This document shows positions 1 to 64,000 of a stretch of DNA of 64,000 nucleotides, in pieces. A program made the translations under genes and the position numbers. The notes under the pieces are model-generated. The model searched no databases and had not been told where the DNA came from. It saw only the letters and a list, made by a program, of their open reading frames with translations. Every line of letters begins with the position of its first letter. Positions within the stretch are counted from its first letter, which is position 1. This DNA is from Opitutia bacterium (GTDB lineage: Bacteria > Verrucomicrobiota > Verrucomicrobiia > Opitutales > Seribacteraceae), in assembly GCA_018675995.1 (NCBI GenBank), contig JABGWZ010000065.1, positions 783 through 64,782 on the forward strand. The letters are read 5' to 3'.

Positions 1-1
1 A

Positions 2-673
2 TCATCACTCCTCTTTGGAGTTATAAAAGGACTCGCTGAAAAAGACTTAGAAAGAGCGGACGAAGTATTTAAAGATTTGCCTGAAGGAAATGCACGGTGG
101 CAAGCGTCCACTTTTCTTGCTCAAAAATTTCCCGAGATAGGATTCGAAAAAGCTACAGCATGGGCAAATCAATTCCCCAAGTCGGACGAAAGAATGCGAG
201 AAACCATATTGGGTCAAATAGGTGCAAAGCTGGCAAGGCAAGATATCGAGGCAACAGCTAGATGGGTCGAATCCATGAAAGATGATAAAGCATCGTTTCG
301 AATAATGGATAATTTACTTACCCAGTGGGTGCCAAAAGATCCCGCCCGTGCCTCTCAATGGGTTAGTGAAATCCAAGAGACCGAAAAACGCCTCCATGGT
401 ATTCAGCAACTTGCCTCAAGGTGGGCGTTAACTGACCCGGTAGCTACAGCAGAGTGGCTTAACACTTTTCCCGCATCTGCAAAAATGGATCCTGTTGTAA
501 GCGAGTTTGTCAATCGAATCTCCACCCGAGACCCAGAAGGTGCAGCTGGATGGGCTAATTCAATTGTGGATCCTGCAACTAAAGAAAAAGCCTTAAACAA
601 AGCATTGAATGCATGGAACAGGGTTGACCCTGAGTCGGCTAAAAACTGGCAAAACGCAAATATGCAAAAGTAG
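2..673 (+). CDS. 5'-truncated helical-repeat protein (DPxxAxxW repeats, Verrucomicrobia-type hypothetical)
   Basis: The frame of ORF 77..673 stays open back to the window edge (SSLLFGVIKGLAEKDLERAD...). It has five repeats of about 35 aa: QDIEATARW, KDPARASQW, TDPVATAEW, RDPEGAAGW, VDPESAKNW. Confidence 0.7.
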   Translation, partial: SSLLFGVIKGLAEKDLERADEVFKDLPEGNARWQASTFLAQKFPEIGFEKATAWANQFPKSDERMRETILGQIGAKLARQDIEATARWVESMKDDKASFRIMDNLLTQWVPKDPARASQWVSEIQETEKRLHGIQQLASRWALTDPVATAEWLNTFPASAKMDPVVSEFVNRISTRDPEGAAGWANSIVDPATKEKALNKALNAWNRVDPESAKNWQNANMQK

Positions 674-685
674 AAATAACTCTGA

Positions 686-2038
686 TTATTTACCTATCGT
701 TTCGATAATTGCTACGATAGGCAAAAATAAAGCAATCACAATAAATCCAACCGCAACAGCTAGAAAAACAATCATTACAGGCTCAATCAAAGAAGTCATA
801 CCTGCTACTGCATTGTCAACATCCTCATCGTAATTATCTGCAATTCTAGTTAACATATCAGGTAATTCTCCGGTTTCCTCACCAATCTCAACCATACTTG
901 TAACCATAGTTGGAAAAACTGGCTCTCTCTCCATTTGCACTGCCATAGCTTCTCCGTCTCGCACTGAATCGTGGACATTGGCCATGGCTTTAACAAAAAG
1001 CCCATTAGATAGTGTATCACGGGTAATTTGCAAAGCCTGTAAAATAGGCACACCACTACTCAACAATGTACCAAAAGTTCGGGTTATTCGGGAAATATTT
1101 GATTTACCTACAACATCTTTGACCGCAGGAACATTTAATCCAAGCCAATCAAAAACTTTTGCTCCGGGTTTGGTCTTTTTAAATAATATTAGTCCTCCAA
1201 CAGTGCCAATCATTCCTCCCAGAACAAGGACTGGGTGGGTTGAGAATAATTCACTAATGTTAATTACGATTTGAGTAGGTCCGGGCAATGGTGCACCTCT
1301 TAGCATTTGCTCGAAAATTGTTTGAAACTGGGGAACAACAACCATCATAAGAAGGGTCACAATACCCACAGCAACAAACATAATCACACTCGGATAAATC
1401 ATGGCTGATTTAACCTTTTTAATCGTTCTGATATTTTTTTCCTGAAATTGAGCCAAACGATCAAGAACAAGTTCTAATACTCCACCGGCTTCACCAGCTT
1501 TGACCATATTAACATAAAGGTTATCGAAAATTTTGGGATACCCAGCCAAACCGTCCGACAAATTCCCCCCAGAGGAAACCTTTTCGGAGATATCCTGAAG
1601 GATAGCTTTAAACTTTGGCTTCTTTTCTTGTTGTTTGATCATTACCTCCATGCTCCTAAGCAAAGGTAAACCAGCGTGTACCAATGTAGACATTTGGCGG
1701 GTGAATATTGATATATCTTCCGTGGTTGGCCCACCCCCAATCTCTAATGCTAGCAAACCGCTTTTTTTCTTCTTAGGCTTGGCTGTTTTTCCTTCCTTTT
1801 CAGCCTTACTCCTTTTTTTTGTTTTTTCAGGCTTGGCAGCAGAGGGTTGTTCTTGAACCGGAGCAGGTTCAGAAGCTGAGCTAGGAGTAGGAGCTGGATT
1901 ATCAATCGGAATAACTTGAGATACGCTCAAGCCATACTGAGCCAATTGAGCAAGTGCCTGCTCCTCATTAGGAGCCTCGAAAGTACCCTGCGATGGTGCC
2001 CCTGTCTGATCTGTTCCGGTAAATTGATAAATTGGCAT
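686..2038 (-). CDS. Type II secretion/type IV pilus inner-membrane platform protein (GspF/PilC family)
   Basis: FTRQMSTLVHAGLPL, AGEAGGVL, YPSVIM, GEETGELPDML, LIEPVMIVFLA and ALFLPI are the two T2SSF repeats. It lies directly downstream of two PilB-like ATPases. Confidence 0.93.
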   Translation of the reverse strand: MPIYQFTGTDQTGAPSQGTFEAPNEEQALAQLAQYGLSVSQVIPIDNPAPTPSSASEPAPVQEQPSAAKPEKTKKRSKAEKEGKTAKPKKKKSGLLALEIGGGPTTEDISIFTRQMSTLVHAGLPLLRSMEVMIKQQEKKPKFKAILQDISEKVSSGGNLSDGLAGYPKIFDNLYVNMVKAGEAGGVLELVLDRLAQFQEKNIRTIKKVKSAMIYPSVIMFVAVGIVTLLMMVVVPQFQTIFEQMLRGAPLPGPTQIVINISELFSTHPVLVLGGMIGTVGGLILFKKTKPGAKVFDWLGLNVPAVKDVVGKSNISRITRTFGTLLSSGVPILQALQITRDTLSNGLFVKAMANVHDSVRDGEAMAVQMEREPVFPTMVTSMVEIGEETGELPDMLTRIADNYDEDVDNAVAGMTSLIEPVMIVFLAVAVGFIVIALFLPIVAIIETIGK

Positions 2039-2059
2039 GGCATTAATGTTTAAATGATT

Positions 2060-3766
2060 TTAAGTATATTTCAAGACTTCGTCTACAGTACTCTCCCCAT
2101 CAAAAATTGAGCGAATTCCATCCTCACGTAAAGTTCTCATCCCCTGTTCGATCGCATTTTGCTTGAGTACTAAGGTAGCTGCCCCCGAGTTAATCATTTC
2201 CCGAAAAACATCGGTTACTTTAATCATCTCGAAAAGACCGGTTCGGCCTCGGTAACCAGACTGGTTACATTCGGCACATCCGGCTCCAAAGTAAAACTTT
2301 CGATCCCCCAATTCGTTAGGATTAAGACCTAGGTTCTGGAATACTTCTTTCTTTGGTTCAAATTCCTCTTTGCAACCCGAGCAAATTTTACGAACCAATC
2401 GCTGGGCCAAAACAAACTCCAGGGATGCAGAAAGAAGAAAAGGCTCGAGCCCCATATCTATTAATCGAGTGACTGCACCCGGTGCATCATTGGTATGCAG
2501 AGTACTTAGCACGACATGCCCAGTAAGAGAAGCCTGCACAGCAATTCTGGCAGTTTCGATATCCCGAATTTCCCCCACCATTATTTTATCTGGATCCTGA
2601 CGAAGGAAAGCACGCAATGCTCGAGAAAAGTCCAAACCTACCTGGTGGTTAACCGGTACCTGCATAATGCCTTCTAATTCATACTCCACAGGATCTTCAG
2701 CTGTAAGTAGCTTAGTATCCATATTATTCACTTCTTTAAGTGCACTGTATAGAGTGGTTGTCTTTCCCGATCCAGTTGGCCCGGTGACAATAAAAATTCC
2801 ATTTGGTCGGCGAACCGCATCTCGGATACCCGTCTTCACATTTTCGGGTAATCCCAAATTATCCAAATCTAAATTGACAGCAGACTTATCAAGCACACGC
2901 AACACGACACTCTCCCCAAATTGCGTGGGTAATGTGGAAACACGTAAATCAACTGCTCTGCCCTCAATTGTCATTTTAATTCTCCCATCCTGCGGAATCC
3001 GATGCTCAGCGATATTCAAATCAGCAATAACTTTAATCCGGGAAATAACAGGGAGCGCCAAGCTCTTAGGAGGTGGGGACATTTCATATAGGGCTCCATC
3101 CACTCGATAACGTATCCTAAATTCATTTTCAAAAGGCTCAAAATGAATATCTGAAGCCTGTGCTCTGATTGCCTGCTGCATTACAAGGTTTACAAACCGA
3201 ATAATTGGGGTTTCATTCGCAGCATCACTTAATTCATTTTCCTTGGTCTCATCTAATCCTTCGAAATTATCAAGTCCAACTTCTCCGAGTAAATCATCCA
3301 AAGAATTTTCTTCAGTCGGATAATAATGGTCCAATAATTGATTAACATATTCCGGTTCTGTGACAATAAGTTGAATCTCAAGATTCAGGGCAAAAGTTAA
3401 GTCATCAATGATTGCTGAATTAAATGGATCACCAGCAAGGAAATGAATCCCCCCCTCAGACAAGTATAAAGGAACAATACCATACTGACGGGCCATATCG
3501 GGCTTGATTGAAGAAATAACCTCAGAGTCAATTTCATCGACTTCTCCAATCTGAAGCTCATAGCCAAGATACTCAGCAACAAGACCCAGTATATCTTCTC
3601 TTGAAGCTAAGCCAGCAGAAATAATCACCTCAGAATAAGATTTATTTCCGGCAATAACCTCTTCGTCAAAAAGTTCGTCTAATCCGTGCTGGGAAACACC
3701 TTCAACCTGCTTGAAAATATCACGGATACTTGAATTGTAATCTAAGAAAAGCATCGTTTTACTCAA
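2060..3766 (-). CDS. GspE/PilB-family secretion/pilus assembly ATPase (copy 2)
   Basis: Walker [38 protein letters not shown], and CxxC...CxxC. The TTG start overlaps the TGA stop of the upstream ATPase. Confidence 0.93.
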
Positions 3767-5481
3767 TCCTCGGCAGTAGTAACCATAAGTACTTCATCCA
3801 ATGTTGTAACTCCTGCCAAGACTTTCCGAAACCCGTCTTCCCTCATGGTCCTCATTCCCATTTCACGGGATTTTTTACGTAATTCCACAATACTAACATT
3901 GTGATAAATCATTTCCTCAATCTCTTGATTCACCACAAAAATTTCAAACACTCCTTTTCTCCCCCGAAAACCACTATCCCCACATTTATCACAGCCAGCT
4001 CCATGCATAAATGTGGCACTGCTTGCCTGATCTTCAGAAACCCCTAAGATACTCAATTCATTAGCACTTGGCGTGTAAGGTTCCTTGCAATTCTGACAGA
4101 TTGACCGGACTAATCGTTGAGCCAAGGCGGCTCGCAGCGAAGCAGAAACAAGGAACGGCTTTACGCCCATATCGATTAATCGGGAAACAGAACTTGGGGC
4201 ATCATTGGTGTGCAAAGTACTAAACACCATGTGCCCAGTGAGGGATGCATTAATGGCGATCTCTGCTGTCTCCAAGTCCCGAATCTCACCCACCATGACA
4301 ATATTTGGTGCCTGCCGAAGCATGGAACGCAGTGCCGCAGAAAAAGTCATTCCCACTTCTGCTCTAACCTGAACCTGATTTATTCCTGCTACTTCATACT
4401 CAACCGGATCTTCAACCGTTATAATTTTTCTATCCGGAGTATTGATAACATTAAGTGCTGAATAGAGTGTTGTTGATTTACCCGAACCGGTTGGTCCAGT
4501 CACCAAGAAAATTCCGTCAGGCAAACCAATAACGCTTTCGAAAGTGGTCTGATCATCCGAAAAGAAACCCAACTGGGGAAGACCTAGACTGAGACTCTCT
4601 TTGTCTAAAATCCGCATGACAATACTTTCACCATGAACAGTCGGTAAAGTGGAAACTCGTAAATCAATTGATTTCTCACCCACTTTGACATTGATACGTC
4701 CATCCAAAGGCACACGTTTTTCAGCAAGGCTCACATTTGCCATTAATTTCGTCCGGGAAATAATGGATGGCTGCAATCGCTTTGGAGGATCAGGCTGCTC
4801 GCGTAATTTCCCATCAATTCGAAATCGAATTCGAAACTTCTTCTCTAATGGCTCCATATGTATGTCTGAAGCTCGTGAATCCAGTGCATCTTTTATGACC
4901 GAGTGCACATATTTTATTATAGGAGCATCTTCCTCACTTACATCCTCGGGCTTTACACCGTCACCAATTTCAATATCTTCACTTCCTGCATTTCCAAAGA
5001 AGTCCTCCATTTTTCTATCTTCGGCTGCACCATAAGCTTCATCGATAGCTGCCAAAACAGCTCCCCGGTATGCAACTTTGGGATTAATCATTTTACCCAA
5101 AAGATGGGTTAAATTATCATATCCATCCTGATCCAAAGGGTTGCCAAAAACAATCTCGATTTCAGAACCAGTTGCCCCAATGGGGAATGCCTCATATTTC
5201 CTCGCCCACTCTGGGGTAAGAATATTTATTACCTCTTCCGTAGGATTTAAAGTCGATAAATCAACGGTATCCATGTTGAGTTCGCCTGCCAAAAAGTTTA
5301 CAACTTCCTCTTCCGGCATTCCTGTCTTCTCGAGTACTCCATTCATAATGGCAACCTCCTTGCCACCAATTAACCCATTACTCTGCGACTCAACCTCAGC
5401 AGTTATTTCAGCGAGTGCTTCAACTGACAAAATCCCCTGTTGCTTAAATGCATCCAGGATAAATTCGTCAGTAGGGTTCAT
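3763..5481 (-). CDS. GspE/PilB-family secretion/pilus assembly ATPase (copy 1)
   Basis: [41 protein letters not shown]...CDKC, and a T2SSE_N-like N-domain. Confidence 0.93.
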
Positions 5482-5551
5482 TGGTTATGATAAGCACTAA
5501 AAATCAGATAAAAGAAAGGATAAAAGAATATTTTTAACGGGTTAAAGAAAT

Positions 5552-7411
5552 TTACCTGCCCAATCCCATCAAGAACTCAGGATTATTTTTTGTTTTGCGA
5601 ACACGCTGAATGAACATTTCCATAGCTTCCACTGGAGGGACACCTTTGAGCGAACGACGAAGAGAGTATATCTTATTTAACTCATCTGGATGATACAATA
5701 GCTCTTCCTTTCTGGTACCACTTTTTTCGAAATCTAACGCAGGGAAAATTCGTTTATTAGAAAGCTCCCGATCTAAGTGAAGCTCCATGTTACCCGTACC
5801 TTTAAATTCTTCAAAAATGACCTCATCCATTTTACTTCCTGTCTCAACCAAAGCGGTACCCAAAATGGTGAGGCTTCCACCACCCTCAATGTTCCGGGCA
5901 GATCCAAAAAATCTCTTCGGACGTTGCAGGGCAGTCGCTTCCACGCCTCCACTTAATATTTTTCCGCTATTCGGCATTGTGGAATTGTAAGCCCGTGCAA
6001 GACGGGTTATGGAATCCAATAAAATTACCACATCCTGTCCCCACTCAACCATTCTGCGTGCTTTTTCGATGACAATTTCGGCTGCATGAACGTGGCTTTG
6101 TGCACTTTCATCAAAGGTGGATGCAATTACCTCAGAATCTGGAACTTGGCGTCGGAAATCAGTAACTTCCTCCGGTCTTTCGTCAACGAGTAAAACAATC
6201 AAATGAGCCTGCGGGTTATTCACGCGCAGGGAGCGGGCAATTGCCTGTTGCAGCACTGTCTTCCCAGTCCTAGGAGGAGCAACAATTAAACCTCGCTGCC
6301 CAAGACCGATTGGAGAAACAAGATCGACCACTCGCATCGAAACATTATCCCACTCCACATCTGCATTTGTCTCCAAATAGATTCTGTCCAACGGATAATA
6401 AGGAACTAACTCAGTGAAAGGCATAATTCTGGATGCCTCCTCTGGGTCACCTCCCATTACTTTATCAACTTGGATCAAAATCGGACAGCTAGAGTCTTCC
6501 ATCTTTGCCCGAATGAAACCTTGGACTAAATGACCTGTTTTAAGTCCAAATCTTTTTACCAAAAGCTCAGGTACGAAAGGACTCTGGGCTTTCAAGCGAT
6601 AATTATCTTTTTCCTGGAGTAAGAAGCCATGTCCATCCTCAGTCACCTCGATGATAGCCGAAACTTGGATTGGACATAATTTCTTAAAACAGGTGTCGAA
6701 AAGAAGGTCGAAAATTTCTTCCCTAATCGGAGCCGGAGGCATTTCAATCTCAAGTGGCAAACTTACCACCTTTTCTTTTAATTCGGGCAAAGCGAGCTCA
6801 TAAAATTCGTTAAAGTTAATAGGATCGCTATCGGCCCCGGCAAACTCTTCTGCTAATGCAGTTAAGCCTCCTTCAGTTTTTAGGGCTTCAGACTCTAGAA
6901 GATTCCCTATTAACAATGGCTTACTTTCAGTATCTTCGTAGGGTAATTTCCTTGGCTTTTTGAATTTGGGTCGGGGTTTCTTTTTCGGATTCTTATTGTC
7001 CTGCCAATTTTGTTTTTTGAAATTCTTATTACCGTGCCTTGGGTGGTTGGAATGCTGAGGCTTTGACTGGTTTTGTTGAGGACTGGATTTCTCAATCGCC
7101 TCTTTTTCAGCATTAGTATGGCTAGATTGATTAGCCCCCACCCTTTTTTCATTCTCACTAGAACTGGCCTTATCTTCATATGGATTAGTATCCTTTTTTT
7201 CAGGTTCTGATCCGTCGGTGCTAAAAAAGAGCTGTCCGCTATCCTTGGGTTCAATTTCAGGGGTAGAAACAGATTCACCATTCTGATCCAATGGAGTTGC
7301 TGGATTTTCTTTAATTAAGCTTGGCTTAACTTTGCTATCTTCGGGGACATTATCTGCTCCTAAGTCTTTACTTTTTTTCGCAGTTGCCTTGGTTGTTTTT
7401 TTCGTTGGCAT
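5552..7411 (-). CDS. rho: Transcription termination factor Rho with long low-complexity N-terminal extension
   Basis: [48 protein letters not shown] and [11 protein letters not shown]. Confidence 0.97.
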
Positions 7412-7433
7412 GAGAGGTATGGGTGAGGGTAAA

Positions 7434-8030
7434 TTATTTTAAAAGAAATAAAAATTGGTTAATTTGTTGATCTACGAATTCTGGATTCCCATCCGTTACT
7501 ATTACAAAATCAGCAAGATTTCCTTTTTCAGTTGTATTCATCTGAGATTTCAAGCGTGATTGAATGTCGAAATTCGACAATCCCCTCCCCTGCAATCGAG
7601 TGTTTTGCATAGTTGTAGATGCGTGAACAGAAATCGTTTTTGTAAATAGGGCATGAAGATTATTTTCAAAAAGTAAAGGAACCTCCACGACAAATTCAGA
7701 TTTATCAGAAGTTTCAATGAAAGTGGTCCAACCCTTGCGAATCTTAGGATGGACGAGTTGCTCCAGCCAGGATCGTTCGTTGGAAGATTCAAATATTACA
7801 CGGGCAAGCTCTGCTTTGTCAATGCTTCCGTTAGGATCTTTTATTTTCGGCCCCCATCGGGAAACAATCTTCTCGGTCACCTCATTATCCCCAGAAAGAA
7901 TATTATGGGCATAGGAATCAGTTGAAATCACCTCCCATCCAAGTACTCCAAATTTTTCACAAACAGTCGACTTGCCACAAGCGATTCCTCCAGTAACTCC
8001 CACTACAATTTTACCGGGAAAAAAATCCAT
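7434..8030 (-). CDS. coaE: Dephospho-CoA kinase
   Basis: [14 protein letters not shown]-loop, LEQLVHP and EVPLLFE. Confidence 0.93.
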
Positions 8031-8098
8031 TTAATCATCTTCCTTATTCAAGGAGTCCACGCAAGCCTGGAAATAGGGAAAGTTTTATGATAATCGTC

Positions 8099-8126
8099 TT
8101 GCCACTATTCGCAGACTCAATATTCT
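8099..8126 (+). promoter_or_regulatory. Putative sigma70-type promoter for tRNA-Tyr
   Basis: TTGCCA-N16-TATTCT, ending 16 nt before the mature tRNA 5' end. Confidence 0.45.
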
Positions 8127-8142
8127 GCTAAAATGTTTAGTT

Positions 8143-8229
8143 GGTAGGGTATCCAAGTGGCTAAAGGATGCGGACTGTAAATCCGCCCGCTTCGTGCGTT
8201 CGTCGGTTCGAATCCGACCCCTACCACCA
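8143..8229 (+). tRNA. tRNA-Tyr(GTA)
   Basis: Acceptor stem GGTAGGG/CCCTACC, anticodon arm GCGGA-CTGTAAA-TCCGC, long variable arm, T arm GTCGG-TTCGAAT-CCGAC, and encoded CCA. Confidence 0.97.
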
Positions 8230-8402
8230 TACAAGCTTCTAAATATTGATAGGTGTTTCCTTCTAATTTGTAGTTAGCATAAAAATTTGCTTTTCTACCC
8301 TAAAAACAAAGCATTAATCGTCCATTCAACCGGCATTTATTTATCTACTTGTGGCTTGATTCATGATTTGACACCACTTAACTTATAAACAGTGATTAAT
8401 TT

Positions 8403-8489
8403 ATGAGGAGAGGTTTAAAATGGGTTGCTATCATTGTTGGTGGGATCGTGCTGTACTTGTATAAAAAGTGGAGTGGCCAGCTTCCTTAA
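8403..8489 (+). CDS. Putative 28-aa single-helix membrane peptide (MRRGLKWVAIIVGGIVLYLYKKWSGQLP), absent from the ORF track
   Basis: Hand translation gives a basic N-terminus and a hydrophobic core. Its TAA overlaps the next ATG (TAATG, 8487-8491). Alternatively it is the frameshifted N-terminus of the downstream gene. Confidence 0.45.
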   Translation: MRRGLKWVAIIVGGIVLYLYKKWSGQLP

Positions 8490-9142
8490 TGAATTTTTTA
8501 TCTAAATTAGGAACTCGTTTTTTTTACGCAGGTGCTCTCGGCCTAATCCTTGCTGTTCTCTTTTCAGAATACACAAGCCTCTTTCTTTATGCGAAATACC
8601 AAGGTTGGTCTGGATGGCGTACAATTACCGGCTCAGAACCCAATTTCCTGACTTCGATAATACAGAAAGTTTCTTGGGCCGCATTTTTTTCTTCCAGTTG
8701 GTTTATGCTGTGGAGATTAGATTCTTTCTTCACACTTAGCCCAAAGTCAGAAAAAGTAGATATTTCTCAACCGGTAAGCAATGAGAGCAATGAAAAAAGC
8801 TCCGATACAATTCGCTTCCATGGGGAAAATGATGAAAATTTTGTACAGGAGAAAGAAGAGAGCATCAATATTCAGGATTCAGTGTTAGCCGAGCAAAACG
8901 GTGAACCAGAAGAAGAAAACCCAATTTTCAGCCTTGTGGATATAAAATACGCGGAAGTTATTGGCCTCAAAGCACCGTTTACGATCGATGAATTTAAGCC
9001 ATCCTACCGAAAACTGATTGCCAAGTATCATCCTGACCGGGTTGCTGTAATGGGTGAGGAGATTAGAGAAGTAGCCGAGAAGAAAGCAAAGGAAATTAAC
9101 CGTGCTTACGATTACTTTCAAAAAAAGTTTGATTTGAGCTGA
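8489..9142 (+). CDS. Membrane-anchored J-domain (DjlA-like) co-chaperone
   Basis: Two hydrophobic N-terminal segments, an acidic linker, and a C-terminal J domain (YRKLIAKYHPDRV...AEKKAKEINRAY). ATG 8489 is preferred over GTG 8468. Confidence 0.85.
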   Translation: MNFLSKLGTRFFYAGALGLILAVLFSEYTSLFLYAKYQGWSGWRTITGSEPNFLTSIIQKVSWAAFFSSSWFMLWRLDSFFTLSPKSEKVDISQPVSNESNEKSSDTIRFHGENDENFVQEKEESINIQDSVLAEQNGEPEEENPIFSLVDIKYAEVIGLKAPFTIDEFKPSYRKLIAKYHPDRVAVMGEEIREVAEKKAKEINRAYDYFQKKFDLS

Positions 9143-9215
9143 AATAAAATTGCCATTGATAATTCTCGCTTGAAGCTAGGAATAAAGTCATTACTATATT
9201 AACCTTTTTAATATT

Positions 9216-11069
9216 ATGACTGACAAACCAAGCAAACATGAATTTCAAGCCGAGACCAAGCAGGTTCTCGATATTGTAGTTAATTCCCTTTACAAGGACA
9301 AAGAAATCTTCGTCAGAGAATTAATCTCAAATGCTTCTGACGCATTAGAAAAATTGCGTCGCTTACAAATTACCGAGAAAGATATCCAGGATGATAATCT
9401 TGAGCACGAAATCAAGGTAAGCACTGATGAAAGTGGAAAAACTTTAACGATTCAGGATTTTGGCCTTGGAATGGACAAAGAGGAATTAATTGAAAATCTT
9501 GGAACAATTGCCCATTCTGGCTCGAAGGCTTTTATGGAAGCTCTTAAATCAGATGGTGAGAACAATGATAACCTAATCGGTAAATTTGGAGTTGGGTTCT
9601 ACAGTGTTTTTATGGTTGCAGATAAAGTTCATGCTTTTACCAGAACTTGGAAAAAAGATGGGCAAGGACAATGCTGGGAAAGTGACGGCAGTGGTTCGTA
9701 CTCGATCGAAGAAGCCAACGACCAGCAGCGCGGAACAAAAATTGTTATAAACCTCAAAGAGGAATTTGCTGAATATGCGAAGGAAGACCGTATCAAGGAC
9801 ATCATTAAAAAATACTCTGCGTTTGTCCAGTTCCCCGTTTCTGTAAATGGCGAAAAGGTTAACACTGTCGATGCAATTTGGTTACGTTCCAAAAAGGATA
9901 TAAAAGACGAAGAGTATGAGGAATTTTACAAATTCCAATCTAATGACTATGAAGCACCGCTCATGCGAATGCACTTCAGTGCTGATGCCCCTCTCGAAAT
10001 CAATTCTCTACTCTTTGTGCCCAAAAGAAATATGGAGAAAATGGGTATGTTTAGGAATGAAAATAAAGTAGCCCTGCATTGCCGGAAAGTTTTAATTGAT
10101 CCTGAACCTAAGTCTCTCTTCCCCGAATGGCTTCGCTTCCTAAAGGGTGTCGTAGATAGTTCTGATCTCCCCCTTAATGTTTCACGCGAAGTGATGCAGG
10201 ACAGTGAACTGCTTCGTAAACTTAACCAAGTTCTGACCAAACGCTTCCTTCGCTTCCTTAACGAACAATCAAAGAAAGAAGCAGATACATATCTTGAGTT
10301 TTGGAAGGAATTTGGCATCTTACTTAAAGAAGGCGCCGCAACAGACTTTACATACAAAGAAGATTTAGCCAAATTACTACGCTTTGAATCCACGGCTCTC
10401 GAACCTGGTAAACTGACCGGTTTGGATGATTACATTGACCGAATGGCAAAAGACCAAAAAGAAATACTCTTTCTTTTTGGTAAAAGTAGAGAATCCATCG
10501 AGGCCGGACCCTACCTCGAGGCACTAAAAGCACGAAGTTTGGAAGTTCTTCTTCTCACTGAACCTGTTGATGAATATGTCATGCAATCAGTTCGTGAGTA
10601 TAAAGAGAAAAAGATTATTTCAGCAGATTCGGAAGAGCTAAAATTGGAAAAATTGGACGAGGCACCCAAAGGGAAATCCATGACCAAGAAAGATACTAAG
10701 GCCTTGTGCAAGTGGCTAAAAGAAACTCTAAAAGATAAAGTATCCGATGTTGAAACAGGTGAGCGCCTGATCGATAGCCCAGTATGTATCGTAGGTGGAG
10801 ACGGCATGGGTGGCGCATCCGCACGCAGAGTAATGAAAATGATGCAGGGAGGGGACGGAATGCCCTCTGCACCTGTGAAGCTGCAAGTTAACCAAAGGCA
10901 TCCGATCATCAAAGGTCTGTCGAATTTAGTACAATCGGATAGCAATACTGCTGAACTAATTGCATATCAGTTATTGGATAATGCACTAGCCACTGCTAAT
11001 TTACTTGATGACCCGCGTGAAATGATTGCACGAAGTTATCAAGCTATTGAAAAGCTCGCAAATCAATAG
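9216..11069 (+). CDS. htpG: Hsp90 chaperone HtpG (TRAP1-like)
   Basis: RELISNASDALEK, NLGTIAHSG, IGKFGVGFYS, GVVDSSDLPLNVSRE. Confidence 0.97.
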   Translation: MTDKPSKHEFQAETKQVLDIVVNSLYKDKEIFVRELISNASDALEKLRRLQITEKDIQDDNLEHEIKVSTDESGKTLTIQDFGLGMDKEELIENLGTIAHSGSKAFMEALKSDGENNDNLIGKFGVGFYSVFMVADKVHAFTRTWKKDGQGQCWESDGSGSYSIEEANDQQRGTKIVINLKEEFAEYAKEDRIKDIIKKYSAFVQFPVSVNGEKVNTVDAIWLRSKKDIKDEEYEEFYKFQSNDYEAPLMRMHFSADAPLEINSLLFVPKRNMEKMGMFRNENKVALHCRKVLIDPEPKSLFPEWLRFLKGVVDSSDLPLNVSREVMQDSELLRKLNQVLTKRFLRFLNEQSKKEADTYLEFWKEFGILLKEGAATDFTYKEDLAKLLRFESTALEPGKLTGLDDYIDRMAKDQKEILFLFGKSRESIEAGPYLEALKARSLEVLLLTEPVDEYVMQSVREYKEKKIISADSEELKLEKLDEAPKGKSMTKKDTKALCKWLKETLKDKVSDVETGERLIDSPVCIVGGDGMGGASARRVMKMMQGGDGMPSAPVKLQVNQRHPIIKGLSNLVQSDSNTAELIAYQLLDNALATANLLDDPREMIARSYQAIEKLANQ

Positions 11070-11121
11070 CTTTGAATATTCTTATTAGAGAATCGATACC
11101 CTGTTAATTGAAAAATAGATA

Positions 11122-11151
11122 TTGCGAAATTTTTAAAAGCATGAGTAAATT
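11122..11151 (+). promoter_or_regulatory. Putative promoter giving a leaderless transcript
   Basis: TTGCGA-N18-TAAATT, then 6 nt to ATG 11158. Confidence 0.4.
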
Positions 11152-11157
11152 CGCATT

Positions 11158-11556
11158 ATGAGCATAAAATTTCCTATAAAAAGAATCCTGCTAGGTTTTT
11201 CAGTCACCGTTATTCTAATTGTTTTTTCCTCTTGCACTCGTGGAGGAACAAATCCTTTTGCCAAGGACGATACAGAAGTGAATGAAAATGTTAAAAACCT
11301 GATGGGGTTAGCTGTGGGAATGACCAAAAATCAAGTTTTTTCTCTCGCTGGTGTCGCCAACTACATGGAAGGGTATGACTGGGGAAGTGCATGGTTTTAT
11401 AAAATCCGAAAAGGTGGAAATGAAGGCAGCTTAGCAAACAAAGATGTACAAGAGAAGTATATGCCTGTCGTGTTTGATAATACGGATCGCGTGATGGGTT
11501 ATGGCTCGAAGTTTTACGAGCAAACCTTGGACGATCTAGGCACAGGACAATTCTAA
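11158..11556 (+). CDS. Small lipoprotein, DUF3192/BamE(SmpA)-like
   Basis: Signal peptide with lipobox-like FSSC, and LAVGMTKNQV...WFY...PVVF...VMGYG. Confidence 0.65.
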   Translation: MSIKFPIKRILLGFSVTVILIVFSSCTRGGTNPFAKDDTEVNENVKNLMGLAVGMTKNQVFSLAGVANYMEGYDWGSAWFYKIRKGGNEGSLANKDVQEKYMPVVFDNTDRVMGYGSKFYEQTLDDLGTGQF

Positions 11557-11634
11557 ATTCTTACGATTCTTAATATTGTCGATTGACGGACTGAGGAATT
11601 TCCGTTTTACTAAAACGCTTTTCTCAAAAACACT

Positions 11635-12066
11635 ATGAAAACTACTCTTGCCAAAGCAGAAACTACCACTCATGGGTGGAAAATCGTCGATGCTAAAGAC
11701 CAAATCCTTGGAAGACTCGCCGTCTCCATAGCCAATACACTGCGTGGTCGTGATAAACCAATCTACACGCCCCATGTAGACACGGGAGATTTCGTTATCG
11801 TTATCAACGCGTCCAAGATTAAGTTAACTGGATCAAAAGAAGAGCAGAAAAAATACATGTTCTACAGTGGCTACATGGGTGGTGAGAAGTATAGAAATGT
11901 TGCCGACTTTAGAGAAAATCGCCCCGAGTTTATTATAATGAACGCAGTGAAGGGTATGTTACCTAAAAATAAATTAGCAAGCCGTATGCTCACCAAGTTA
12001 AAAGTTTATCCTGGAGAAGAGCACCCTCACTCTGCTCAACAACCTACACCTCTTTCTACATTGTAA
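11635..12066 (+). CDS. rplM: 50S ribosomal protein L13
   Basis: LGRLA...LRGRDKPIYTPHVDTGDFVIVINA, and VKGMLPKN. Confidence 0.98.
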   Translation: MKTTLAKAETTTHGWKIVDAKDQILGRLAVSIANTLRGRDKPIYTPHVDTGDFVIVINASKIKLTGSKEEQKKYMFYSGYMGGEKYRNVADFRENRPEFIIMNAVKGMLPKNKLASRMLTKLKVYPGEEHPHSAQQPTPLSTL

Positions 12067-12072
12067 AATTTT

Positions 12073-12477
12073 ATGAGTGCAAAATCAAAGACAGACGAAT
12101 TTATAGCTACCGGAAGAAGAAAGACCAGCACCGCTCGCGTACGCATCAAACAAGGCACTGGTATTTTTGTAATTAACGGTAAAGATTACGCTGAATATTG
12201 TTCAACAGAACAAAATCGTAAAATTGTATTATCCCCACTTACCACCATTGATATGGTAGGTGGTGTCGATGTAACTGTAAATGTTTCCGGTGGAGGCGGA
12301 TCGGGTCAGGCTGGTGCAATTCGCCATGGTTTGTCTAGGGCCTTAGAAAAAATGGATTCCGAACTTCGAGTGCCACTAAAAAAAGCAGGTCACATGCGAC
12401 GAGATCCTCGTAAAATTGAAAGAAAGAAAACAGGTCAACCTGGGGCACGGAAGAGATTCCAATTTTCGAAACGATAA
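12073..12477 (+). CDS. rpsI: 30S ribosomal protein S9
   Basis: TGRRKTSTARV, GGGSGQAGAIRHG, C-terminal ARKRFQFSKR. Confidence 0.98.
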   Translation: MSAKSKTDEFIATGRRKTSTARVRIKQGTGIFVINGKDYAEYCSTEQNRKIVLSPLTTIDMVGGVDVTVNVSGGGGSGQAGAIRHGLSRALEKMDSELRVPLKKAGHMRRDPRKIERKKTGQPGARKRFQFSKR

Positions 12478-12501
12478 ACATTATTTAATACTTTATATTT
12501 C

Positions 12502-12538
12502 AACCCCTCGGAACTCCAACCGAGGGGTTTGTTTTTTT
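12502..12538 (+). terminator. Intrinsic terminator after rpsI
   Basis: Stem AACCCCTCGG / CCGAGGGGTT with an 8-nt loop, followed by a T-run. Confidence 0.85.
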
Positions 12539-12567
12539 AACAGCGCTAACATTTTTATTCCAATTAT

Positions 12568-13596
12568 ATGAATGCTACAATTGTAGGTGCATCTGGCTAT
12601 TCTGGCAGAGAATTAGTTTCCCTTCTCGTTAATCATCCCGAAGTCAAACTTTCACAGGTAACATCAAGGGCTCTTGCAGGTCAAAATGTTCAAAATGAAA
12701 TCCCACATGTTCGGGGCAAGGTAAAAGATCTTTGCTTTTCAAATCCGTCTATTAAAGAATTAACTGAACAATCGGGATGCGAGTTATTCTTTCTTGCCCT
12801 ACCCCATGGCACCGCTGCTTCCTATGCAGTTCCATTATTGGAATCCGGCAAGAAGGTAATCGATCTGTCAGCAGATTTTCGGTTAACAACTTCGGATACA
12901 TACGAAGAGTTCTACGGTTCCCCCCATCCATCTCCTAAGTGGTTAGAAAAGGCAGCCTATGGATTACCTGAAATTCATTCGCTATCGTGGGAGAAATCCC
13001 GCTTGATCGCATCGCCTGGTTGTTACCCAACTAGTTTACTAATTCCTCTGTTTCCGCTTTTGCAAAATAAACTAATACAAAAGCAAGATATTATTGCCAA
13101 CAGTATGAGCGGAGTGAGTGGTGCTGGAAGAAATGCTACAGTTAAACTGCTATTCTGCGAAAGAAATGAGAGTGCCTGTGCTTACGGATTACCCAAACAC
13201 CGCCATTTATCTGAAATTGAGGAACAACTCTCAATCGCAGCAGAAAATGAAGTTATTCTATCATTCCACCCCCACCTTGCACCAATGAATCGTGGAATTT
13301 GCTCTACCATTTCATCTTTGCCAGAAGGAAAGTTAGACCGAAGCACCATTATTGAATGCTGGAAAGAATTTTATCATGGCAGAAAATTTGTTCATATACT
13401 TGATGAAGACGAATTCCCCGATGTTAAGAATGTGGTCGGGACCAACCGGATTGATATTTCTGTAAGTGCAGATCGCCGGACAGGCAGGTACATAATTTGT
13501 TCCGCTGAGGATAATCTCTTAAAAGGTGCGGGTGGTCAGGCTGTACAATCAATGAACATCTGTCAGGGGTATGACGAAGGAGCTGGACTACCATGA
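12568..13596 (+). CDS. argC: N-acetyl-gamma-glutamyl-phosphate reductase
   Basis: IVGASGYSG, IDLSADFRL, ASPGCYPTS, SGVSGAG, DNLLKGAGGQAVQ. Confidence 0.96.
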   Translation: MNATIVGASGYSGRELVSLLVNHPEVKLSQVTSRALAGQNVQNEIPHVRGKVKDLCFSNPSIKELTEQSGCELFFLALPHGTAASYAVPLLESGKKVIDLSADFRLTTSDTYEEFYGSPHPSPKWLEKAAYGLPEIHSLSWEKSRLIASPGCYPTSLLIPLFPLLQNKLIQKQDIIANSMSGVSGAGRNATVKLLFCERNESACAYGLPKHRHLSEIEEQLSIAAENEVILSFHPHLAPMNRGICSTISSLPEGKLDRSTIIECWKEFYHGRKFVHILDEDEFPDVKNVVGTNRIDISVSADRRTGRYIICSAEDNLLKGAGGQAVQSMNICQGYDEGAGLP

Positions 13597-14813
13597 AATT
13601 CTACGAAGATGGCGAGGCGCTAACTGACCCTCAGGGGTTTTTCTGTGCTGGCGTCCATTGCGATGTAAAAGGAGCACGGGACGGCAAATTGGATCTTGGT
13701 ATCATTTATTCGAAAAAACCTTGTAATGCTGCAGGGGTTTTCACCACAAATGATGTTCAAGCTGCCCCGGTTAGATACTCGAAAATATTGGTAGCAGATG
13801 GCGAAAGTACTTTTCATGCAATTCTCGCAAACAGTGGCAACGCAAATGCCTGCACAGGACAACAAGGAGAAAACGATAATCTCAAGATGGTGTCCGAGGT
13901 AGCAAGACAGCTAAACATAGAAAAAAACGAAGTCCTCGTTTGCTCCACGGGCAGAATTGGCATTCCTTTACCAATAAGTCGTTTGACGGCTGGAATCCGA
14001 GACGCAAGCGAAGACATAGTTGATGAGTGCGAAGGAGCCAGAGCATTTCAGAAAGCTATTCTGACCTCAGATACCTGCACGAAATCCTGCTCTGCCAAAA
14101 TTAAAACTTCTCTAGGTGAAGTGACTATTGGTGGAGTCGTAAAAGGGGCTGGGATGATCGAACCCAATATGGCTACTATGCTCGCTTTTATTACCACTGA
14201 CATTGGTGCTAAGAATATGGCACTTAAAAAAGTCCTCAGCGATGCAGTCGAGCATTCTTTCAATCGCATTACGATTGATGGAGATATGAGCACTAATGAC
14301 ACTGTTCTCATATTGGCAAATGGAGCATCGGGGTGTGAACTATCTAAAGAATCGAAATCTGTTCAAAAAAGCTTTGCCGAGGCAGTGAATGCAATCTGCT
14401 CCTGTCTTGCCAGGAAATGTGTGACGGACGGTGAGAAGGTGACTAAATTCGTTAAAGTCAAAATTAAGGGAGCTAAGGATGATACCTCAGCCATGAAAGT
14501 CGCTAGGTGTATATCGAACTCGCTCCTTGTGAAATCGTCTTGGTATGGATCCGACCCAAACTGGGGTAGAATTGTTGATGCCGCCGGATATGCCAAGGTT
14601 GGACTAAGCTTTGAAGAGTTAAGTATATTTTACAATGAGTGCCCGGTATTAAAAAATGGTAAGCCACTAGTTGAAAATAAGTCAAAGTGGAAAGAAATAG
14701 TCTCAGCCAAAGAATTTTCAATCATTCTCGAATTAAATATGGGGAATGCGGTTGGTGAGGTTTGGAGTAACGATTTAAGTGAGGAGTATGTTAACTTTAA
14801 TAAAAGCGAATGA
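13593..14813 (+). CDS. argJ: Bifunctional ornithine acetyltransferase/N-acetylglutamate synthase
   Basis: NSGNANACTG, KGAGMIEPNMATML, DGDMSTNDTV, DPNWGRI. ATGA overlap with argC. Confidence 0.96.
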   Translation: MKFYEDGEALTDPQGFFCAGVHCDVKGARDGKLDLGIIYSKKPCNAAGVFTTNDVQAAPVRYSKILVADGESTFHAILANSGNANACTGQQGENDNLKMVSEVARQLNIEKNEVLVCSTGRIGIPLPISRLTAGIRDASEDIVDECEGARAFQKAILTSDTCTKSCSAKIKTSLGEVTIGGVVKGAGMIEPNMATMLAFITTDIGAKNMALKKVLSDAVEHSFNRITIDGDMSTNDTVLILANGASGCELSKESKSVQKSFAEAVNAICSCLARKCVTDGEKVTKFVKVKIKGAKDDTSAMKVARCISNSLLVKSSWYGSDPNWGRIVDAAGYAKVGLSFEELSIFYNECPVLKNGKPLVENKSKWKEIVSAKEFSIILELNMGNAVGEVWSNDLSEEYVNFNKSE

Positions 14814-15682
14814 TGCCTGACATGGAAGAAAGTAAAAGAAAAGCAAGTATCCTTGTTGAGGCACTCCCTTATGTCAGAAGATTTAGGGGGTCGATCTTTG
14901 TAATAAAATATGGTGGTAGCTTCATGGACTCCACTGATCCACTAGTTCGGTCACGCGTGGCACAGGACTTAGTTTTTTTGCACTTCGTGGGAATTAAAGT
15001 TGTGGTCGTTCACGGCGGCGGGAAAGCAGTAACCCGAGCACTCGCAAACAAGGGAATCGAGCCAAATTTTGTCGATGGGTTAAGGGTTACTGGTAAGGAA
15101 ACAATTGAAGTGGTGGATGATATTCTCAACGGATCAGTTAACAAAGAAGTAGCCTCCTTTGTATCCAACTATGATTGCCGAGTGAAAAGAATTCCGGGCA
15201 AGCAAATACTTACTTGCTCTAAGCTTTCCCATCCATCTGACCTTGGATTTGTGGGAGAAATTAGTTCCGTACAAACTGATCCAATTCTGAAAGCTCTTGA
15301 ATCTGACACAATGCCCATTCTTTCCTCAACAGGTTCGGATGAATCCGGTCAATGTTACAATATCAATGCGGATACAGCAGCTGCACAAATCGCTATTGCA
15401 TTAAAGGCAAGGCGATTAGTATACCTGTCAGATGTTCCTGGCTTACTTCAAGACCCAAGTGATCCAAGTTCGCTACTCTCTAGTCTTCCAGTTGACCAGG
15501 TTGAACCCCTCAAAGAAAAGGGAGTGATTGCACAAGGAATGCTACCAAAAGTAAACAGTGCGGTTGAAGCACTTAACCAAGGAGTCAACCGTGTCCATTT
15601 TATTGATGGTAGACTCGCCCATAGCATACTGCTTGAAATCTTCACAGATGAAGGAATTGGTACAGAGATCATACACTCGTAA
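14810..15682 (+). CDS. argB: Acetylglutamate kinase
   Basis: VIKYGGS, VHGGGK, YNINAD, GMLPKV. ATGA overlap with argJ. Confidence 0.96.
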   Translation: MMPDMEESKRKASILVEALPYVRRFRGSIFVIKYGGSFMDSTDPLVRSRVAQDLVFLHFVGIKVVVVHGGGKAVTRALANKGIEPNFVDGLRVTGKETIEVVDDILNGSVNKEVASFVSNYDCRVKRIPGKQILTCSKLSHPSDLGFVGEISSVQTDPILKALESDTMPILSSTGSDESGQCYNINADTAAAQIAIALKARRLVYLSDVPGLLQDPSDPSSLLSSLPVDQVEPLKEKGVIAQGMLPKVNSAVEALNQGVNRVHFIDGRLAHSILLEIFTDEGIGTEIIHS

Positions 15683-15694
15683 TATTTTTGTGAT

Positions 15695-16888
15695 ATGAAT
15701 CCAGAGCACGAAAAGTATTTAATAAGTAATTATGCAAAGCCTGCTCTTGAAATCATCAAGGGAGAAGGCAGTTATCTATGGGACTCTAGTGGAACAAAAT
15801 TTCTCGACTTCACTTCTGGAATTGCAGTCACCAATATTGGCCACGGCCACAAACATTGGATTGAGAAAGTTACAAAGCAGGCAAAAGAACTCACTCACTG
15901 TTCCAATCTCTTTTCAATTCCTGAGCAAGTTAAACTTGCCAAGAGGCTTGTAGATAAAGTTGGCCCTGGTAAAATGCTCTTTTGTAACAGCGGAGCCGAG
16001 GCGAACGAGGCAATGATAAAATTTTCCAGGTTAGTTGGTAAGAAAAATGCCAAAGAAAAAACTACACTCCTGGTGGCTGAAAATGGCTTTCATGGAAGAA
16101 CCATTGGAGCTCTATCGGCAACCTCATCACCAAAATACAGAGAAGGGTTTGAGCCTTTACTTGATGGCTTTTCCTTCGCACCGCTGAATGACCTTAAATC
16201 CTTTGAAAATCTGGTTAATGAACAAACTGTTGGAGTCATGCTGGAATCAATACAAGGCGAAGGTGGCATTAGGGTTGCCGAAGACAAATTCCTGCAGGGA
16301 CTTGAAAAACTATGTAAGGATCAAAACCTTCTTTTTTTACTCGATGAAGTACAAACCGGCATTGGGCGAACCGGAGAATTTCTTGGCTTTCAAAAGTCTG
16401 GTGTTCGGCCTGACGCAGTTGCAATCGCAAAAGGGTTGGGCGGTGGATTCCCTATCGGAGCGATATGGATTTCGGAAAAATGGAGCGATATATTTCAACC
16501 AGGTTCACATGGAACCACTTTTGGAGGATCGCCACTTGCCTGCTCTGCAGCGAATTCCGTACTCGATGTACTTGAGCAGGAAAACCTGATTCTTGGAGCC
16601 AGAGAAAAAGGGCAGTTCCTCAAAGCTGGCCTAGAAAAATTAAAAGTTCAATACCCCGATCTGGTAAATGTAGTTAGAGGAAGAGGCCTCATGCTTGCCT
16701 TGGTTCTCAATGAATCACCAACGCGCTTGATTGAACTTTTAAGGCAATCCCAGCTCCTAGTTGTAGGTGCAGCAGAAAACTCGATCCGTTATTTACCACC
16801 TCTCACGGTGACTAAAAATGAATTACAAGAAGGGCTAGAAATAACTGGGAATGCACTTAGCCTCATCCAGAAAGATCAAAGAAAATGA
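15695..16888 (+). CDS. argD: Acetylornithine aminotransferase
   Basis: NSGAEANEA, FHGRT, DEVQTGIGRTG, AKGLGGGFPIGA, HGTTFGG, and position in the arg operon. Confidence 0.93.
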   Translation: MNPEHEKYLISNYAKPALEIIKGEGSYLWDSSGTKFLDFTSGIAVTNIGHGHKHWIEKVTKQAKELTHCSNLFSIPEQVKLAKRLVDKVGPGKMLFCNSGAEANEAMIKFSRLVGKKNAKEKTTLLVAENGFHGRTIGALSATSSPKYREGFEPLLDGFSFAPLNDLKSFENLVNEQTVGVMLESIQGEGGIRVAEDKFLQGLEKLCKDQNLLFLLDEVQTGIGRTGEFLGFQKSGVRPDAVAIAKGLGGGFPIGAIWISEKWSDIFQPGSHGTTFGGSPLACSAANSVLDVLEQENLILGAREKGQFLKAGLEKLKVQYPDLVNVVRGRGLMLALVLNESPTRLIELLRQSQLLVVGAAENSIRYLPPLTVTKNELQEGLEITGNALSLIQKDQRK

Positions 16889-17826
16889 AACACTTTTTAG
16901 AAGAAAATAATTTTACCAAAGAAGAAATTCAATCCATCTTCGAGAATGCATTCAGGTTTAAAGAAAACAGAAAGGCCCGACCTTCTCTGGATTTAAAAGA
17001 CCAAAGCTGGGGTATGTTATTTTATAAAAACAGCACTCGAACCAGAGTTTCCTTTGAAGTGGGCATAAGAGAATTGGGTGGCAACCCAATTCTACTCGAC
17101 CTTTCAAGCACCCAAATCGGAAGGGGGGAAAGCGTCCAGGATACAGCCAAAGTTCTATCCCGTTTTTTGGACGGATTAGTTATTCGGACACATGGACACG
17201 ATTTGATTACAGAATTTGCAAACTATGCTGAAATTCCAGTGGTTAATGCCCTGACTGATTTTCTTCATCCATGCCAAATTTACTCTGATTGTATGACTTT
17301 ACTTGAAAAGACGAGCGACTCCCAAAATCCCGCGGAAGGATTAAAAGATAAAAAATTGGCTTTCTTTGGAGATACTAGTTGCAATATGGCAAATTCATGG
17401 ATCCTTGCCGGTGCTATTTGGGGGCTCGACATTTGGTTGTGTGGTCCAGAAGAGTTTAAGCCGACAAAAGAAATTGAAGACTTTTGCCGTAAATTCGATT
17501 TACCAATTCAGTGGCATTTTACATCTGATTGCAAAAAGGCAGCTCATCAAGCTGATGTACTATACACAGATGTTTGGGTTAGTATGGGTTGTGAAGATCA
17601 AAAAAATGAACGAATGGAAAAGATGAGTCCCTTCAGAATCACGGAGGACTTATTCGAAATAGCAAATCAAAATGCTTTATTTATGCATTGTATGCCAGCG
17701 CACCCGGGAGAAGAGGTTACTGAGGAAGTTCTTGGATCTACCAGATCTATTCTATTTGACCAAGCCGAGAATCGATTGCATATGCAGAAGGCTATTCTTA
17801 AACAATTAGTTAACATCCAAAATTAA
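16885..17826 (+). CDS. argF: Ornithine carbamoyltransferase
   Basis: STRTRVSFE, HPCQ, DVWVSMG, HCMPAH, QAENRLH. Confidence 0.96.
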   Translation: MKHFLEENNFTKEEIQSIFENAFRFKENRKARPSLDLKDQSWGMLFYKNSTRTRVSFEVGIRELGGNPILLDLSSTQIGRGESVQDTAKVLSRFLDGLVIRTHGHDLITEFANYAEIPVVNALTDFLHPCQIYSDCMTLLEKTSDSQNPAEGLKDKKLAFFGDTSCNMANSWILAGAIWGLDIWLCGPEEFKPTKEIEDFCRKFDLPIQWHFTSDCKKAAHQADVLYTDVWVSMGCEDQKNERMEKMSPFRITEDLFEIANQNALFMHCMPAHPGEEVTEEVLGSTRSILFDQAENRLHMQKAILKQLVNIQN

Positions 17827-17830
17827 ATAA

Positions 17831-19054
17831 ATGAAAATCATTCTCGCCTATTCTGGAGGGCTCGACACCTCTGTTCTAGTTCATTGGTATGCGAACGAAC
17901 AAAATGACGAAGTTATAACCTACTGTGCTGATGTTGGACAAGAAGAAGAATTAGATGGACTGGAGGAAAAAGCTTTATCAACCGGAGCCACCGCCCACCG
18001 AACCCTTAATTTAGTCGATGAATTCGCTGAAGATTATATTTACCCAATGGTTCGGGGTAACGCAGTATACGAGTCTCAGTACCTACTTGGGACATCTATT
18101 GCCAGACCATTAATCGCGAAAGCACACATCGATATTGCACGGGAATTTAATGCCAACGCAGTCGCCCATGGAGCCACCGGAAAAGGAAATGATCAATGCC
18201 GCTTTGAGCTGACTTTCTCTGCACTTGCACCTGATCTTCAAATTCTTGCACCTTGGAGGGATGCCTCTTTTAGGGAAAGATTTCCTGGGCGAAAAGAAAT
18301 GATTGAATATTGTAAGACTCATTCGATTGATGTTGAAGCGAGTGCATCCAAGCCCTATTCGATGGATCGTAATCTTTGGCATATTTCCTATGAAGCGGGT
18401 ATTTTGGAAGATCCCTGGTTTGATCCTACGACCCCTGAAAATAGGGAAATGTATAAATTAACAGTTGACCCTGAACTTGCACCCGACGAGGCACAATATA
18501 TTGAGTTAACTTTTGAGAAAGGTAATTGTGTGGCAATTGATGGATCTTCATATTCTCCTTCAGCTATAGTTACCCATCTGAATAAAATTGCTGGAAAGCA
18601 CGGGATTGGACGTGTGGATTTAGTTGAGAACAGATTTGTTGGCATGAAAAGCAGGGGTGTATATGAAACTCCGGGAGGAACCATTCTCCTTCATGCCCAC
18701 CGTCAAATTGAGACCTTAACAATGGATAGGGATTTAATGCACATGCGTGACTCCCTCGTACCCAAATATGCTGAGTTAATTTACTATGGTTTTTGGTTTG
18801 CCCCTGAACGCGAGGCCCTGCAAGCACTAATAGACAAGAGTCAGGATACTGTCACCGGAACCGTCCGTCTAAAATTATATAAGGGAAATATTATTACTGT
18901 GGGGAGAAAGTCTGCAACATCGCTCTATGACGAGGGAATTGCATCCATGGATGATGACGAAAGTGATTACCAACCTGAAGATGCGACTGGTTTCATACGC
19001 TTAAACGCACTCCGGCTTAAAGAAAGAAATCGTAAACAGGGATATAAAGGTTAA
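17831..19054 (+). CDS. argG: Argininosuccinate synthase
   Basis: [38 protein letters not shown]. Confidence 0.97.
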
Positions 19055-19068
19055 TTATTAAATGACTG

Positions 19069-19638
19069 ATGCAATTACTTGTCATAGATAATTACGATTC
19101 TTTTACTTACAATTTAGTTCAGTATTTCGGTGAGTTGAATGCAAGCACTGAAGTCATTAGAAATGACTCCATTGCAGCAGATAATATTAATATTAATTCA
19201 TACAATGGAATTGTGGTATCACCTGGCCCCTGTGATCCCGACCGTGCCGGAATAAGTCTTGAAGTTATAAAAAAGTTTGCAGGCAAAAAACCAATTTTTG
19301 GTGTTTGCCTAGGCCATCAGTGTATCGCACAAGCTTTTGGAGGAAAAATTATTCGGGCAGAACACTTAATGCACGGAAAAACTTCCCCTGTACAGCATGG
19401 TGGCGAGAACTTATTTAAGGACCTGCCCAATCCCCTTACCGCTACTCGTTACCATTCACTGCTCGTCGATGCAGCAACACTACCAGATTGCATAGAAATT
19501 TCCGCACATACAAAAGAAAACGAAATTATGGGATTAAAACATAAAACTCTCCCAATTTGGGGTGTCCAATTCCATCCTGAATCATTGGCAACAGAAAAAG
19601 GAATTATGATCTTGAAGAACTTCCTTGATCTCTGTTAA
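19069..19638 (+). CDS. trpG: Anthranilate/aminodeoxychorismate synthase component II (glutamine amidotransferase)
   Basis: [33 protein letters not shown]. TrpG and PabA cannot be distinguished from sequence alone. Confidence 0.88.
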
Positions 19639-19679
19639 AAGATATGTGTGTGTGTGAATAGTGGAATCTTCAATCATTA

Positions 19680-20153
19680 ATGCATTGTCCTAAGTGCTCT
19701 TCGGATGATTTGAAAGTCCTTGATACAAGGGCTGGAAAAATTGCGTCAACTCGCAGAAGAAGAGAATGTCAAGGATGTGGGCATCGGTTTTCCACAATTG
19801 AAGAAATCCTTAGAGAGGATTTGGTTGTGGTAAAAAGAGATGGTCGAAGAGAAAGCTTCGATCGGACAAAGCTGGCTATGGGGTTAAGACGTGCGATTGC
19901 TAAGCGCCCGATCGATGCAGAACAGATTAATGGTTTGCTGTCTAAAACTTTGCGTCAAATAGAAAACGAATTTGACGGTGAAGTGCCAAGCAGAGCAATT
20001 GCTGATGCAATTATGCTCAGACTCAAAAGTGTGGATGGAGTTGCATGGTTAAGATACGCAAGTTTTTATGAAGATTTCATGGGGATATCTCGATTCGTCG
20101 AGGAATTGGTTAACTTGGGTGGTGAAATAAAGGGTGACAAAAACGGCGGATAA
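19680..20153 (+). CDS. nrdR: Transcriptional repressor NrdR
   Basis: CPKC...RRRRECQGCGHRFSTIE zinc ribbon, VVKRDGRRESFD ATP-cone, LRYAS. Confidence 0.92.
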   Translation: MHCPKCSSDDLKVLDTRAGKIASTRRRRECQGCGHRFSTIEEILREDLVVVKRDGRRESFDRTKLAMGLRRAIAKRPIDAEQINGLLSKTLRQIENEFDGEVPSRAIADAIMLRLKSVDGVAWLRYASFYEDFMGISRFVEELVNLGGEIKGDKNGG

Positions 20154-20619
20154 AAAAGACGATTATACAAGACTACAAAATCTAAACGCATTGTTTTCCG
20201 TAATTGGGAGCACTTCTACGCGTGAGGAAACATTGCAGTTGCAAAGCACTCTCTCATTCTTGCGTGAAAACGACGATGTGAGATGTATGCCTGTGAAATC
20301 GTTTGAGCATTGTATTGATCAGGTGGTAAGATTCCACTTCCCGAACAAAAGAAGTTTTAATTACACGCATTGGAATGCAAGAGCCACAACGATCGATCCG
20401 TTATGGGTTCGAGCCGCAGTTGTTGAATTTGTGAATTCTTTCCAAAATATTCACAGAGGGTTACTTTTAGTTTCCGGTTTGCGAGAGTCTATGCTTAATC
20501 GAAGTAAGAGGTGGTCATCTAAAAAAGAGAAATGTTATCAGGAGACGAGAAATTCTATTGAAGAACTCGTATTGCACCACGCAGGAAAAGAACAGAACCT
20601 AAATGTTCTGTTCTTTTGA
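20134..20619 (+). CDS. Hypothetical protein overlapping nrdR
   Basis: 161-aa globular-looking ORF with a GTG start 20 nt inside nrdR. It fills the gap to pheA. Confidence 0.7.
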   Translation: MTKTADKKDDYTRLQNLNALFSVIGSTSTREETLQLQSTLSFLRENDDVRCMPVKSFEHCIDQVVRFHFPNKRSFNYTHWNARATTIDPLWVRAAVVEFVNSFQNIHRGLLLVSGLRESMLNRSKRWSSKKEKCYQETRNSIEELVLHHAGKEQNLNVLFF

Positions 20620-20627
20620 GATATAAT

Positions 20628-21707
20628 TTAAGAAGGCTCCTCCGGATAACTTCCGAGAAATTTGACCAATGTACAAGTTTGCTCAAGTTCTTTTAAAACC
20701 TCGCCAATTCCCTCCTCATCTCGATGGCCAATAAAATCGATAAAGAAATAATAGTCCCATGCTTTTAGCCGACTTGGACGAGACTCAATTTTGCATAAAT
20801 TGATCCCCCTTTCAGAAAAGGATTTCAAGGCATTCTTTAAGGCACCAATTTTATCCGACAGAGACAAAACTAAACTCGTTCTGTACCTAACTCCATCTCG
20901 TTGTGGTAGTGCATTTCGAGCCACTACCAAAAACCTAGTGACATTGTTTTTTCTGTCTTGAATTGCATCCGCTTGAGTAGGTACATCGTATATTCTACCA
21001 GCCATTTTACCGGCAATTGCTCCGAATGTTGACCCTGGCTCCAAATTTTTAACCGCTTCCGCAGTGCTAGTAATGGGAACAAGACGGGCCTTCGGTAAAT
21101 TTCTCCTTAACCATTCACCACATTGAGCCAGTGCCTGGTCTTTGGAATGGACCTCGTCAATCTCATCAACTTTACAAAAGCTGAAAAGAGAATGCTCAAC
21201 TTCCAAAAACACTTGTGCGATGATGGTTAGTTCGGTTTCAACAAGTAAATCAAGCGAGCGGTTCACTGCACCCTCTGTGGAGTTCTCAATCGGAACCACT
21301 CCGTAATCACATTCGCCGCACTCTACTGCCTCAAAAACATCAGGAATATCAGGAAGAGGGCGATATTTTAGTGTGGAACCAAAATTATTGACTGCTGCTT
21401 GATGAGTATAAGTGGCTTCGGGCCCAAGATATCCAATCACAAGATTCTTTTCCAAGGCGATTGACGCAGAAATAACCTCTCGATAAATCGTACGCATTGA
21501 TTCCTTGTGTAAAGGTCCTTTGTTTAAATCCTCAAGTTTATTAAAAACCTGCTCCTCTCGGGCCGGGTCGTATGGATCAACACCTAGCTCAGATTTGATA
21601 CGACCAATCTCAACCGCAGCTTGAACACGTTGATTAAGTAGCACAACGATCTGAGAATCGATTGCATCAATTTCCCCCCTCAGGGACTCTAAGTTTTTAT
21701 TTTTCAC
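20628..21707 (-). CDS. pheA: Chorismate mutase/prephenate dehydratase (P-protein)
   Basis: LRGEIDAID (CM), YLGPEATYT, PIENSTEG, NVTRFLV, and ACT domain IESRPS. Confidence 0.96.
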   Translation of the reverse strand: MKNKNLESLRGEIDAIDSQIVVLLNQRVQAAVEIGRIKSELGVDPYDPAREEQVFNKLEDLNKGPLHKESMRTIYREVISASIALEKNLVIGYLGPEATYTHQAAVNNFGSTLKYRPLPDIPDVFEAVECGECDYGVVPIENSTEGAVNRSLDLLVETELTIIAQVFLEVEHSLFSFCKVDEIDEVHSKDQALAQCGEWLRRNLPKARLVPITSTAEAVKNLEPGSTFGAIAGKMAGRIYDVPTQADAIQDRKNNVTRFLVVARNALPQRDGVRYRTSLVLSLSDKIGALKNALKSFSERGINLCKIESRPSRLKAWDYYFFIDFIGHRDEEGIGEVLKELEQTCTLVKFLGSYPEEPS

Positions 21708-21764
21708 AAAAAGGTTGTTGCGAATGAAGAAGATTTTCGTTGTTTTCGCAACTTCTTATCTAAC

Positions 21765-21792
21765 TTGATTTCAAACAAGATCAAACCATAAT
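21765..21792 (+). promoter_or_regulatory. Putative promoter for ilvD, near-leaderless
   Basis: TTGATT-N16-CATAAT, then 8 nt to ATG 21801. Confidence 0.45.
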
Positions 21793-21800
21793 AAATTTCC

Positions 21801-23492
21801 ATGAATTCATGCAACCGCAACTTTTCATCCATCGTAGTTGATGGCGATGATCGTGCCCCCAATCGTTCGATGCTCAGAGCAGTTGGCTTCGAAGACGAAG
21901 ACTTTGAGAAACCACAGGTAGCTGTTTGTTCTGCCTGGAGTATGGTCACTCCATGTAATTCCCATCTTGATGAATTAGGTAAAGCATCAGTCAAAGGAGT
22001 TGATGAAGCAGGGGGAAAAGCGGTTCCTTTTGGAACTATAACCGTTTCAGATGGAATTAGTATGGGTACACCAGGAATGAGGTATTCCTTAGTATCTCGG
22101 GAAGTAATTGCAGATTCAATTGAAACTGTTGTTGGAGCTGAGGGAATGGACGGTTTAGTAGCCATCGGAGGATGTGATAAAAATATGCCAGCCTGCGTTA
22201 TGGCTTTGGCTAGACTAAACAGGCCGGGAATTTTTGTTTATGGGGGAACGATCCTGCCAGGTATTCATAAGGAAAAAAACCTCGATATAGTATCTGTGTT
22301 TGAGGCTGTCGGTTCACATGCTGGTGGTTCGATCGATAAGGAAGAACTTACTGCCATTGAAAAAAAAGCCATTCCTGGGCCTGGTTCCTGTGGCGGAATG
22401 TACACGGCGAATACAATGTCATCTGCTATAGAAGCACTGGGAATGAGCTTGCCTGACAGTTCTGCACAACTTGCAGTTTCTGAAGATAAAAAAATCGATG
22501 CCAAAGATGCTGGTGCTGCAGTTGTTAACCTAATTGAAAAAGATATTAAGCCAAGGGATATCATGATCCGAAAGGCTTTTGAAAACGCAATAACCGTTGT
22601 TATCACATTAGGCGGCTCAACTAACGCGGTTCTCCACCTTATAGCAATGGCTCATTCAGCGGATGTTCCGCTTGGACTAGACGACTTTACGGCAATCGGT
22701 AAACGGGTTCCCGTTCTTTGTGACCTCAAGCCAAGTGGAAAATACAACATGTCCCATTTTGTCAGAATCGGAGGTCTTCGTCCCCTTCTTAAAACTCTTT
22801 TGGAAGAAGGACTGCTGCATGGTGATTGTATGACTGTAACTGGAAAAACTCTTGCTGAAAATATCTCTGATGCAGAACCTTATGCACCCTACCCTAAAGG
22901 ACAGGATCTAGTTCGTCCATTTAATGAACCGATTAAAAAAGATAGTCACCTCCGCATTCTATATGGCAATCTTGCTGCTGAAGGTGCTGTGGCAAAAATT
23001 ACCGGAAAAGAAGGTCTGAAATTTAATGGAAAAGCCATTGTATTCGACTCCGAGGAACAATCTATTCGCTCGATTCTCAATGGAGATGTCAAAGCTGGAC
23101 ATGTGGTAGTAATTCGTAACGAAGGACCAGTAGGTGGACCAGGAATGCGTGAAATGCTTTCACCCACATCTGCAATAATGGGCAAAGGACTAGGTAAGGA
23201 TGTTGCCCTTATAACAGACGGGAGATTTTCCGGTGGAAGCCACGGTTTCGTTGTTGGTCATATTACCCCAGAGGCAGCAGTGGGTGGCTTAATTGGTCTT
23301 TTGGAAAATAATGACCCCATTACAATCGATGCCGAAAAAAATCTGCTTACTCTAGATCTGCCTGACGAAGAAATAGAGCAAAGAAAATCAATCTGGGAAC
23401 AACCCGAACCAATAGAAAAACGGGGCGTTCTCGCCAAATATGCAAAACTGGTAAGCTCAGCATCACTGGGTGCCATTACAGACGGAGATTAA
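21801..23492 (+). CDS. ilvD: Dihydroxy-acid dehydratase
   Basis: [49 protein letters not shown]. Confidence 0.97.
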
Positions 23493-23499
23493 TATTTTT

Positions 23500-25068
23500 A
23501 TGAAACCCGAACTCTATTTATCACATCCGGAAGCTCATTTTTGGGCAGATTTTTCCTTTGTTGATTTCCCTAATGACTATTTAGATGAAATGAAAGGATC
23601 GATAGAAGATGCTCTCGCACAAATGAAGAAATTGGAAGGAGGCTCAATAGCTAACCCCGACGAGAACAGAATGGTCGGCCATTATTGGCTGCGTAATCCA
23701 AGTTTAGCACCAAGCAAGGAAATTTCATCTGCAATTCAATCTACGCTTACGAAAATCAAAGATATTACCGATCATATTAGCTCGGGATCTCTTAAGTCAC
23801 CACACGGCAAATTTACTGATCTGTTAGTTATTGGCATAGGCGGCTCAGCATTAGGTCCTCAATTTGTTGGGCGAGCACTGGGACACCCAAAATCTGATTT
23901 GCTCAAGGTTCACTTTTTTGACAACACAGACCCTGATGGTATTGACCTGACATTGGCCGAAATTGGCCCTGCTCTTAAAACAACCCTCGTTCTAGTTATC
24001 TCAAAGTCGGGTGGAACAGCAGAAACCAGAAACGGGATGCTAGAAGCTGAAAATGCTTTCCAAAATGCCGGACTAAGCTTTCCCGCACATACGATCGCTA
24101 TTACTGGTGAGGGCAGCAAACTTCATTTACATGCAAAAGAAAAAGGTTGGCTCGATTTCCTACCAATGTGGGACTGGGTTGGCGGAAGGACTAGTGAAAC
24201 CGCTGCTGTTGGGCTTATGCCAGCAATACTACAGGGAATCGACATAGACGACTTTCTTCTTGGAGCAAGCCAAATGGATGAGCTTACTAGAAATTCCAAT
24301 TTCAAAGAAAACCCTGCAGCTATGCTTGCCCTTTCCTGGCACCTTCTAACAGAAGGCAAAGGTGCAAAAGATATGGTTATTCTGCCCTACAAAGACAGGC
24401 TTGAGTTGTTTGCAAAATACCTACAACAACTCATCATGGAATCCCTAGGAAAAGAAAAAGATTTAGATGGAAATATTGTCCTTCAAGGAATTTCAGTTTA
24501 CGGAAATAAAGGATCAACTGACCAACACGCCTATGTACAGCAATTAAGGGAGGGAGTTCCAAATTTCTTTGCCACTTTTATTGAAGTTCTTAAACATCGA
24601 GATAACCCATCTATTGATGTGGATGAAGATGGAATGAGTACAGGCGATTACCTACATGGGTTTTTCCTTGGTACAAGAGATGCCCTATATGAAAAAAATC
24701 GAAAATCTATCACACTTACCATTTCTGAAGTTACCCCTGCATCAATTGGACGCTTAATTGCTCTATTTGAAAGAACTGTAGGGTTGTATGCGTATCTTAC
24801 AAATATCAATGCATATCACCAACCTGGCGTCGAAGCCGGCAAAAAAGCAGCTTCTGCGGTACTTGAGATTAGAAAATTAGTTACAGATGCATTAATATCC
24901 AATCCAGGTCGCGAACAAAATGCTTCTGAAATTGCCGTAATGATTAATAAACCAAAAAATGAGAAATGGGTCTTCAAAATTCTAGAAAGCCTCTCGATTA
25001 ACCAACCTGAAAAAGTCATACGAAAAAGTATGAGGCATCCATTACAGGATCGGTTTATTTATCGATAG
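23500..25068 (+). CDS. pgi: Glucose-6-phosphate isomerase
   Basis: DENRMVGHYWLR, IGIGGSALG, ISKSGGTAET, WVGGRTS, QQLIMESLGK, QPGVEAGK. ATG 23500 (7 nt after the ilvD stop) is preferred to 23470. Confidence 0.96.
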   Translation: MKPELYLSHPEAHFWADFSFVDFPNDYLDEMKGSIEDALAQMKKLEGGSIANPDENRMVGHYWLRNPSLAPSKEISSAIQSTLTKIKDITDHISSGSLKSPHGKFTDLLVIGIGGSALGPQFVGRALGHPKSDLLKVHFFDNTDPDGIDLTLAEIGPALKTTLVLVISKSGGTAETRNGMLEAENAFQNAGLSFPAHTIAITGEGSKLHLHAKEKGWLDFLPMWDWVGGRTSETAAVGLMPAILQGIDIDDFLLGASQMDELTRNSNFKENPAAMLALSWHLLTEGKGAKDMVILPYKDRLELFAKYLQQLIMESLGKEKDLDGNIVLQGISVYGNKGSTDQHAYVQQLREGVPNFFATFIEVLKHRDNPSIDVDEDGMSTGDYLHGFFLGTRDALYEKNRKSITLTISEVTPASIGRLIALFERTVGLYAYLTNINAYHQPGVEAGKKAASAVLEIRKLVTDALISNPGREQNASEIAVMINKPKNEKWVFKILESLSINQPEKVIRKSMRHPLQDRFIYR

Positions 25069-25181
25069 CTTATTTACAACAAACTTGATTCTAATTAAAA
25101 ACTGTAAATTATAGTACTGTCTAATTAGTAGCTAATTTTTTTGGTTGATAATCTGGCATAAAAAAAATTTCAATATCTCTA

Positions 25182-25547
25182 ATGTCACATACACTAAATA
25201 AAGATGGTACACCTCGAAAAGTAGGTAGTGGAAAAACAAAGGGAGCCGGTTGCTATGGGGAAATAAGCTGGAAGCAACTGAAAAAGGTAATTGCCGAAGA
25301 TGTAAAATTTCCTGTTAGCCGTGTTTGGCTTAAAAATGTAGGTCTTCATATCGAACCTGCTAGTGAAGTCACAAAAGCTGTTAAAGTTGATACAAAAAAA
25401 GATACTAGCAAACTGCCTACACCCAAAGTCATTCATATTCAAAAGGGAAAAGGAAAAACTGATAAAAGTTTGGAACTTGGTGAAAGTAAAACTTATGACC
25501 CGCCCCCACTTTTTGCCTCCGGGGAGATTAATTTTGACCAATTCTAG
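25182..25547 (+). CDS. Small basic hypothetical protein
   Basis: 121-aa Lys/Gly-rich ORF with an ATG start in an otherwise empty interval. Confidence 0.7.
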   Translation: MSHTLNKDGTPRKVGSGKTKGAGCYGEISWKQLKKVIAEDVKFPVSRVWLKNVGLHIEPASEVTKAVKVDTKKDTSKLPTPKVIHIQKGKGKTDKSLELGESKTYDPPPLFASGEINFDQF

Positions 25548-25596
25548 AAAATAAGGACTTAAAGAAATAAATGAGGCAAATCTCCCCAACTCAAAT

Positions 25597-26199
25597 CTAA
25601 AGGGGTGGCAATCCAGGCGGAAGGGGACCAAAAGGAGACTCTTGCGGAGTTAAATCTCCATTTGGCTCAACTGACAAACTATCTATTGGTAGAGGTGCAA
25701 ATGGTGGAAGTTCATTATTCGGCGGGCTCGTTACATCAGGAAGGTCAGCAGGAGGAAGAATGAGCTCATTTGGAACGGGGAAATTATCATCCTCTCTTTC
25801 CTCCTTAGTTTCAATACCCAAACTTTCGGTAACTACAGTATCGTTTGGTGCCTCCTCCTCGGAAGGAGTTTCAGCATTTGGAAGATCCGATGTGACTGGT
25901 TCACCATCTGTTTTTAGATCCTCCTTTTTCACATCTCGCTCCCACCATTCCCTGTAAACAAGCGTGCCATCTTCTTTATACTCCTGGACTGCTCCCCAGC
26001 GAGAACCTCCGATCATTGGTATAATAAGCCTTCTTTCAGGATCATATTTGTGCTGTGCCCTCCACACTTTTTCAACTTTAGCGACTGGTTTCGAATAAAG
26101 ATTAGGCGGTTGAGTTCTATAAGAGTAATTCTTACCGGCATTGCAGGAACAAAAAAGGAGCAAAACCAAACTTAAAAATTGTGGTATTAATCTTTTCAT
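25597..26199 (-). CDS. Uncharacterised lipoprotein with acidic/Pro-rich tail (paralog of 30973..31587)
   Basis: Signal peptide ending LLLFCSC, a 48-aa domain alignable to the 31-kb lipoprotein, and C-terminus SPFGPLPPGLPPL. Confidence 0.8.
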   Translation of the reverse strand: MKRLIPQFLSLVLLLFCSCNAGKNYSYRTQPPNLYSKPVAKVEKVWRAQHKYDPERRLIIPMIGGSRWGAVQEYKEDGTLVYREWWERDVKKEDLKTDGEPVTSDLPNAETPSEEEAPNDTVVTESLGIETKEEREDDNFPVPNELILPPADLPDVTSPPNNELPPFAPLPIDSLSVEPNGDLTPQESPFGPLPPGLPPL

Positions 26200-26226
26200 T
26201 TTGGAGATAGTATAAATGGAAATATC

Positions 26227-26694
26227 TTATTTAATACTTGATAACAATCGTAACTTATTTGAACTCATACTAAAGCATTCAATCTCACCAGATTCCATAT
26301 TGCAACGATAGATCCACCTTTCATTTTCATCACAGATAAATTGGTACTTTTTTAAACTCTCTTTAGATTTATTATCTAAAAAGAGTTTAATAAAGGAATT
26401 TTCCAATCTTTGATAATCTATGGAAACCGGTTCAGGATATGATCTTTTGATTTCTAAGACCAAGTCATTGAAATACTTCTGCAATTTAATTTCAATATCA
26501 TGCGCTAATAAAAGCTCATGTTCAGTACCGCTAGGAATTTCAACTCCAATATCACTTTTTTCAGAGAATTCAATGCCACCTACCGAGCTATTATTATCTG
26601 TAAATGAGGGCTTTTTATCCTCTATCGTGCATCCCTCAAAAATAAAAAAGGAAATTAAAAAAAGGATCCTGAAACTTAAATTAAGATTAAACAT
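26227..26694 (-). CDS. Hypothetical exported protein, possible lipoprotein
   Basis: Hydrophobic N-terminus ending FIFEGC (non-canonical lipobox). Co-oriented 27 nt upstream of the lipoprotein gene. Confidence 0.6.
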   Translation of the reverse strand: MFNLNLSFRILFLISFFIFEGCTIEDKKPSFTDNNSSVGGIEFSEKSDIGVEIPSGTEHELLLAHDIEIKLQKYFNDLVLEIKRSYPEPVSIDYQRLENSFIKLFLDNKSKESLKKYQFICDENERWIYRCNMESGEIECFSMSSNKLRLLSSIK

Positions 26695-26796
26695 GACTAT
26701 TGTTTTGAAGAAAATCCATCAATCGTCAAATCAAAGGTTTTTGATTGTAAACGATAATTGTTTGCCAGCATTTAGAAAAATGCTTTGCTTCAAAAT

Positions 26797-27786
26797 ATGG
26801 GAAATAAAATCCGATGGGGAATTTTAGGGACTGGAAGAATTGCTCGTGCCTTCGCTGAGGGATTAAAACACACCATAAATGGGGAACTAATCGCAATTGC
26901 TTCGCGCACATTTGAATCTGCTCAATCCTTTGCAAATGAATGGGAAATACCACATGCATTTGGTTCATACGAGGAGTTAGCTGGAAGCGAACTGTTAGAT
27001 GCGGTTTATATTGCGACTCCTCATACAGAGCATCTAAAAAATGCGGTTCTTTGCATGGAGAAAAGAAAAGCCGTTTTGTGCGAAAAACCCCTTGCAATCA
27101 ATGCCTATCAAGTAAGTGAAATGATCCAAAAAGCTAAGGAACATGATGTTCTTTTAATGGAAGGTATGTGGTCAAGGTTCCCTCCTCTAATGCATGAGGT
27201 AAGAAGGTTGATTCAAGAAAATGAAATTGGTGAGATTCGCACAATTCATGCTGACTTTGGCTTTAGACCAGAGCACAAAGATCCAGAAGGTCGCCTTTTT
27301 AATCCGAATCTTGGCGGCGGTTCCCTCCTCGATGTTGGAATTTACCCTTTATCTTTTTCATCCATGCTTAATGGAAAACCAAAAAGTTTTGTAACTGATT
27401 GGACTCGCGGTGAAACTGGAGTGGACGAGCAAGCCTCAATCATTTTGAAATACCCCAATGGTAGTATGGCAATCCTTCACTCATCTATTCAATCTGACAC
27501 CAATCAGGAAGCATTCATATCTGGTACTGAAGGAACGATTAAAATACACAAACAGTGTTGGAGACCTCAAAAAATCACGATCAGTACTCGGAAGAATTCT
27601 AAAAACAAAGTTATTGAACTCCCTTTTTCAGGGAATGGCTTTAATTACGAAGCTGAACATTTCAGTCAGTTATTAATTGATGGCAAAAAAGAGAGCGATA
27701 TCATGAGCCTTAACGAAAGCCTGGAGATCATTACCCTACTAGATGAAATAAGGGGTAGTTGGGGTTTTTCATACCCTTTCGAATGA
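26797..27786 (+). CDS. Gfo/Idh/MocA family oxidoreductase
   Basis: IRWGILGTGRIA, AVYIATPHTEH, LCEKP, GGGSLLDVGIYP. ATG 26797 is preferred. Confidence 0.92.
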   Translation: MGNKIRWGILGTGRIARAFAEGLKHTINGELIAIASRTFESAQSFANEWEIPHAFGSYEELAGSELLDAVYIATPHTEHLKNAVLCMEKRKAVLCEKPLAINAYQVSEMIQKAKEHDVLLMEGMWSRFPPLMHEVRRLIQENEIGEIRTIHADFGFRPEHKDPEGRLFNPNLGGGSLLDVGIYPLSFSSMLNGKPKSFVTDWTRGETGVDEQASIILKYPNGSMAILHSSIQSDTNQEAFISGTEGTIKIHKQCWRPQKITISTRKNSKNKVIELPFSGNGFNYEAEHFSQLLIDGKKESDIMSLNESLEIITLLDEIRGSWGFSYPFE

Positions 27787-27791
27787 AATAG

Positions 27792-28562
27792 CTAATTTTT
27801 TTTCGGTGGTCTTTTGTACCAAAACCAACACATCAATCTACTTTTTAAAGCCCACGGAAATAGAACAGGGATCATCATTGATAATAAAATCTGTAATGGA
27901 CTAAACCAAGAAAGTTTCCTCGAGGATGTCACCACTGGAAACTGGTCTATTATCTCAAAGATCTCTCCATTTGCCCGGCATAGTCTTTTATAATTAATTG
28001 AAAAGAGAATTTCTTCACCTGCAAATAACTTTTCAGAGAACCCCCCTATTTTTTCGAAATATTCTTTTCGACAGAATACAAAGCTACCGGCTGCAATTCT
28101 GAAATTTTTAGATATACATGTCCAGAGCTTTGGAACAAGAGACCCAAAAAAGAATTGGTTTTGATGGTCATCAAAAACGAGCGTCGAGCCACCACCCGCA
28201 CAAGACCTTGATTTCAGCCTTTCAAGAACATTTGCCAATAACGATTGAGATATAAATGTGTCAGCATCAATGAAAAAAAGATAGTTGCCACTTGCCTTAC
28301 AAGCACCAGCATTTCTTGCTTTCGAAATCTGGTTTACAGGTTCAAAAACAACTATTGCACCTTTGGACTTAGCAATATCTGAAGTTTTGTCGTTCGAATT
28401 ATTATCAACTACAATAATCTCACCTTTAAAGTTAGAGATTCCATTTATGCAACGATTAAGATGGTCGAGCATTCCCCCTAGGAGTGCCTCTTCGTTGTAA
28501 GCAGGAACTATTACAGAAAAATGCACAAAGTCATTTTTCCTAATCTGTCCTTTAACAGGCAA
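27792..28562 (-). CDS. Glycosyltransferase family 2
   Basis: SVIVPAYNEE, IIVVDNNSND, ARNAGA, FIDADT, VVTSSRK. Confidence 0.9.
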   Translation of the reverse strand: MPVKGQIRKNDFVHFSVIVPAYNEEALLGGMLDHLNRCINGISNFKGEIIVVDNNSNDKTSDIAKSKGAIVVFEPVNQISKARNAGACKASGNYLFFIDADTFISQSLLANVLERLKSRSCAGGGSTLVFDDHQNQFFFGSLVPKLWTCISKNFRIAAGSFVFCRKEYFEKIGGFSEKLFAGEEILFSINYKRLCRANGEIFEIIDQFPVVTSSRKLSWFSPLQILLSMMIPVLFPWALKSRLMCWFWYKRPPKKN

Positions 28563-28579
28563 TTCGTACTTTAATGATG

Positions 28580-29152
28580 TTATTTAGAAAACTTTTTAGC
28601 TCTTTTGCTAATCCCAAATGAAAGTCCTGAAATCCAACCTTCCATTCTTGCCTTTGGTCGCTGAGAGTAAACATCACTATCTCCTACACTATTAATCATT
28701 TTTTCACCTGATATATCAGATGCAATTTCATTTAAGGTCGGAACATTTACACCATGGTCTTCAACCTTTTTATGCAGAAAAGCTAACCGATCGATCTCCA
28801 ACTGCTCAGATAAACTGGCTAAAGTTTGCCTAAATTGAGCAACATCTCCATTCCCATTAAGTACATCGGAATTTACTTCCGAAATTGCACTATTGTCAGA
28901 CTCAGGGGAATTAATATTTTCGGTTTCAGCATGCATGGAACCAGAATCTATATCACCACCCAAAGACGATCTAGAATCATCATCGGCAGGTACAGTAACA
29001 GAATCTGAATCTGATGGTGCATGACTAATTTCAATAGTCTGAGCATCCTCAACGGGATCTAAGTTTTTATCAGCAGCAAAGGCTTCTTCTGATGCATCGG
29101 CATCCGATGCGGAAGAAGAGTCACTATTATTTTCTTCGGGGGGGGTATCCAC
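28580..29152 (-). CDS. Acidic low-complexity hypothetical protein
   Basis: 190-aa ORF with a D/E/S-rich first 100 aa, a helical middle and a basic C-terminus. GTG start. Confidence 0.7.
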   Translation of the reverse strand: MDTPPEENNSDSSSASDADASEEAFAADKNLDPVEDAQTIEISHAPSDSDSVTVPADDDSRSSLGGDIDSGSMHAETENINSPESDNSAISEVNSDVLNGNGDVAQFRQTLASLSEQLEIDRLAFLHKKVEDHGVNVPTLNEIASDISGEKMINSVGDSDVYSQRPKARMEGWISGLSFGISKRAKKFSK

Positions 29153-29236
29153 AACAGTATTAATTGAATTAAAATGAAGAATGGTGCAATAAAAATTTAA
29201 AGCAAGAAATTTTCAGAAAATATATCTAACAAAATA

Positions 29237-30142
29237 TCATTCCTCGTCAGGTTTTACTTCTACAGGTTTATTTTCAGCAACATAAACCCCGCTCCGCTCA
29301 ATGGTAAGCAATTGTCCAACAACAGCATATGATGGGTCACTTACCTGTTCCTCGCTTACAAACTCAAGAAATGAAAAGTTTTGCTGAACCAATGTAGCTT
29401 TAAGGCGAAAAGGTAAAATTGAGGATGCGTTTTCGTTCTTGGTTAAAAATTCCATGTTTTCCCTAAATCCGTTCTCATACCCTTCATTTATAAAGAAACC
29501 CTTTCCGGAGGGTGCACGATTAGCGACTTCAACACCTCTTTTATCTCCGTAGTAAATATGGAATGGTTTTTTTATCACCTCCATCATTCTTTCTTGTTCC
29601 TCCATAAAATTATCAACCGATAGGTTTCTTGTATTTTCCAATAATTCAAACTTCGACTGAACCTTATCGGCATTGCTTTTCACCAAGGCTAGATTCTGAC
29701 TCACTTTTATTTTTTCCTCTTCTAAAAGTTTTTTCTTTTCCTCGAGGGGTAAACTTTGTTTAGCAATCTCGTCAAGAGGAACTCGAGCAGTTGAAACCTT
29801 CTCTTCTGTTACAATCAATTCTTCATTTTTCGCTTTATTTTTCTTTTTTAAATCGGCAAGTTTTCTTGTGACTCCATCAATTTCTAGCTCTAAATTCCCG
29901 ATTTTAGAAACCTGCTCTTCTTCCTTATTTCGAAAGTCTACTCTCGAACGGAATACAATAGACAACTCTTTCTCGGATTCATTTTTATCAGCATCTAATT
30001 GAACAACCAATTCATCATGCTCTCGAGTAGCATTTTCAAGGTTTTGCTTAAGAGAAGTCGGTCCTAAATCGCTGACAACGATATAAACGACAATACCGAC
30101 TAAAGAAAGCCACGTACATGCTCTAAAGATAAACAAGATCAA
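29237..30142 (-). CDS. Membrane-anchored coiled-coil protein with C-terminal FlgT-C-like beta domain (B)
   Basis: N-terminal TM helix, about 170 aa of E/K/L heptad-rich sequence, and INEGYENGFRENMEF. Confidence 0.75.
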   Translation of the reverse strand: MILFIFRACTWLSLVGIVVYIVVSDLGPTSLKQNLENATREHDELVVQLDADKNESEKELSIVFRSRVDFRNKEEEQVSKIGNLELEIDGVTRKLADLKKKNKAKNEELIVTEEKVSTARVPLDEIAKQSLPLEEKKKLLEEEKIKVSQNLALVKSNADKVQSKFELLENTRNLSVDNFMEEQERMMEVIKKPFHIYYGDKRGVEVANRAPSGKGFFINEGYENGFRENMEFLTKNENASSILPFRLKATLVQQNFSFLEFVSEEQVSDPSYAVVGQLLTIERSGVYVAENKPVEVKPDEE

Positions 30143-30971
30143 AATCTTTAATTTCCATTAGCTCTTTAGGGGATCCTAGAAGAGGTACTATCATTGCGAC
30201 GCAGTGGTCAAATGCAACTTCCTTAATTCTTACCTGGCAAATATTTTTCCCCTTCGCACGAACGGAAAATAGCATACTCTGTTCGATACCATGATTCTTG
30301 CCAACGGGAAGCACCAAAATTCCTGTAACTAGATCTAAGGTGGACGAAGAAACTGTGAGTCTTTCTCCTCGCTCAAGCCAGGGGTGTTCATAAAAATCCT
30401 TTTTTAGCCCAACAATAGTGTAGTCATAATGCTGTTTTAAAATCTGTGTCTCTTTTTCATAGGTGGTTAATTTCTCCTCTAAATCAAACTTTCTTTTTTC
30501 TTCATTGCTAATTTGATTTCTTAAAATGCTAATCTCCTGCTCAAGCACTGGTATACTCATAGACAATCTCCTCAAGTTTTCCTGGGCTGTTCTTACCTCC
30601 GCATCCATACCTGCCATGCTTAATTTGCTTTTTTGGATTGAAGCAGACAAATCCTCTAATTCTTGATCAGCAACTTCAGTCGAAGTTTTTAATTCATCTC
30701 GCTTTCTTTCAAGATCCACGATCTCGTCTGTCTTGGCGTTGCCAGACTCCTCCAACTCAGAATTCTTTCTCTTCTCACGATTAAGTTTATCAGCTTGCCC
30801 ATTTTTTGCTTCCTCAACTGCAAATTTCATCTCAGCAGATTTTGTCGCCATAATCTTCAACTCGTTTTGTAAAAATTCATTTTCAGCTTGGGTGGAGAAA
30901 ATTTCCCAAGCAATAAGAATACACAATATTAATGCAACTGAGTTCAAACCATATGCAACTTTCGAGATCAT
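30123..30971 (-). CDS. Membrane-anchored coiled-coil protein with C-terminal FlgT-C-like beta domain (A)
   Basis: N-terminal TM helix (from ATG 30971, MISKVAY, 1 nt after the lipoprotein TGA), a long heptad region, and LPVGKNHGIEQSMLFSV. Confidence 0.75.
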   Translation of the reverse strand: MISKVAYGLNSVALILCILIAWEIFSTQAENEFLQNELKIMATKSAEMKFAVEEAKNGQADKLNREKRKNSELEESGNAKTDEIVDLERKRDELKTSTEVADQELEDLSASIQKSKLSMAGMDAEVRTAQENLRRLSMSIPVLEQEISILRNQISNEEKRKFDLEEKLTTYEKETQILKQHYDYTIVGLKKDFYEHPWLERGERLTVSSSTLDLVTGILVLPVGKNHGIEQSMLFSVRAKGKNICQVRIKEVAFDHCVAMIVPLLGSPKELMEIKDFDLVYL

Positions 30972-30972
30972 A

Positions 30973-31587
30973 TCAAAGAGGCGGCAAGGGGGCGAAGGGA
31001 GAAGGTGGAGGTGGTGTGGCATCATTTGCAGGTGGCAAGTCTTCCTGCATTAAAGGTAAGGATTGATCCTCGAAAGGTTCTTGCGAAGGCATATCTATAC
31101 CTTGTGGAATAAAGGGAGCAGGTACAAATTCATCTCCTCCAACAAGCGACTCATCAGTTTTCTCTTCAGATTCATTATCACCCTGTTCCTCTATTGTTGC
31201 AATTTCCGATAACTTTAACCTCCGAGCTTCCACAAGAACTTCATTTGCTTCCTCCCAACGAGATTCACGTAAAGTATCTAATCTTGCATTGTGATATTTA
31301 AGCAAATTTTCACCCTTGAATGGTTTCATCACCCAGTATCGATCGTAATCGACTCGGCCATTCGTATCCCTACCCCGAATACGCCCAACTTTTTTCTCTT
31401 CGTACATGGAAACCATTCTTCTGTTATCTAAGTCGTAATGGTACCTTGAACCCCAAGCCTGATGAACTTTTGCAACTTGATTTTTGTCCATAGCCCCACA
31501 GCCAATAAGAAACAAACTAATTGGAAACGAATATAAAAAATGTAAGAGCTTTGGATTCAAACATGTACATTTAAATTTATTCATCAC
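30973..31587 (-). CDS. Uncharacterised lipoprotein with acidic/Pro-rich tail
   Basis: Lipobox LIGC, a domain shared with 25597..26199, and C-terminus PPPPSPFAPLPPL. Confidence 0.8.
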   Translation of the reverse strand: MMNKFKCTCLNPKLLHFLYSFPISLFLIGCGAMDKNQVAKVHQAWGSRYHYDLDNRRMVSMYEEKKVGRIRGRDTNGRVDYDRYWVMKPFKGENLLKYHNARLDTLRESRWEEANEVLVEARRLKLSEIATIEEQGDNESEEKTDESLVGGDEFVPAPFIPQGIDMPSQEPFEDQSLPLMQEDLPPANDATPPPPSPFAPLPPL

Positions 31588-31647
31588 TCAAATGCAAGAA
31601 CGCAACGAATCAATACATTTAAAATTATTGTATAATCTTCCAAGAGA

Positions 31648-32103
31648 TTAATAATTCTTCATTCTCGAATCTAGCCAAAGGGAATAAGGTCCGTCATCAA
31701 TCGCCATAATTTTCATATTCTCACCAAATCCACCCGTTTGTATATTACCAGCGTATTGCTCACGTAGCATTTCGATGAATTGAAAATATAAAACTTCAGC
31801 AGTAGCTGGAGATGCAGCGTTGTGAAAAGACGCTCTGTATCCTTTTTTAAAAGATGCTAGAAGGGTAAATTGACTTATAATGAGTAAACCATAATTTCCT
31901 GCCTCTACCGACAAATTCATCTTTTGGCTATCGTCTTCAAAGACCTTCACCCCGAGGAGTTTTTTAATAATCCAAGCTATATCTTCAACTCTGTCGTCTC
32001 GATGAATTCCAACATAAATAAGCAGTCCCTTCGATATTTCTCCTATTTTTTCTCTGTTAACTGAAACAGTAGCTTTGGACACCCTGCGAATTAATGTTCT
32101 CAT
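31648..32103 (-). CDS. dtd: D-aminoacyl-tRNA deacylase
   Basis: MRTLIRRVSKATVSV, ISQFTL, GGFGENM, DGP. Confidence 0.92.
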   Translation of the reverse strand: MRTLIRRVSKATVSVNREKIGEISKGLLIYVGIHRDDRVEDIAWIIKKLLGVKVFEDDSQKMNLSVEAGNYGLLIISQFTLLASFKKGYRASFHNAASPATAEVLYFQFIEMLREQYAGNIQTGGFGENMKIMAIDDGPYSLWLDSRMKNY

Positions 32104-32203
32104 TCAAGTAAATCGAGTGGCCTACCAAACTAAATTTTATGCTAGAACTATACTTGAAGTAGGTAAAAGAACTCCGCATCAAAAATTTTACTGAACAAAA
32201 AGA

Positions 32204-33172
32204 TTAGTCTTCGGCAACTGCGTCCATAACTTCTGCAGCTGCTTCAGCCGCCAATGGAGTTGATAAATATCGTTCTCCACAACTTGCACCGACAACAACT
32301 ATATTTTTACCAGCCATTTCAGGTCGCTTGGCAATCCGCAATGCCGCAGTTACAGTTGCTCCAGTTGATATTCCACCAAGCACTCCTTCTTTTATACTCA
32401 ATTTGCGTGCCATATCAAAAGCTTCATCGCTAGTAACAAGCTCGACTTCATCGACAATATCCAAATTTAAGTTTTTGGGAACAAATCCAGCACCTATTCC
32501 TTGGATTTTGTGGGGGCCGGGCTTTATCTCTTCTCCATTTTTAGTTTGAGAAATGACAGGGCTTTCAGCAGGTTCTACGGCTACAGAGATCATATCAGGG
32601 TTTCTTTTTTTTATGATTTCTGAGACACCAGTTATTGTTCCACCCGTTCCGACACCGGCAACAAAGCAATCTATTTTCCCTTCGGTGGAGGTCCAAATTT
32701 CTTCGGCAGTTGTTTGGCGGTGAACTTCTGGATTGGCAGGATTATTGAATTGCTGAGGCATGTAAGCTTTTTCACCATGTTCTTCCATAAGTTGTGTTGC
32801 TTTGGCGATAGCTCCCCCCATTCCTTTCGGCCCGGGCGTAAGTACAATATCGGCACCTAACAACTTGAGTAAAAGTCTTCTTTCTTTCGACATCGTCTCG
32901 GGCATAGTAAGAATGCATTTGTAACCCTTGGCCGCACAAACAAACGCCAATGCAATTCCGGTGTTTCCAGATGTTGGCTCAATTACAACACTGTCAGGTT
33001 TTAACGAACCATCTTTTTCTGCAGTTTCAATCATAGCTGCACCAATGCGATCTTTAACACTGGCTAAAGGATTGAAAAATTCGGATTTCAAAAATATGCG
33101 TGCGGTTGTACCTTCTGTAATTTTTGTAAGTTCAACGAGGGGAGTTTTTCCTATCGATTCAATAATATTCAT
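32204..33172 (-). CDS. cysK: Cysteine synthase A
   Basis: [51 protein letters not shown]. Confidence 0.96.
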
Positions 33173-33195
33173 AACTTTATATATTTCTTCTTTGG

Positions 33196-33474
33196 CTATC
33201 TTCTCTTGCCTCTCGGTCCAAAACTTCGGATTGGCGCGTTTCTGTTTACCTCAGCATTCTTGAGTCTGTAAACTATTCTAGCTTTTTGTAGATCTTGTGT
33301 GCTCATTTCCATTTTCACAATATCACCCACGGTAATTTTGATAAAGTGCTTACGCAGTTTCCCAGAGATATGGGCCAAAACTTGATGACCATTTTCCAAC
33401 TCGGCCCTAAACATTGTACTTGGCAAAACTGCAGTAATTTTACCTTCTACTTCAATAACTTCTTCTCCTGACAT
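33196..33474 (-). CDS. infA: Translation initiation factor IF-1 with C-terminal extension
   Basis: IEVEGKI...[31 protein letters not shown]...GD. Confidence 0.96.
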
Positions 33475-33583
33475 AAATTCTTAATTAATAAAGATAACAT
33501 CATTCCATCTTCGTAGATAACGTCAAGTGTGTCCTTGTAAGATTATGGTTTCCATTTGGGTGCCAACCAAATAAAGAAGATGA

Positions 33584-34096
33584 ATGAAGGTTTCTGATCC
33601 CTGCCCTTTTCCAAAAGAGTTTCCAAGTCAATTGATGAAAGACTCCAATTTCTTCATGCAGCATGCTTATAATCAATCAATTAATGCCTGGAACGCAGAC
33701 GAAGTTCCAGTTGGTGCAGTTATGGTTCATAACGAAGAAATTATTGCATCTGCCCATAACCAAACCAGAACGCAGAAAGACCCAAGTGCTCACGCGGAAA
33801 TGATCGCTATTTCGCAGGCGGCTAGGCATATAGGCGACTGGCGTCTAAACGAATGTAAACTCTATGTAACCAAAGAGCCCTGTCCTATGTGTGCAGGTGC
33901 AACTATTATTTCCCGTATTAAGGAAATTCATTTTGCATTAGTAGACCCTAAGATGGGAGGACTCGGTGGAGCTACATCCCTGCATGAACTCCCTCAGTCA
34001 AATCACAAACCGAATGTGTATGCAGGGACTATGGAAAAAGAGTGTAAAACTCTTTTCCAGGCCTTTTTTCAATTAAAGCGAAAGTCACCCTCTTAA
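33584..34096 (+). CDS. tadA: tRNA-specific adenosine deaminase
   Basis: EVPVGAV, DPSAHAEM, LYVTKEPCPMCAGA. Confidence 0.93.
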   Translation: MKVSDPCPFPKEFPSQLMKDSNFFMQHAYNQSINAWNADEVPVGAVMVHNEEIIASAHNQTRTQKDPSAHAEMIAISQAARHIGDWRLNECKLYVTKEPCPMCAGATIISRIKEIHFALVDPKMGGLGGATSLHELPQSNHKPNVYAGTMEKECKTLFQAFFQLKRKSPS

Positions 34097-34177
34097 AATT
34101 ATTGCTTCGCCAATTTGAATAAGCTAATAACATTTATATCGTCGTTATATTCAATCTAACAATTAAATTTCATTACA

Positions 34178-34798
34178 ATGTCCTTTACACTACCTGAATT
34201 AAGCTTTTCTACCAACGCCCTTGAGCCCCATATAGACGCTAGAACGATGGAGATTCATCACGGCAAGCATCATCAAACTTATATTACTAATTTGAACAAT
34301 GCACTCAATGGACATGACCAACTTCTATCGATGCGAATTGAGGATCTAATTTCAGACCTTAGCTCGCTGCCTGAATCAGTCCAAGGAGCCGTGCGAAACA
34401 ACGGAGGCGGACATGCCAATCACTCCTTCTTTTGGGAGTCCCTTTCCCCATCAGGTGGTGGATTACCATCAGGAGAATTGGCAGATTCGATTTCTTCCAC
34501 TTTTGGGAATTTTGACGCATTGAAGGAAAGTTTTGCAAAAGCTGCTTTAACACGATTTGGTTCCGGATGGGCCTGGCTCATTCAACGGGCTGATGGAACA
34601 TTAGCCGTTACTTCCACCCCTAATCAAGATTCGCCCCTGATGGAAGGAATTGCCGACGAATGTGGCACTCCACTTATTGGACTCGATGTTTGGGAGCATG
34701 CTTACTACCTCAACTACCAAAATAGACGTCCCGATTATGTGGCAGCATTTTGGAATGTTTTAGATTGGGACCAGGTATCTTCTCGATTTAACGCATAA
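34178..34798 (+). CDS. sodA: Superoxide dismutase, Mn-type signature
   Basis: [30 protein letters not shown]. The GGG and Q positions are Mn-type determinants. Confidence 0.92.
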
Positions 34799-34976
34799 TG
34801 TTAAATGCTTTTGGGTGTTATAACCCTTTAAATATTGATTTATTCGTCAATTTCTAGAAAAACTTAAATTTTGCCTTCGTTAATTAGTTGAGCAAGGTAA
34901 AATATTTTACATGCATAATAACTTTAATGCTGTGTGCAAAGTAACTTATAAAAATTTATTAAAGTAATTATCAAGG

Positions 34977-35642
34977 GTGGCATTGGGAGGAATTATCTTT
35001 GATTGGGATGGAGTGGTAATTAACTCAGCCAAATTGCATGAACAAAGCTGGGAATTATTAGCAAACGAACTGGGGCATAATCTTCCCAATGGCCACTTCA
35101 AAGCTGGATTTGGGAAAAGGAATGAGATTATTATATCTGATATCCTCAAATGGACACTCGACAGGGATGAGATATTAGATTGGGGTAAAAGAAAGGAAGT
35201 TCTGTACCGTAAGCTTGGCCGTTCAAAAGGAATTCCTATACTAGATGGAGTAAGAGATCTTCTCCGATCACTCAAACATTTTGGTTTACCATGTGCGATT
35301 GGTACCTCAACTGAAAAGGAAAATTTGGAATTAGCTTTTGAGCAATTGAATCTCGCTTCCTTTTTTTCCGGAATGATTTGTTCAGAAGATGTAAAACAAG
35401 GAAAGCCGAATCCCGAAGTTTTTATTAAAGCTGCACAAATCATATCACAGGAACCAGAAAACTGTGTGGTACTGGAAGACAGTACACATGGTATCGAAGC
35501 TGCCAAAAGAGGTGGAATGAAAGCACTAGGTCTCTCGACAACAAGAAGTGCAGAAGAATTATTAGACTGCGGTGCTGACCTGGTTGTTGAATCACCAAAA
35601 TTCATAAACATCTCCTTGCTCAAGAGCCTGTTTATGAATTGA
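34977..35642 (+). CDS. HAD-family phosphatase (beta-phosphoglucomutase-like)
   Basis: IFDWDGVVINS, GKPNPEVF, VLEDSTHGIEAA. Confidence 0.9.
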   Translation: MALGGIIFDWDGVVINSAKLHEQSWELLANELGHNLPNGHFKAGFGKRNEIIISDILKWTLDRDEILDWGKRKEVLYRKLGRSKGIPILDGVRDLLRSLKHFGLPCAIGTSTEKENLELAFEQLNLASFFSGMICSEDVKQGKPNPEVFIKAAQIISQEPENCVVLEDSTHGIEAAKRGGMKALGLSTTRSAEELLDCGADLVVESPKFINISLLKSLFMN

Positions 35643-36970
35643 ATTTAAAAATGAAGAATCTTGCCCTGCACTGGAAAATACTCATCGCCCTGGTACTTGC
35701 TTTCATTATCGGATTGTGGGCAAATATTTCGACCGAGTCATACCCTGAAAAACCCGACTGGTTTTCAAACCTTCATTATTTCTCCAACTTTTTCGGGTCT
35801 CTATTTCTAAACGCTCTAAAAATGGTGGTCATTCCACTCGTCATGACATCTATCATTTGTGGAGTTTCTAAAATTGGAGAAGATCAAGATTTTAGCCGAC
35901 TCGGAATGAAAACAATTTTGTTCTATTCTTTGACTGGTCTGCTAGCCGTAATTGTCGGTTTACTTTGTGTTAACCTAATCGAACCTGGGCAAGTCGAACC
36001 AGAACTTCGGGACAAAATGTTGGCGGGACAAAATTCAATGGCTGGTGAAAAACTTGATCGGGCTTTTCAGAATGCAGATAACGGATGGAAAGGAATAGTT
36101 GAAATCTTTCAGAGAATGATTCCTCAAAACCTCTTTAAAGCTGCAGTTGAGGGACAGCTCCTCGGCTTAATTTTCTTCAGCTTACTTTTTGGTTTTTTTA
36201 TAGCCCGATTACCCGATGGTCTTAAAAGCTCTCAGGTGTCGTTTTGGGAAGGATTAAATACAACCATTTTAGCCATTACTAATTTCATTATAAGCTTTGC
36301 TCCCTATGGCGTTTTTGGACTGGTGACTCCTACTTTAATGATGGTCGGTATTGAAACACTTTATGTGATGGGCACATTCGCTTTAACTGTCCTTCTTGGG
36401 CTTGGCATTCATAGCTTCGTCGTCCTTCCCTTATTGCTTCGTTTACTTGCAAACCTCAATTTCACCAAACACTTCAAGGCTGTTTCCCCTGCCCTACTGA
36501 CTGCGTTTTCGACAGCTTCCTCATCCGCAACGCTTCCCGTTACACTTGACTGCATAACCAAGCGGGCCGGGATTTCAAAAAAGATTGCCAGCTTCACATT
36601 ACCGCTTGGTGCAACAATGAATATGGACGGAACCGCATTATTTGAATGCGTAGTGGTGGTTTTTCTTGCCCAATTGTTTGGAATTGAAATGTCGTGGGTA
36701 ACCCAGTCAACCGTTGTACTCATGGCATTACTAACCTCCATTGGAGTAGCAGGCATCCCATCTGCCAGCCTTGTTGCCATTATTGTTATTTTACATGCTG
36801 TTGGTTTCCCTGAAGCTACAATTGCCATGGGCGTTGGTGTCGTTTTTGTTGTTGATCGAATACTTGATATGACCCGGACCGCAGTTAATGTTTTGGGTGA
36901 TAGCTGTGCTGCTGCTATCATTGGAAAATCCGAGGGTGAATCCGGCTATTACCAAGTAAAAGAAACTTAA
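35639..36970 (+). CDS. Dicarboxylate/amino acid:cation symporter (DAACS, GltP-like)
   Basis: AFSTASSSATLP, LPLGATMNMDGTALF, DRILDMTRTAVNV. The start may be ATG 35651. Confidence 0.93.
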   Translation: MNLKMKNLALHWKILIALVLAFIIGLWANISTESYPEKPDWFSNLHYFSNFFGSLFLNALKMVVIPLVMTSIICGVSKIGEDQDFSRLGMKTILFYSLTGLLAVIVGLLCVNLIEPGQVEPELRDKMLAGQNSMAGEKLDRAFQNADNGWKGIVEIFQRMIPQNLFKAAVEGQLLGLIFFSLLFGFFIARLPDGLKSSQVSFWEGLNTTILAITNFIISFAPYGVFGLVTPTLMMVGIETLYVMGTFALTVLLGLGIHSFVVLPLLLRLLANLNFTKHFKAVSPALLTAFSTASSSATLPVTLDCITKRAGISKKIASFTLPLGATMNMDGTALFECVVVVFLAQLFGIEMSWVTQSTVVLMALLTSIGVAGIPSASLVAIIVILHAVGFPEATIAMGVGVVFVVDRILDMTRTAVNVLGDSCAAAIIGKSEGESGYYQVKET

Positions 36971-36995
36971 TTGAATCTAAATTCTGAAACGACAC

Positions 36996-39038
36996 ATGGA
37001 TTTTAAATTAAAGTCCGATTACGAACCCAAAGGGGATCAACCACAAGCTATCAGGGGCTTAGTAGATTCTATCAAGATGGGAAATTCCGACCAAACTCTA
37101 CTTGGGGTGACCGGTTCAGGAAAAACATTCTCGATGGCGAATATTATTCAAAATCTGCAAAGACCTGCATTGATTATTTCACATAATAAAACACTCGCAG
37201 CTCAGTTATATTCGGAATTTAAATCTTTTTTCCCGGAAAATGCCGTAGAATATTTCGTGAGTTACTATGACTACTATCAACCGGAAGCCTATGTCCCCTC
37301 AACTGATACCTTTATTGAGAAAGATTCATCGATTAATGAAGAAATAGAGAGGTTACGGCTAGCGGCAACCGGTTCATTAATCAGTCGCAGAGATGTAATC
37401 GTTATTGCCAGCGTATCCTGTATTTATGGATTAGGTTCTCCGGATGACTTTCGTGCTTTATCAAAACAAATAGTTAAAGGTGAGCAACTAAACAGGGATG
37501 TTTTGTTGGAAAATTTAGTAGAAGCACTCTACAATCGTAATGATATGGATTTAAAAGCAGGACGCTTTCGTGTCCGTGGCGATGTAGTTGATCTATTTCC
37601 GGCCTATGCCAACAACCCTATTCGCGTAGAGTTTTGGGGAGATGAAGTCGAGGATATACGTGAATTGGACGCAATTTCTGGAGAAACTATTCGAACGCAT
37701 GACGAATTCAGGGTTTATCCAGCAAATCAATATGTCACAACAAAAGACAAACTCGAAGCTGGATGCAAAGATATCGAAAAAGAACTTGAAGAAAGAGTCG
37801 AATATTTTGAAAAAGAAAATCTCTTGCTCGAAGCACAGCGAATACGGATGCGGACTGAATATGATTTGGAAATGCTTCGTGAAATTGGTTTTTGTAATGG
37901 AATCGAAAATTATTCGAGGCACCTATCAGGTCGGAAACCTGAACAGCGACCATGGTGCTTGGTAGATTTCTTTCCAGATGATTTTCTTCTTTTTGTAGAT
38001 GAAAGTCATGCCACACTTCCCCAATTAGGTGGAATGTATAACGGTGATCGATCAAGAAAACAAAAGTTAGTCGATTTCGGCTTCCGCTTGCCATCTGCTT
38101 TGGACAATAGACCCTTAAAGCCAGAAGAGTTTGAAACGCTTACAGGACAATCCGTATATGTTTCTGCTACTCCCGCACCTCTCGAACTTGAGAAATCATC
38201 GATTGTTGTCGAACAACTTATACGCCCGACAGGATTGCTAGACCCTGAAATGGAAATTCGCCCGATAAAAGGACAGGTGGAGGACTGTATTGCAGAAATT
38301 AAAAAAGTTGTAGAAACAGGAAGCCGGATTTTAGTTACCACACTGACCAAAAGAATGACCGAGGACCTTGCTGAATTCCTCCGCGATCATGAAATAAAAG
38401 TAGAATATCTACACTCTGACATAGATGCCATAGAACGGGTTGAAATCTTAAGAAGTTTACGGGCTGGAACCTTTGATGTTTTAGTCGGAGTAAATTTATT
38501 GAGGGAAGGTCTTGACCTGCCGGAAGTTGCATTGGTGGTGGTATTGGATGCCGACAAGGAAGGGTTTCTACGAAGCGAGACTAGCCTTATCCAAACCGCT
38601 GGACGTGCGGCAAGGCACGATCAAGGTAGAGTAATTTTTTATGCGGATGTAATCACAAAGTCTCTGGCGCGGACCTTACAGGTATGCCAATACCGAAGAG
38701 AGAAACAAATGGCTTACAATGCAGAGCACAAAATAACTCCAAAAAGCGTTGTTCGCCCCTTGCAAGAAAGTTTGCGTAGTAAGGAAGATGAAGAAGGAGA
38801 CAACTTAGCCGTATCTGAGAACACTTCACCAAAAGAGGTTAAAAGGCTTCTCAAAGAATTGGAAAAAGAGATGCTGGATGCCGTGAAAAAACTTGAATTT
38901 GAAAAAGCCGCTTTACTACGGGATCAAATTTCATTTTTAAAGGACGGTGGTAAAACCTTAAAAAAAGCCAATGTTGGCGGATATTCAGGAAGAAAAAAGT
39001 TTGGGAAAAGAAAAAGGTATGGGAAGAAAAAGCCTTAA
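36996..39038 (+). CDS. uvrB: Excinuclease ABC subunit B
   Basis: LGVTGSGKT, YYDYYQPEAY, VDESH, SATP, LREGLDLPEV, and a C-terminal UVR domain. Confidence 0.98.
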   Translation: MDFKLKSDYEPKGDQPQAIRGLVDSIKMGNSDQTLLGVTGSGKTFSMANIIQNLQRPALIISHNKTLAAQLYSEFKSFFPENAVEYFVSYYDYYQPEAYVPSTDTFIEKDSSINEEIERLRLAATGSLISRRDVIVIASVSCIYGLGSPDDFRALSKQIVKGEQLNRDVLLENLVEALYNRNDMDLKAGRFRVRGDVVDLFPAYANNPIRVEFWGDEVEDIRELDAISGETIRTHDEFRVYPANQYVTTKDKLEAGCKDIEKELEERVEYFEKENLLLEAQRIRMRTEYDLEMLREIGFCNGIENYSRHLSGRKPEQRPWCLVDFFPDDFLLFVDESHATLPQLGGMYNGDRSRKQKLVDFGFRLPSALDNRPLKPEEFETLTGQSVYVSATPAPLELEKSSIVVEQLIRPTGLLDPEMEIRPIKGQVEDCIAEIKKVVETGSRILVTTLTKRMTEDLAEFLRDHEIKVEYLHSDIDAIERVEILRSLRAGTFDVLVGVNLLREGLDLPEVALVVVLDADKEGFLRSETSLIQTAGRAARHDQGRVIFYADVITKSLARTLQVCQYRREKQMAYNAEHKITPKSVVRPLQESLRSKEDEEGDNLAVSENTSPKEVKRLLKELEKEMLDAVKKLEFEKAALLRDQISFLKDGGKTLKKANVGGYSGRKKFGKRKRYGKKKP

Positions 39039-39816
39039 AAGCCAATTATCCTTGATAGCACTGATGCTTTTTCCCTTTTTCACAAATGGGGAACTTGCAA
39101 CAAAGAAAAGTTTACTCTTTTTTTTCGATAAAATTGAAATTAAAGGGAATGTGGATGTTTTTTTAGTAAAAGGAAAAAGATCACGCGAGGTTACTCTTTT
39201 TGCAGACTCTGAAATAATTGATTCCGTTTACACCAAAGTAAAATCTAAAACATTATATATCGACGCCAATAACACTTATTCACTAGCTAGACGAATTCCA
39301 TTTATAAGGATTAATGCGGAACGAAAATACCCGGTAGAAATTATTGTTTCAGTAGATAGTTTGAAAGAAATAAGGCTTTTGGAAAATGCAAACTTGACTG
39401 TGAAAGAACTTTCCACGGAAAAAGTATCATTTTTTTCAGAGAGTTCAGGGAAATTGCATATTGAAGATATCGCAGCTTCACAACTTAATGTTATCCATAC
39501 TGGATCTGGAGACATCGTTCTGAAGGGCAAAAACCTTCGCGAGATAAATGCAAAAGTTTCTGGAAACGGAAACTTGATTGCATCGGACCTTGATGTTATC
39601 CGAGCAACCCTTACTCATCAAGGTACGGGTGTAGTACACTTGGCACCGTCAACCTGGCTCGATGCAAGAATGCTTAACAACGGAAATCTTTTTCTACATG
39701 CCACTCCATCCAATCTTGTTATCGACCAACAAGGAACTGGTAAAGTGAAAGATATTTTGCCCGAAGCAAAGGCGATCTACGAAGTCAATGCAACAAAACC
39801 TGCACTGCAAAACTAA
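39019..39816 (+). CDS. Exported protein with GIN (DUF2807, adhesin-head-like) domain
   Basis: Signal-peptide-like N-terminus (ATG 39019 preferred) and repeated strands (SGKLHI, GSGDIVL, GNGNLIA, GTGVVHL, GTGKV). Confidence 0.75.
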   Translation: MGRKSLKSQLSLIALMLFPFFTNGELATKKSLLFFFDKIEIKGNVDVFLVKGKRSREVTLFADSEIIDSVYTKVKSKTLYIDANNTYSLARRIPFIRINAERKYPVEIIVSVDSLKEIRLLENANLTVKELSTEKVSFFSESSGKLHIEDIAASQLNVIHTGSGDIVLKGKNLREINAKVSGNGNLIASDLDVIRATLTHQGTGVVHLAPSTWLDARMLNNGNLFLHATPSNLVIDQQGTGKVKDILPEAKAIYEVNATKPALQN

Positions 39817-40658
39817 ATAACTACAGTCTCTCCCTCAATCGCAGGTCGAACTCCCCCTCTGATCAATGCAACCTCTTTTGCAATTTTGTCCATAACAACA
39901 TCGCTATGAGAGGGATCATGATGAAATAAAAATGTTTGCTTAACATTTGCGGCATCAGCAACTTTTATTGCCTCCTGCCAAGTAGAATGCCCCCAACCCT
40001 TAAAATTTGGATAACTTTCTTCGGTGTATGCTGCATCATACACCATGACGTCAGCGTCTTTAGCCAAAGCGACCACATTATCATCTATTCTGCCTTCATA
40101 GTGTTCTGTATCAGTGCAAATCGCAATGATCTTGCCCTCAAACTCGATACGGTAACCACAAGCACCATTAGGATGATTTAGCTGACCAGTTTTAATCAAA
40201 ATCCCACCATCTAAATCAAATTCATGACCACAATCATAATCATTAAAAGAACAGGCTTTTTCAATCAAAGAACTGGGAACTGGGAAAACTGGATCTTTCA
40301 TCAACATTGTTCCGATGATACCATGTAAATCATACTTATCTCCAGCAAGGTGACCCGCGTGCAAACGGACATCGCTGTTTGCATTATAAAGAGGAGCAAA
40401 AAAAGGAAGGCCCTGAATGTGATCCATATGAGTATGAGTAAAAAACAAATCAGCATTGAGTAGATTCTGCTCTTCTATCATGATTTGCTTGCCCAGTAAT
40501 CGGATTCCAGTTCCGGCATCAATAATAACTCTTTTTGAACCACAAAAAATTTCAAAGCAAGTAGTGTTGCCACCGTACTTCACAGTGTCAGGACCAGGAC
40601 AGGGAATGCTTCCACGGGTACCCCAGAATTTAATACTCAAAGATGTAGGGCTGCTCAT
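39813..40658 (-). CDS. MBL-fold metallo-hydrolase (phosphodiesterase-like)
   Basis: FWGTRGSIP, YGGNTTC, DAGTG, THTHMDHIQG, HP, TDTEH, WGHS, FHHDP. Confidence 0.9.
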   Translation of the reverse strand: MSSPTSLSIKFWGTRGSIPCPGPDTVKYGGNTTCFEIFCGSKRVIIDAGTGIRLLGKQIMIEEQNLLNADLFFTHTHMDHIQGLPFFAPLYNANSDVRLHAGHLAGDKYDLHGIIGTMLMKDPVFPVPSSLIEKACSFNDYDCGHEFDLDGGILIKTGQLNHPNGACGYRIEFEGKIIAICTDTEHYEGRIDDNVVALAKDADVMVYDAAYTEESYPNFKGWGHSTWQEAIKVADAANVKQTFLFHHDPSHSDVVMDKIAKEVALIRGGVRPAIEGETVVI

Positions 40659-40670
40659 AATTGAATCTTT

Positions 40671-40700
40671 ATATTAGGATTAACTGATTACCTTTGGCAA
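40671..40700 (-). promoter_or_regulatory. Putative promoter for the MBL hydrolase
   Basis: TTGCCA-N18-TAATAT, 12 nt before the ATG. Confidence 0.4.
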
Positions 40701-40733
40701 CAACCAAACACTACCGGATGAAACCACTACAAT

Positions 40734-41717
40734 CTATTCCCGGTCAAGCCAATCGCCGTTCTCATTTTGATAAGAATCAGTATAAATTCCGTCCCCCCAA
40801 TCATATAAGCCTTCCATAGCTAAGCCATTTTTGAACTGACCAGTGAAACTTGTTCCATCCCCAAAGTTTAAAGTTCCCAGACCTTCTTTTTCTCCACGAA
40901 ACCAAGAACCACTGTAAACGGCCCCCGAAAAATCACTTTGCGTTCCTTCTCCATCAGGTACTCCATTAACAAACTCTCCAGAATAAACCGCTCCATCCGA
41001 TTCTTTGAGAATTCCATAGCCATCATATACGCCTAGCTTAAATGACCCTATAAAGATACTACCGTCAATTAAACTTAAAATCCCCTGACCAGAAAATTCA
41101 TTATTTTGAAAGTCGCCACTGTAATGTTCTCCACCAATTGTACGCAGACTCCCCCTTTCAAACAACCCCTGGTTCTTGAATGTTCCGCTGTATTCTCTTC
41201 CATCCTCCAGTTTCATAAAACCTTCGCTCAAATATTCGCCTTCCCATTTCCCGGACATGAGCACCCCGTTTGGACTTTTATATTCTCCAATGTACATACT
41301 ATCATTTTTCCAATCTCCCACTAAAGTTGAACCATCGAGTATGACAAGTGTACCAAAACCATTTCTTTTACCGCTCTTCCAACTACCTACATATTGATCG
41401 AGTTTATCGTCAGATTTATATTTCATCGTTCCATGTCCATGAGCTAACCCATTTTTATACTGCCCTTCATAAATATCTCCGTTAACTAATTCGTGTTTAC
41501 CATAACCATTAGGTTCGCCCATAACGAGTTGGCCTTCATAAACGGATCCATCCTTGAAAATATGCCTTCCCTGTTTAGCTTCTTTCTTTAGACTAAGAGA
41601 TTCCCGAGAGGATGGCATTGCCTTATCTTCGTCAACTTCCTGACTACAACCAATAAATAGCAATGCATTGATTGATAATAGAAAAGAATATGTATTTTTA
41701 ATTTTTTGTAGTCCCAC
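40734..41717 (-). CDS. MORN-repeat lipoprotein
   Basis: Lipobox-like FIGC and about 11 repeats of xG..Y.G.W/F..G...G.G. The GTG start is 1 nt after the gspF stop. Confidence 0.88.
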   Translation of the reverse strand: MGLQKIKNTYSFLLSINALLFIGCSQEVDEDKAMPSSRESLSLKKEAKQGRHIFKDGSVYEGQLVMGEPNGYGKHELVNGDIYEGQYKNGLAHGHGTMKYKSDDKLDQYVGSWKSGKRNGFGTLVILDGSTLVGDWKNDSMYIGEYKSPNGVLMSGKWEGEYLSEGFMKLEDGREYSGTFKNQGLFERGSLRTIGGEHYSGDFQNNEFSGQGILSLIDGSIFIGSFKLGVYDGYGILKESDGAVYSGEFVNGVPDGEGTQSDFSGAVYSGSWFRGEKEGLGTLNFGDGTSFTGQFKNGLAMEGLYDWGDGIYTDSYQNENGDWLDRE

Positions 41718-41718
41718 T

Positions 41719-42978
41719 TCAGTAGCTTATACTTTTACTTACTTGAAATATACTACTTACGATAGAAATTGCAACAAGTGCAACCAAAGAAAAAGCAAAA
41801 CCTAAAGCACCACCAGATACCAAGGTAGTCATGGTCTTAATCTTTTTAGTCAATTGAAGGCGAAAGGCCTTACTGCTATCCTCCATGCTATTGCCTAAGT
41901 TACCAGTCCTCTCCCCAACCTCAAGAATATCAAGTTGCATGAGAGGCATTAGTCTAAACTTCCTTAAAGCCTCAGGCAAAGACTTCCCTTCATTGACCAA
42001 AGCACGAGCTGAACGGAACTTGTTTCGGATGTAACGATTTTTGATCGTCTTCTCGCATAATCTCAGGTTTTCGGTTAAACCAATGCCACTCCAAATTAAG
42101 GTTGATAATAAACTCGCTAACTGAAACATTTCGGATAAATAAAAAATATTCCCAAAAAGAGGTAGTTTAAGCAAAGACTGATCGAATGCCATCCCACCTT
42201 TTTCAGTTTTGCTCCACTGCAGAACTGATGCAGAGGCAATTAAAAGAGCGAGAAGAAAAAAAGGACCCACTGCGAGAACCCAATTTGAACCATTAATTAA
42301 AACTTTTGCCATTAAATTAAGTTCTCCCCCTAGAGAAGCCAGCATTTCCTCAATTTGCGGTAATAGAAAAAATAAAAAAAACAACACCACCCCAAAGGCG
42401 ATCAATCCAACAAAAACAGGATAAGCCATACTGCCCAAAACCTTCGATCGAATTTCTCGCTTTTCTTCCAAATGAGAAATCACCTTTTTTAAAATTGGTG
42501 AAACATTTCCTGTTGCCTCACCTGCTTCAATCACAAAGCTGGACGACTCGCTAAAATATTGTGGTAAGTTTCTCATCGAACGTGATAAAGTTTTTCCCTC
42601 GGCCAATTCTTTCCATAAAACCCCGGCTATTTCTTTTTGGCCAGGATCTGAAAGTCGCTGATTAAGTAACTTCACCGCATCTGCGATCGGCATACCACTG
42701 CTGTGAAGCTCGAGCAACCTTTTGAGAAATTCGAGTCCTATTTTTTCTCCCTTTCCACCAAGTGACCTCTTTTTTCCCCCTCGGAGCTTATTTTGCAAAC
42801 TTACATTTTTTTTTGTCTTAGTTTTGCTTTTCCCTCCGTCTCCGGAAGCTTTTACCTTGATCGGGGTTAAGCCATTTTGCTTAATTTTAAGGCGTGCCTC
42901 CTTGATGTCGTTAGCAACAATCTCGCCAGGCGCAGTTTTCCCACGAAGGTCAATGGCAACATAACTAAACCGAGCCAT
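41719..42978 (-). CDS. gspF: T2SS inner-membrane platform protein F
   Basis: SSGMPI, AGEATG, YPVFV, GERTGNL. Located in the T2SS operon. Confidence 0.88.
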   Translation of the reverse strand: MARFSYVAIDLRGKTAPGEIVANDIKEARLKIKQNGLTPIKVKASGDGGKSKTKTKKNVSLQNKLRGGKKRSLGGKGEKIGLEFLKRLLELHSSGMPIADAVKLLNQRLSDPGQKEIAGVLWKELAEGKTLSRSMRNLPQYFSESSSFVIEAGEATGNVSPILKKVISHLEEKREIRSKVLGSMAYPVFVGLIAFGVVLFFLFFLLPQIEEMLASLGGELNLMAKVLINGSNWVLAVGPFFLLALLIASASVLQWSKTEKGGMAFDQSLLKLPLFGNIFYLSEMFQLASLLSTLIWSGIGLTENLRLCEKTIKNRYIRNKFRSARALVNEGKSLPEALRKFRLMPLMQLDILEVGERTGNLGNSMEDSSKAFRLQLTKKIKTMTTLVSGGALGFAFSLVALVAISIVSSIFQVSKSISY

Positions 42979-42989
42979 TCGAAAAATTG

Positions 42990-44789
42990 TTATACATTTG
43001 AAACAAAATCATTCTGCTCATCTACAGCTACCGCAGAATCTGAGTAGCGGATGACTTCATCGACTGTAGTTAATCCACGCTTAATCTGACTCCAACCACT
43101 TGACTGAAGAGTGCTCATTCCCTCCCTCAAGGCAACCTCCCGAATATCCGGAGCTGAAGCACTCTTAATAACTAGACTATGTATCGGTTCACTCATTCTC
43201 ATTAATTCAAAAATGCCTACCCTACCCCGATAGCCAAGGTTTTGACAATCGGGACACCCAAACGCTTCCAAAATTTTGTCCTTATATTTAATTTCTGATT
43301 CTTCTGCATCTAATAAGGCAAGGGATGCAATAATTTCCATATCTGATTTTGTAGTCGGCTTGGAACATTTAGAACAGAGTCTGCGAACTAGTCTTTGCGC
43401 AATAACCATCTCAACTGAAGAAGCGATCAGAAAAGGTTCTATTTCCATATCTATTAACCGAGTAATTGCACCTGGGGCGTCATTTGTGTGCAGAGTACTT
43501 AAAACCAAATGCCCGGTTAAGGAAGCACGAATCGCAATATCAGCAGTTTCTCGGTCTCGAATTTCTCCAACCATAATGACATCGGGGTCCTGTCGTAAAA
43601 TTTCCCGTAATGCACTTGCAAAAGTGAAGCCTATTTCAGAATTAACCTGTGTCTGATTGATGCCAGCGACTTCATACTCCACTGGATCCTCTACAGTCAT
43701 TATCCTACGTTCGGGTTTATGAATTCTACGAATGAAAGCGGTTAATGAAGTTGATTTACCTGACCCAGTCGGTCCAGTGACAAGGACGATACCGTGAGGC
43801 TTTTCCAAAACTGAAATGATATTTCTTTCGTCAATGCCCAACAAACCGAGTTCCTTCATAGAAAGTGGCTGTGATTTTTCATTTAAAAGACGTAGACTAA
43901 TACTTTCTCCGTACAGAGTCGGTAAGGTGGAAACTCGAATATCTAAATCACTTTGCCCTTGAGAAAATGTTATCCTTCCACCCTGAGGTCTTCTTTTCTC
44001 AGATATATTAATACCACTCATGATCTTGATACGGGATATTATTGCGTCCTGGAAGCTACGAAGATTATCTGGCACACGAACTGGTACAAGTTGTCCGTCA
44101 ATCCGGTAACGAATCTGTAGTGTGTCCTTGTGAGGCTCAAAATGAATATCAGTGGCTCGGTCCACAATTGCGCGTTGGATAACCTCATTTACAAAGCGAA
44201 TAATCGCGGCATTTTGATCTTCTAGATCATCCTGCTCATCTTCCTCCCCATCCTCCTCAAAATCTTCATCATCCAAACTGTCTGCCCCAACTCCGAAATT
44301 TTCTGTGATCGCTCTCGAAATCTTTTCGGGAGACCCCAAGCGCCAAAGGGGCTTAAGACCTGAAACCGCAAAAACCCATCGACTCATTTTTTCCGAAGGT
44401 GGCCACGGTGTGACAATGCATAGTTTTCCACCCGCATTGATTTCCGTTGGTAAACAACAATAGTTGTGTATCAACCTCATCGAAAGCAGCTTAGTTGGAT
44501 TTTCCGGTAATTCAAAGTCTTCAATATATTCAAGGTCAGTTCTTCGACCTATTTCTACCATAATATCGACAACCGGCTTTGAATACTTGGATGCAAGGAG
44601 CCTAGCACGGTCTTCCTTCGGCGAATTTAAAATATTTAAACGATCCAAGTCAGCCAGATCCGGCCACCAATCCATATGTTCAAAGCTCTGATTAAAATCG
44701 AAAGCCAAATTCGAATTTTCACCACTTCCCTCTTCTGAATTTTCATTCTCATTCTCTGCTTTTTGAGTTCTGCTTTTTATTCCAACCAT
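42990..44789 (-). CDS. gspE: T2SS ATPase E
   Basis: [41 protein letters not shown]...CPDC. Confidence 0.92.
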
Positions 44790-44794
44790 AATAA

Positions 44795-45307
44795 CTATTT
44801 CCGCGGTGGACTAATTCGAGGTGGAACCCGGTTTTTAGATTGGGTATTTGGCCTTTTGGGAGAAGATATTTGCGGTTTTGATAAAGATGTTTTTTTGATT
44901 GGTTGACCACTTGGAACAGGAAGCACAAGGTTCGAAGCATTTTTTAATGTAAGGGAAAAACCTCCCTTTAGTTTAACCTCTTCGGAATCTTCGTCGTATC
45001 CAACAATCTCAACCTTGCCATCGTCAAATCTCTCGCCAATTTTCAACCACGCACCTTTATTCTTTGATCGATCGTGAAGACTAAAGTACCACTCATCTTG
45101 GAAGAGAAACATCCCTCTCAATTCAACATTTGGGTTCATTGATACAGGAGCAGGGGGCTGAGGAGCAGGGCGAACAACTGTGGGAGGTTTTGCTTTTCGC
45201 GAACCTGGTCGCTCAAAAGGATTTACATTTTGAGCGGTAAGAAAAGGACCCAAAAAAAGTAAAGTAATAACTCCTGTAAAAAAAATAAACTTACTCTTCA
45301 AATTCAT
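44795..45307 (-). CDS. GspC(HR)/PilP-like protein, no PDZ domain
   Basis: Hydrophobic N-terminus, NPF motif, Pro-rich linker and beta-domain ELRGMF...WLKIGE..DG...IV. It lies between gspD and gspE. Confidence 0.6.
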
Positions 45308-45312
45308 TAAAA

Positions 45313-47640
45313 TTAGAAATTAGGTTTACTGGATTGAACATCCTTATTAAATTTAGATCTCTCTTGCTTTCCATCAATATCCGGCATTCCTAAAATATGT
45401 CCAGAAGGGGAACGAAATTTGGGTGCGTATTCGGCCTGAATACGGTCATCAATCGTTTTAACATTCTCGGCAGTATCATCTTGACCAGACTTGATAATTG
45501 TTGGCTTAAGAAAAATAAGCAGTTCAGTCGGAGTATATTTTATGGTTTTAGGCTTAAAAAACCTATCCCCGAAATAAGGAATATCACTAAGCAAGTTATA
45601 CTTTGATTCAGTGGAGTCTACCTGTACTTCCTGAAGACCGCCTAGGACAATAATTTCTTCATCCCGAATGGTTACAAATGATTTTGCTTCACGAACTTTC
45701 TTTCCTGGAGCACTCTGCCCCTCATAAGTATTACTCTGAGTTTCGTCAAACTTTTCAGCTTTTACCTCTACCTCCATAAAAATCGACCCCTTAGAAATAA
45801 TTGTTCCATTCTCATCCATCAAGGGAAGTCCAATTTTAGGTTTTTTTATTTCCAAAGAGGTTTTGGCAGTAATTTTCTGCAAATTACCGCCAGATGATGT
45901 CCCAGTACTCCCACCAGCATAGACATTGGGGATAACTAAAGACCTTTCATCTTCAATCAAAATGTGAACTTCTGGGGCATTATGGGAGACCATAAGGGAG
46001 GGCGTGGAAAAAATCCGGACATCATTTCTCTCCGAGGAAAGAGAAAATATCTGATCCCAGCGCAGTCCAGTTAGTTTCCAATCCTCCATTTGAAAAGGCA
46101 TGCTTGAATTTAAGCCAGGTATACCCAATACACCCTCGAAACTGTTTGTTTTTTGAGGAGCACTGACTGTTGTAGTACCATCTGAACCTGGAACATTAAT
46201 ATTAGTCACCTCTCCAAATAAACCCTCCCCCCTTTCTCCTCTCGCGTACTTAGACCATTCTAACCCTCCAAACAGTGCATCAATTCCGCGTTGATTCTGT
46301 TCAGACAAATCTACCATAACAAAGATTGTATCAATACGTGCGAGCGGCAGTGGCTCGTCTAACGATGCGATCATTTTACCTACTTCCTCAATATCACCTT
46401 TTGTACCGTACACTAAAATGGCATTACTGCGTTCGTCCGCAGATATTGAAATAAAATCACTAAATTCATGAGAACTGTCACCGCTTTCTGTAGCAGTGGT
46501 GGGCTGACCAGTTGTTGCAGCAACTTTTTTACCACCAGGAAGGGCAGCTTGTGTTGTCGCCCCCTGGGGTACTATTTTTTTGTTCCCCTGTAGCTTACTT
46601 TTAATCTGCTTTTGATTATTGATTACTTCATCTAAGATTTTTTGAATTGCGGGGGCTTCGGCGTGCTGGAGCTTGAACAGTTTGCTTGTTGTTTTCATTT
46701 TTACGGGAGAATCCAATGTTTCGAGTATAAATTCAATAGTAGGAATATTCTCTTTCCTGGTAACCACGATCAATTTACCCGTTCGATCATCAGAATCTAC
46801 TTGAGTGGTCCCACCCAAAAAAGATTTCAAACTCCCCTCAATCATTGCTTTCAATTTGGTTTCGAGCTCTCTTGCACCAGCGTGAAGTGTATTATGTACA
46901 AAAAATTCTGTACCCAATTCTTCAGCACTTATCGGGCGGTCAATTCCTTCCAAAAGCCTTTCCATTCTTTGTAAATTCAAAAGCGAATCTGTAATTAAAA
47001 TACTGTTTGCTTTTTCGAAAACCAATAAACTACCCACATTAGGAGTTGAAAAAGGATTTAACTGTTCACGAACCTCAATCGCAGGAGCATATTGAAGGTG
47101 GAACATTTTAACATATATTCTTTGACTTGGTTTTAAAGCAGATGCTGGCCCCTCAATCCAAATTGGCACATAAACATTCATATTTGTTGCAGGTACAGCC
47201 TTAAAAAAACGTTCGCCTATCTTGGTGATACCGACACCATTCATTGCCAAAAGACTTTCTAATGCACGAAGGGTTTCTCTTTTTGTTAAAATAGAAAAAC
47301 TATCAAAATTAATTTTAACAGCAGGTAAATTCTGCGGTCTCAAAATATACCTTTCAGTAATTAATTGAATCATATCCAAAATAGAATTCGTATCACTGTC
47401 CCTAAGCTTTAGCCTTTCCATAGGCTCATCAAGTCCATCTATTGACAAAAGTTCGTCTGGGTCGGAAGTTAGAAAGTCCATTCCCAACTCAGATTCCAGA
47501 AACTGATTAGAACCAGTAATTGGCTGTTCAGTTTGCTCGACTGGAACCCCTTGTCCAAAAACGGTCAAGTGAAAAGTTAGCGAAATCCAAAAAACAACTA
47601 GTTTAACCATTGGGATACGATAAAATGTTTCTATTGTCAT
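45313..47640 (-). CDS. gspD: T2SS secretin D
   Basis: N-domains (LQYAPA, ERSNAILV), secretin FSTPSLMV, IVLGGL, LSDIPYFG, ELLIFLKPTII. Confidence 0.92.
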   Translation of the reverse strand: MTIETFYRIPMVKLVVFWISLTFHLTVFGQGVPVEQTEQPITGSNQFLESELGMDFLTSDPDELLSIDGLDEPMERLKLRDSDTNSILDMIQLITERYILRPQNLPAVKINFDSFSILTKRETLRALESLLAMNGVGITKIGERFFKAVPATNMNVYVPIWIEGPASALKPSQRIYVKMFHLQYAPAIEVREQLNPFSTPNVGSLLVFEKANSILITDSLLNLQRMERLLEGIDRPISAEELGTEFFVHNTLHAGARELETKLKAMIEGSLKSFLGGTTQVDSDDRTGKLIVVTRKENIPTIEFILETLDSPVKMKTTSKLFKLQHAEAPAIQKILDEVINNQKQIKSKLQGNKKIVPQGATTQAALPGGKKVAATTGQPTTATESGDSSHEFSDFISISADERSNAILVYGTKGDIEEVGKMIASLDEPLPLARIDTIFVMVDLSEQNQRGIDALFGGLEWSKYARGERGEGLFGEVTNINVPGSDGTTTVSAPQKTNSFEGVLGIPGLNSSMPFQMEDWKLTGLRWDQIFSLSSERNDVRIFSTPSLMVSHNAPEVHILIEDERSLVIPNVYAGGSTGTSSGGNLQKITAKTSLEIKKPKIGLPLMDENGTIISKGSIFMEVEVKAEKFDETQSNTYEGQSAPGKKVREAKSFVTIRDEEIIVLGGLQEVQVDSTESKYNLLSDIPYFGDRFFKPKTIKYTPTELLIFLKPTIIKSGQDDTAENVKTIDDRIQAEYAPKFRSPSGHILGMPDIDGKQERSKFNKDVQSSKPNF

Positions 47641-47653
47641 ATAATTTTCAGAT

Positions 47654-48196
47654 TTACTGATTTACAAACTCAACTGAACTAACGACAAAGAGTGCATCAT
47701 AGGTTGTTGGCTCGTAGGGTCTGGACGGATACTTAGGCTCAATCTTCACTTCACTTAAAAACATATATGGGCTTTCCTGCCGAATAAGACTGGCAAACTC
47801 ATTCACGGCATCATAAGAGGCTCTTGCGAATTTTATCCTAACCCTGTGCTGGGAATATCTCTCTCTTTCCTCAGTATCCAATTCCTTGTAATCTCTTTGA
47901 GGATAAACCTGCCGAGAAAGAGCATCAGTGCGATTCGTAAGATTAGTTTTATCGTAACTTTTGTTCGCTTGCTCAAGCTTTTGCTTTTCCAAGGCTAAAT
48001 CTATTCCAGGCTTAAGATTAATGACCATTTTATGACCTTCGATTACAGATTGTGTTGTCTGCCATTCGTGGTGTAGAGATAATCCGCTTTGTAGTATTTT
48101 AAAAGCGCAAACCAAAACAATAACCCAAAGCGAGAGCAAAAGCAGAGTTTGTTCTCGGTTATTAAACCTGAAGAATATTTTCTTTACGGCGTTCAT
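47654..48196 (-). CDS. GspM-like inner-membrane protein
   Basis: NNREQTLL followed by a TM helix, a coiled segment and a ferredoxin-like C-domain. It follows the gspL-like gene. Confidence 0.7.
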   Translation of the reverse strand: MNAVKKIFFRFNNREQTLLLLSLWVIVLVCAFKILQSGLSLHHEWQTTQSVIEGHKMVINLKPGIDLALEKQKLEQANKSYDKTNLTNRTDALSRQVYPQRDYKELDTEERERYSQHRVRIKFARASYDAVNEFASLIRQESPYMFLSEVKIEPKYPSRPYEPTTYDALFVVSSVEFVNQ

Positions 48197-49455
48197 CCTT
48201 CAGATTTGTCCGGAGAGAAAGAGGAAGGTTCTCTCATAAATGCAGATTTAATAGGAACTTCTTCAATAAGTTTAAATTCGATATCAAAAGACATTTTGCC
48301 TTTTGCACTCTTAATTTCCCTCATCTCCTCACCAGATCTTCCAACCCGTACAGTGGCCACATTATTTTTCTTTAAACTTTCTATAAAGTTATTCATAACT
48401 TCAATCGTTTCACAAACACCCTCAAGAGCAACTTCGTTACGACTCTCAAAATGAGCCATTGAAAAGTAAAGGCTCGGTTTATCATCAGTACCTCCACGAT
48501 AAGCAGCGAAACGAACTAAGGAACCGAAGGGGTCGATACCCCCTAACTTGTTTTGACGAAGTTTTTCAAGAAGCTTTTGGGATTCAATTACTAAAGGAAC
48601 CTCCGATGCCATTTTTTGGCTAAGAAGTTTTTTATCATCCAACTTGACACCCATTATTTTAATTCCAGCAAACGCTAACAGCATGGCCGCCATACCAACA
48701 CTCCACGCGATCATTCCCTTCCATCGAGCTCGGGCCAACTTTCTCGTTGCCTGCTCCGCATCCTTGAAATCACTTTGCCTTAAATCAGATGTCCATAAGG
48801 CATCAGCATCAACAACCACATCCTGGTCAATCTCTAAGTCTGCATCTTTTCCATCTAACCATTCGTGCTCAAATCGAAAAAAACCATCTTTTGTACGTAT
48901 AACATCGTGAGCAACCAAAATATCCTTTGAGATTTCATACTTTTCTAAATTAAATAAAGAAAGAAGTTTCCCACGGGCATGTTCAACCGCCTCATCACCC
49001 TCATCTTCATCAAGGGCCAAAGAGTACAACAAATCCGGAATATTCGAGTCAGTTTGAAAAGCCCCTGCTGTTAGAGTGTCCTCGAACAACATAAAAGCCA
49101 AAGTGGGTTCTGTGTACTCTTTTCCTAACAATGAAATAAAGGAGGGGAAAACTCTTCGAAAATATTCAAGATTCTGCCAGCCCATTTGCCTAAGCTTTAG
49201 CAATGGAGTAGCAAAAATGAAAATTTGTTCATTCGCTTCATTTGCCTGAAACCCCCATGCCAATTGGTCAGCTGGATAGGGAGAAAAAACCCCTCCATTT
49301 AAAACAAACTCAGCAAAGTCCTGATATTTTTCAGGCTTCAGTGAGGATGGTAGCTCAATTGTGTCACAAAAAAAGTGCTCCCCAGGAATACGAAGGGTAA
49401 TTTCTCGAAGTTCTCTAACTGGGAACTCAGTTACTTTTTCTGAGGGGTCAGCCAT
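48193..49455 (-). CDS. GspL-like inner-membrane protein
   Basis: Large cytoplasmic domain, a single TM helix (IAWSVGMAAMLLAFAG) and a periplasmic VALEG domain. It follows gspK. Confidence 0.7.
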   Translation of the reverse strand: MADPSEKVTEFPVRELREITLRIPGEHFFCDTIELPSSLKPEKYQDFAEFVLNGGVFSPYPADQLAWGFQANEANEQIFIFATPLLKLRQMGWQNLEYFRRVFPSFISLLGKEYTEPTLAFMLFEDTLTAGAFQTDSNIPDLLYSLALDEDEGDEAVEHARGKLLSLFNLEKYEISKDILVAHDVIRTKDGFFRFEHEWLDGKDADLEIDQDVVVDADALWTSDLRQSDFKDAEQATRKLARARWKGMIAWSVGMAAMLLAFAGIKIMGVKLDDKKLLSQKMASEVPLVIESQKLLEKLRQNKLGGIDPFGSLVRFAAYRGGTDDKPSLYFSMAHFESRNEVALEGVCETIEVMNNFIESLKKNNVATVRVGRSGEEMREIKSAKGKMSFDIEFKLIEEVPIKSAFMREPSSFSPDKSEG

Positions 49456-49490
49456 AAAAATGGATAATTAGATTAGCAAAATTCATACTC

Positions 49491-50567
49491 TCAGTCGATT
49501 AAATTCTCATTCTCCCGAATCGCTAAAATCCGAAATGGCAATTTCATTTTGGTATTCTGAGAGCTTCTGGGCTTTATTTCTTTTTTCCTACGAGAAGTAT
49601 TTGATTGTCCACCTGTTGAGCTTTCAGCAGCTAAAACCACATGTAATTTAAAATTCGCTTTTCCTTTCGACACATCAATCCTAATCCTGAAAACAGTTGC
49701 TGTAACCCCAGTGCTAATTGATCGTTTTTGCCTCAATTGCCTAAGGTTTTGATGATTCATGCTCTTAAAAAAGGGTTCACCACTAGAACTAGATGGACCA
49801 TCAAGCATTTCCTCAAATAGTCCCTCATCATCTCCGCATAAAAACCTGAGTAAAAAGGGAGAAGCTGTGTTGATGTTAACTGGTCCATCATGAAAAAAAG
49901 AAAAGCTATCACGGAAATTCTGCATTTGAATTTTTTCGCTTCCATCTTCGGCAAAAAAAAGTCCAGATTCCTCCGGATCTTCTTCATCGTATCCAAAGCC
50001 TTTAACCATTCTTAACTCCTCGAAGTTCTCGATTTTTTTGCCAGGCGTGAAATACGGAAATTTAAAATCCTCATAATAATCATCCTCAGCACCCTCATCT
50101 CTGTCATCATCATCTGCATCCTGCCAGTCCATCAGACTATCAAAAAAAGGCTGTCCATCATCATCGCTGACAAGAGAATCCTCATCCGCACTCATAACCG
50201 CAAATAAAGAAACTAAATCTTTTTCCTTGATAGAGCCCAATGAGACTTTACCCGTTTCATCAATAATCGAAATAGACAACTTAACGGTCGGATCAAGTAA
50301 ATCAATCTCTGAGTAAGCTAATGGATCACCCCAACCCTGTGACGGTGCAAACAAAGTCTTCTCAACCAATACAAACTCATTTAAAACACCCATTGCTAAA
50401 TCCAGTCCCGAGTATGCATGAATCCTCAAGTCATCTCTACGGTGGAATTGACTAACATGTCGTAATTCCTGAACAGTTTCCTCCATTAAGCGCATGCACA
50501 AAACGGAAAGCATTACGATCAAAACCAATATGAATACCAGTATGGAACCTTTCGTCTTATGGATCAC
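49491..50567 (-). CDS. gspK: T2SS minor pseudopilin K
   Basis: KG|SILVFILV prepilin-like site, IIDETGKV, DSLMDWQDAD, EELRMVKG, VNINTA. Confidence 0.9.
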   Translation of the reverse strand: MIHKTKGSILVFILVLIVMLSVLCMRLMEETVQELRHVSQFHRRDDLRIHAYSGLDLAMGVLNEFVLVEKTLFAPSQGWGDPLAYSEIDLLDPTVKLSISIIDETGKVSLGSIKEKDLVSLFAVMSADEDSLVSDDDGQPFFDSLMDWQDADDDDRDEGAEDDYYEDFKFPYFTPGKKIENFEELRMVKGFGYDEEDPEESGLFFAEDGSEKIQMQNFRDSFSFFHDGPVNINTASPFLLRFLCGDDEGLFEEMLDGPSSSSGEPFFKSMNHQNLRQLRQKRSISTGVTATVFRIRIDVSKGKANFKLHVVLAAESSTGGQSNTSRRKKEIKPRSSQNTKMKLPFRILAIRENENLID

Positions 50568-51280
50568 TAAAAAGGTTCCTCCTCAATGCCAGTAGGTGAA
50601 ATTCTTCGAATCGGCAATGTTATGGTTCTTTCCAAGTCTTCATCTTCCCAGGAAAATACTAATTTCATAAAATCTGGCGTACGATATTTTCCACTCCGAA
50701 TATCTTCTTCTAAATCGTCAACTATTTCCCATTCCTTAAGGTCATCATCACCTTCATTATCATCTCCATAATAGCAGTAGAAAACTTCTGTGCAAAATGA
50801 ACTTATTGATGTCTTAAATAATTCGTCTTCATCTTCAAGCTCCATGTTGCCCTCATCATTTTTTTCTAATTCCTGGAGTTCTGAATACCACAAAATACTC
50901 AATCCCTCCCCTTCGACAAATTGGAAGAAACAGTGCACCCGAGCTGCTGGTCCATTAGGCCAAACCAAAAGGGGCGGCCCCTCTCTTAAATAAAAATGAA
51001 TAAGTGGATCTTCAGATTCAGAGTAACCAATAGGTCTTTGTAAATCGATTGGTTGATCCCCAGATCGGCTGGAAGCAGGAAGGCTAGCCTCCTCAAGAAC
51101 AGCAGTAAGAAAGTGAGCGACACCGTTAATGTGGGCATCAAATGCGTCCCGCGTTGCAGGTCTTTCTGCCCATGCTCTGGAAATGGTAATCAATAAAGAT
51201 GTTGCAGTGGTGAGAACTAATCCCCCAATGGTCAAAGCGAGTAAAACTTCGACCATTGAAAATCCTTTCCTGGCTTTCAT
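50567..51280 (-). CDS. gspJ: T2SS minor pseudopilin (GspJ position)
   Basis: RKG|FSMVEVLLAL N-methylation motif and gene order. Confidence 0.75.
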   Translation of the reverse strand: MKARKGFSMVEVLLALTIGGLVLTTATSLLITISRAWAERPATRDAFDAHINGVAHFLTAVLEEASLPASSRSGDQPIDLQRPIGYSESEDPLIHFYLREGPPLLVWPNGPAARVHCFFQFVEGEGLSILWYSELQELEKNDEGNMELEDEDELFKTSISSFCTEVFYCYYGDDNEGDDDLKEWEIVDDLEEDIRSGKYRTPDFMKLVFSWEDEDLERTITLPIRRISPTGIEEEPF

Positions 51281-51771
51281 AAACTTCGCCTTTCTTCCTG
51301 AATCTCTCTAATTTTTTCTCTTTTATCCTCTAGCAACCTACTTCTTTCTGCAGAAAAATCTGCATAAAAACCCCAACTTGGGCGAAAAAGATACATTTGG
51401 GATGACCGCTCGCCGGATTGAATTCCAATTTCATCATTTCCATCATATTCAAGGATCAAGGAAACAATATATACATCCAAAACTTCACTCATCTCAATTT
51501 CTGTCTCCCATCTAACTTCCCCAAGAGATAATGATGTTAAATCACCACCGTCTTTAATTTTTTCATAATCTGAAATCTTCAAAATCTCACCTCTTATCCA
51601 AAGAAGGTCCTGCTCCATTTCTCTTGTGTCTTTCATTACCCGAATTGTCCGAGAGGCAATAAATGCACCATCAACCAAATAAACCGCTGAAAGTCCAAAC
51701 AAAGCAAGGGCTATTAAAACTTCAATGAGCATAAAGCCTAAATACCGATTATATCTTTTAGGAAAATTCAT
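51277..51771 (-). CDS. gspI: T2SS minor pseudopilin (GspI position)
   Basis: LG|FMLIEVLIALA motif and gene order. Confidence 0.75.
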   Translation of the reverse strand: MNFPKRYNRYLGFMLIEVLIALALFGLSAVYLVDGAFIASRTIRVMKDTREMEQDLLWIRGEILKISDYEKIKDGGDLTSLSLGEVRWETEIEMSEVLDVYIVSLILEYDGNDEIGIQSGERSSQMYLFRPSWGFYADFSAERSRLLEDKREKIREIQEERRSL

Positions 51772-52307
51772 TCTTCCTGCTTAAGCATATACCCCGAAAA
51801 GGGATCGAACTCTAAAAGTTGTATTTCATCTCTAAATTTAATCTCAGCGAAAAAAGGAATACTGCAACCGGAATGAAAAAATACCCTCTTTAGTAATAAA
51901 TCGTTTTTGCTGTATTTGGAACGCCCACCATCCTCACCTGCAAGTGGACCAACAGCATAGAAATTTACTTCTGGTAGGATAGAATCGTCATTACGCAAAA
52001 TTTCATTGAATTTTTTATAAACTTTGTGCTCGGCTAAAGCTTTACCGGAAGAATCAAGCACCAAGAAACTAGCATTTTCTTCAAAGTAAGATAAGTAACT
52101 AGCATCTTTGGTCTCACTTGCGTGATAAACCGCGTCAAGAACCGCTTTTTTTAAAACTCTATGTGGAGGCTCAAAATTACTCCCTGTAATGAAGGCACCT
52201 GTGTTTCCAGCCACAATGCCAACCAAAATTGCTACCAATGCCAATACCAATAAAACCTCAATTAAGCTGAAGCCCCTCTTTCGGTACGACAAAGGTACCG
52301 CACTCAA
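51768..52307 (-). CDS. gspH: T2SS minor pseudopilin (GspH position)
   Basis: KRG|FSLIEVLLVL motif. TTG 52307, just after the gspG stop, is preferred to 52334. Confidence 0.72.
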   Translation of the reverse strand: MSAVPLSYRKRGFSLIEVLLVLALVAILVGIVAGNTGAFITGSNFEPPHRVLKKAVLDAVYHASETKDASYLSYFEENASFLVLDSSGKALAEHKVYKKFNEILRNDDSILPEVNFYAVGPLAGEDGGRSKYSKNDLLLKRVFFHSGCSIPFFAEIKFRDEIQLLEFDPFSGYMLKQEE

Positions 52308-52308
52308 A

Positions 52309-52728
52309 CTATTTTCCGGTATCCCAATTTCCAATCACTGTTCCATCTGGTGCAGTGGTGGAAATATCAAAACTACCGGTATTCTGGGCACCGGGGTATA
52401 CGTAAACATATGGCTTACCCCATGGGTCTTCCAAATCTGAAGATCTCTTAACAAAAGGCGGGATTCCATTAGGTGGTGTCTTTAAGTCATTAATGCTCTT
52501 AGGGTACTCCCCAACCAATGCGAAATAACTTGTCACATACGCTTCTCCCGTACTGTTTACCCAAGTTTGGGCTGCCTTCACCTTCCCGCCTCCGAAAATT
52601 TCTCCGAGGTTGGACATGGCCAGCCCGGCAACGATTCCAATCAAAGCTAACACGATCAGAATTTCAACTAAAGTAAACCCTCGTACTCTGGATGTACGAC
52701 TTTTGATTGTTTTTGCAGCAGTTATCAT
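52309..52728 (-). CDS. gspG: T2SS major pseudopilin G
   Basis: RG|FTLVEILIVL, G.YP and DPWGKPYVYVYPG (T2SSG C-terminal motif). Confidence 0.92.
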   Translation of the reverse strand: MITAAKTIKSRTSRVRGFTLVEILIVLALIGIVAGLAMSNLGEIFGGGKVKAAQTWVNSTGEAYVTSYFALVGEYPKSINDLKTPPNGIPPFVKRSSDLEDPWGKPYVYVYPGAQNTGSFDISTTAPDGTVIGNWDTGK

Positions 52729-52734
52729 TTGAAC

Positions 52735-52764
52735 ACTATAGGCTATCTAAGAAGCCTTTGGCAA
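52735..52764 (-). promoter_or_regulatory. Putative promoter of the T2SS operon, leaderless
   Basis: TTGCCA-N18-TATAGT, then 6 nt to the gspG ATG. Confidence 0.55.
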
Positions 52765-52846
52765 GCCCGTTGAATTGAATTTCCAACTCCTCACAACCAT
52801 TTCGAATTTCCTTGCCAATAAATCAATTTCATAACATGCATTAAGC

Positions 52847-53221
52847 ATGACTTTAGTAGATTATTTACCCGTACTAATCCAAATTTTACTGGCTGTTGGA
52901 ATGGGTTTTGGAATTCTATTCGCAAGCCATCTGTTTGGTCAGAAAGCGATCGCCGGTAAAATTAAAGATTCCCCATACGAATGTGGATTGGCAGCAGATA
53001 CAAAAGGGGAGACTCGATATTCGGTCAAATTTTACATCACTGCCATGCTTTTTATATTGTTCGATATTGATGTTGTATTTCTTATACCCTGGGTACTTAC
53101 TCATCGCGACCTTGTAGCGGCCGGCATACCTATCCTTGGGCCGATGCTTTTCTTCACATTCATTCTGGTTGCAGGCTTAGTATACGAATTGAAAAGTGGC
53201 GCACTTGAGTGGGAAAAGTAA
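52847..53221 (+). CDS. nuoA: NADH-quinone oxidoreductase subunit A
   Basis: PYECG, YSVKFYITAMLFILFDIDVVFLIPW, GALEW. Confidence 0.94.
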   Translation: MTLVDYLPVLIQILLAVGMGFGILFASHLFGQKAIAGKIKDSPYECGLAADTKGETRYSVKFYITAMLFILFDIDVVFLIPWVLTHRDLVAAGIPILGPMLFFTFILVAGLVYELKSGALEWEK

Positions 53222-53281
53222 GCAAATTTAAAGACACACGACTTTCGGGCACTTCGCTCGAACACTAAATTGAGCTGAAAA

Positions 53282-54637
53282 ATGCACATTGACCGTTATA
53301 TTTCAGCAAATCGTATCATTGATATATCGAGTAACGACTTAGTTTCCGCTTACACCGAATTACTTGAAACCTTTTCAACACTGCTGCCAACTCCGGCGAA
53401 GAAAAAAAAGGTTCTTAATGAACTGGTAAGCAGAGAAAAATCCCTAACCTCCTACCTGGGTGAAGGCGTTGCCCTGCCCCATGCCCGTGTCCCCATGAAG
53501 CGCCCCTACGCTTTGGCAATTGGCAGATGCCCAACCGGACTTTCCTTCCTTGGTAAAGATAGTTATGAAGATGTGCGCTTCGTCTTCCTACTTCTTGCCA
53601 ATGAAAAAGCGAAGAATTACCTATCTTTCTTAGCCGCCCTTGCTCGATCCTTTCAGGATAGCTCGGTCATGGATCAGCTTTGGATGGCAAGAGGGAAAAG
53701 CGAATTCCGATCTGCAGTCCGAAGCGCCTTTGCAGGAACCGACGATAGACCTGCCCGTCGAAGAACTAAGTTTAACAAACTCCTGACTGATGAAGCAGCT
53801 AAAATTGCCAAGGCTGCTGAATGCTCAACCATCCTGGTATTTACTGATGTTTTCCCCCCAAGCCTTGCCCCAAGAATGACTTTCTCCGGTTTTAATGTCG
53901 TGCTTGCCGGTCAGGATCTTACGGATGATGACAAAGAACATCATCGAGCTGATGCCACTTTGGCCGTCCGTGCACTTTCTCGGGCCCGCCTCTCTCAATT
54001 AAGGGCTGCAATTCTTCTTGGACTTACAAGAGATATTTTTGGATTTCAGGACCGAGTGTGCTGTATTGGGGGAATCCCTGGCAGTGGTCAGCTGGACACT
54101 GTACTGGTTGTGGATGTTGATGAGGAATTTGAATCAGTAATCGGCCAAGGAGAGGATATGTTACCCCCCGATGTTTCCGCGGAGGCACTTGAAAGAATTA
54201 CCGCTATCGCAACTGACCTCGCTGCGGAAGGAAGGGAAGGGAAATCCATCGGTGCCATGTTTATTTTGGGTGATCACGAAGAGGTGAGCAAGCGATCCAA
54301 ACCGCTTATTCTTAATCCTTTCTTTGGGTACGATGAAGAAGACAGATCCATCCTTAACCCCTTTATGGATGAGACAATAAAGGAACTCGCTTTAATTGAC
54401 GGTGCCTTCGTATTACGAGGAAACGGAGTGGTTGAGTCCGCCGGTTGCCTCATACAGGCAAAATCAGAAGATATTATTTTGCCGGGTGGGCTTGGAACCC
54501 GACATGCTGCAGCTGCTGCTATTACTCATGTAACCGACTCTCTGGCCCTTGTTGTCTCCTCTTCTGGGCAAGTCACCTATTTTAGAAAAGGACAGATGTT
54601 TACCCTGTTTGATAAGTCAGAGGGTCGCACCTTATAA
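53282..54637 (+). CDS. PTS EIIA(Ntr-like) / pyruvate-kinase-C-like / diadenylate cyclase (CdaZ/DacZ-type) fusion
   Basis: EIIA: REKSLTSYLGEGVALPHAR. Middle: AAKIAKAAECSTILVFT...DRVCCIGGIPGSGQLDTVLV. DAC: EGREGKSIGAMF, IDGAF, GLGTRHAAAA. Confidence 0.85.
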   Translation: MHIDRYISANRIIDISSNDLVSAYTELLETFSTLLPTPAKKKKVLNELVSREKSLTSYLGEGVALPHARVPMKRPYALAIGRCPTGLSFLGKDSYEDVRFVFLLLANEKAKNYLSFLAALARSFQDSSVMDQLWMARGKSEFRSAVRSAFAGTDDRPARRRTKFNKLLTDEAAKIAKAAECSTILVFTDVFPPSLAPRMTFSGFNVVLAGQDLTDDDKEHHRADATLAVRALSRARLSQLRAAILLGLTRDIFGFQDRVCCIGGIPGSGQLDTVLVVDVDEEFESVIGQGEDMLPPDVSAEALERITAIATDLAAEGREGKSIGAMFILGDHEEVSKRSKPLILNPFFGYDEEDRSILNPFMDETIKELALIDGAFVLRGNGVVESAGCLIQAKSEDIILPGGLGTRHAAAAAITHVTDSLALVVSSSGQVTYFRKGQMFTLFDKSEGRTL

Positions 54638-54644
54638 TGACTAA

Positions 54645-55244
54645 ATGCCGATCTCGCAAAAATCACCACCAGCTAAAATCGGATTTTTTGGTGGATCCTT
54701 CGACCCGGTTCATATCGGACACCTCTCGATTGCAAGGCAGGCAATCGAAGACGCCAATCTTGACCTGCTCATCTTCTGCCCAGCTTACCATGCACCACTC
54801 AGGAAAAAACAACCACTATTGCCAGCTAGCCTTCGGTTCGATATGCTCAAAGTTATTGCCGCTGAAAATGATCGAATGGAAGTCTCCTCTTTGGAATTAG
54901 ATAAACAGAAAACCTGTTATACATACCATACAGTACAAGAAATTCAGAAACAATACCCAACAAGTAAGATTATGCTCATCCTTGGATCCGACCAGTTCAA
55001 CAGATTGTCGGAATGGAAATTCAGTAAGGAACTTGCTAAGCTTTGCCACTTTTTGGTCTTTTCTAGGACCACAACTCATATTCCTAGTCCGTTGACCCCC
55101 GATCTTTCCTATCAACACATAAAAAATAATTTAATTAATTGCTCATCAACAGAAATCAGAAACCGAATCCGAAACAACAAACCAGTTGATAAAATGATTC
55201 CAAATTCCATCCTAAATATTTTTCTACAATTCCTTTCAAGATAA
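54645..55244 (+). CDS. nadD: Nicotinate-nucleotide adenylyltransferase
   Basis: GFFGGSFDPVHIGH, ILGSDQ, CSSTEIR. Confidence 0.94.
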   Translation: MPISQKSPPAKIGFFGGSFDPVHIGHLSIARQAIEDANLDLLIFCPAYHAPLRKKQPLLPASLRFDMLKVIAAENDRMEVSSLELDKQKTCYTYHTVQEIQKQYPTSKIMLILGSDQFNRLSEWKFSKELAKLCHFLVFSRTTTHIPSPLTPDLSYQHIKNNLINCSSTEIRNRIRNNKPVDKMIPNSILNIFLQFLSR

Positions 55245-55257
55245 TCAATTTTAATTT

Positions 55258-55635
55258 ATGACATTTACTATCCCCAAAGAAAAAAAATTACTTTCTGCAA
55301 ACCTTAAAATTGCCTGTGAGGCACTGTCGGAGAAAAAAGGCGAGGATTTAAAACTTCTCTATTTTGGTGAGAAATCTTCCCTTACCGACTGTTTTATCAT
55401 TGCCACCGGAAATTCCAACCCACACCTCAAGGCACTGCGTGACAATGTGGAAAAAACACTAAAGGATAATGGGATTGAATTATTCTCCAAAGACCGATTT
55501 CAACCAAGTGGCTGGCTAGTGATCGACGCCATCGATTTCGTTGTCCACCTTTTTTCCCAAGAACAAAGAGAAAACTACGCCATCGAACAATTATGGAAAG
55601 ATGCAGAGCAAGTTTCTGTTGAAGACTTAGTTTAA
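55258..55635 (+). CDS. rsfS: Ribosome silencing factor
   Basis: EKKGED, DCFIIATG, WLVIDAIDFVVHLF, RENYAIEQLW. Confidence 0.94.
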   Translation: MTFTIPKEKKLLSANLKIACEALSEKKGEDLKLLYFGEKSSLTDCFIIATGNSNPHLKALRDNVEKTLKDNGIELFSKDRFQPSGWLVIDAIDFVVHLFSQEQRENYAIEQLWKDAEQVSVEDLV

Positions 55636-55730
55636 TCATTTCACTAATATTTGATTACTTACCTTGACGAGAGTTAAGGTTTTCTGTGCATTTGTTATTT
55701 TAGAGTAATTCCTATTTAAGAAATATTATT

Positions 55731-57014
55731 ATGAACAATCGAAGATCCTTCCTTAAAAAATCAGCACTTTTTTCCGCTCCTTTCATCCTGCCATCACATA
55801 TATGGGCCGCAAAAGGTGATTCTTCTCCAAATAACCGCATCAATATAGCGATTATTGGACCTGGTAAAATGGGCCGAGGGCATGCTAATTTTCTTGTACG
55901 TAATCCCCGTGCACAAATCACTGGTTTTGCCGAAATTGCGGATATTCGGACTAAGCACACCAAGGAATTAATCGAGAAGCATTATTCAAAAAATTTACCT
56001 GGAGAAAAGTGGAAGGGGTTGACCATCACCAATAATTACCTCGAACTGCTAGAAGATAAATCTCTCGATGCGGTTCTTATTGCCACACCCGATCATTGGC
56101 ACGGTGAAGCAACAATTCGTGCAGCCCGTGCAAAAAAACATGTCTATTGCGAAAAGCCAATATCTCTGACCATAAAAGAAGGTAGAGCCATGGCCAATGC
56201 GGTTAAGAAAAACAAAGTTGTGTTTCAAACCGGCAGCCAGCAGCGCACACAATACGGCGGAAAGTTTCGCCGAACAGTCGAGATGGTTCGCAGTGGTGCC
56301 ATTGGTGAACTTAAAAAAATTCGCGTCTGCGTTGGCAACCCGCCCATTCCTTGTGATCTTCCAACTGAGCCCATTCCAGCAGGAATAGACTGGGATGCTT
56401 GGCAAGGTCCGGCATCTGTTCGTGGTTACAACAAAATTCTTTGTCCTGATGATGTTCATAACCACTTCCCCGCTTGGAGAAGGTACCGTGAATACTGTAA
56501 TGGTGGACTCGCGGACATGGGCGCCCATCACTTCGATATTGGGCAATGGGCCATGGATGCCGACAATACCGGCCCCGTAAAAATCATTCCACCCAAGGAC
56601 GGTACCCGTGACCTCAAAATGATCTACGCCAATGGTGTCGAAGTCATTCACGGAAACACTCCTGATTGGCGTGGAGGTACCATTTTTTATGGAACAGAAG
56701 GAACTATTTGGGTAGACAGAGGTCCCTGGAAATCAGATCCCGAACATCTGATCAAAGACTACAAAACAACCGTAAGTCTTCGCCAACCCAAGAACCATCA
56801 CGATGATTGGCTCGACTGTATTCACTCTGGTGAATTGCCAATGGCTCATGTGGAAGCAGGCCATCGGACTGCCACATTATGCCAGCTTTGCAATATTGGA
56901 TACGAACTTAGACGCGAGCTTACTTGGGACCCAAAGAAAGAAATATTTAAGGGTGATAAAGAGGCCAATAAATTAACGGACCGTAAGCGTCGGAAAAAAT
57001 GGTATCGAGTATAA
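55731..57014 (+). CDS. Tat-exported Gfo/Idh/MocA oxidoreductase
   Basis: Tat signal NRRSFLK, AVLIATPDHWH, YCEKP, GSQQR, DMGAHHFD. Confidence 0.9.
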   Translation: MNNRRSFLKKSALFSAPFILPSHIWAAKGDSSPNNRINIAIIGPGKMGRGHANFLVRNPRAQITGFAEIADIRTKHTKELIEKHYSKNLPGEKWKGLTITNNYLELLEDKSLDAVLIATPDHWHGEATIRAARAKKHVYCEKPISLTIKEGRAMANAVKKNKVVFQTGSQQRTQYGGKFRRTVEMVRSGAIGELKKIRVCVGNPPIPCDLPTEPIPAGIDWDAWQGPASVRGYNKILCPDDVHNHFPAWRRYREYCNGGLADMGAHHFDIGQWAMDADNTGPVKIIPPKDGTRDLKMIYANGVEVIHGNTPDWRGGTIFYGTEGTIWVDRGPWKSDPEHLIKDYKTTVSLRQPKNHHDDWLDCIHSGELPMAHVEAGHRTATLCQLCNIGYELRRELTWDPKKEIFKGDKEANKLTDRKRRKKWYRV

Positions 57015-57024
57015 CTTCAAATTC

Positions 57025-58152
57025 TTAATCCTCTCTTAATTTTTTAATAATTGGGTTAAGCAAATACCAAGCAATTCCGCACATTACAAGTGAAGCTAAG
57101 CCCCATCCATTAGATAGGGCTTGCAGTCCAAAAAATCCGACTAATATTCCGCCCAAACCACGGCAACCCATGCTGACGATATTATCTTCATCGGCTTTGT
57201 GTTTTTGTGATGGTTTTTTATTTTTGGTACTAGTCGGTATGACAAACGACTTCCTGACCCTTTTACTGGCTAAGCTTAAAATTTCTTTTTCTTCTTCAGT
57301 AAGTGACGCTGCCCCTTCATCATACCGTTTATCCCTAATCCGTTCCAGTTCTAAATAATCAATTTCTTTAGCTTTTTTCTGAGCATTCAGACTGGGAAGA
57401 GGGGGAGGTTTTTCTATGGGTTCAGTCTTCTCATCTTCTTGATTTGAATTCGTGTCATCAACCTTGATCGGTTTACTATTCTCTATGACATTGACTTCAT
57501 TTTCATCCTTAAGTCCTAGACCATTCGTTCCATCAACCGCCAAGCCCTTCTCATCATGTATTTTATCTTTAATAGTAACCGTATTCTCAATTTCTTCATT
57601 AGAAAAACTAGATAGGCTCACCTCTTCTTCCACATTACCTAGAGAACTCTCACCATTAAATACAGCATCAGATGTATTCTCCGATTCAAGGTTTACATCT
57701 AGTTCAACAATTGATTGAGAAACTTTTTCGTCCTTAACCTCATCTGGTTGCTGTACTTGAAAATTGTCTTTCTTGTCGCCATCGAAAAATTTCCCAAAAA
57801 CTACTCTTTGGTACAAATTATCCAACTCAAGAACCACCACTTTTAAATCAAACTGATCATCCTTACTTAAACATTCAACCCAGTCGTTGTCTGACGGAGG
57901 AAAAAGAATCGTACATTCCACCCCGAATTCAGTAAACTGAGCAACCACGGTCTTTCCCTTCGCATAACGGTCGTCTAATCGACAGGAAAAAGTACTGCCT
58001 GCTTCCAAAAAAGTAAAAGTAAATTCAGAAACCACTCCGACAAAGGGCTTTAATATTGCATCAGACTCAGAACTTAGCCTCCTATTTTCTCTTAAATCCT
58101 TTAGTGTATCGAGTAATTCACCTTTATTCACATTGGGTAGAATCATACACAT
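57025..58152 (-). CDS. Hypothetical protein with acidic linker and C-terminal membrane anchor
   Basis: 375-aa ORF: beta-rich N-domain, long D/E-rich linker, and two hydrophobic segments at the C-terminus. Confidence 0.7.
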   Translation of the reverse strand: MCMILPNVNKGELLDTLKDLRENRRLSSESDAILKPFVGVVSEFTFTFLEAGSTFSCRLDDRYAKGKTVVAQFTEFGVECTILFPPSDNDWVECLSKDDQFDLKVVVLELDNLYQRVVFGKFFDGDKKDNFQVQQPDEVKDEKVSQSIVELDVNLESENTSDAVFNGESSLGNVEEEVSLSSFSNEEIENTVTIKDKIHDEKGLAVDGTNGLGLKDENEVNVIENSKPIKVDDTNSNQEDEKTEPIEKPPPLPSLNAQKKAKEIDYLELERIRDKRYDEGAASLTEEEKEILSLASKRVRKSFVIPTSTKNKKPSQKHKADEDNIVSMGCRGLGGILVGFFGLQALSNGWGLASLVMCGIAWYLLNPIIKKLRED

Positions 58153-58293
58153 AAAGATTACATTTGTACCATTATAAAATTTAAGGATTTAAGTAATGCT
58201 CTATTGCTGGGCTCAAAATTAAAAACAAATTGATAAGGATAAAACTCGGTTCTTGCCAAAAAGAAAAGTTGGCATCATGTTAAATAACCACTT

Positions 58294-58380
58294 GCCCGGA
58301 TGGCGGAATTGGTAGACGCGCTGGATTCAAAATCCAGTTTCCGCAAGGAAGTGAGGGTTCGACCCCCTCTCCGGGTACCA
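58294..58380 (+). tRNA. tRNA-Leu(CAA)
   Basis: Acceptor GCCCGGA/TCCGGGT, anticodon arm CTGGA-TTCAAAA-TCCAG, long variable arm, GAGGG-TTCGACC-CCCTC T arm, and encoded CCA. Confidence 0.97.
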
Positions 58381-58394
58381 TTCAAAACCATTTA

Positions 58395-58901
58395 TTGAAC
58401 GCAATTATTCGCAGAGGGCGCGAGTCCGACATGCCCGCCCTGCGGGATATTATCAACTACTACATCACCCATTCGGTGGTTACTTTTGAAATGGTTGAAA
58501 TGTCATTGGAAAACAGACAAACGTGGTTTACCCAATTCACAAATAATGGCCGGCATCAATTGATGGTCGCAGAAACCAATGGAGAGATTGTTGGATATGC
58601 GGCTAGTCTGCGATTCCTACTGCGACCTGCATATGCTCCTTCTGTGATGACTAGTATATATCTTCGTAAAGATCAGGTCGGAAAAGGAATTGGAGAAAAT
58701 GTATACTCTACCCTCCTCGAAAATTTAAAAAATGTGGAAGGAGTCCACCGAGCTTACGGATTGGTTGTTTTACCAAACTCAGGCTCTGAAAAACTGCACG
58801 AAAAACTAGGCTTCCAAGTGGCTGGATTACTCCACGAAGGAGGATATAAATTTGGAAAGTATCATGATGTTCGAATCTACGAACATCGTCTTGGAAAGTG
58901 A
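58395..58901 (+). CDS. GNAT N-acetyltransferase (phosphinothricin acetyltransferase/MnaT-like)
   Basis: INYYI..SVVTFE, IVGYA, GKGIG, PNSGSEKLHEKLGF, GYKFGKYHDV. Confidence 0.88.
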   Translation: MNAIIRRGRESDMPALRDIINYYITHSVVTFEMVEMSLENRQTWFTQFTNNGRHQLMVAETNGEIVGYAASLRFLLRPAYAPSVMTSIYLRKDQVGKGIGENVYSTLLENLKNVEGVHRAYGLVVLPNSGSEKLHEKLGFQVAGLLHEGGYKFGKYHDVRIYEHRLGK

Positions 58902-58934
58902 TTCAAAACCACTCTCTATAAGACCTTTCGAATA

Positions 58935-59927
58935 TTAGCCTGGAAGCAGATCGCTGACTAAAGTGCGCTCCTCGTCCAATTCGTTCACAGAAGCATCAAT
59001 CTTACCTCGGGCAAAATCATTGATGGCTACATTTTGAACGATTTCCCAATTCTCTCCATCAGTGCGAATAGGGAAAGAAGTAATCAAGCCTTCTTTTGTT
59101 CCGTAACTTCCATCAGAGGCAACACATACACTATTCCAGTTGCCTTCCAATGTTGGCGTGGTTAATGAGCGAACAGTATCGATCGCAGCGTTTGCAGCTG
59201 AGGCAGCTGATGAAGCACCTCGTGCTTGTATGATTGCGGCACCACGCTGCTGAACGGTAGGAATGAAATCATTTTGTGCCCACGATTCATCTGCAATCAT
59301 ATCGTGAGCGGGTCGGCCATCAATCTTTGCATTGTAGTAATCCGGATACTGAGTAGCGGAATGATTTCCCCAAATCGTAACATTGGACACTTCGGATACC
59401 TGAACCCCCGCTTTGGCGGCTAATTGTGCAGCTGCCCGGTTTTCATCAAGCCGAGTCATGGCAAACCAACGGTCCCTAGGTACATCAGGTGCATTATTCA
59501 TAGCAATCAAACAGTTCGTATTACATGGATTCCCGACAACCAACACCCGGGCATCAGAAGCCGCGTTTGCCTGAATCGCCTTACCCTGCCCGGTAAAAAT
59601 TTTTCCATTAATCCCCAGAAGGTCACCACGCTCCATTCCTGCCTTTCGAGGAACACTCCCCACGAGCAGAGACCAATTCGCGCCTTCAAAGCCTTTATTT
59701 AAGTCACATGTCGGACGAATATCCTTTAGCAGCGGAAAAGCACAATCATCTAATTCCATGCAAACCCCCTCGAGGGCTTTCATTCCAGGTTCGATCTCAA
59801 TTAGGTTAAGTGCAACCGGTTGGTCGGAGCCAAAAACGGCTCCGGACGCGATACGAAAAAGGAGAGAGTAGCCAATTTGACCGGCAGCTCCGGTTACGGC
59901 GACACGGATGGGTGCTTTATCATTCAT
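58935..59927 (-). CDS. mdh: Malate dehydrogenase (type 2)
   Basis: [52 protein letters not shown]. Confidence 0.96.
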
Positions 59928-59962
59928 AATTTTAAAAGTTTGTTGCTAAGTTAAAATGGTGG

Positions 59963-61021
59963 TTAAGAAAAACGAGCTTTATCAATTACCTCGGCTGACC
60001 GTCGAAGGCAAGCCTCTGTGGTTGCCCAATCAATACAACCATCTGTGATAGATACCCCGTATTCAAGATCTTCGAGTGCACGTGGAAAGCTTTGGCTACC
60101 AGCATTTAAATGACTTTCTATCATTACAGCATGAATTGAATCGGTCCCATTTTGAATTTGACCAAGCACATCTTCGAGCACATCTGGTTGGCGGGCAGGA
60201 TCTTTTTCACTGTTGGCATGACTACAATCAATCATGATTGAAGCAGGTGCGTTTGCATTACGAAGCTCATCTTCTGCCTTAGTCACATGCTCGGCCTGAT
60301 AGTTAGGTCCATGGGTACCACCACGAAGGATGAGTTGACAGTCTGGATTGCCCTCGGTTGTAACCGCGGAGGCTCGGCCGTCCTCAGTAATTCCCAAAAA
60401 AGTTTGGCTCATACTCGCTGCAATTATTCCATTAACTGCAGCCTTTACATCACCAGCGGTGGCATTCTTAAATCCTATTGGCATCGATAATCCGGAAGCC
60501 ATCTGGCGGTGAGTCTGGGATTCGGAAGTACGGGCACCAATCGCTGACCAACATAAAGAATCCGCAATGTATTGGGGAGTGATTGGATCCAGCAATTCAG
60601 TCGCTGTAGGGATGCCCATATCCAAAACTTCACCGAGAAATTGACGGGCAATCCGCAAACCTTCAGGAATGTCACAAGTTCCATTTAATTTAGGATCCAT
60701 AATTAGGCCTTTCCATCCCACAGTGGTACGTGGCTTTTCAAAATACACCCGCATGACCAAAACCAATCGGTCCTCAAGCTCGTCACTTAACTTTGCGAAT
60801 CGACTGGCATATTCTCGGCAAGATTCTAAGTCGTGAATTGAACACGGTCCAACTACAGCTAGCAGTCTACGGTCTTCCCCTTTAATTAGAGAATGAATAA
60901 TTTCCCTCGACTGGCGAACCATGGCGTTTTGTTCTGGTGAACGAGGAATTTCTTCACACAGTTCAACTGGGGAAGGCAGGGCCTCGGAATTGCTAATTCT
61001 TAAATTTGTTACTTTATCCAC
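59963..61021 (-). CDS. 3-deoxy-7-phosphoheptulonate (DAHP) synthase, class I-alpha
   Basis: VGPCSIHD, MRVYFEKPRTTVGWKGLI, IGARTSESQTHR, IDCSHANS, YGVSITDGCI. GTG 61021 is preferred. The aroF/G/H subtype is not resolved. Confidence 0.94.
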   Translation of the reverse strand: MDKVTNLRISNSEALPSPVELCEEIPRSPEQNAMVRQSREIIHSLIKGEDRRLLAVVGPCSIHDLESCREYASRFAKLSDELEDRLVLVMRVYFEKPRTTVGWKGLIMDPKLNGTCDIPEGLRIARQFLGEVLDMGIPTATELLDPITPQYIADSLCWSAIGARTSESQTHRQMASGLSMPIGFKNATAGDVKAAVNGIIAASMSQTFLGITEDGRASAVTTEGNPDCQLILRGGTHGPNYQAEHVTKAEDELRNANAPASIMIDCSHANSEKDPARQPDVLEDVLGQIQNGTDSIHAVMIESHLNAGSQSFPRALEDLEYGVSITDGCIDWATTEACLRRSAEVIDKARFS

Positions 61022-61083
61022 AATCAAGCACCATAAATGGGAAGCTTGCATGAACAAGCTAAACTTTTACAATCACTCATTTT

Positions 61084-61983
61084 ATGACCACTTTTTATTA
61101 TAAATTTTCTCCGAAAGGAGTAATCCGCGTAGTAGGTGAAGATGCTGAGGACTACCTTCAAAGCCAATGGAGTATCAATATTAAAAAACTCCCCATTGGT
61201 GGAGTCCGATACGGTTTACGGCTTTCTACCAAGGGCAAGGTACTGGCTGATTCTTACTTTCTCCGTTTGGAAGAAGAAGAATTCATTCTCGTGAGTAAGG
61301 AGTGCGAGGTACAACATATTATTAATCTGTTAAATGAAAATATTGTAGCAGACGAAGTCGAGTTTTTGAATGAAACTCTAAATTGGGATTTCATTGGCCT
61401 TTGGCAAAATAATAAAAATCCAAACTTCCAAGCCATTCAATTGAAAAATCCAGGGGTGAATCAGTTTTCAAGAATTGAAAATGGATTTTTCTTTGAAGAT
61501 TTCCGCGCAGCTCCCGGCACTTTTTCCATGCTCTTGCCGAAGCAACCTCAGTGGGAAGAACTTAACAAATGCACTGTTGTAACCTCATCTGAATATGAAC
61601 GACTTCGGATTGAAGCTGATAAGGCTTCAATTCCATTTGAAATTGGCCCGCAGGATTTGCCTCAAGAAGGAAACCTTGAAAAAGAGGGAGTAGACTTTGA
61701 CAAAGGTTGCTACCTTGGCCAAGAAGTAATGGCCAGAATACATGCAATGGGGAGGGTCAGAAGACAAACCTGCTCAGTTTTTTGGCCAAGCCACCAACTT
61801 CCTCGACTACCCTGCCCAGTATTTGCCTCAAATAAAAAGGTGGGAGAATTAAAAAGCTTGGTTAAAATTAAATCAGATAAAGCAATCGGTATCGCCCTGA
61901 TCCATGAACAGGGAATAAAAACATTACAAGAAGATGGGCTCAGCTTGGAAGAATTTAATGATCACAAAATTTTTAAACTATGA
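61084..61983 (+). CDS. ygfZ: YgfZ/GcvT-like folate-binding protein
   Basis: GEDAEDYLQSQ and the signature DFDKGCYLGQEVMAR. Confidence 0.9.
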   Translation: MTTFYYKFSPKGVIRVVGEDAEDYLQSQWSINIKKLPIGGVRYGLRLSTKGKVLADSYFLRLEEEEFILVSKECEVQHIINLLNENIVADEVEFLNETLNWDFIGLWQNNKNPNFQAIQLKNPGVNQFSRIENGFFFEDFRAAPGTFSMLLPKQPQWEELNKCTVVTSSEYERLRIEADKASIPFEIGPQDLPQEGNLEKEGVDFDKGCYLGQEVMARIHAMGRVRRQTCSVFWPSHQLPRLPCPVFASNKKVGELKSLVKIKSDKAIGIALIHEQGIKTLQEDGLSLEEFNDHKIFKL

Positions 61984-62219
61984 CAGATGAAACAGAACAG
62001 GTGACCAAAATTTTCCTAAATTTGGGAGCTGAACCAAAACTTGCACTTCAAATGGCTAAGCAATTATTAAAACGTGCTGAACAACGATCTAATGATGAAG
62101 AAGTCAGCAAAGCTGAGGCTTTAAAGGAATTACTCGAAGTCGCCGTTTATGGAGCACAAGGAATGTTAAAACCGGGTGATAATGCTCAATCTCAACAAAA
62201 AAAGCCTTTAAAAGGCTAA
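61980..62219 (+). CDS. Small helical hypothetical protein
   Basis: 79 aa, with an ATGA overlap with ygfZ. Confidence 0.7.
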   Translation: MTDETEQVTKIFLNLGAEPKLALQMAKQLLKRAEQRSNDEEVSKAEALKELLEVAVYGAQGMLKPGDNAQSQQKKPLKG

Positions 62220-62324
62220 AAAAACAGTTTTTTTGCAAAAAAAGTTTGACCATAGGCACGAAAACACAGAGCAATAAGCTTGTTTAACTCATCTAACAAT
62301 ACTTCCAAACAAAAGGAAACATAA

Positions 62325-62597
62325 ATGAACAAAGGACAATTAATCGAAGCCGTACAAAAAAAATTAGGCAAGGATACAACCAAAGCAGCAGCAGACGCAG
62401 CTCTAAATGCAGTTATTGATTGCATCACAAAGGCTGTTAAAAAAGAGCCTGTACAAATTATCGGTTTTGGAACCTTTTCGGTTGTAAAACGCGCTGCTCG
62501 TAAGGGTATCAACCCACAAACACGTGAACCGATAAAAATCAAGGCATCCAAATCTGTAAAGTTCAAGCCAGGTGCCAAGCTTAAGGCAGCTATCTAA
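62325..62597 (+). CDS. hup: HU family DNA-binding protein
   Basis: MNKGQLIEAV, VQIIGFGTF, RAARKGINPQT, KFKPG. Confidence 0.96.
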   Translation: MNKGQLIEAVQKKLGKDTTKAAADAALNAVIDCITKAVKKEPVQIIGFGTFSVVKRAARKGINPQTREPIKIKASKSVKFKPGAKLKAAI

Positions 62598-62620
62598 TTG
62601 CTTCACATAATACCCCTTTC

Positions 62621-62649
62621 AAACCCACGGGTAACCGTGGGTTTTTTTT
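62621..62649 (+). terminator. Intrinsic terminator after HU
   Basis: AAACCCACGG-GTAA-CCGTGGGTTT followed by a T-run, with a GNRA loop. Confidence 0.9.
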
Positions 62650-62714
62650 GGAAGTTATCTAAAATAAATATTTAAAAATTCCATAATTTTTAATTTATTT
62701 TAATCCATTCTATT

Positions 62715-63854
62715 ATGAATAACACAGTTCATGCCTTTGCTCCTGGTCGAATCGAGTTTTTAGGTAACCACCTAGATTACAATGGCGGAACCGTTCTTGG
62801 CACAGCAATTAATGCCGGAATTTATGCCGTTGCACAAATGGAGAATGAGCCCACCTTCCATTTAAGGAGCAAAAGTTTTGAGGGCTCAGTAATTTCCGGA
62901 TCCATTGAAAAGCTTGAAAAATTATCAGGGGATCAAAGTTGGGGAAATTACTGCCTGGGAGTACTGAAAGTGCTTCAGGATAAAAACTTGGCTCCAACCC
63001 AAGGATTTTCCCTGACCCTGAGAACAGACTTACCCATGTCTGCGGGATTAAGTTCGAGTGCCGCAGTCGAACTGGCAACCGCTCAATGCCTTCTAGCTCT
63101 TTCAAAACAATCCTTACCCAAAGAAGAACTCGTAAACATTTGCCGGCAGGCAGAAAATGAGTGGGTTGGCTTACCATGCGGAATTTTAGATCAGGGAACA
63201 TCTGCTTTTGGAGAAACTAATCGGGTTGTCCAGATCGACTGTGCCAAAGAGTCCTATTCCACCCTTCCCCTTCCTCTAAGAACCAGTTTCTGGATTTTTG
63301 ATACCGGAATAAAACACGACTTAATTGACTCTCACTACGGTACACGAAACCAGGAATGTAAGGATGCTCTGACAATTATTCAGGCACTTGATGGAAGTAT
63401 TGAATGCCTAACCCAGTGTCCAGTCTCTCTGCTTCAAAATATCGAAATTCCTGAAAACCTGAAAAAAAGGGCTCTACATGTAGTGGAGGAACAAGCAAGG
63501 GTCCACCGTTTCTCGGATGGTTTGCAAAACAAAAGCCTACCGCTGGAACTGGGACCTTTATTAACTGCTTCCCATAAGAGTTCATCATTGAATTTTGAGA
63601 ACAGCCTCCCGGAACTTGACTTCCTAGTTGAAGAATTGCGCAAGGAAGAAAAAGTCTTTGGTGCCAGGCTAACCGGTGGTGGTTTTGGCGGAGCCGTCCT
63701 AGCCTGGACATCTCAGGATTTTTCACAGGCAGATGCGAATCTAATTGCTCTGGAATATGAAAATGAATGGAAGCATAAACCGAACTACCACTCCTTTTTA
63801 CCATCAAAAGGAGCGTGCTTACTCGACCACTCTGATGTTAAACTGGTAAACTAG
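62715..63854 (+). CDS. galK: Galactokinase
   Basis: APGRIEFLGNHLDYNGG, GLSSSAA, CGILDQ, GARLTGGGFGG. Confidence 0.92.
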   Translation: MNNTVHAFAPGRIEFLGNHLDYNGGTVLGTAINAGIYAVAQMENEPTFHLRSKSFEGSVISGSIEKLEKLSGDQSWGNYCLGVLKVLQDKNLAPTQGFSLTLRTDLPMSAGLSSSAAVELATAQCLLALSKQSLPKEELVNICRQAENEWVGLPCGILDQGTSAFGETNRVVQIDCAKESYSTLPLPLRTSFWIFDTGIKHDLIDSHYGTRNQECKDALTIIQALDGSIECLTQCPVSLLQNIEIPENLKKRALHVVEEQARVHRFSDGLQNKSLPLELGPLLTASHKSSSLNFENSLPELDFLVEELRKEEKVFGARLTGGGFGGAVLAWTSQDFSQADANLIALEYENEWKHKPNYHSFLPSKGACLLDHSDVKLVN

Positions 63855-64000
63855 ACAGAAACTGAGACAAGGATGCAAGGAAGCCAGCCCGGTCTTCAAC
63901 ATGCACATCATGTCCTGCCTTTGGCAAGACATCGACTTGGGCACTTGGAAAAAATTCTAGGATTTCAGGTTTATGTTCGGATCGTAAATAACCAGATTTC
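63838..64000 (-). CDS. 3' end of an alpha/beta hydrolase (YbfF-like esterase), truncated by the window edge
   Basis: Hand translation KSGYLRSEHKPEILEFFPSAQVDVLPKAGHDVHVEDRAGFLASLSQFLSSLPV*. AGHxVH is the catalytic His motif. It overlaps the galK end by 17 nt. Confidence 0.7.
   Translation of the reverse strand, partial: KSGYLRSEHKPEILEFFPSAQVDVLPKAGHDVHVEDRAGFLASLSQFLSSLPV

Follow-up and report, generated by a model that had tools for sequence, protein, structure and literature searches.

A family-restricted gene module of Opitutales encoding two predicted lipoproteins and two membrane-anchored rod proteins with FlgT_C-like barrels, a candidate envelope spacer

The window, that is the whole 64,000-nt stretch of Opitutia bacterium DNA that was analysed, contains a real and undescribed gene module which is built on a known barrel and whose function is unproven. 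What makes the module a concrete candidate for an envelope spacer is a 25-nm rod of frozen length, together with a barrel modelled with confidence and a tail motif that only its lipoproteins carry. Its genes and the predicted regions of protein A, all on the minus strand, are as follows.

30973..31587, minus strand: Lpp, predicted lipoprotein of 204 aa; the likely real start is the ATG at 31584
30123..30971, minus strand: protein A, 282 aa, with a signal-anchor transmembrane (TM) helix, a helical rod and a FlgT_C-like barrel
30891..30950, minus strand: TM helix of A, residues ~8-27, from sequence and alignment
30393..30890, minus strand: helical rod of A, residues ~28-193, from AlphaFold, invariant columns and a 3.5-residue period
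30126..30362, minus strand: C-terminal FlgT_C-like barrel of A, residues ~204-282, six strands and one short helix in the AlphaFold model
29237..30142, minus strand: protein B, 301 aa, TTG start, colinear diverged paralogue of A by profile comparison
28580..29152, minus strand: acidic protein D, 190 aa, with a conserved GTG start
27792..28562, minus strand: small GT2 glycosyltransferase, 256 aa (Pfam Glycos_transf_2, E 3.9e-22)
25597..26199, minus strand: Lpp2, predicted lipoprotein of 200 aa, paralogous to Lpp

The first-pass annotation described Lpp, A and B as three tightly coupled genes, and the exact coordinates bear this out. The TGA stop of Lpp (30973-30975) is separated by a single base from the ATG of A at 30971, leaving a 1-nt gap, and the stop of A (30123-30125) lies inside B, whose TTG start at 30142 creates a 20-nt overlap. 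Because a TAA is located five codons upstream in the B frame, only a TTG (30142 or 30136) can be the start of B, and the overlapped start, reading (M)ILFIFR, is conserved in 9/9 related loci. A scan for promoters and terminators returned no more sites than were found in shuffled sequences.

Distribution was analysed in 151 Opitutales genomes, 7 from the own family of this bacterium and 144 others. Lpp, Lpp2, A, B and D are present in exactly the same 7 of the 151 genomes, all of one family, and in none of the 144 others (0/144), so the co-conservation of Lpp, A and B is strict. In all family genomes of this sample (7/7), A, B, Lpp and D are adjacent on one contig, D always directly after B, and Lpp2 is on the same contig. 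The extent first assigned to the module, 29237-31587, therefore covers real genes but is too small, as D and Lpp2 have the same phyletic pattern. In a broader set from the family, A is single-copy in 61/61 genomes. The wider scope in PVC bacteria that had been suggested does not apply to the module, which is limited to one marine Opitutales family, but does apply to a single-gene barrel family: a third, older paralogue in this genome is a member of a broader, uncharacterised PVC family of TM-coiled-coil-barrel proteins, encoded by a single gene in ~40% of the sampled Opitutales genomes and also found in Planctomycetota.

Consistent with the initial description, A and B each contain a single N-terminal TM helix, ~165 helical residues and a small C-terminal beta domain. 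An AlphaFold run on full-length A from an alignment of only 12 sequences modelled residues 2-193 as one helix with a pLDDT of ~90, and the C-domain reached a pLDDT of only ~45 in that run. The dominant hydrophobic period is 3.5 in both proteins, and the rod of A would be ~24.6 nm long if it forms a coiled coil. Within the A rod, residues 51-74 form a conserved charged block, and P141 is an invariant proline. B consists of a TM helix (~8-24), a rod (~28-190, with invariant P122 and P132) and a predicted barrel (~201-285) followed by an acidic tail. Rod length hardly varies: A was matched with zero net indel in 58 of the 61 family genomes, although the weakest family matches drop to E ~1e-30, and the alignment of B is gap-free at ~50% identity. 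An invariant K4 before the TM helix of A and acidic residues after it suggest an N-in/C-out topology by the positive-inside rule, to which only one or two charges contribute.

The C-domains had been likened to that of FlgT, and this likeness is supported for the domain superfamily, through intermediate sequences and the fold of A, but not as a direct Pfam match. Pfam scanning at E<=1 found FlgT_C (PF16538) neither in A or B nor anywhere in the genome, and FlgT_N and FlgT_M did not match A or B. When Lpp, A, B, D, Lpp2 and the third paralogue were scanned against Pfam and NCBIfam, only coiled-coil noise came up, and searching PDB sequences with the barrel and lipoprotein profiles gave nothing meaningful. 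A profile of the A C-domain retrieved 398 representative proteins at E<=1e-3, and 144 of the retrieved proteins were scanned against Pfam, of which 43 matched FlgT_C (best E 2.1e-12) and 8 matched the MreC barrel core. The homologous domains often lie directly behind signal peptides or lipoboxes, which points to an extracytoplasmic domain. With a 70-sequence domain alignment, AlphaFold modelled the A barrel at a pLDDT of 91.6 and a pTM of 0.81. The FlgT_C-type fold has been described as a six-stranded barrel with a helix on top, similar to the N-terminal domain of F1/V1 ATPase (PMC4446572), and the strands and one short helix of the A model agree with this description. Further Foldseek analysis of the A model listed V1-ATPase B N-terminal barrels, the Vibrio LPHT ring and FlgT (3w1e) as top matches, with 8z5n among the top entries alongside the V1-B barrels and 3w1e, at weak statistics (E 3.5e-3 to 5.5e-3, TM-score ~0.5 to 0.6). 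The fold and the transitive HMM links support that the C-domain of A belongs to the FlgT_C-like beta-barrel superfamily, and a name, "FlgT_C-like", is now available for a family of hypothetical proteins that is widespread in Opitutales and Planctomycetota.

A and B had also been called paralogues whose C-domains align on G-x3-G-x4-M-x-F. Both contain the motif (VGKNHGIEQSMLF in A and EGYENGFRENMEF in B), and two independent profile-profile comparisons aligned its columns. Plain BLASTP found no similarity between A and B, and their kinship is thus visible only with profiles: hhalign of the two families gave an E of 6.5e-5 over 222 columns. Moreover, the two proteins are colinear in the order TM helix, charged block, proline hinge, linker and barrel. 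Profiles and motif mark B as a paralogue that has diverged from A. Profile-profile alignment of the B C-domain with the barrel superfamily gave a probability of 77% and an E of 2e-5, and the domain HMM matched B orthologues from another genus with E-values of 7.6e-8 and 2.2e-7, and with scores of 31-32 bits, compared with 6.6 bits at most in 600 shuffles. The B of the window itself scores only ~5 bits with the barrel HMMs, and the link runs through its orthologues and the profile-profile alignment, which support the C-domain of B as a putative barrel of the same superfamily.

Lpp and Lpp2 each have a signal peptide and a lipobox and are predicted bacterial lipoproteins. The lipobox of Lpp is LIGC, in which every Lpp orthologue retains G29 and C30, both nearly invariant columns, before an invariant G31; Lpp2 has its own lipobox, FCSC. 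Lpp, which matched no Pfam or NCBIfam family, is composed of a conserved ~50-aa N-terminal domain, a ~45-aa helix and an acidic linker, and bears two proline-rich motifs, FVPAPFIPQGIDM and the C-terminal PPSPFAPLPPL. Lpp2 is related to Lpp (BLASTP E 4e-7), with which it shares the N-domain and the terminal motif (SPFGPLPP in Lpp2). Genome-wide, the proline-rich tail motif is carried only by Lpp and Lpp2, and the idea of a general C-terminal sorting tag was therefore rejected. D is devoid of a signal peptide and has a disordered, acidic N-half and a conserved C-half of ~90 aa which ends in a basic amphipathic tail (GWISGLSFGISKRAKKFSK). Neither D nor GT2 has a place in a pure tether model.

To our knowledge, membrane connection and spacing outside Proteobacteria are largely unknown, and we know of no obvious Braun-lipoprotein equivalents in PVC bacteria. 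We consider it plausible, while still short of probable, that A, B, Lpp and Lpp2 of this family-specific envelope module work together as a tether, spacer or scaffold between the inner membrane and the outer layers. In the mechanism that we propose, an uncleaved N-terminal helix would hold both A and B in the inner membrane, the N-terminus facing the cytoplasm, and each protein would extend a length-frozen ~165-residue rod (~25 nm) with a conserved proline hinge into the periplasm, tipped by a putative FlgT_C/MreC-type six-stranded beta-barrel. Translational coupling may lead to production of A and B in a fixed ratio, and the likeliest pairing of the two would be a heteromeric coiled coil in parallel orientation. 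The distal barrels may dock on envelope partners, for which the strictly conserved proline-rich tails of Lpp and Lpp2 are the best candidates, and the whole assembly would connect the inner membrane to the outer layers or keep them at a distance. An outer location of the two lipoproteins is part of this proposal; we know of no established rules for outer-membrane sorting of lipoproteins in Verrucomicrobiota. In a broader form, which we regard as rather unlikely, TM-coiled-coil-FlgT_C-barrel proteins would be PVC-wide periplasmic rulers, anchored in the inner membrane, that fix the distance between the inner membrane and the outer layers, here duplicated to an obligate A/B heteromer with a proline-tailed outer lipoprotein receptor pair. 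If true, these rulers would be a non-proteobacterial counterpart of the Lpp/TolA-Pal solutions.

Neither A nor B was accepted as the MreC of this organism, because the genome has a genuine mreB-mreC-mreD-pbp2 operon on another contig. An A/B coiled-coil dimer could instead be a second, lineage-specific MreC-type organiser of wall growth or remodelling, with its barrels displayed to synthases or hydrolases of peptidoglycan in the periplasm, a reading that seems unlikely to us. The common plan of TM helix, coiled coil and six-stranded barrel speaks for it, as do the 8 superfamily representatives matching the MreC barrel core; the MreC structure is described as having a coiled coil plus two barrels (PMC8804602). 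In addition, hhalign placed the G-x3-G motif on barrel 1 of the genome's own MreC, but only with an E of 0.015 and a probability of 3%, and neither A nor B matched the Pfam MreC barrel core (PF04085). The true operon elsewhere, the absence of PBP, hydrolase and SEDS genes from the module and a rod more than twice the length of that of MreC also argue against it. The possibility, raised at the outset, that the proteins are known murein-hydrolase activators such as EnvC or NlpD did not hold, since Pfam and NCBIfam revealed no LytM/Peptidase_M23 domain at E<=1 or other family match in A and B.

Less likely still is a route for assembly and export of a glycan or glycoconjugate, with GT2 and D on the cytoplasmic face, A/B as a periplasmic conduit or scaffold and the lipoproteins as the outer station. 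The Alg8-Alg44-AlgK proteins of synthase-dependent exopolysaccharide systems offer a loose parallel. GT2 has a hydrophobic C-terminus and follows D in every related locus, including distant ones, and D itself has the phyletic pattern of the module, all in favour of such a route. However, GT2 is small (256 aa) rather than a multi-TM processive synthase, its nearest NCBIfam model (TIGR04283) scores far below the cut-off, the block has no flippase, polymerase or outer-membrane channel, and hardly any part of A or B is cytoplasmic and could couple to a synthase. Should the module scaffold wall or glycan enzymes instead of bridging the envelope, it would still represent a second MreC-type organiser.

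It is improbable, in our judgement, that there is no joint machine and that the genes are merely co-inherited neighbours in a young syntenic family, with A and B acting on their own, for instance as homodimers in the manner of the single-copy ancestral paralogue. Neighbouring housekeeping genes are likewise all syntenic in 9 loci, so adjacency alone is a weak argument; the phyletic pattern reflects one origin and not many independent events, and the ancestral family works as one gene. Nevertheless, the gap, the overlap and the TTG start are conserved, the Lpp-A-B-D-GT2 block is retained while its flanks differ in two other genera, and five genes have an identical all-or-none distribution, all of which speaks against this reading.

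The statement that no flagellar genes are nearby is correct within the window, but the genome encodes FliG on another contig, and FliG is present in 56/61 family genomes and in 24/25 of the high-quality ones. The 43 FliG-positive genomes of the order that lack A, B and Lpp led us to reject a core flagellar part. A lineage-specific motor accessory that forms a ring or strut in the periplasm, comparable to the Vibrio H-ring with its joint action of FlgT and the FlgP lipoprotein, fits the FlgT_C-like barrel, the FlgT and LPHT ring fold matches and the nearly universal flagellation of the family, but is very improbable given these 43 genomes, the distance of the module from flagellar genes, the absence of FlgT_N and FlgT_M, the independence of the wider barrel family from FliG (together in 17 genomes vs 14.9 expected) and the presence of A in 5 family genomes without detected FliG, although 4/5 of these are assemblies <90% complete.

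Compared with known systems, A and B share with FlgT of the Vibrio H-ring (PDB 3w1e) the C-terminal six-stranded barrel, by a transitive link through A, and a predicted periplasmic location. FlgT is soluble with three domains (FlgT_N, FlgT_M and FlgT_C), whereas A and B combine a TM helix, a long helix and one barrel, and are anchored on a 25-nm helix, outside any flagellar cluster. The topology of the FlgT C-domain is also that of the beta-barrel domain of adaptor proteins (PMC4446572), and periplasmic adaptors resemble A and B in their coiled coil and location. In contrast, the coiled coil of tripartite-pump adaptors is a hairpin with lipoyl and barrel domains at its flanks, and their genes lie beside transporters, while A and B would have a single straight helix (modelled for A) and no lipoyl domain; Pfam and NCBIfam showed no HlyD family match, and the block contains no transporter. 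Likewise, there is no domain match to PilN/PilO/PilP or GspL/GspM, and the module lies outside any pilus or T2SS operon, the T2SS operon of the window being 10 kb off with housekeeping genes in between. MreC resembles A and B in plan, being bitopic and N-in with a periplasmic coiled coil and then a small beta-barrel bearing a G-x3-G-hydrophobic motif, so that A and B could similarly act as a dimeric scaffold, although with one barrel instead of two. With TolA-Pal and Braun's lipoprotein no relation in sequence or fold is expected, TolQR-like motor genes are absent here and the partner contacts are hypothetical; the likeness is a functional analogy, in which an inner-membrane anchor, a long length-constrained helical spacer and a small distal domain would meet a lipoprotein partner.

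The genes for a lipoprotein (Lpp), two proteins consisting of a transmembrane (TM) helix, a rod and a C-terminal barrel (A and B), an acidic protein (D) and a GT2 glycosyltransferase are arranged in this order on the minus strand at 27.8-31.6 kb of the window. Together with Lpp2, a second lipoprotein, they constitute a real, conserved and undescribed module, of which the first-pass annotation had named only Lpp, A and B.

Genes of the module, its neighbours and a related gene elsewhere in the genome
30973-31587, minus strand: Lpp, lipoprotein, 204 aa
30123-30971, minus strand: A, 282 aa
29237-30142, minus strand: B, 301 aa, TTG start
28580-29152, minus strand: D, acidic protein, 190 aa
27792-28562, minus strand: GT2 glycosyltransferase
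26227-26694, minus strand: 155-aa ORF with lipobox-like FEGC, without family match
25597-26199, minus strand: Lpp2, lipoprotein
23470-25068, plus strand: pgi, phosphoglucose isomerase, flanking the cluster at its Lpp2 end
2330-3682 of contig C10 of the same genome (locus L023): third TM-coiled-coil-FlgT_C-like protein, 450 aa

The window sequence bears out the tight coupling described at first reading: one base separates the TGA of Lpp from the ATG of A, and the final 20 nt of A overlap B. With a TAA five codons upstream, B can start only at TTG; nine related loci conserve this overlapped start together with the N-terminal (M)ILFIFR. Predicted promoters and terminators were no more frequent than in shuffled sequence. 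Lpp, A, B and D returned coiled-coil noise and no family match in Pfam and NCBIfam, and a search of the literature turned up no account of proteins like these in Verrucomicrobia or Planctomycetes. Relatives of A come from marine MAGs labelled Opitutales, Puniceicoccaceae and Candidatus Seribacter sulfatis; the window's genome is 92% complete at 2.6 Mb. The window also carries a T2SS operon (secretin, GspE, GspF; 40734-52700, minus strand), with housekeeping genes between it and the module; the operon ends with a gene for a lipoprotein that has MORN repeats (Pfam MORN, E 1.5e-32).

Among 151 genomes drawn evenly across the order, A, B, the Lpp/Lpp2 pair and D each occurred in exactly the same seven, which are every sampled member of the window's family and carry the genes side by side on a single contig. 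All 61 family genomes, which represent five genera, have one copy of A. The whole region is syntenic in nine loci at ~50% identity, which by itself says little. Two more distant genera preserve the Lpp-A-B-D-GT2 block between different flanks, one of them as a contiguous Lpp-A-B-D-GT2-Lpp2. The co-conservation of Lpp, A and B, on which the first-pass annotation had staked its proposal, is thus borne out by identical distribution and by a block kept despite changed flanks. Most related loci also have the 155-aa FEGC ORF, placed between GT2/GFO and Lpp2; it is missing in one genus (locus L027).

The build originally proposed for both proteins, a TM helix, a long helix and a small C-terminal beta domain, is upheld; AlphaFold modelled residues 2 to 193 of A as one helix (pLDDT ~90). 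Hydrophobic periodicity is strongest at 3.5 residues in both rods; at the coiled-coil rise of 0.1485 nm per residue, a rod of ~165 residues would span ~24.6 nm if it were a coiled coil. The B alignment contains zero gaps over ten sequences at ~50% identity, and in 58 of the 61 family genomes A matches a 281-position model with no net insertion or deletion; unlike these frozen rods, the lipoprotein linkers vary freely in length. Alignment revealed an invariant P141 and an invariant charged block (residues 51-74) in the rod of A, and invariant P122 and P132 in that of B, whose block 49-75 corresponds to the charged block of A. Since A and B each carry one basic residue ahead of the TM helix (K4 and R7, respectively) and acidic residues behind it, the sequences suggest an N-in/C-out topology.

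A domain profile built from the last 93 residues of A and those of the third paralogue matched 398 of 1.84 billion representative proteins at E<=1e-3. When 144 of the 150 best matches were scanned with Pfam, 43 matched FlgT_C (best E 2.1e-12) and 8 the MreC barrel core. In many profile matches the domain comes immediately after a signal peptide or a lipobox, indicating that it is extracytoplasmic. From a 70-sequence domain alignment, AlphaFold modelled the C-domain of A as a barrel of strands with one short helix (pLDDT 91.6, pTM 0.81). Foldseek of this barrel against the PDB returned N-terminal barrels of V1-ATPase B subunits, the Vibrio LPHT ring chain 8z5n (rank 3) and FlgT 3w1e (rank 7), all as weak matches (E 3.5e-3 to 5.5e-3, TM-score 0.5-0.6). 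According to PMC4446572, the C-domain of FlgT is a barrel of six strands with a helix on top, similar to the F1 beta N-terminal domain as well as to the barrel found in periplasmic adaptor proteins; the relation returned by Foldseek is the one described there.

BLASTP detected no similarity between A and B. Profiles of the two families are colinear over 222 columns (E 6.5e-5, probability 64%), in an alignment that superposes both G-x3-G-x4-M-x-F motifs, as the first reading had aligned them. Profile comparison of the B C-domain with 166 superfamily domains aligned the whole barrel (probability 77%, E 2e-5). Moreover, in another genus the domain HMM matched the B orthologues directly, with per-genome E-values of 7.6e-8 and 2.2e-7. 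One of these orthologues scored 31-32 bits over B residues 201-292 with the same HMMs; 600 shuffled controls reached 6.6 bits at most. As the window's own B reached only ~5 bits, the link between A and B runs through B orthologues. These comparisons support well that A and B are paralogues, and the C-domain of B probably shares the barrel fold.

The third, older paralogue is encoded next to rsmI, with a Ppx/GppA-like gene also adjoining. Its orthologues in other Opitutales families are single-copy TM-coiled-coil-barrel proteins of ~270 aa (~255-330 aa), present in 50 of 144 genomes outside the window's family (E<=1e-4) and often encoded between pgi and rsmI. The same build is present in Planctomycetota, and all copies of this wider family are annotated as hypothetical. 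In other families pgi lies immediately upstream of the one ancestral paralogue, and here it flanks the Lpp2 end, which hints that the module arose at the pgi locus.

The signal peptide of Lpp ends in LIGC, with G-C-G conserved in 9 of 9 orthologues. Lpp2 is a paralogue of Lpp (BLASTP E 4e-7), and the two have a common N-domain, a (F/P)xPxPFxP motif and, downstream of it, a terminal SPF[AG]PLPP motif that a six-frame search of the whole 2.6-Mb genome found in these two proteins only. D has a conserved GTG start, no signal peptide, the conserved short motifs DEELADLMADP, VEVGIPP and ESFSINDFEEDF, and a basic amphipathic C-terminal tail.

We tentatively propose that A and B may form an inner-membrane-anchored periplasmic stalk of constrained length, probably a heteromer, whose distal barrels would dock on the tails of Lpp and Lpp2 and which would act as a tether or spacer. 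Such a stalk fits several observations: the two paralogues are coupled and colinear, and their conserved blocks and hinges correspond; the rod keeps a fixed length, close to the width of the periplasm; the barrel is extracytoplasmic, and in other systems barrels of its type assemble into rings or bind partners; and the two lipoproteins inherited along with A and B share a proline-rich tail of their own. From these we infer the heteromer, the location of the lipoproteins, the barrel-tail binding and the role. Neither D, with its basic tail and lack of a signal peptide, nor GT2 is explained by a stalk, which keeps glycan assembly alive as a possible role of the module.

It is also conceivable that the module is a lineage-specific accessory of the flagellar motor, as genome and family are flagellated (FliG in the window's genome and in 56 of 61 family genomes). 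The organism is probably a flagellated rod, because mreB-mreC-mreD-pbp2 and FliG are present elsewhere in its genome (contigs C218, locus L029, and C233). A core flagellar part, one of two identities against which the first-pass annotation had set its proposal, is rejected: 43 flagellated genomes of the order do not carry the module, and the wider barrel family co-occurs with FliG in 17 genomes against 14.9 expected and is therefore independent of it. The other, a known murein-hydrolase activator, fails on the absence of a LytM domain from A and B (Pfam, NCBIfam). Nor are they the organism's MreC, since mreB-mreC-mreD-pbp2 lies on another contig and profiles relate them to MreC only weakly.

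The likeness to the FlgT C-domain thus stands at the level of the domain superfamily, through the FlgT_C matches and the barrel fold, and does not extend to A and B as FlgT, because neither matches FlgT_C directly and FlgT_N and FlgT_M are missing from both. The module follows an MreC-like plan and uses a barrel that is already known, and its putative envelope function is well-posed.

Follow-up and report, generated by a model that had tools for sequence, protein, structure and literature searches.

A PTS EIIA-fused diadenylate cyclase of the DacD class in Opitutia and its possible control by a permease-less phosphotransferase system

Diadenylate cyclases and the DacD class

In many bacteria c-di-AMP is essential or toxic, and the physiological control of the cyclases forming it is only partly known. 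Most of what is known on cyclase regulation comes from CdaA and DisA of Gram-positive bacteria, the former being controlled in trans by CdaR and GlmM. A further class, DacD, reportedly owes its name and its definition by fusion to an EIIA_2 domain to Corrigan and Gruendling in 2013. In archaea, DacZ of Haloferax volcanii and DacY/CdaZ of Methanocaldococcus jannaschii, both of which make c-di-AMP, carry a pyruvate-kinase C-terminal-like (PK_C-like) domain directly before the diadenylate cyclase (DAC) domain (Braun, 2019, PMC6741144; review PMC10249747). The DacD class was listed with members from Lacunisphaera, Puniceicoccaceae, Coraliomargarita and other Opitutae (Braun, 2019, PMC6741144).

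The gene analyzed here, dacD, lies in a 64,000-nt window from Opitutia bacterium, i.e., the whole stretch of DNA that was studied, which belongs to a marine Opitutales metagenome-assembled genome (MAG) of 2.6 Mb and about 92% completeness; the coordinates of genes, domains and residues refer to this window and to its + strand. The open reading frame (53282..54637) runs from ATG to TAA and encodes a soluble protein of 451 aa with three domains: a type-2 PTS EIIA domain (53357..53719, residues 26-146 with a fold spanning about residues 1-150; PF00359; E 9.7e-18, 65 bits against a cut-off of 27), a DacZ_P domain with a pyruvate-kinase C-terminal-like fold (53780..54133, residues 167-284; PF21755; E 5e-12, 46 bits against 27.4) and the catalytic DAC (DisA_N) domain (54221..54595, residues 314-438; PF02457; E 1.7e-20, 73.2 bits against 27, covering profile positions 3-118 of 119). 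All three Pfam scores are far beyond chance, and the three-domain fusion recognized in the preliminary description from the sequence alone is real. The motif strings quoted there are all present at the given places, with GVALPHAR at residues 62-69, AAKIAK...ILVFT at residues 172-187 and DRVCCIGGIPGSGQLDTVLV at residues 257-276. Likewise, no transmembrane helix was found: the highest Kyte-Doolittle mean over 19 residues is 1.41, and this most hydrophobic stretch forms a beta-hairpin in the predicted model of the full-length protein (pLDDT 90.6).

With its N-terminal PTS_EIIA_2 fusion and its origin in Opitutia the protein is a member of the catalogued DacD class, whose listed representatives come from the same taxa (Braun, 2019, PMC6741144) and from which it does not differ in architecture, and it is the standard cyclase of Opitutia. 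It is thus an ordinary member of this class rather than a novel type of system, and it makes a good test case. It had been stated earlier that such fusions were noted in comparative genomics and that no experiments were known, which agrees with the catalogued class (PMC6741144) and with our literature search, in which no experimental work and no characterized DacD member was found.

The gene neighborhood differs from that in H. volcanii. There, dacZ forms an operon with mscS2 (PMC6741144), whereas the neighbor of dacD is nuoA (52847..53221), encoding a complex I subunit A/ND3 family protein of 124 aa (Oxidored_q4, E 9e-28). In 71 of 75 Opitutia loci this gene immediately precedes dacD. It is an orphan, being present as a single copy in the MAG, where the nuoB-I operon on contig C231 lacks nuoA. 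Downstream, 7 nt past dacD, follows nadD for nicotinate-nucleotide adenylyltransferase (54645..55244; TIGR00482, 158 bits against a cut-off of 112), and then rsfS for the ribosomal silencing factor (55258..55635; RsfS, E 5.6e-27), the last gene of the putative operon, which is followed by a terminator-like hairpin (55661-55680). A conserved linkage to nadD/rsfS was considered and rejected because nadD follows dacD in only three of 74 loci, all from close relatives. Contigs from seawater metatranscriptomes, which can contain DNA, cover dacD and span both its junctions, to nuoA (53105-53451 and 53174-53311) and to nadD (53371-54747 and 54470-54797); dacD is thus expressed in seawater metatranscriptomes.

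The catalytic DAC domain and the DacZ_P domain

The DAC domain of DacD matches the fold of CdaA/DacA from Firmicutes (PDB 4rv7, 6hvl, 8ogk; Foldseek E about 1e-7, TM on target about 0.65). CdaA is anchored in the membrane, whereas DacD is soluble, with its regulatory domains in the same polypeptide. Both enzymes have in common the DGA motif, located at residues 373-375 in DacD (54398..54406), and the RH pair. They differ in that CdaA contains RHR and, according to the alignment with PDB sequences, SEET, at the places of which DacD contains RHA (residues 407-409, 54500..54508) and S-SS. Among 84 family representatives, reaching down to 26% identity, D and G of DGA are invariant and A is found in 97%. 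Invariant are furthermore G317, E319, G324, N345-P346, E368, D373-G374, G382, G403, G405, R407-H408 and S426. Following the invariant R and H, the third residue of the RHx motif may be A, T, Q, H, R, V or E across the DacZ-like family, and at the place of SEET the family at large has S[EQ]ST. The earlier description of RHA as a variant motif is thus correct in comparison with CdaA and DisA, but within the DacZ-like family RHA is no anomaly as the third residue varies throughout. For the same reason RHA was rejected as a mark of an inactive enzyme.

Judged by these residues, by the end-to-end match to the DAC profile and by the gene content given below, DacD is likely to be catalytically competent. 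A very improbable alternative is that the DAC domain is catalytically dead, due to RHA and the missing Glu in SxST, and serves as a nucleotide-binding sensor, in which case the EIIA domain would be the output of a PtsN-like regulator. It would fit with the departures from RHR of CdaA/DisA and SEET of CdaA, and with the score of 98.9 bits for the best NCBIfam model, the haloarchaeal equivalog DacZ (NF041371), which stays below the cut-off of 430 bits. As this cut-off is missed, DacD is a relative and not an orthologue of haloarchaeal DacZ. Against a dead cyclase, however, stand the variable third RHx residue, the invariance of DGA, RH and the further DAC residues listed above, and the gene content of the genomes: DacD is the only DAC found in the MAG, which keeps a dedicated PgpH-type c-di-AMP phosphodiesterase in a phoH-pgpH-ybeY cluster, and 77 of the 81 genomes examined from the order encode just one DAC, about 450 aa in length, the gene being retained even in genomes of 0.8-1.0 Mb.

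The position of DacZ_P, N-terminal of the DAC domain, corresponds to the PK_C-like domain of the archaeal DacZ/CdaZ enzymes, which lack an EIIA domain, whereas the bacterial DacD carries it as an additional N-terminal domain. An AF2 model of residues 154-305 (pLDDT 85.7, pTM 0.79) has exclusively pyruvate kinases among its best 50 PDB matches (E about 1e-4, TM on query 0.5-0.59, about 130 columns). These matches were obtained by the fold search alone; at the sequence level, a profile built on this domain gave no significant match in the PDB. The preliminary description had assigned PK_C features and an allosteric sugar-phosphate or AMP ligand to this region, of which the fold can be retained. 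Pyruvate kinases contain a phosphate loop of the TxSGxSA type, at the place of which, after beta-1, DacD has FTDVFPP and its relatives FGDTFxGG. The suggested ligand is therefore not carried over to DacZ_P, which is nevertheless probably a ligand sensor.

The EIIA domain and its putative PTS partners

The closest structural matches of residues 1-150 in the full-length model are EIIA-Ntr (PtsN) proteins (PDB 1a6j, 2a0j, 3urr; Foldseek TM on target 0.77-0.83, with 0.82-0.83 for 2a0j and 1a6j). His67 (53480..53482), the predicted phospho-acceptor within an LPH motif, is preceded by Arg51 (53432..53434) at a distance of 16 residues, i.e., by the arrangement typical for type-2 EIIA domains, and this spacing is shared with EIIA-Mtl (Arg49/His65) and EIIA-Ntr (Arg57/His73). 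Among the 84 representatives, His67 is conserved in 95%, Arg51 in 94% and Pro66 in 98%. In a few lineages His67 is replaced, by Tyr in genome G003, by Asn in G007 and G059 and by Cys in G053. The second active-site His present in EIIA-Ntr is replaced by Tyr113 in DacD (53618..53620), at the position corresponding to His111 of EIIA-Mtl and His120 of EIIA-Ntr. This residue is Tyr in DacD and most Opitutia and His in 53 of 85 sequences of the wider family alignment, which comprises the 84 representatives and DacD itself. Together with RHA and S-SS, Tyr113 and the His67 replacements in these four lineages are among the points to be set against the main reading given below.

PtsN belongs to a permease-less regulatory PTS, and the targets on which it acts, among them TrkA and KdpD, are separate proteins. 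In DacD, by contrast, the EIIA domain shares one polypeptide with its presumed target, and it is not orthologous to PtsN, scoring 40.9 bits against the TIGR01419 equivalog cut-off of 138.7. The partner of PtsN, EI-Ntr (PtsP), has an N-terminal GAF domain, whereas the EI of the dacD genome (586 aa; TIGR01417 PtsI family, 553 bits) consists of the PEP-utilisers_N, mobile and C domains only and is therefore of the PtsI type. With a PtsI-type EI, an EIIA domain far below the PtsN cut-off and no nitrogen-sensing element found, we do not maintain the link to carbon-nitrogen control proposed in the preliminary description. The genome search for ptsI and ptsH that was suggested there recovered both genes in adjoining positions and additionally hprK. 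HPr contains both sites, GIHARPA with the His and KSIMG with the Ser, HprK/P is full-length, and all three proteins exceed their NCBIfam cut-offs. Further EIIA_2, EIIA-Man (PF03610) or EIIA-Glc domains were not found in the MAG, so the EIIA domain of DacD is the sole one recovered there, whatever the type, as it is the only DAC found, although at about 92% completeness an unseen EIIA or DAC is possible. A single weak tblastn match to E. coli Crr turned out to be a sulfatase.

The permease-less PTS of this organism thus appears to have DacD as its sole EIIA output. We consider it fairly probable that DacD is the only c-di-AMP synthase of the cell and that it is controlled in cis by HPr via phosphorylation of His67. 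EI would phosphorylate HPr on His in a PEP-dependent manner, and HPr~P would hand the phosphoryl group over to His67, while phosphorylation of the HPr Ser by HprK/P would throttle the HPr~P flux. The phospho-state of the EIIA domain, together with a candidate ligand of DacZ_P, may govern the pairing of two DAC domains into the active head-to-head dimer and might thereby shift activity in either direction. This pairing would set the level of c-di-AMP, which the PgpH-type HD phosphodiesterase would degrade. Two-input signaling by DacD, as proposed earlier, is in this sense plausible. The proposed link to K+ control was overstated: a check for c-di-AMP receptors in the MAG revealed one K+ channel with two RCK units but neither the c-di-AMP riboswitch RF00379 nor DarA/PstA (PF06153), and a downstream role in K+ or osmotic control is what we infer at most.

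Distribution in the order and natural variants

The EIIA-DAC fusion is found in 73 of the 81 genomes of the order, and in 57 of these 73 it holds the only EIIA_2 domain. In GTDB, roughly 600 species have the gene. All close homologues of DacD have the same three Pfam domains, and the best 80 loci all stem from Opitutia/Opitutales, except L012, which is labelled Polaribacter sp., and one from an "uncultured bacterium". EIIA-less forms of the cyclase occur in G037 and G064, and many DacZ-like proteins are only about 300 aa long. These forms show that DacZ_P-DAC is viable alone, and among distant members of the family no conserved linkage of dacD to PTS genes was found. Both would be expected if the EIIA domain were an evolutionary remnant serving folding or dimerization, with the cyclase being regulated via DacZ_P alone or constitutively active and the PTS acting on other targets. 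We consider this improbable given the strong conservation of the EIIA active-site residues and given that most genomes of the order offer the PTS no other EIIA_2 domain. In addition, the EIIA-less G064, of which all 784 kb were read, has also lost HPr and HprK as well as EI, while PgpH, LptB and DnaA were found as controls for these absences.

A second natural experiment is G003, a complete contig of 878 kb that lacks EI and in which residue 67 of the cyclase is Tyr; the EIIA domain, an HPr with both sites intact and HprK are nevertheless retained. Here hprK starts within about 85 nt downstream of dacD, an arrangement found in none of 21 other loci nor in the 80 best loci. The EIIA domain thus co-varies with HPr/HprK in two reduced genomes, each of these natural experiments being a single genome. 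In a third, G069, His67 is kept, and EI, HPr and HprK were unseen in the 657 kb read of at least 766 kb; PPDK, present in the small genomes G064 and G003, was unseen there as well.

As EI is absent and His67 is Tyr in G003, phosphotransfer to this residue is impossible as the coupling in that lineage, so that in other lineages as well the coupling may be one of binding. The EIIA domain could then be a docking module for free HPr or for HPr(Ser-P) generated by HprK, the binding of which would control the cyclase allosterically, with HprK as the real sensor and phosphorylation of His67 being dispensable or secondary. This alternative is rather unlikely in our view, although the full-length HprK/P of the MAG and the replacement of His67 in G007, G053 and G059, which likewise retain the domain, are in line with it. 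It rests on one fully read genome and leaves the 94-98% conservation of His67, Pro66 and Arg51 among distant representatives hard to explain without phosphotransfer, and the MAG does encode an EI next to ptsH.

A broader reading is possible, though less likely than not, in which the entire PTS of Opitutia has been reduced to a sensory relay of EI, HPr and HprK/P with the sole c-di-AMP synthase as its sole EIIA output. The carbon and energy state, in the form of the PEP/pyruvate ratio and metabolites sensed by HprK, could then directly set c-di-AMP, and a minimal module HprK-HPr-EIIA::DAC could work without EI and the acceptor His, as in G003, implying a second mode by binding of HPr or HPr(Ser-P). 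The conserved co-transcription with the genome's only nuoA would hint at an additional tie to respiratory complex I.

The DacD class combines enzyme and regulator in one protein, and the gene content points to the pathway that probably lies upstream of it, a PTS without permeases and without another EIIA. The natural variants, i.e., the EIIA-less form without HPr and HprK and the His-less form without EI but with HPr and HprK, constitute ready-made controls, and cultured hosts are available with Coraliomargarita akajimensis, Opitutus terrae, Lacunisphaera limnophila and Cephaloticoccus capnophilus. If the HPr-dependent control holds true, it would connect the PTS directly with c-di-AMP and it would explain the role of a permease-less PTS with HprK in a Gram-negative phylum.

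Architecture and probable catalytic competence of DacD

The dacD gene (53282-54637 (+), ATG start, TAA stop) encodes a protein of 451 aa, in which Pfam identifies PTS_EIIA_2 (residues 26-146, E 9.7e-18), DacZ_P (residues 167-284, E 5e-12) and the diadenylate cyclase domain DAC (residues 314-438, E 1.7e-20, 116/119 profile positions matched), all three exceeding the curated cut-offs. The sequence motifs named in the preliminary description were all located, i.e., GVALPHAR (62-69), AAKIAK...ILVFT (172-187), DRVCCIGGIPGSGQLDTVLV (257-276), DGA (373-375) and RHA (407-409), and the reported absence of a transmembrane helix agrees with a highest 19-residue Kyte-Doolittle mean of 1.41, which is below TM quality. 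A full-length AF2 model (alignment of 84 family sequences) was confident, with a mean pLDDT of 90.6 and a pTM of 0.66, and its top PDB matches were EIIA-Ntr structures, with a TM on target of 0.77-0.83, followed at about 0.65 by catalytic domains of CdaA. By sequence, no relative of the middle domain was found in the PDB. Modelled alone (AF2, residues 154-305; pLDDT 85.7, pTM 0.79), DacZ_P has only pyruvate kinases among its best 50 structural matches (E about 1e-4, about 130 columns aligned) and the PK_C-like reading therefore holds for the predicted fold. Thereby, the proposed three-domain architecture of EIIA, PK_C-like and DAC domains stands in full by Pfam and structure models.

Within the DAC domain G317, E319, G324, N345-P346, E368, D373-G374, G382, G403, G405, R407-H408 and S426 are invariant in 84 representatives with identities down to 26%. 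RHA was regarded as a variant of RHR; the motif is present, but it is no anomaly, as the third residue is Ala across the whole Opitutia clade and A, T, Q, H, R, V or E, amongst others, in the DacZ-like family at large, with R in a small minority. RHA thus represents the norm of the family rather than a lesion. The SEET stretch of CdaA (PDB sequence) corresponds to S[EQ]ST in the wider family of DacD, and in the dacD clade the E/Q position is deleted, resulting in S-SS. DacD is the sole DAC protein in the 2.6-Mb, 92%-complete MAG, which also encodes a PgpH-type 7TM-HD phosphodiesterase within a phoH-pgpH-ybeY cluster. In the order, a DAC domain is found in 77/81 genomes, a second one in only 2, and the ORF has about 450-480 aa nearly everywhere, genomes of 0.8-1.0 Mb included. 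The invariant positions, the single DAC, the presence of PgpH and the order-wide retention together argue for DacD being a working and important enzyme.

The top NCBIfam model for DacD is archaeal DacZ (98.9 bits, far from the equivalog cut-off of 430), well ahead of CdaS, CdaM, CdaA and DisA. Both DacZ and DacD carry a PK_C-like domain before DAC, whereas the EIIA domain is particular to DacD. Homologues comprise more than 1,300 proteins, and the top 120, from marine Opitutae, Opitutales and Verrucomicrobiota, nearly all share the three Pfam domains and a length of about 451 aa. A library of 50% identity clusters contains 2,571 relatives; many are full-length three-domain proteins with identities down to 26-35%, and others, of about 300 aa, lack the EIIA domain and consist of DacZ_P-DAC; one distant full-length cluster from Verrucomicrobiia has the same architecture in a different gene neighbourhood. 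The best 80 dacD loci in reference genomes are labelled Opitutia except two, and include the cultured genera Coraliomargarita, Lentimonas, Lacunisphaera, Cephaloticoccus, Nibricoccus and Opitutus. A MAG contig labelled 'Polaribacter sp.' (L012, CAXQRK010000040.1) harbours nuoA and dacD as a pair of Opitutales type (51% identity), probably by a binning error of that MAG, and the 592 aa homologue P0099, with two stretches off the family alignment and a long unrelated tail, looks like the product of frameshifts in its assembly rather than a true variant. A bacterial class 'DacD' was listed for Lacunisphaera limnophila, Puniceicoccaceae, Coraliomargarita and Opitutae, and the PK_C-like N-terminal domain was described as common to DacZ and DacY/CdaZ, the two archaeal enzymes of proven activity (Braun et al., 2019; PMC6741144). 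Among gut phyla, Verrucomicrobiota are noted as the principal one for DacZ-type cyclases (2026 survey, PMC12901056). As the preliminary description had it, such fusions are catalogued, and our literature search found no experimental work on any member; DacD is an ordinary member of this uncharacterised class.

The EIIA domain and the phosphotransferase system

In 84 representatives His67, the predicted phospho-acceptor, is conserved in 95%, Pro66 in 98% and Arg51 in 94%. The Arg-to-His spacing of 16 residues is that of EIIA-Mtl and EIIA-Ntr. Tyr113 occupies the position of their second active-site His, which is His in 53/85 aligned sequences of the wider family. The suggested genome search for ptsI and ptsH returned both, and HprK/P in addition, all three passing the NCBIfam cut-offs: HPr (100 aa, GIHARPA and KSIMG motifs) is encoded next to EI (586 aa; N, mobile and C domains, no GAF), and HprK/P is full-length. 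A second PEP-utilizers_C match is pyruvate phosphate dikinase (PPDK), and a lone weak Crr match is a sulfatase. The only EIIA_2 domain in the MAG is that of the cyclase and no EIIA-Man was found there; the EIIA_2-DAC fusion occurs in 73/81 genomes of the order, in 57/73 as sole EIIA_2 domain. Therefore, the cyclase is the one visible EIIA destination of the permease-less PTS of the order, as far as EIIAs go. The hprK gene directly follows lptB (C140:14280-16005), with dnaA next and no ptsN; at the corresponding place Proteobacteria carry rpoN-hpf-ptsN-rapZ-npr.

Natural variants bear on how the EIIA domain acts. In G064, a genome of a reduced-genome lineage covered whole (20 contigs, 784 kb), the cyclase consists of DacZ_P-DAC only, and HPr, HprK and EI were not found in all 784 kb, nor was nuoA; the controls PgpH, LptB and DnaA were found at 47-59% identity. 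Its lone EI-like match is PPDK (61% identity to that of the source MAG). The EIIA-less genes of this lineage (L092 3757-4806 (-) in G064, L093 3310-4224 (+) in G037) adjoin a putative gmhA-like SIS-domain gene, judged by eye from ORF translations. The complete genome G003 (one contig, 878,461 bp) encodes a full-length fusion (43% identity) with Tyr in place of the acceptor His (GNGVALPYIRR). Only PPDK matched EI in the whole genome, and HPr is retained with both sites (597788-598042), as is hprK, which follows dacD and begins within about 85 nt of it (G003:C1:225625-227970, loci L155-L156). His67 is replaced by Asn in G007 and G059 and by Cys in G053, and it is retained in 17/21 other loci examined. 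In a third small genome, G069, which keeps His67, neither EI, HPr and HprK nor the PPDK of the other two was found in the 657 kb covered, out of at least 766 kb. Since the EIIA domain, HPr and HprK are all lost in G064 and kept in G003, with hprK adjacent to dacD in the latter, the EIIA domain appears tied to HPr and HprK, each case being a single genome. As G003 lacks EI and has Tyr for His67, His phosphotransfer from EI is not always needed. These cases therefore raise the alternative that HPr or HPr(Ser-P) controls the cyclase by binding, for which the retention of EIIA domain, HPr and HprK in G003 speaks.

Possible ligand and targets

The PK_C-like domain was supposed to bind sugar phosphates or AMP. 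The fold is supported, but these ligands cannot be inferred, as the loop after the first strand differs: it reads ILVFTDVFPP in DacD and VFGDTFxGG in relatives, in place of the TxSGxSA-type phosphate-binding loop of pyruvate kinases. A number of polar residues hardly vary within the clade (N165, D189, R230, S233, R236, Q239, R241, R250 and D272), and an anionic ligand is plausible.

Neither a c-di-AMP riboswitch nor DarA/PstA was found in the MAG. One K+ channel with a TLGYGD filter and two RCK (TrkA_N/TrkA_C) units is encoded at C208:14924-16639 (-), the only protein matched by a B. subtilis KtrA probe. In other bacteria, c-di-AMP is bound by RCK_C domains; the channel is a candidate target, and the K+ link proposed earlier is speculative.

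Linkage to nuoA and implications

Directly upstream of dacD lies nuoA (52847-53221 (+), NuoA/ND3 family, 124 aa), separated by 60 nt without a terminator-like site. It is the only nuoA of the MAG, and the nuoBCDEFGHI operon (C231, 12282-19968) starts without it. The pair is kept in 71/75 Opitutia loci with enough upstream sequence, and nadD and rsfS follow dacD in the closest relatives only (3/74 loci). Seawater metatranscriptome contigs span the nuoA-dacD junction (53105-53451, 53174-53311) and the dacD-nadD junction (53371-54747, 54470-54797), which is consistent with expression of dacD and co-transcription with its neighbours, although DNA may be present in libraries of this kind. Downstream of rsfS there is a terminator-like hairpin (55661-55680). 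Within the last dacD codons, before nadD, a strong sigma-70-like site (54609-54638, TTGATA-18-TATAAT, 11/12) could be a separate putative promoter for nadD-rsfS. Four consecutive ORFs (50567-52728 (-)) diverge from nuoA-dacD, and their N-termini look, by eye, like type II secretion pseudopilins.

Thus, the earlier interpretation holds in outline as a PTS-linked DAC of catalogued type; its ligand and K+ link are unproven, and for nitrogen control no nitrogen element was found in the genome. The DacD class is already known, and what is new is the system-level picture: a sole DAC joined to a sole EIIA, a fusion near-universal in the order and conserved in its linkage to nuoA, with one lineage in which the EIIA domain, HPr and HprK have all been lost and an EI-less variant without His67 in which hprK adjoins the cyclase gene.
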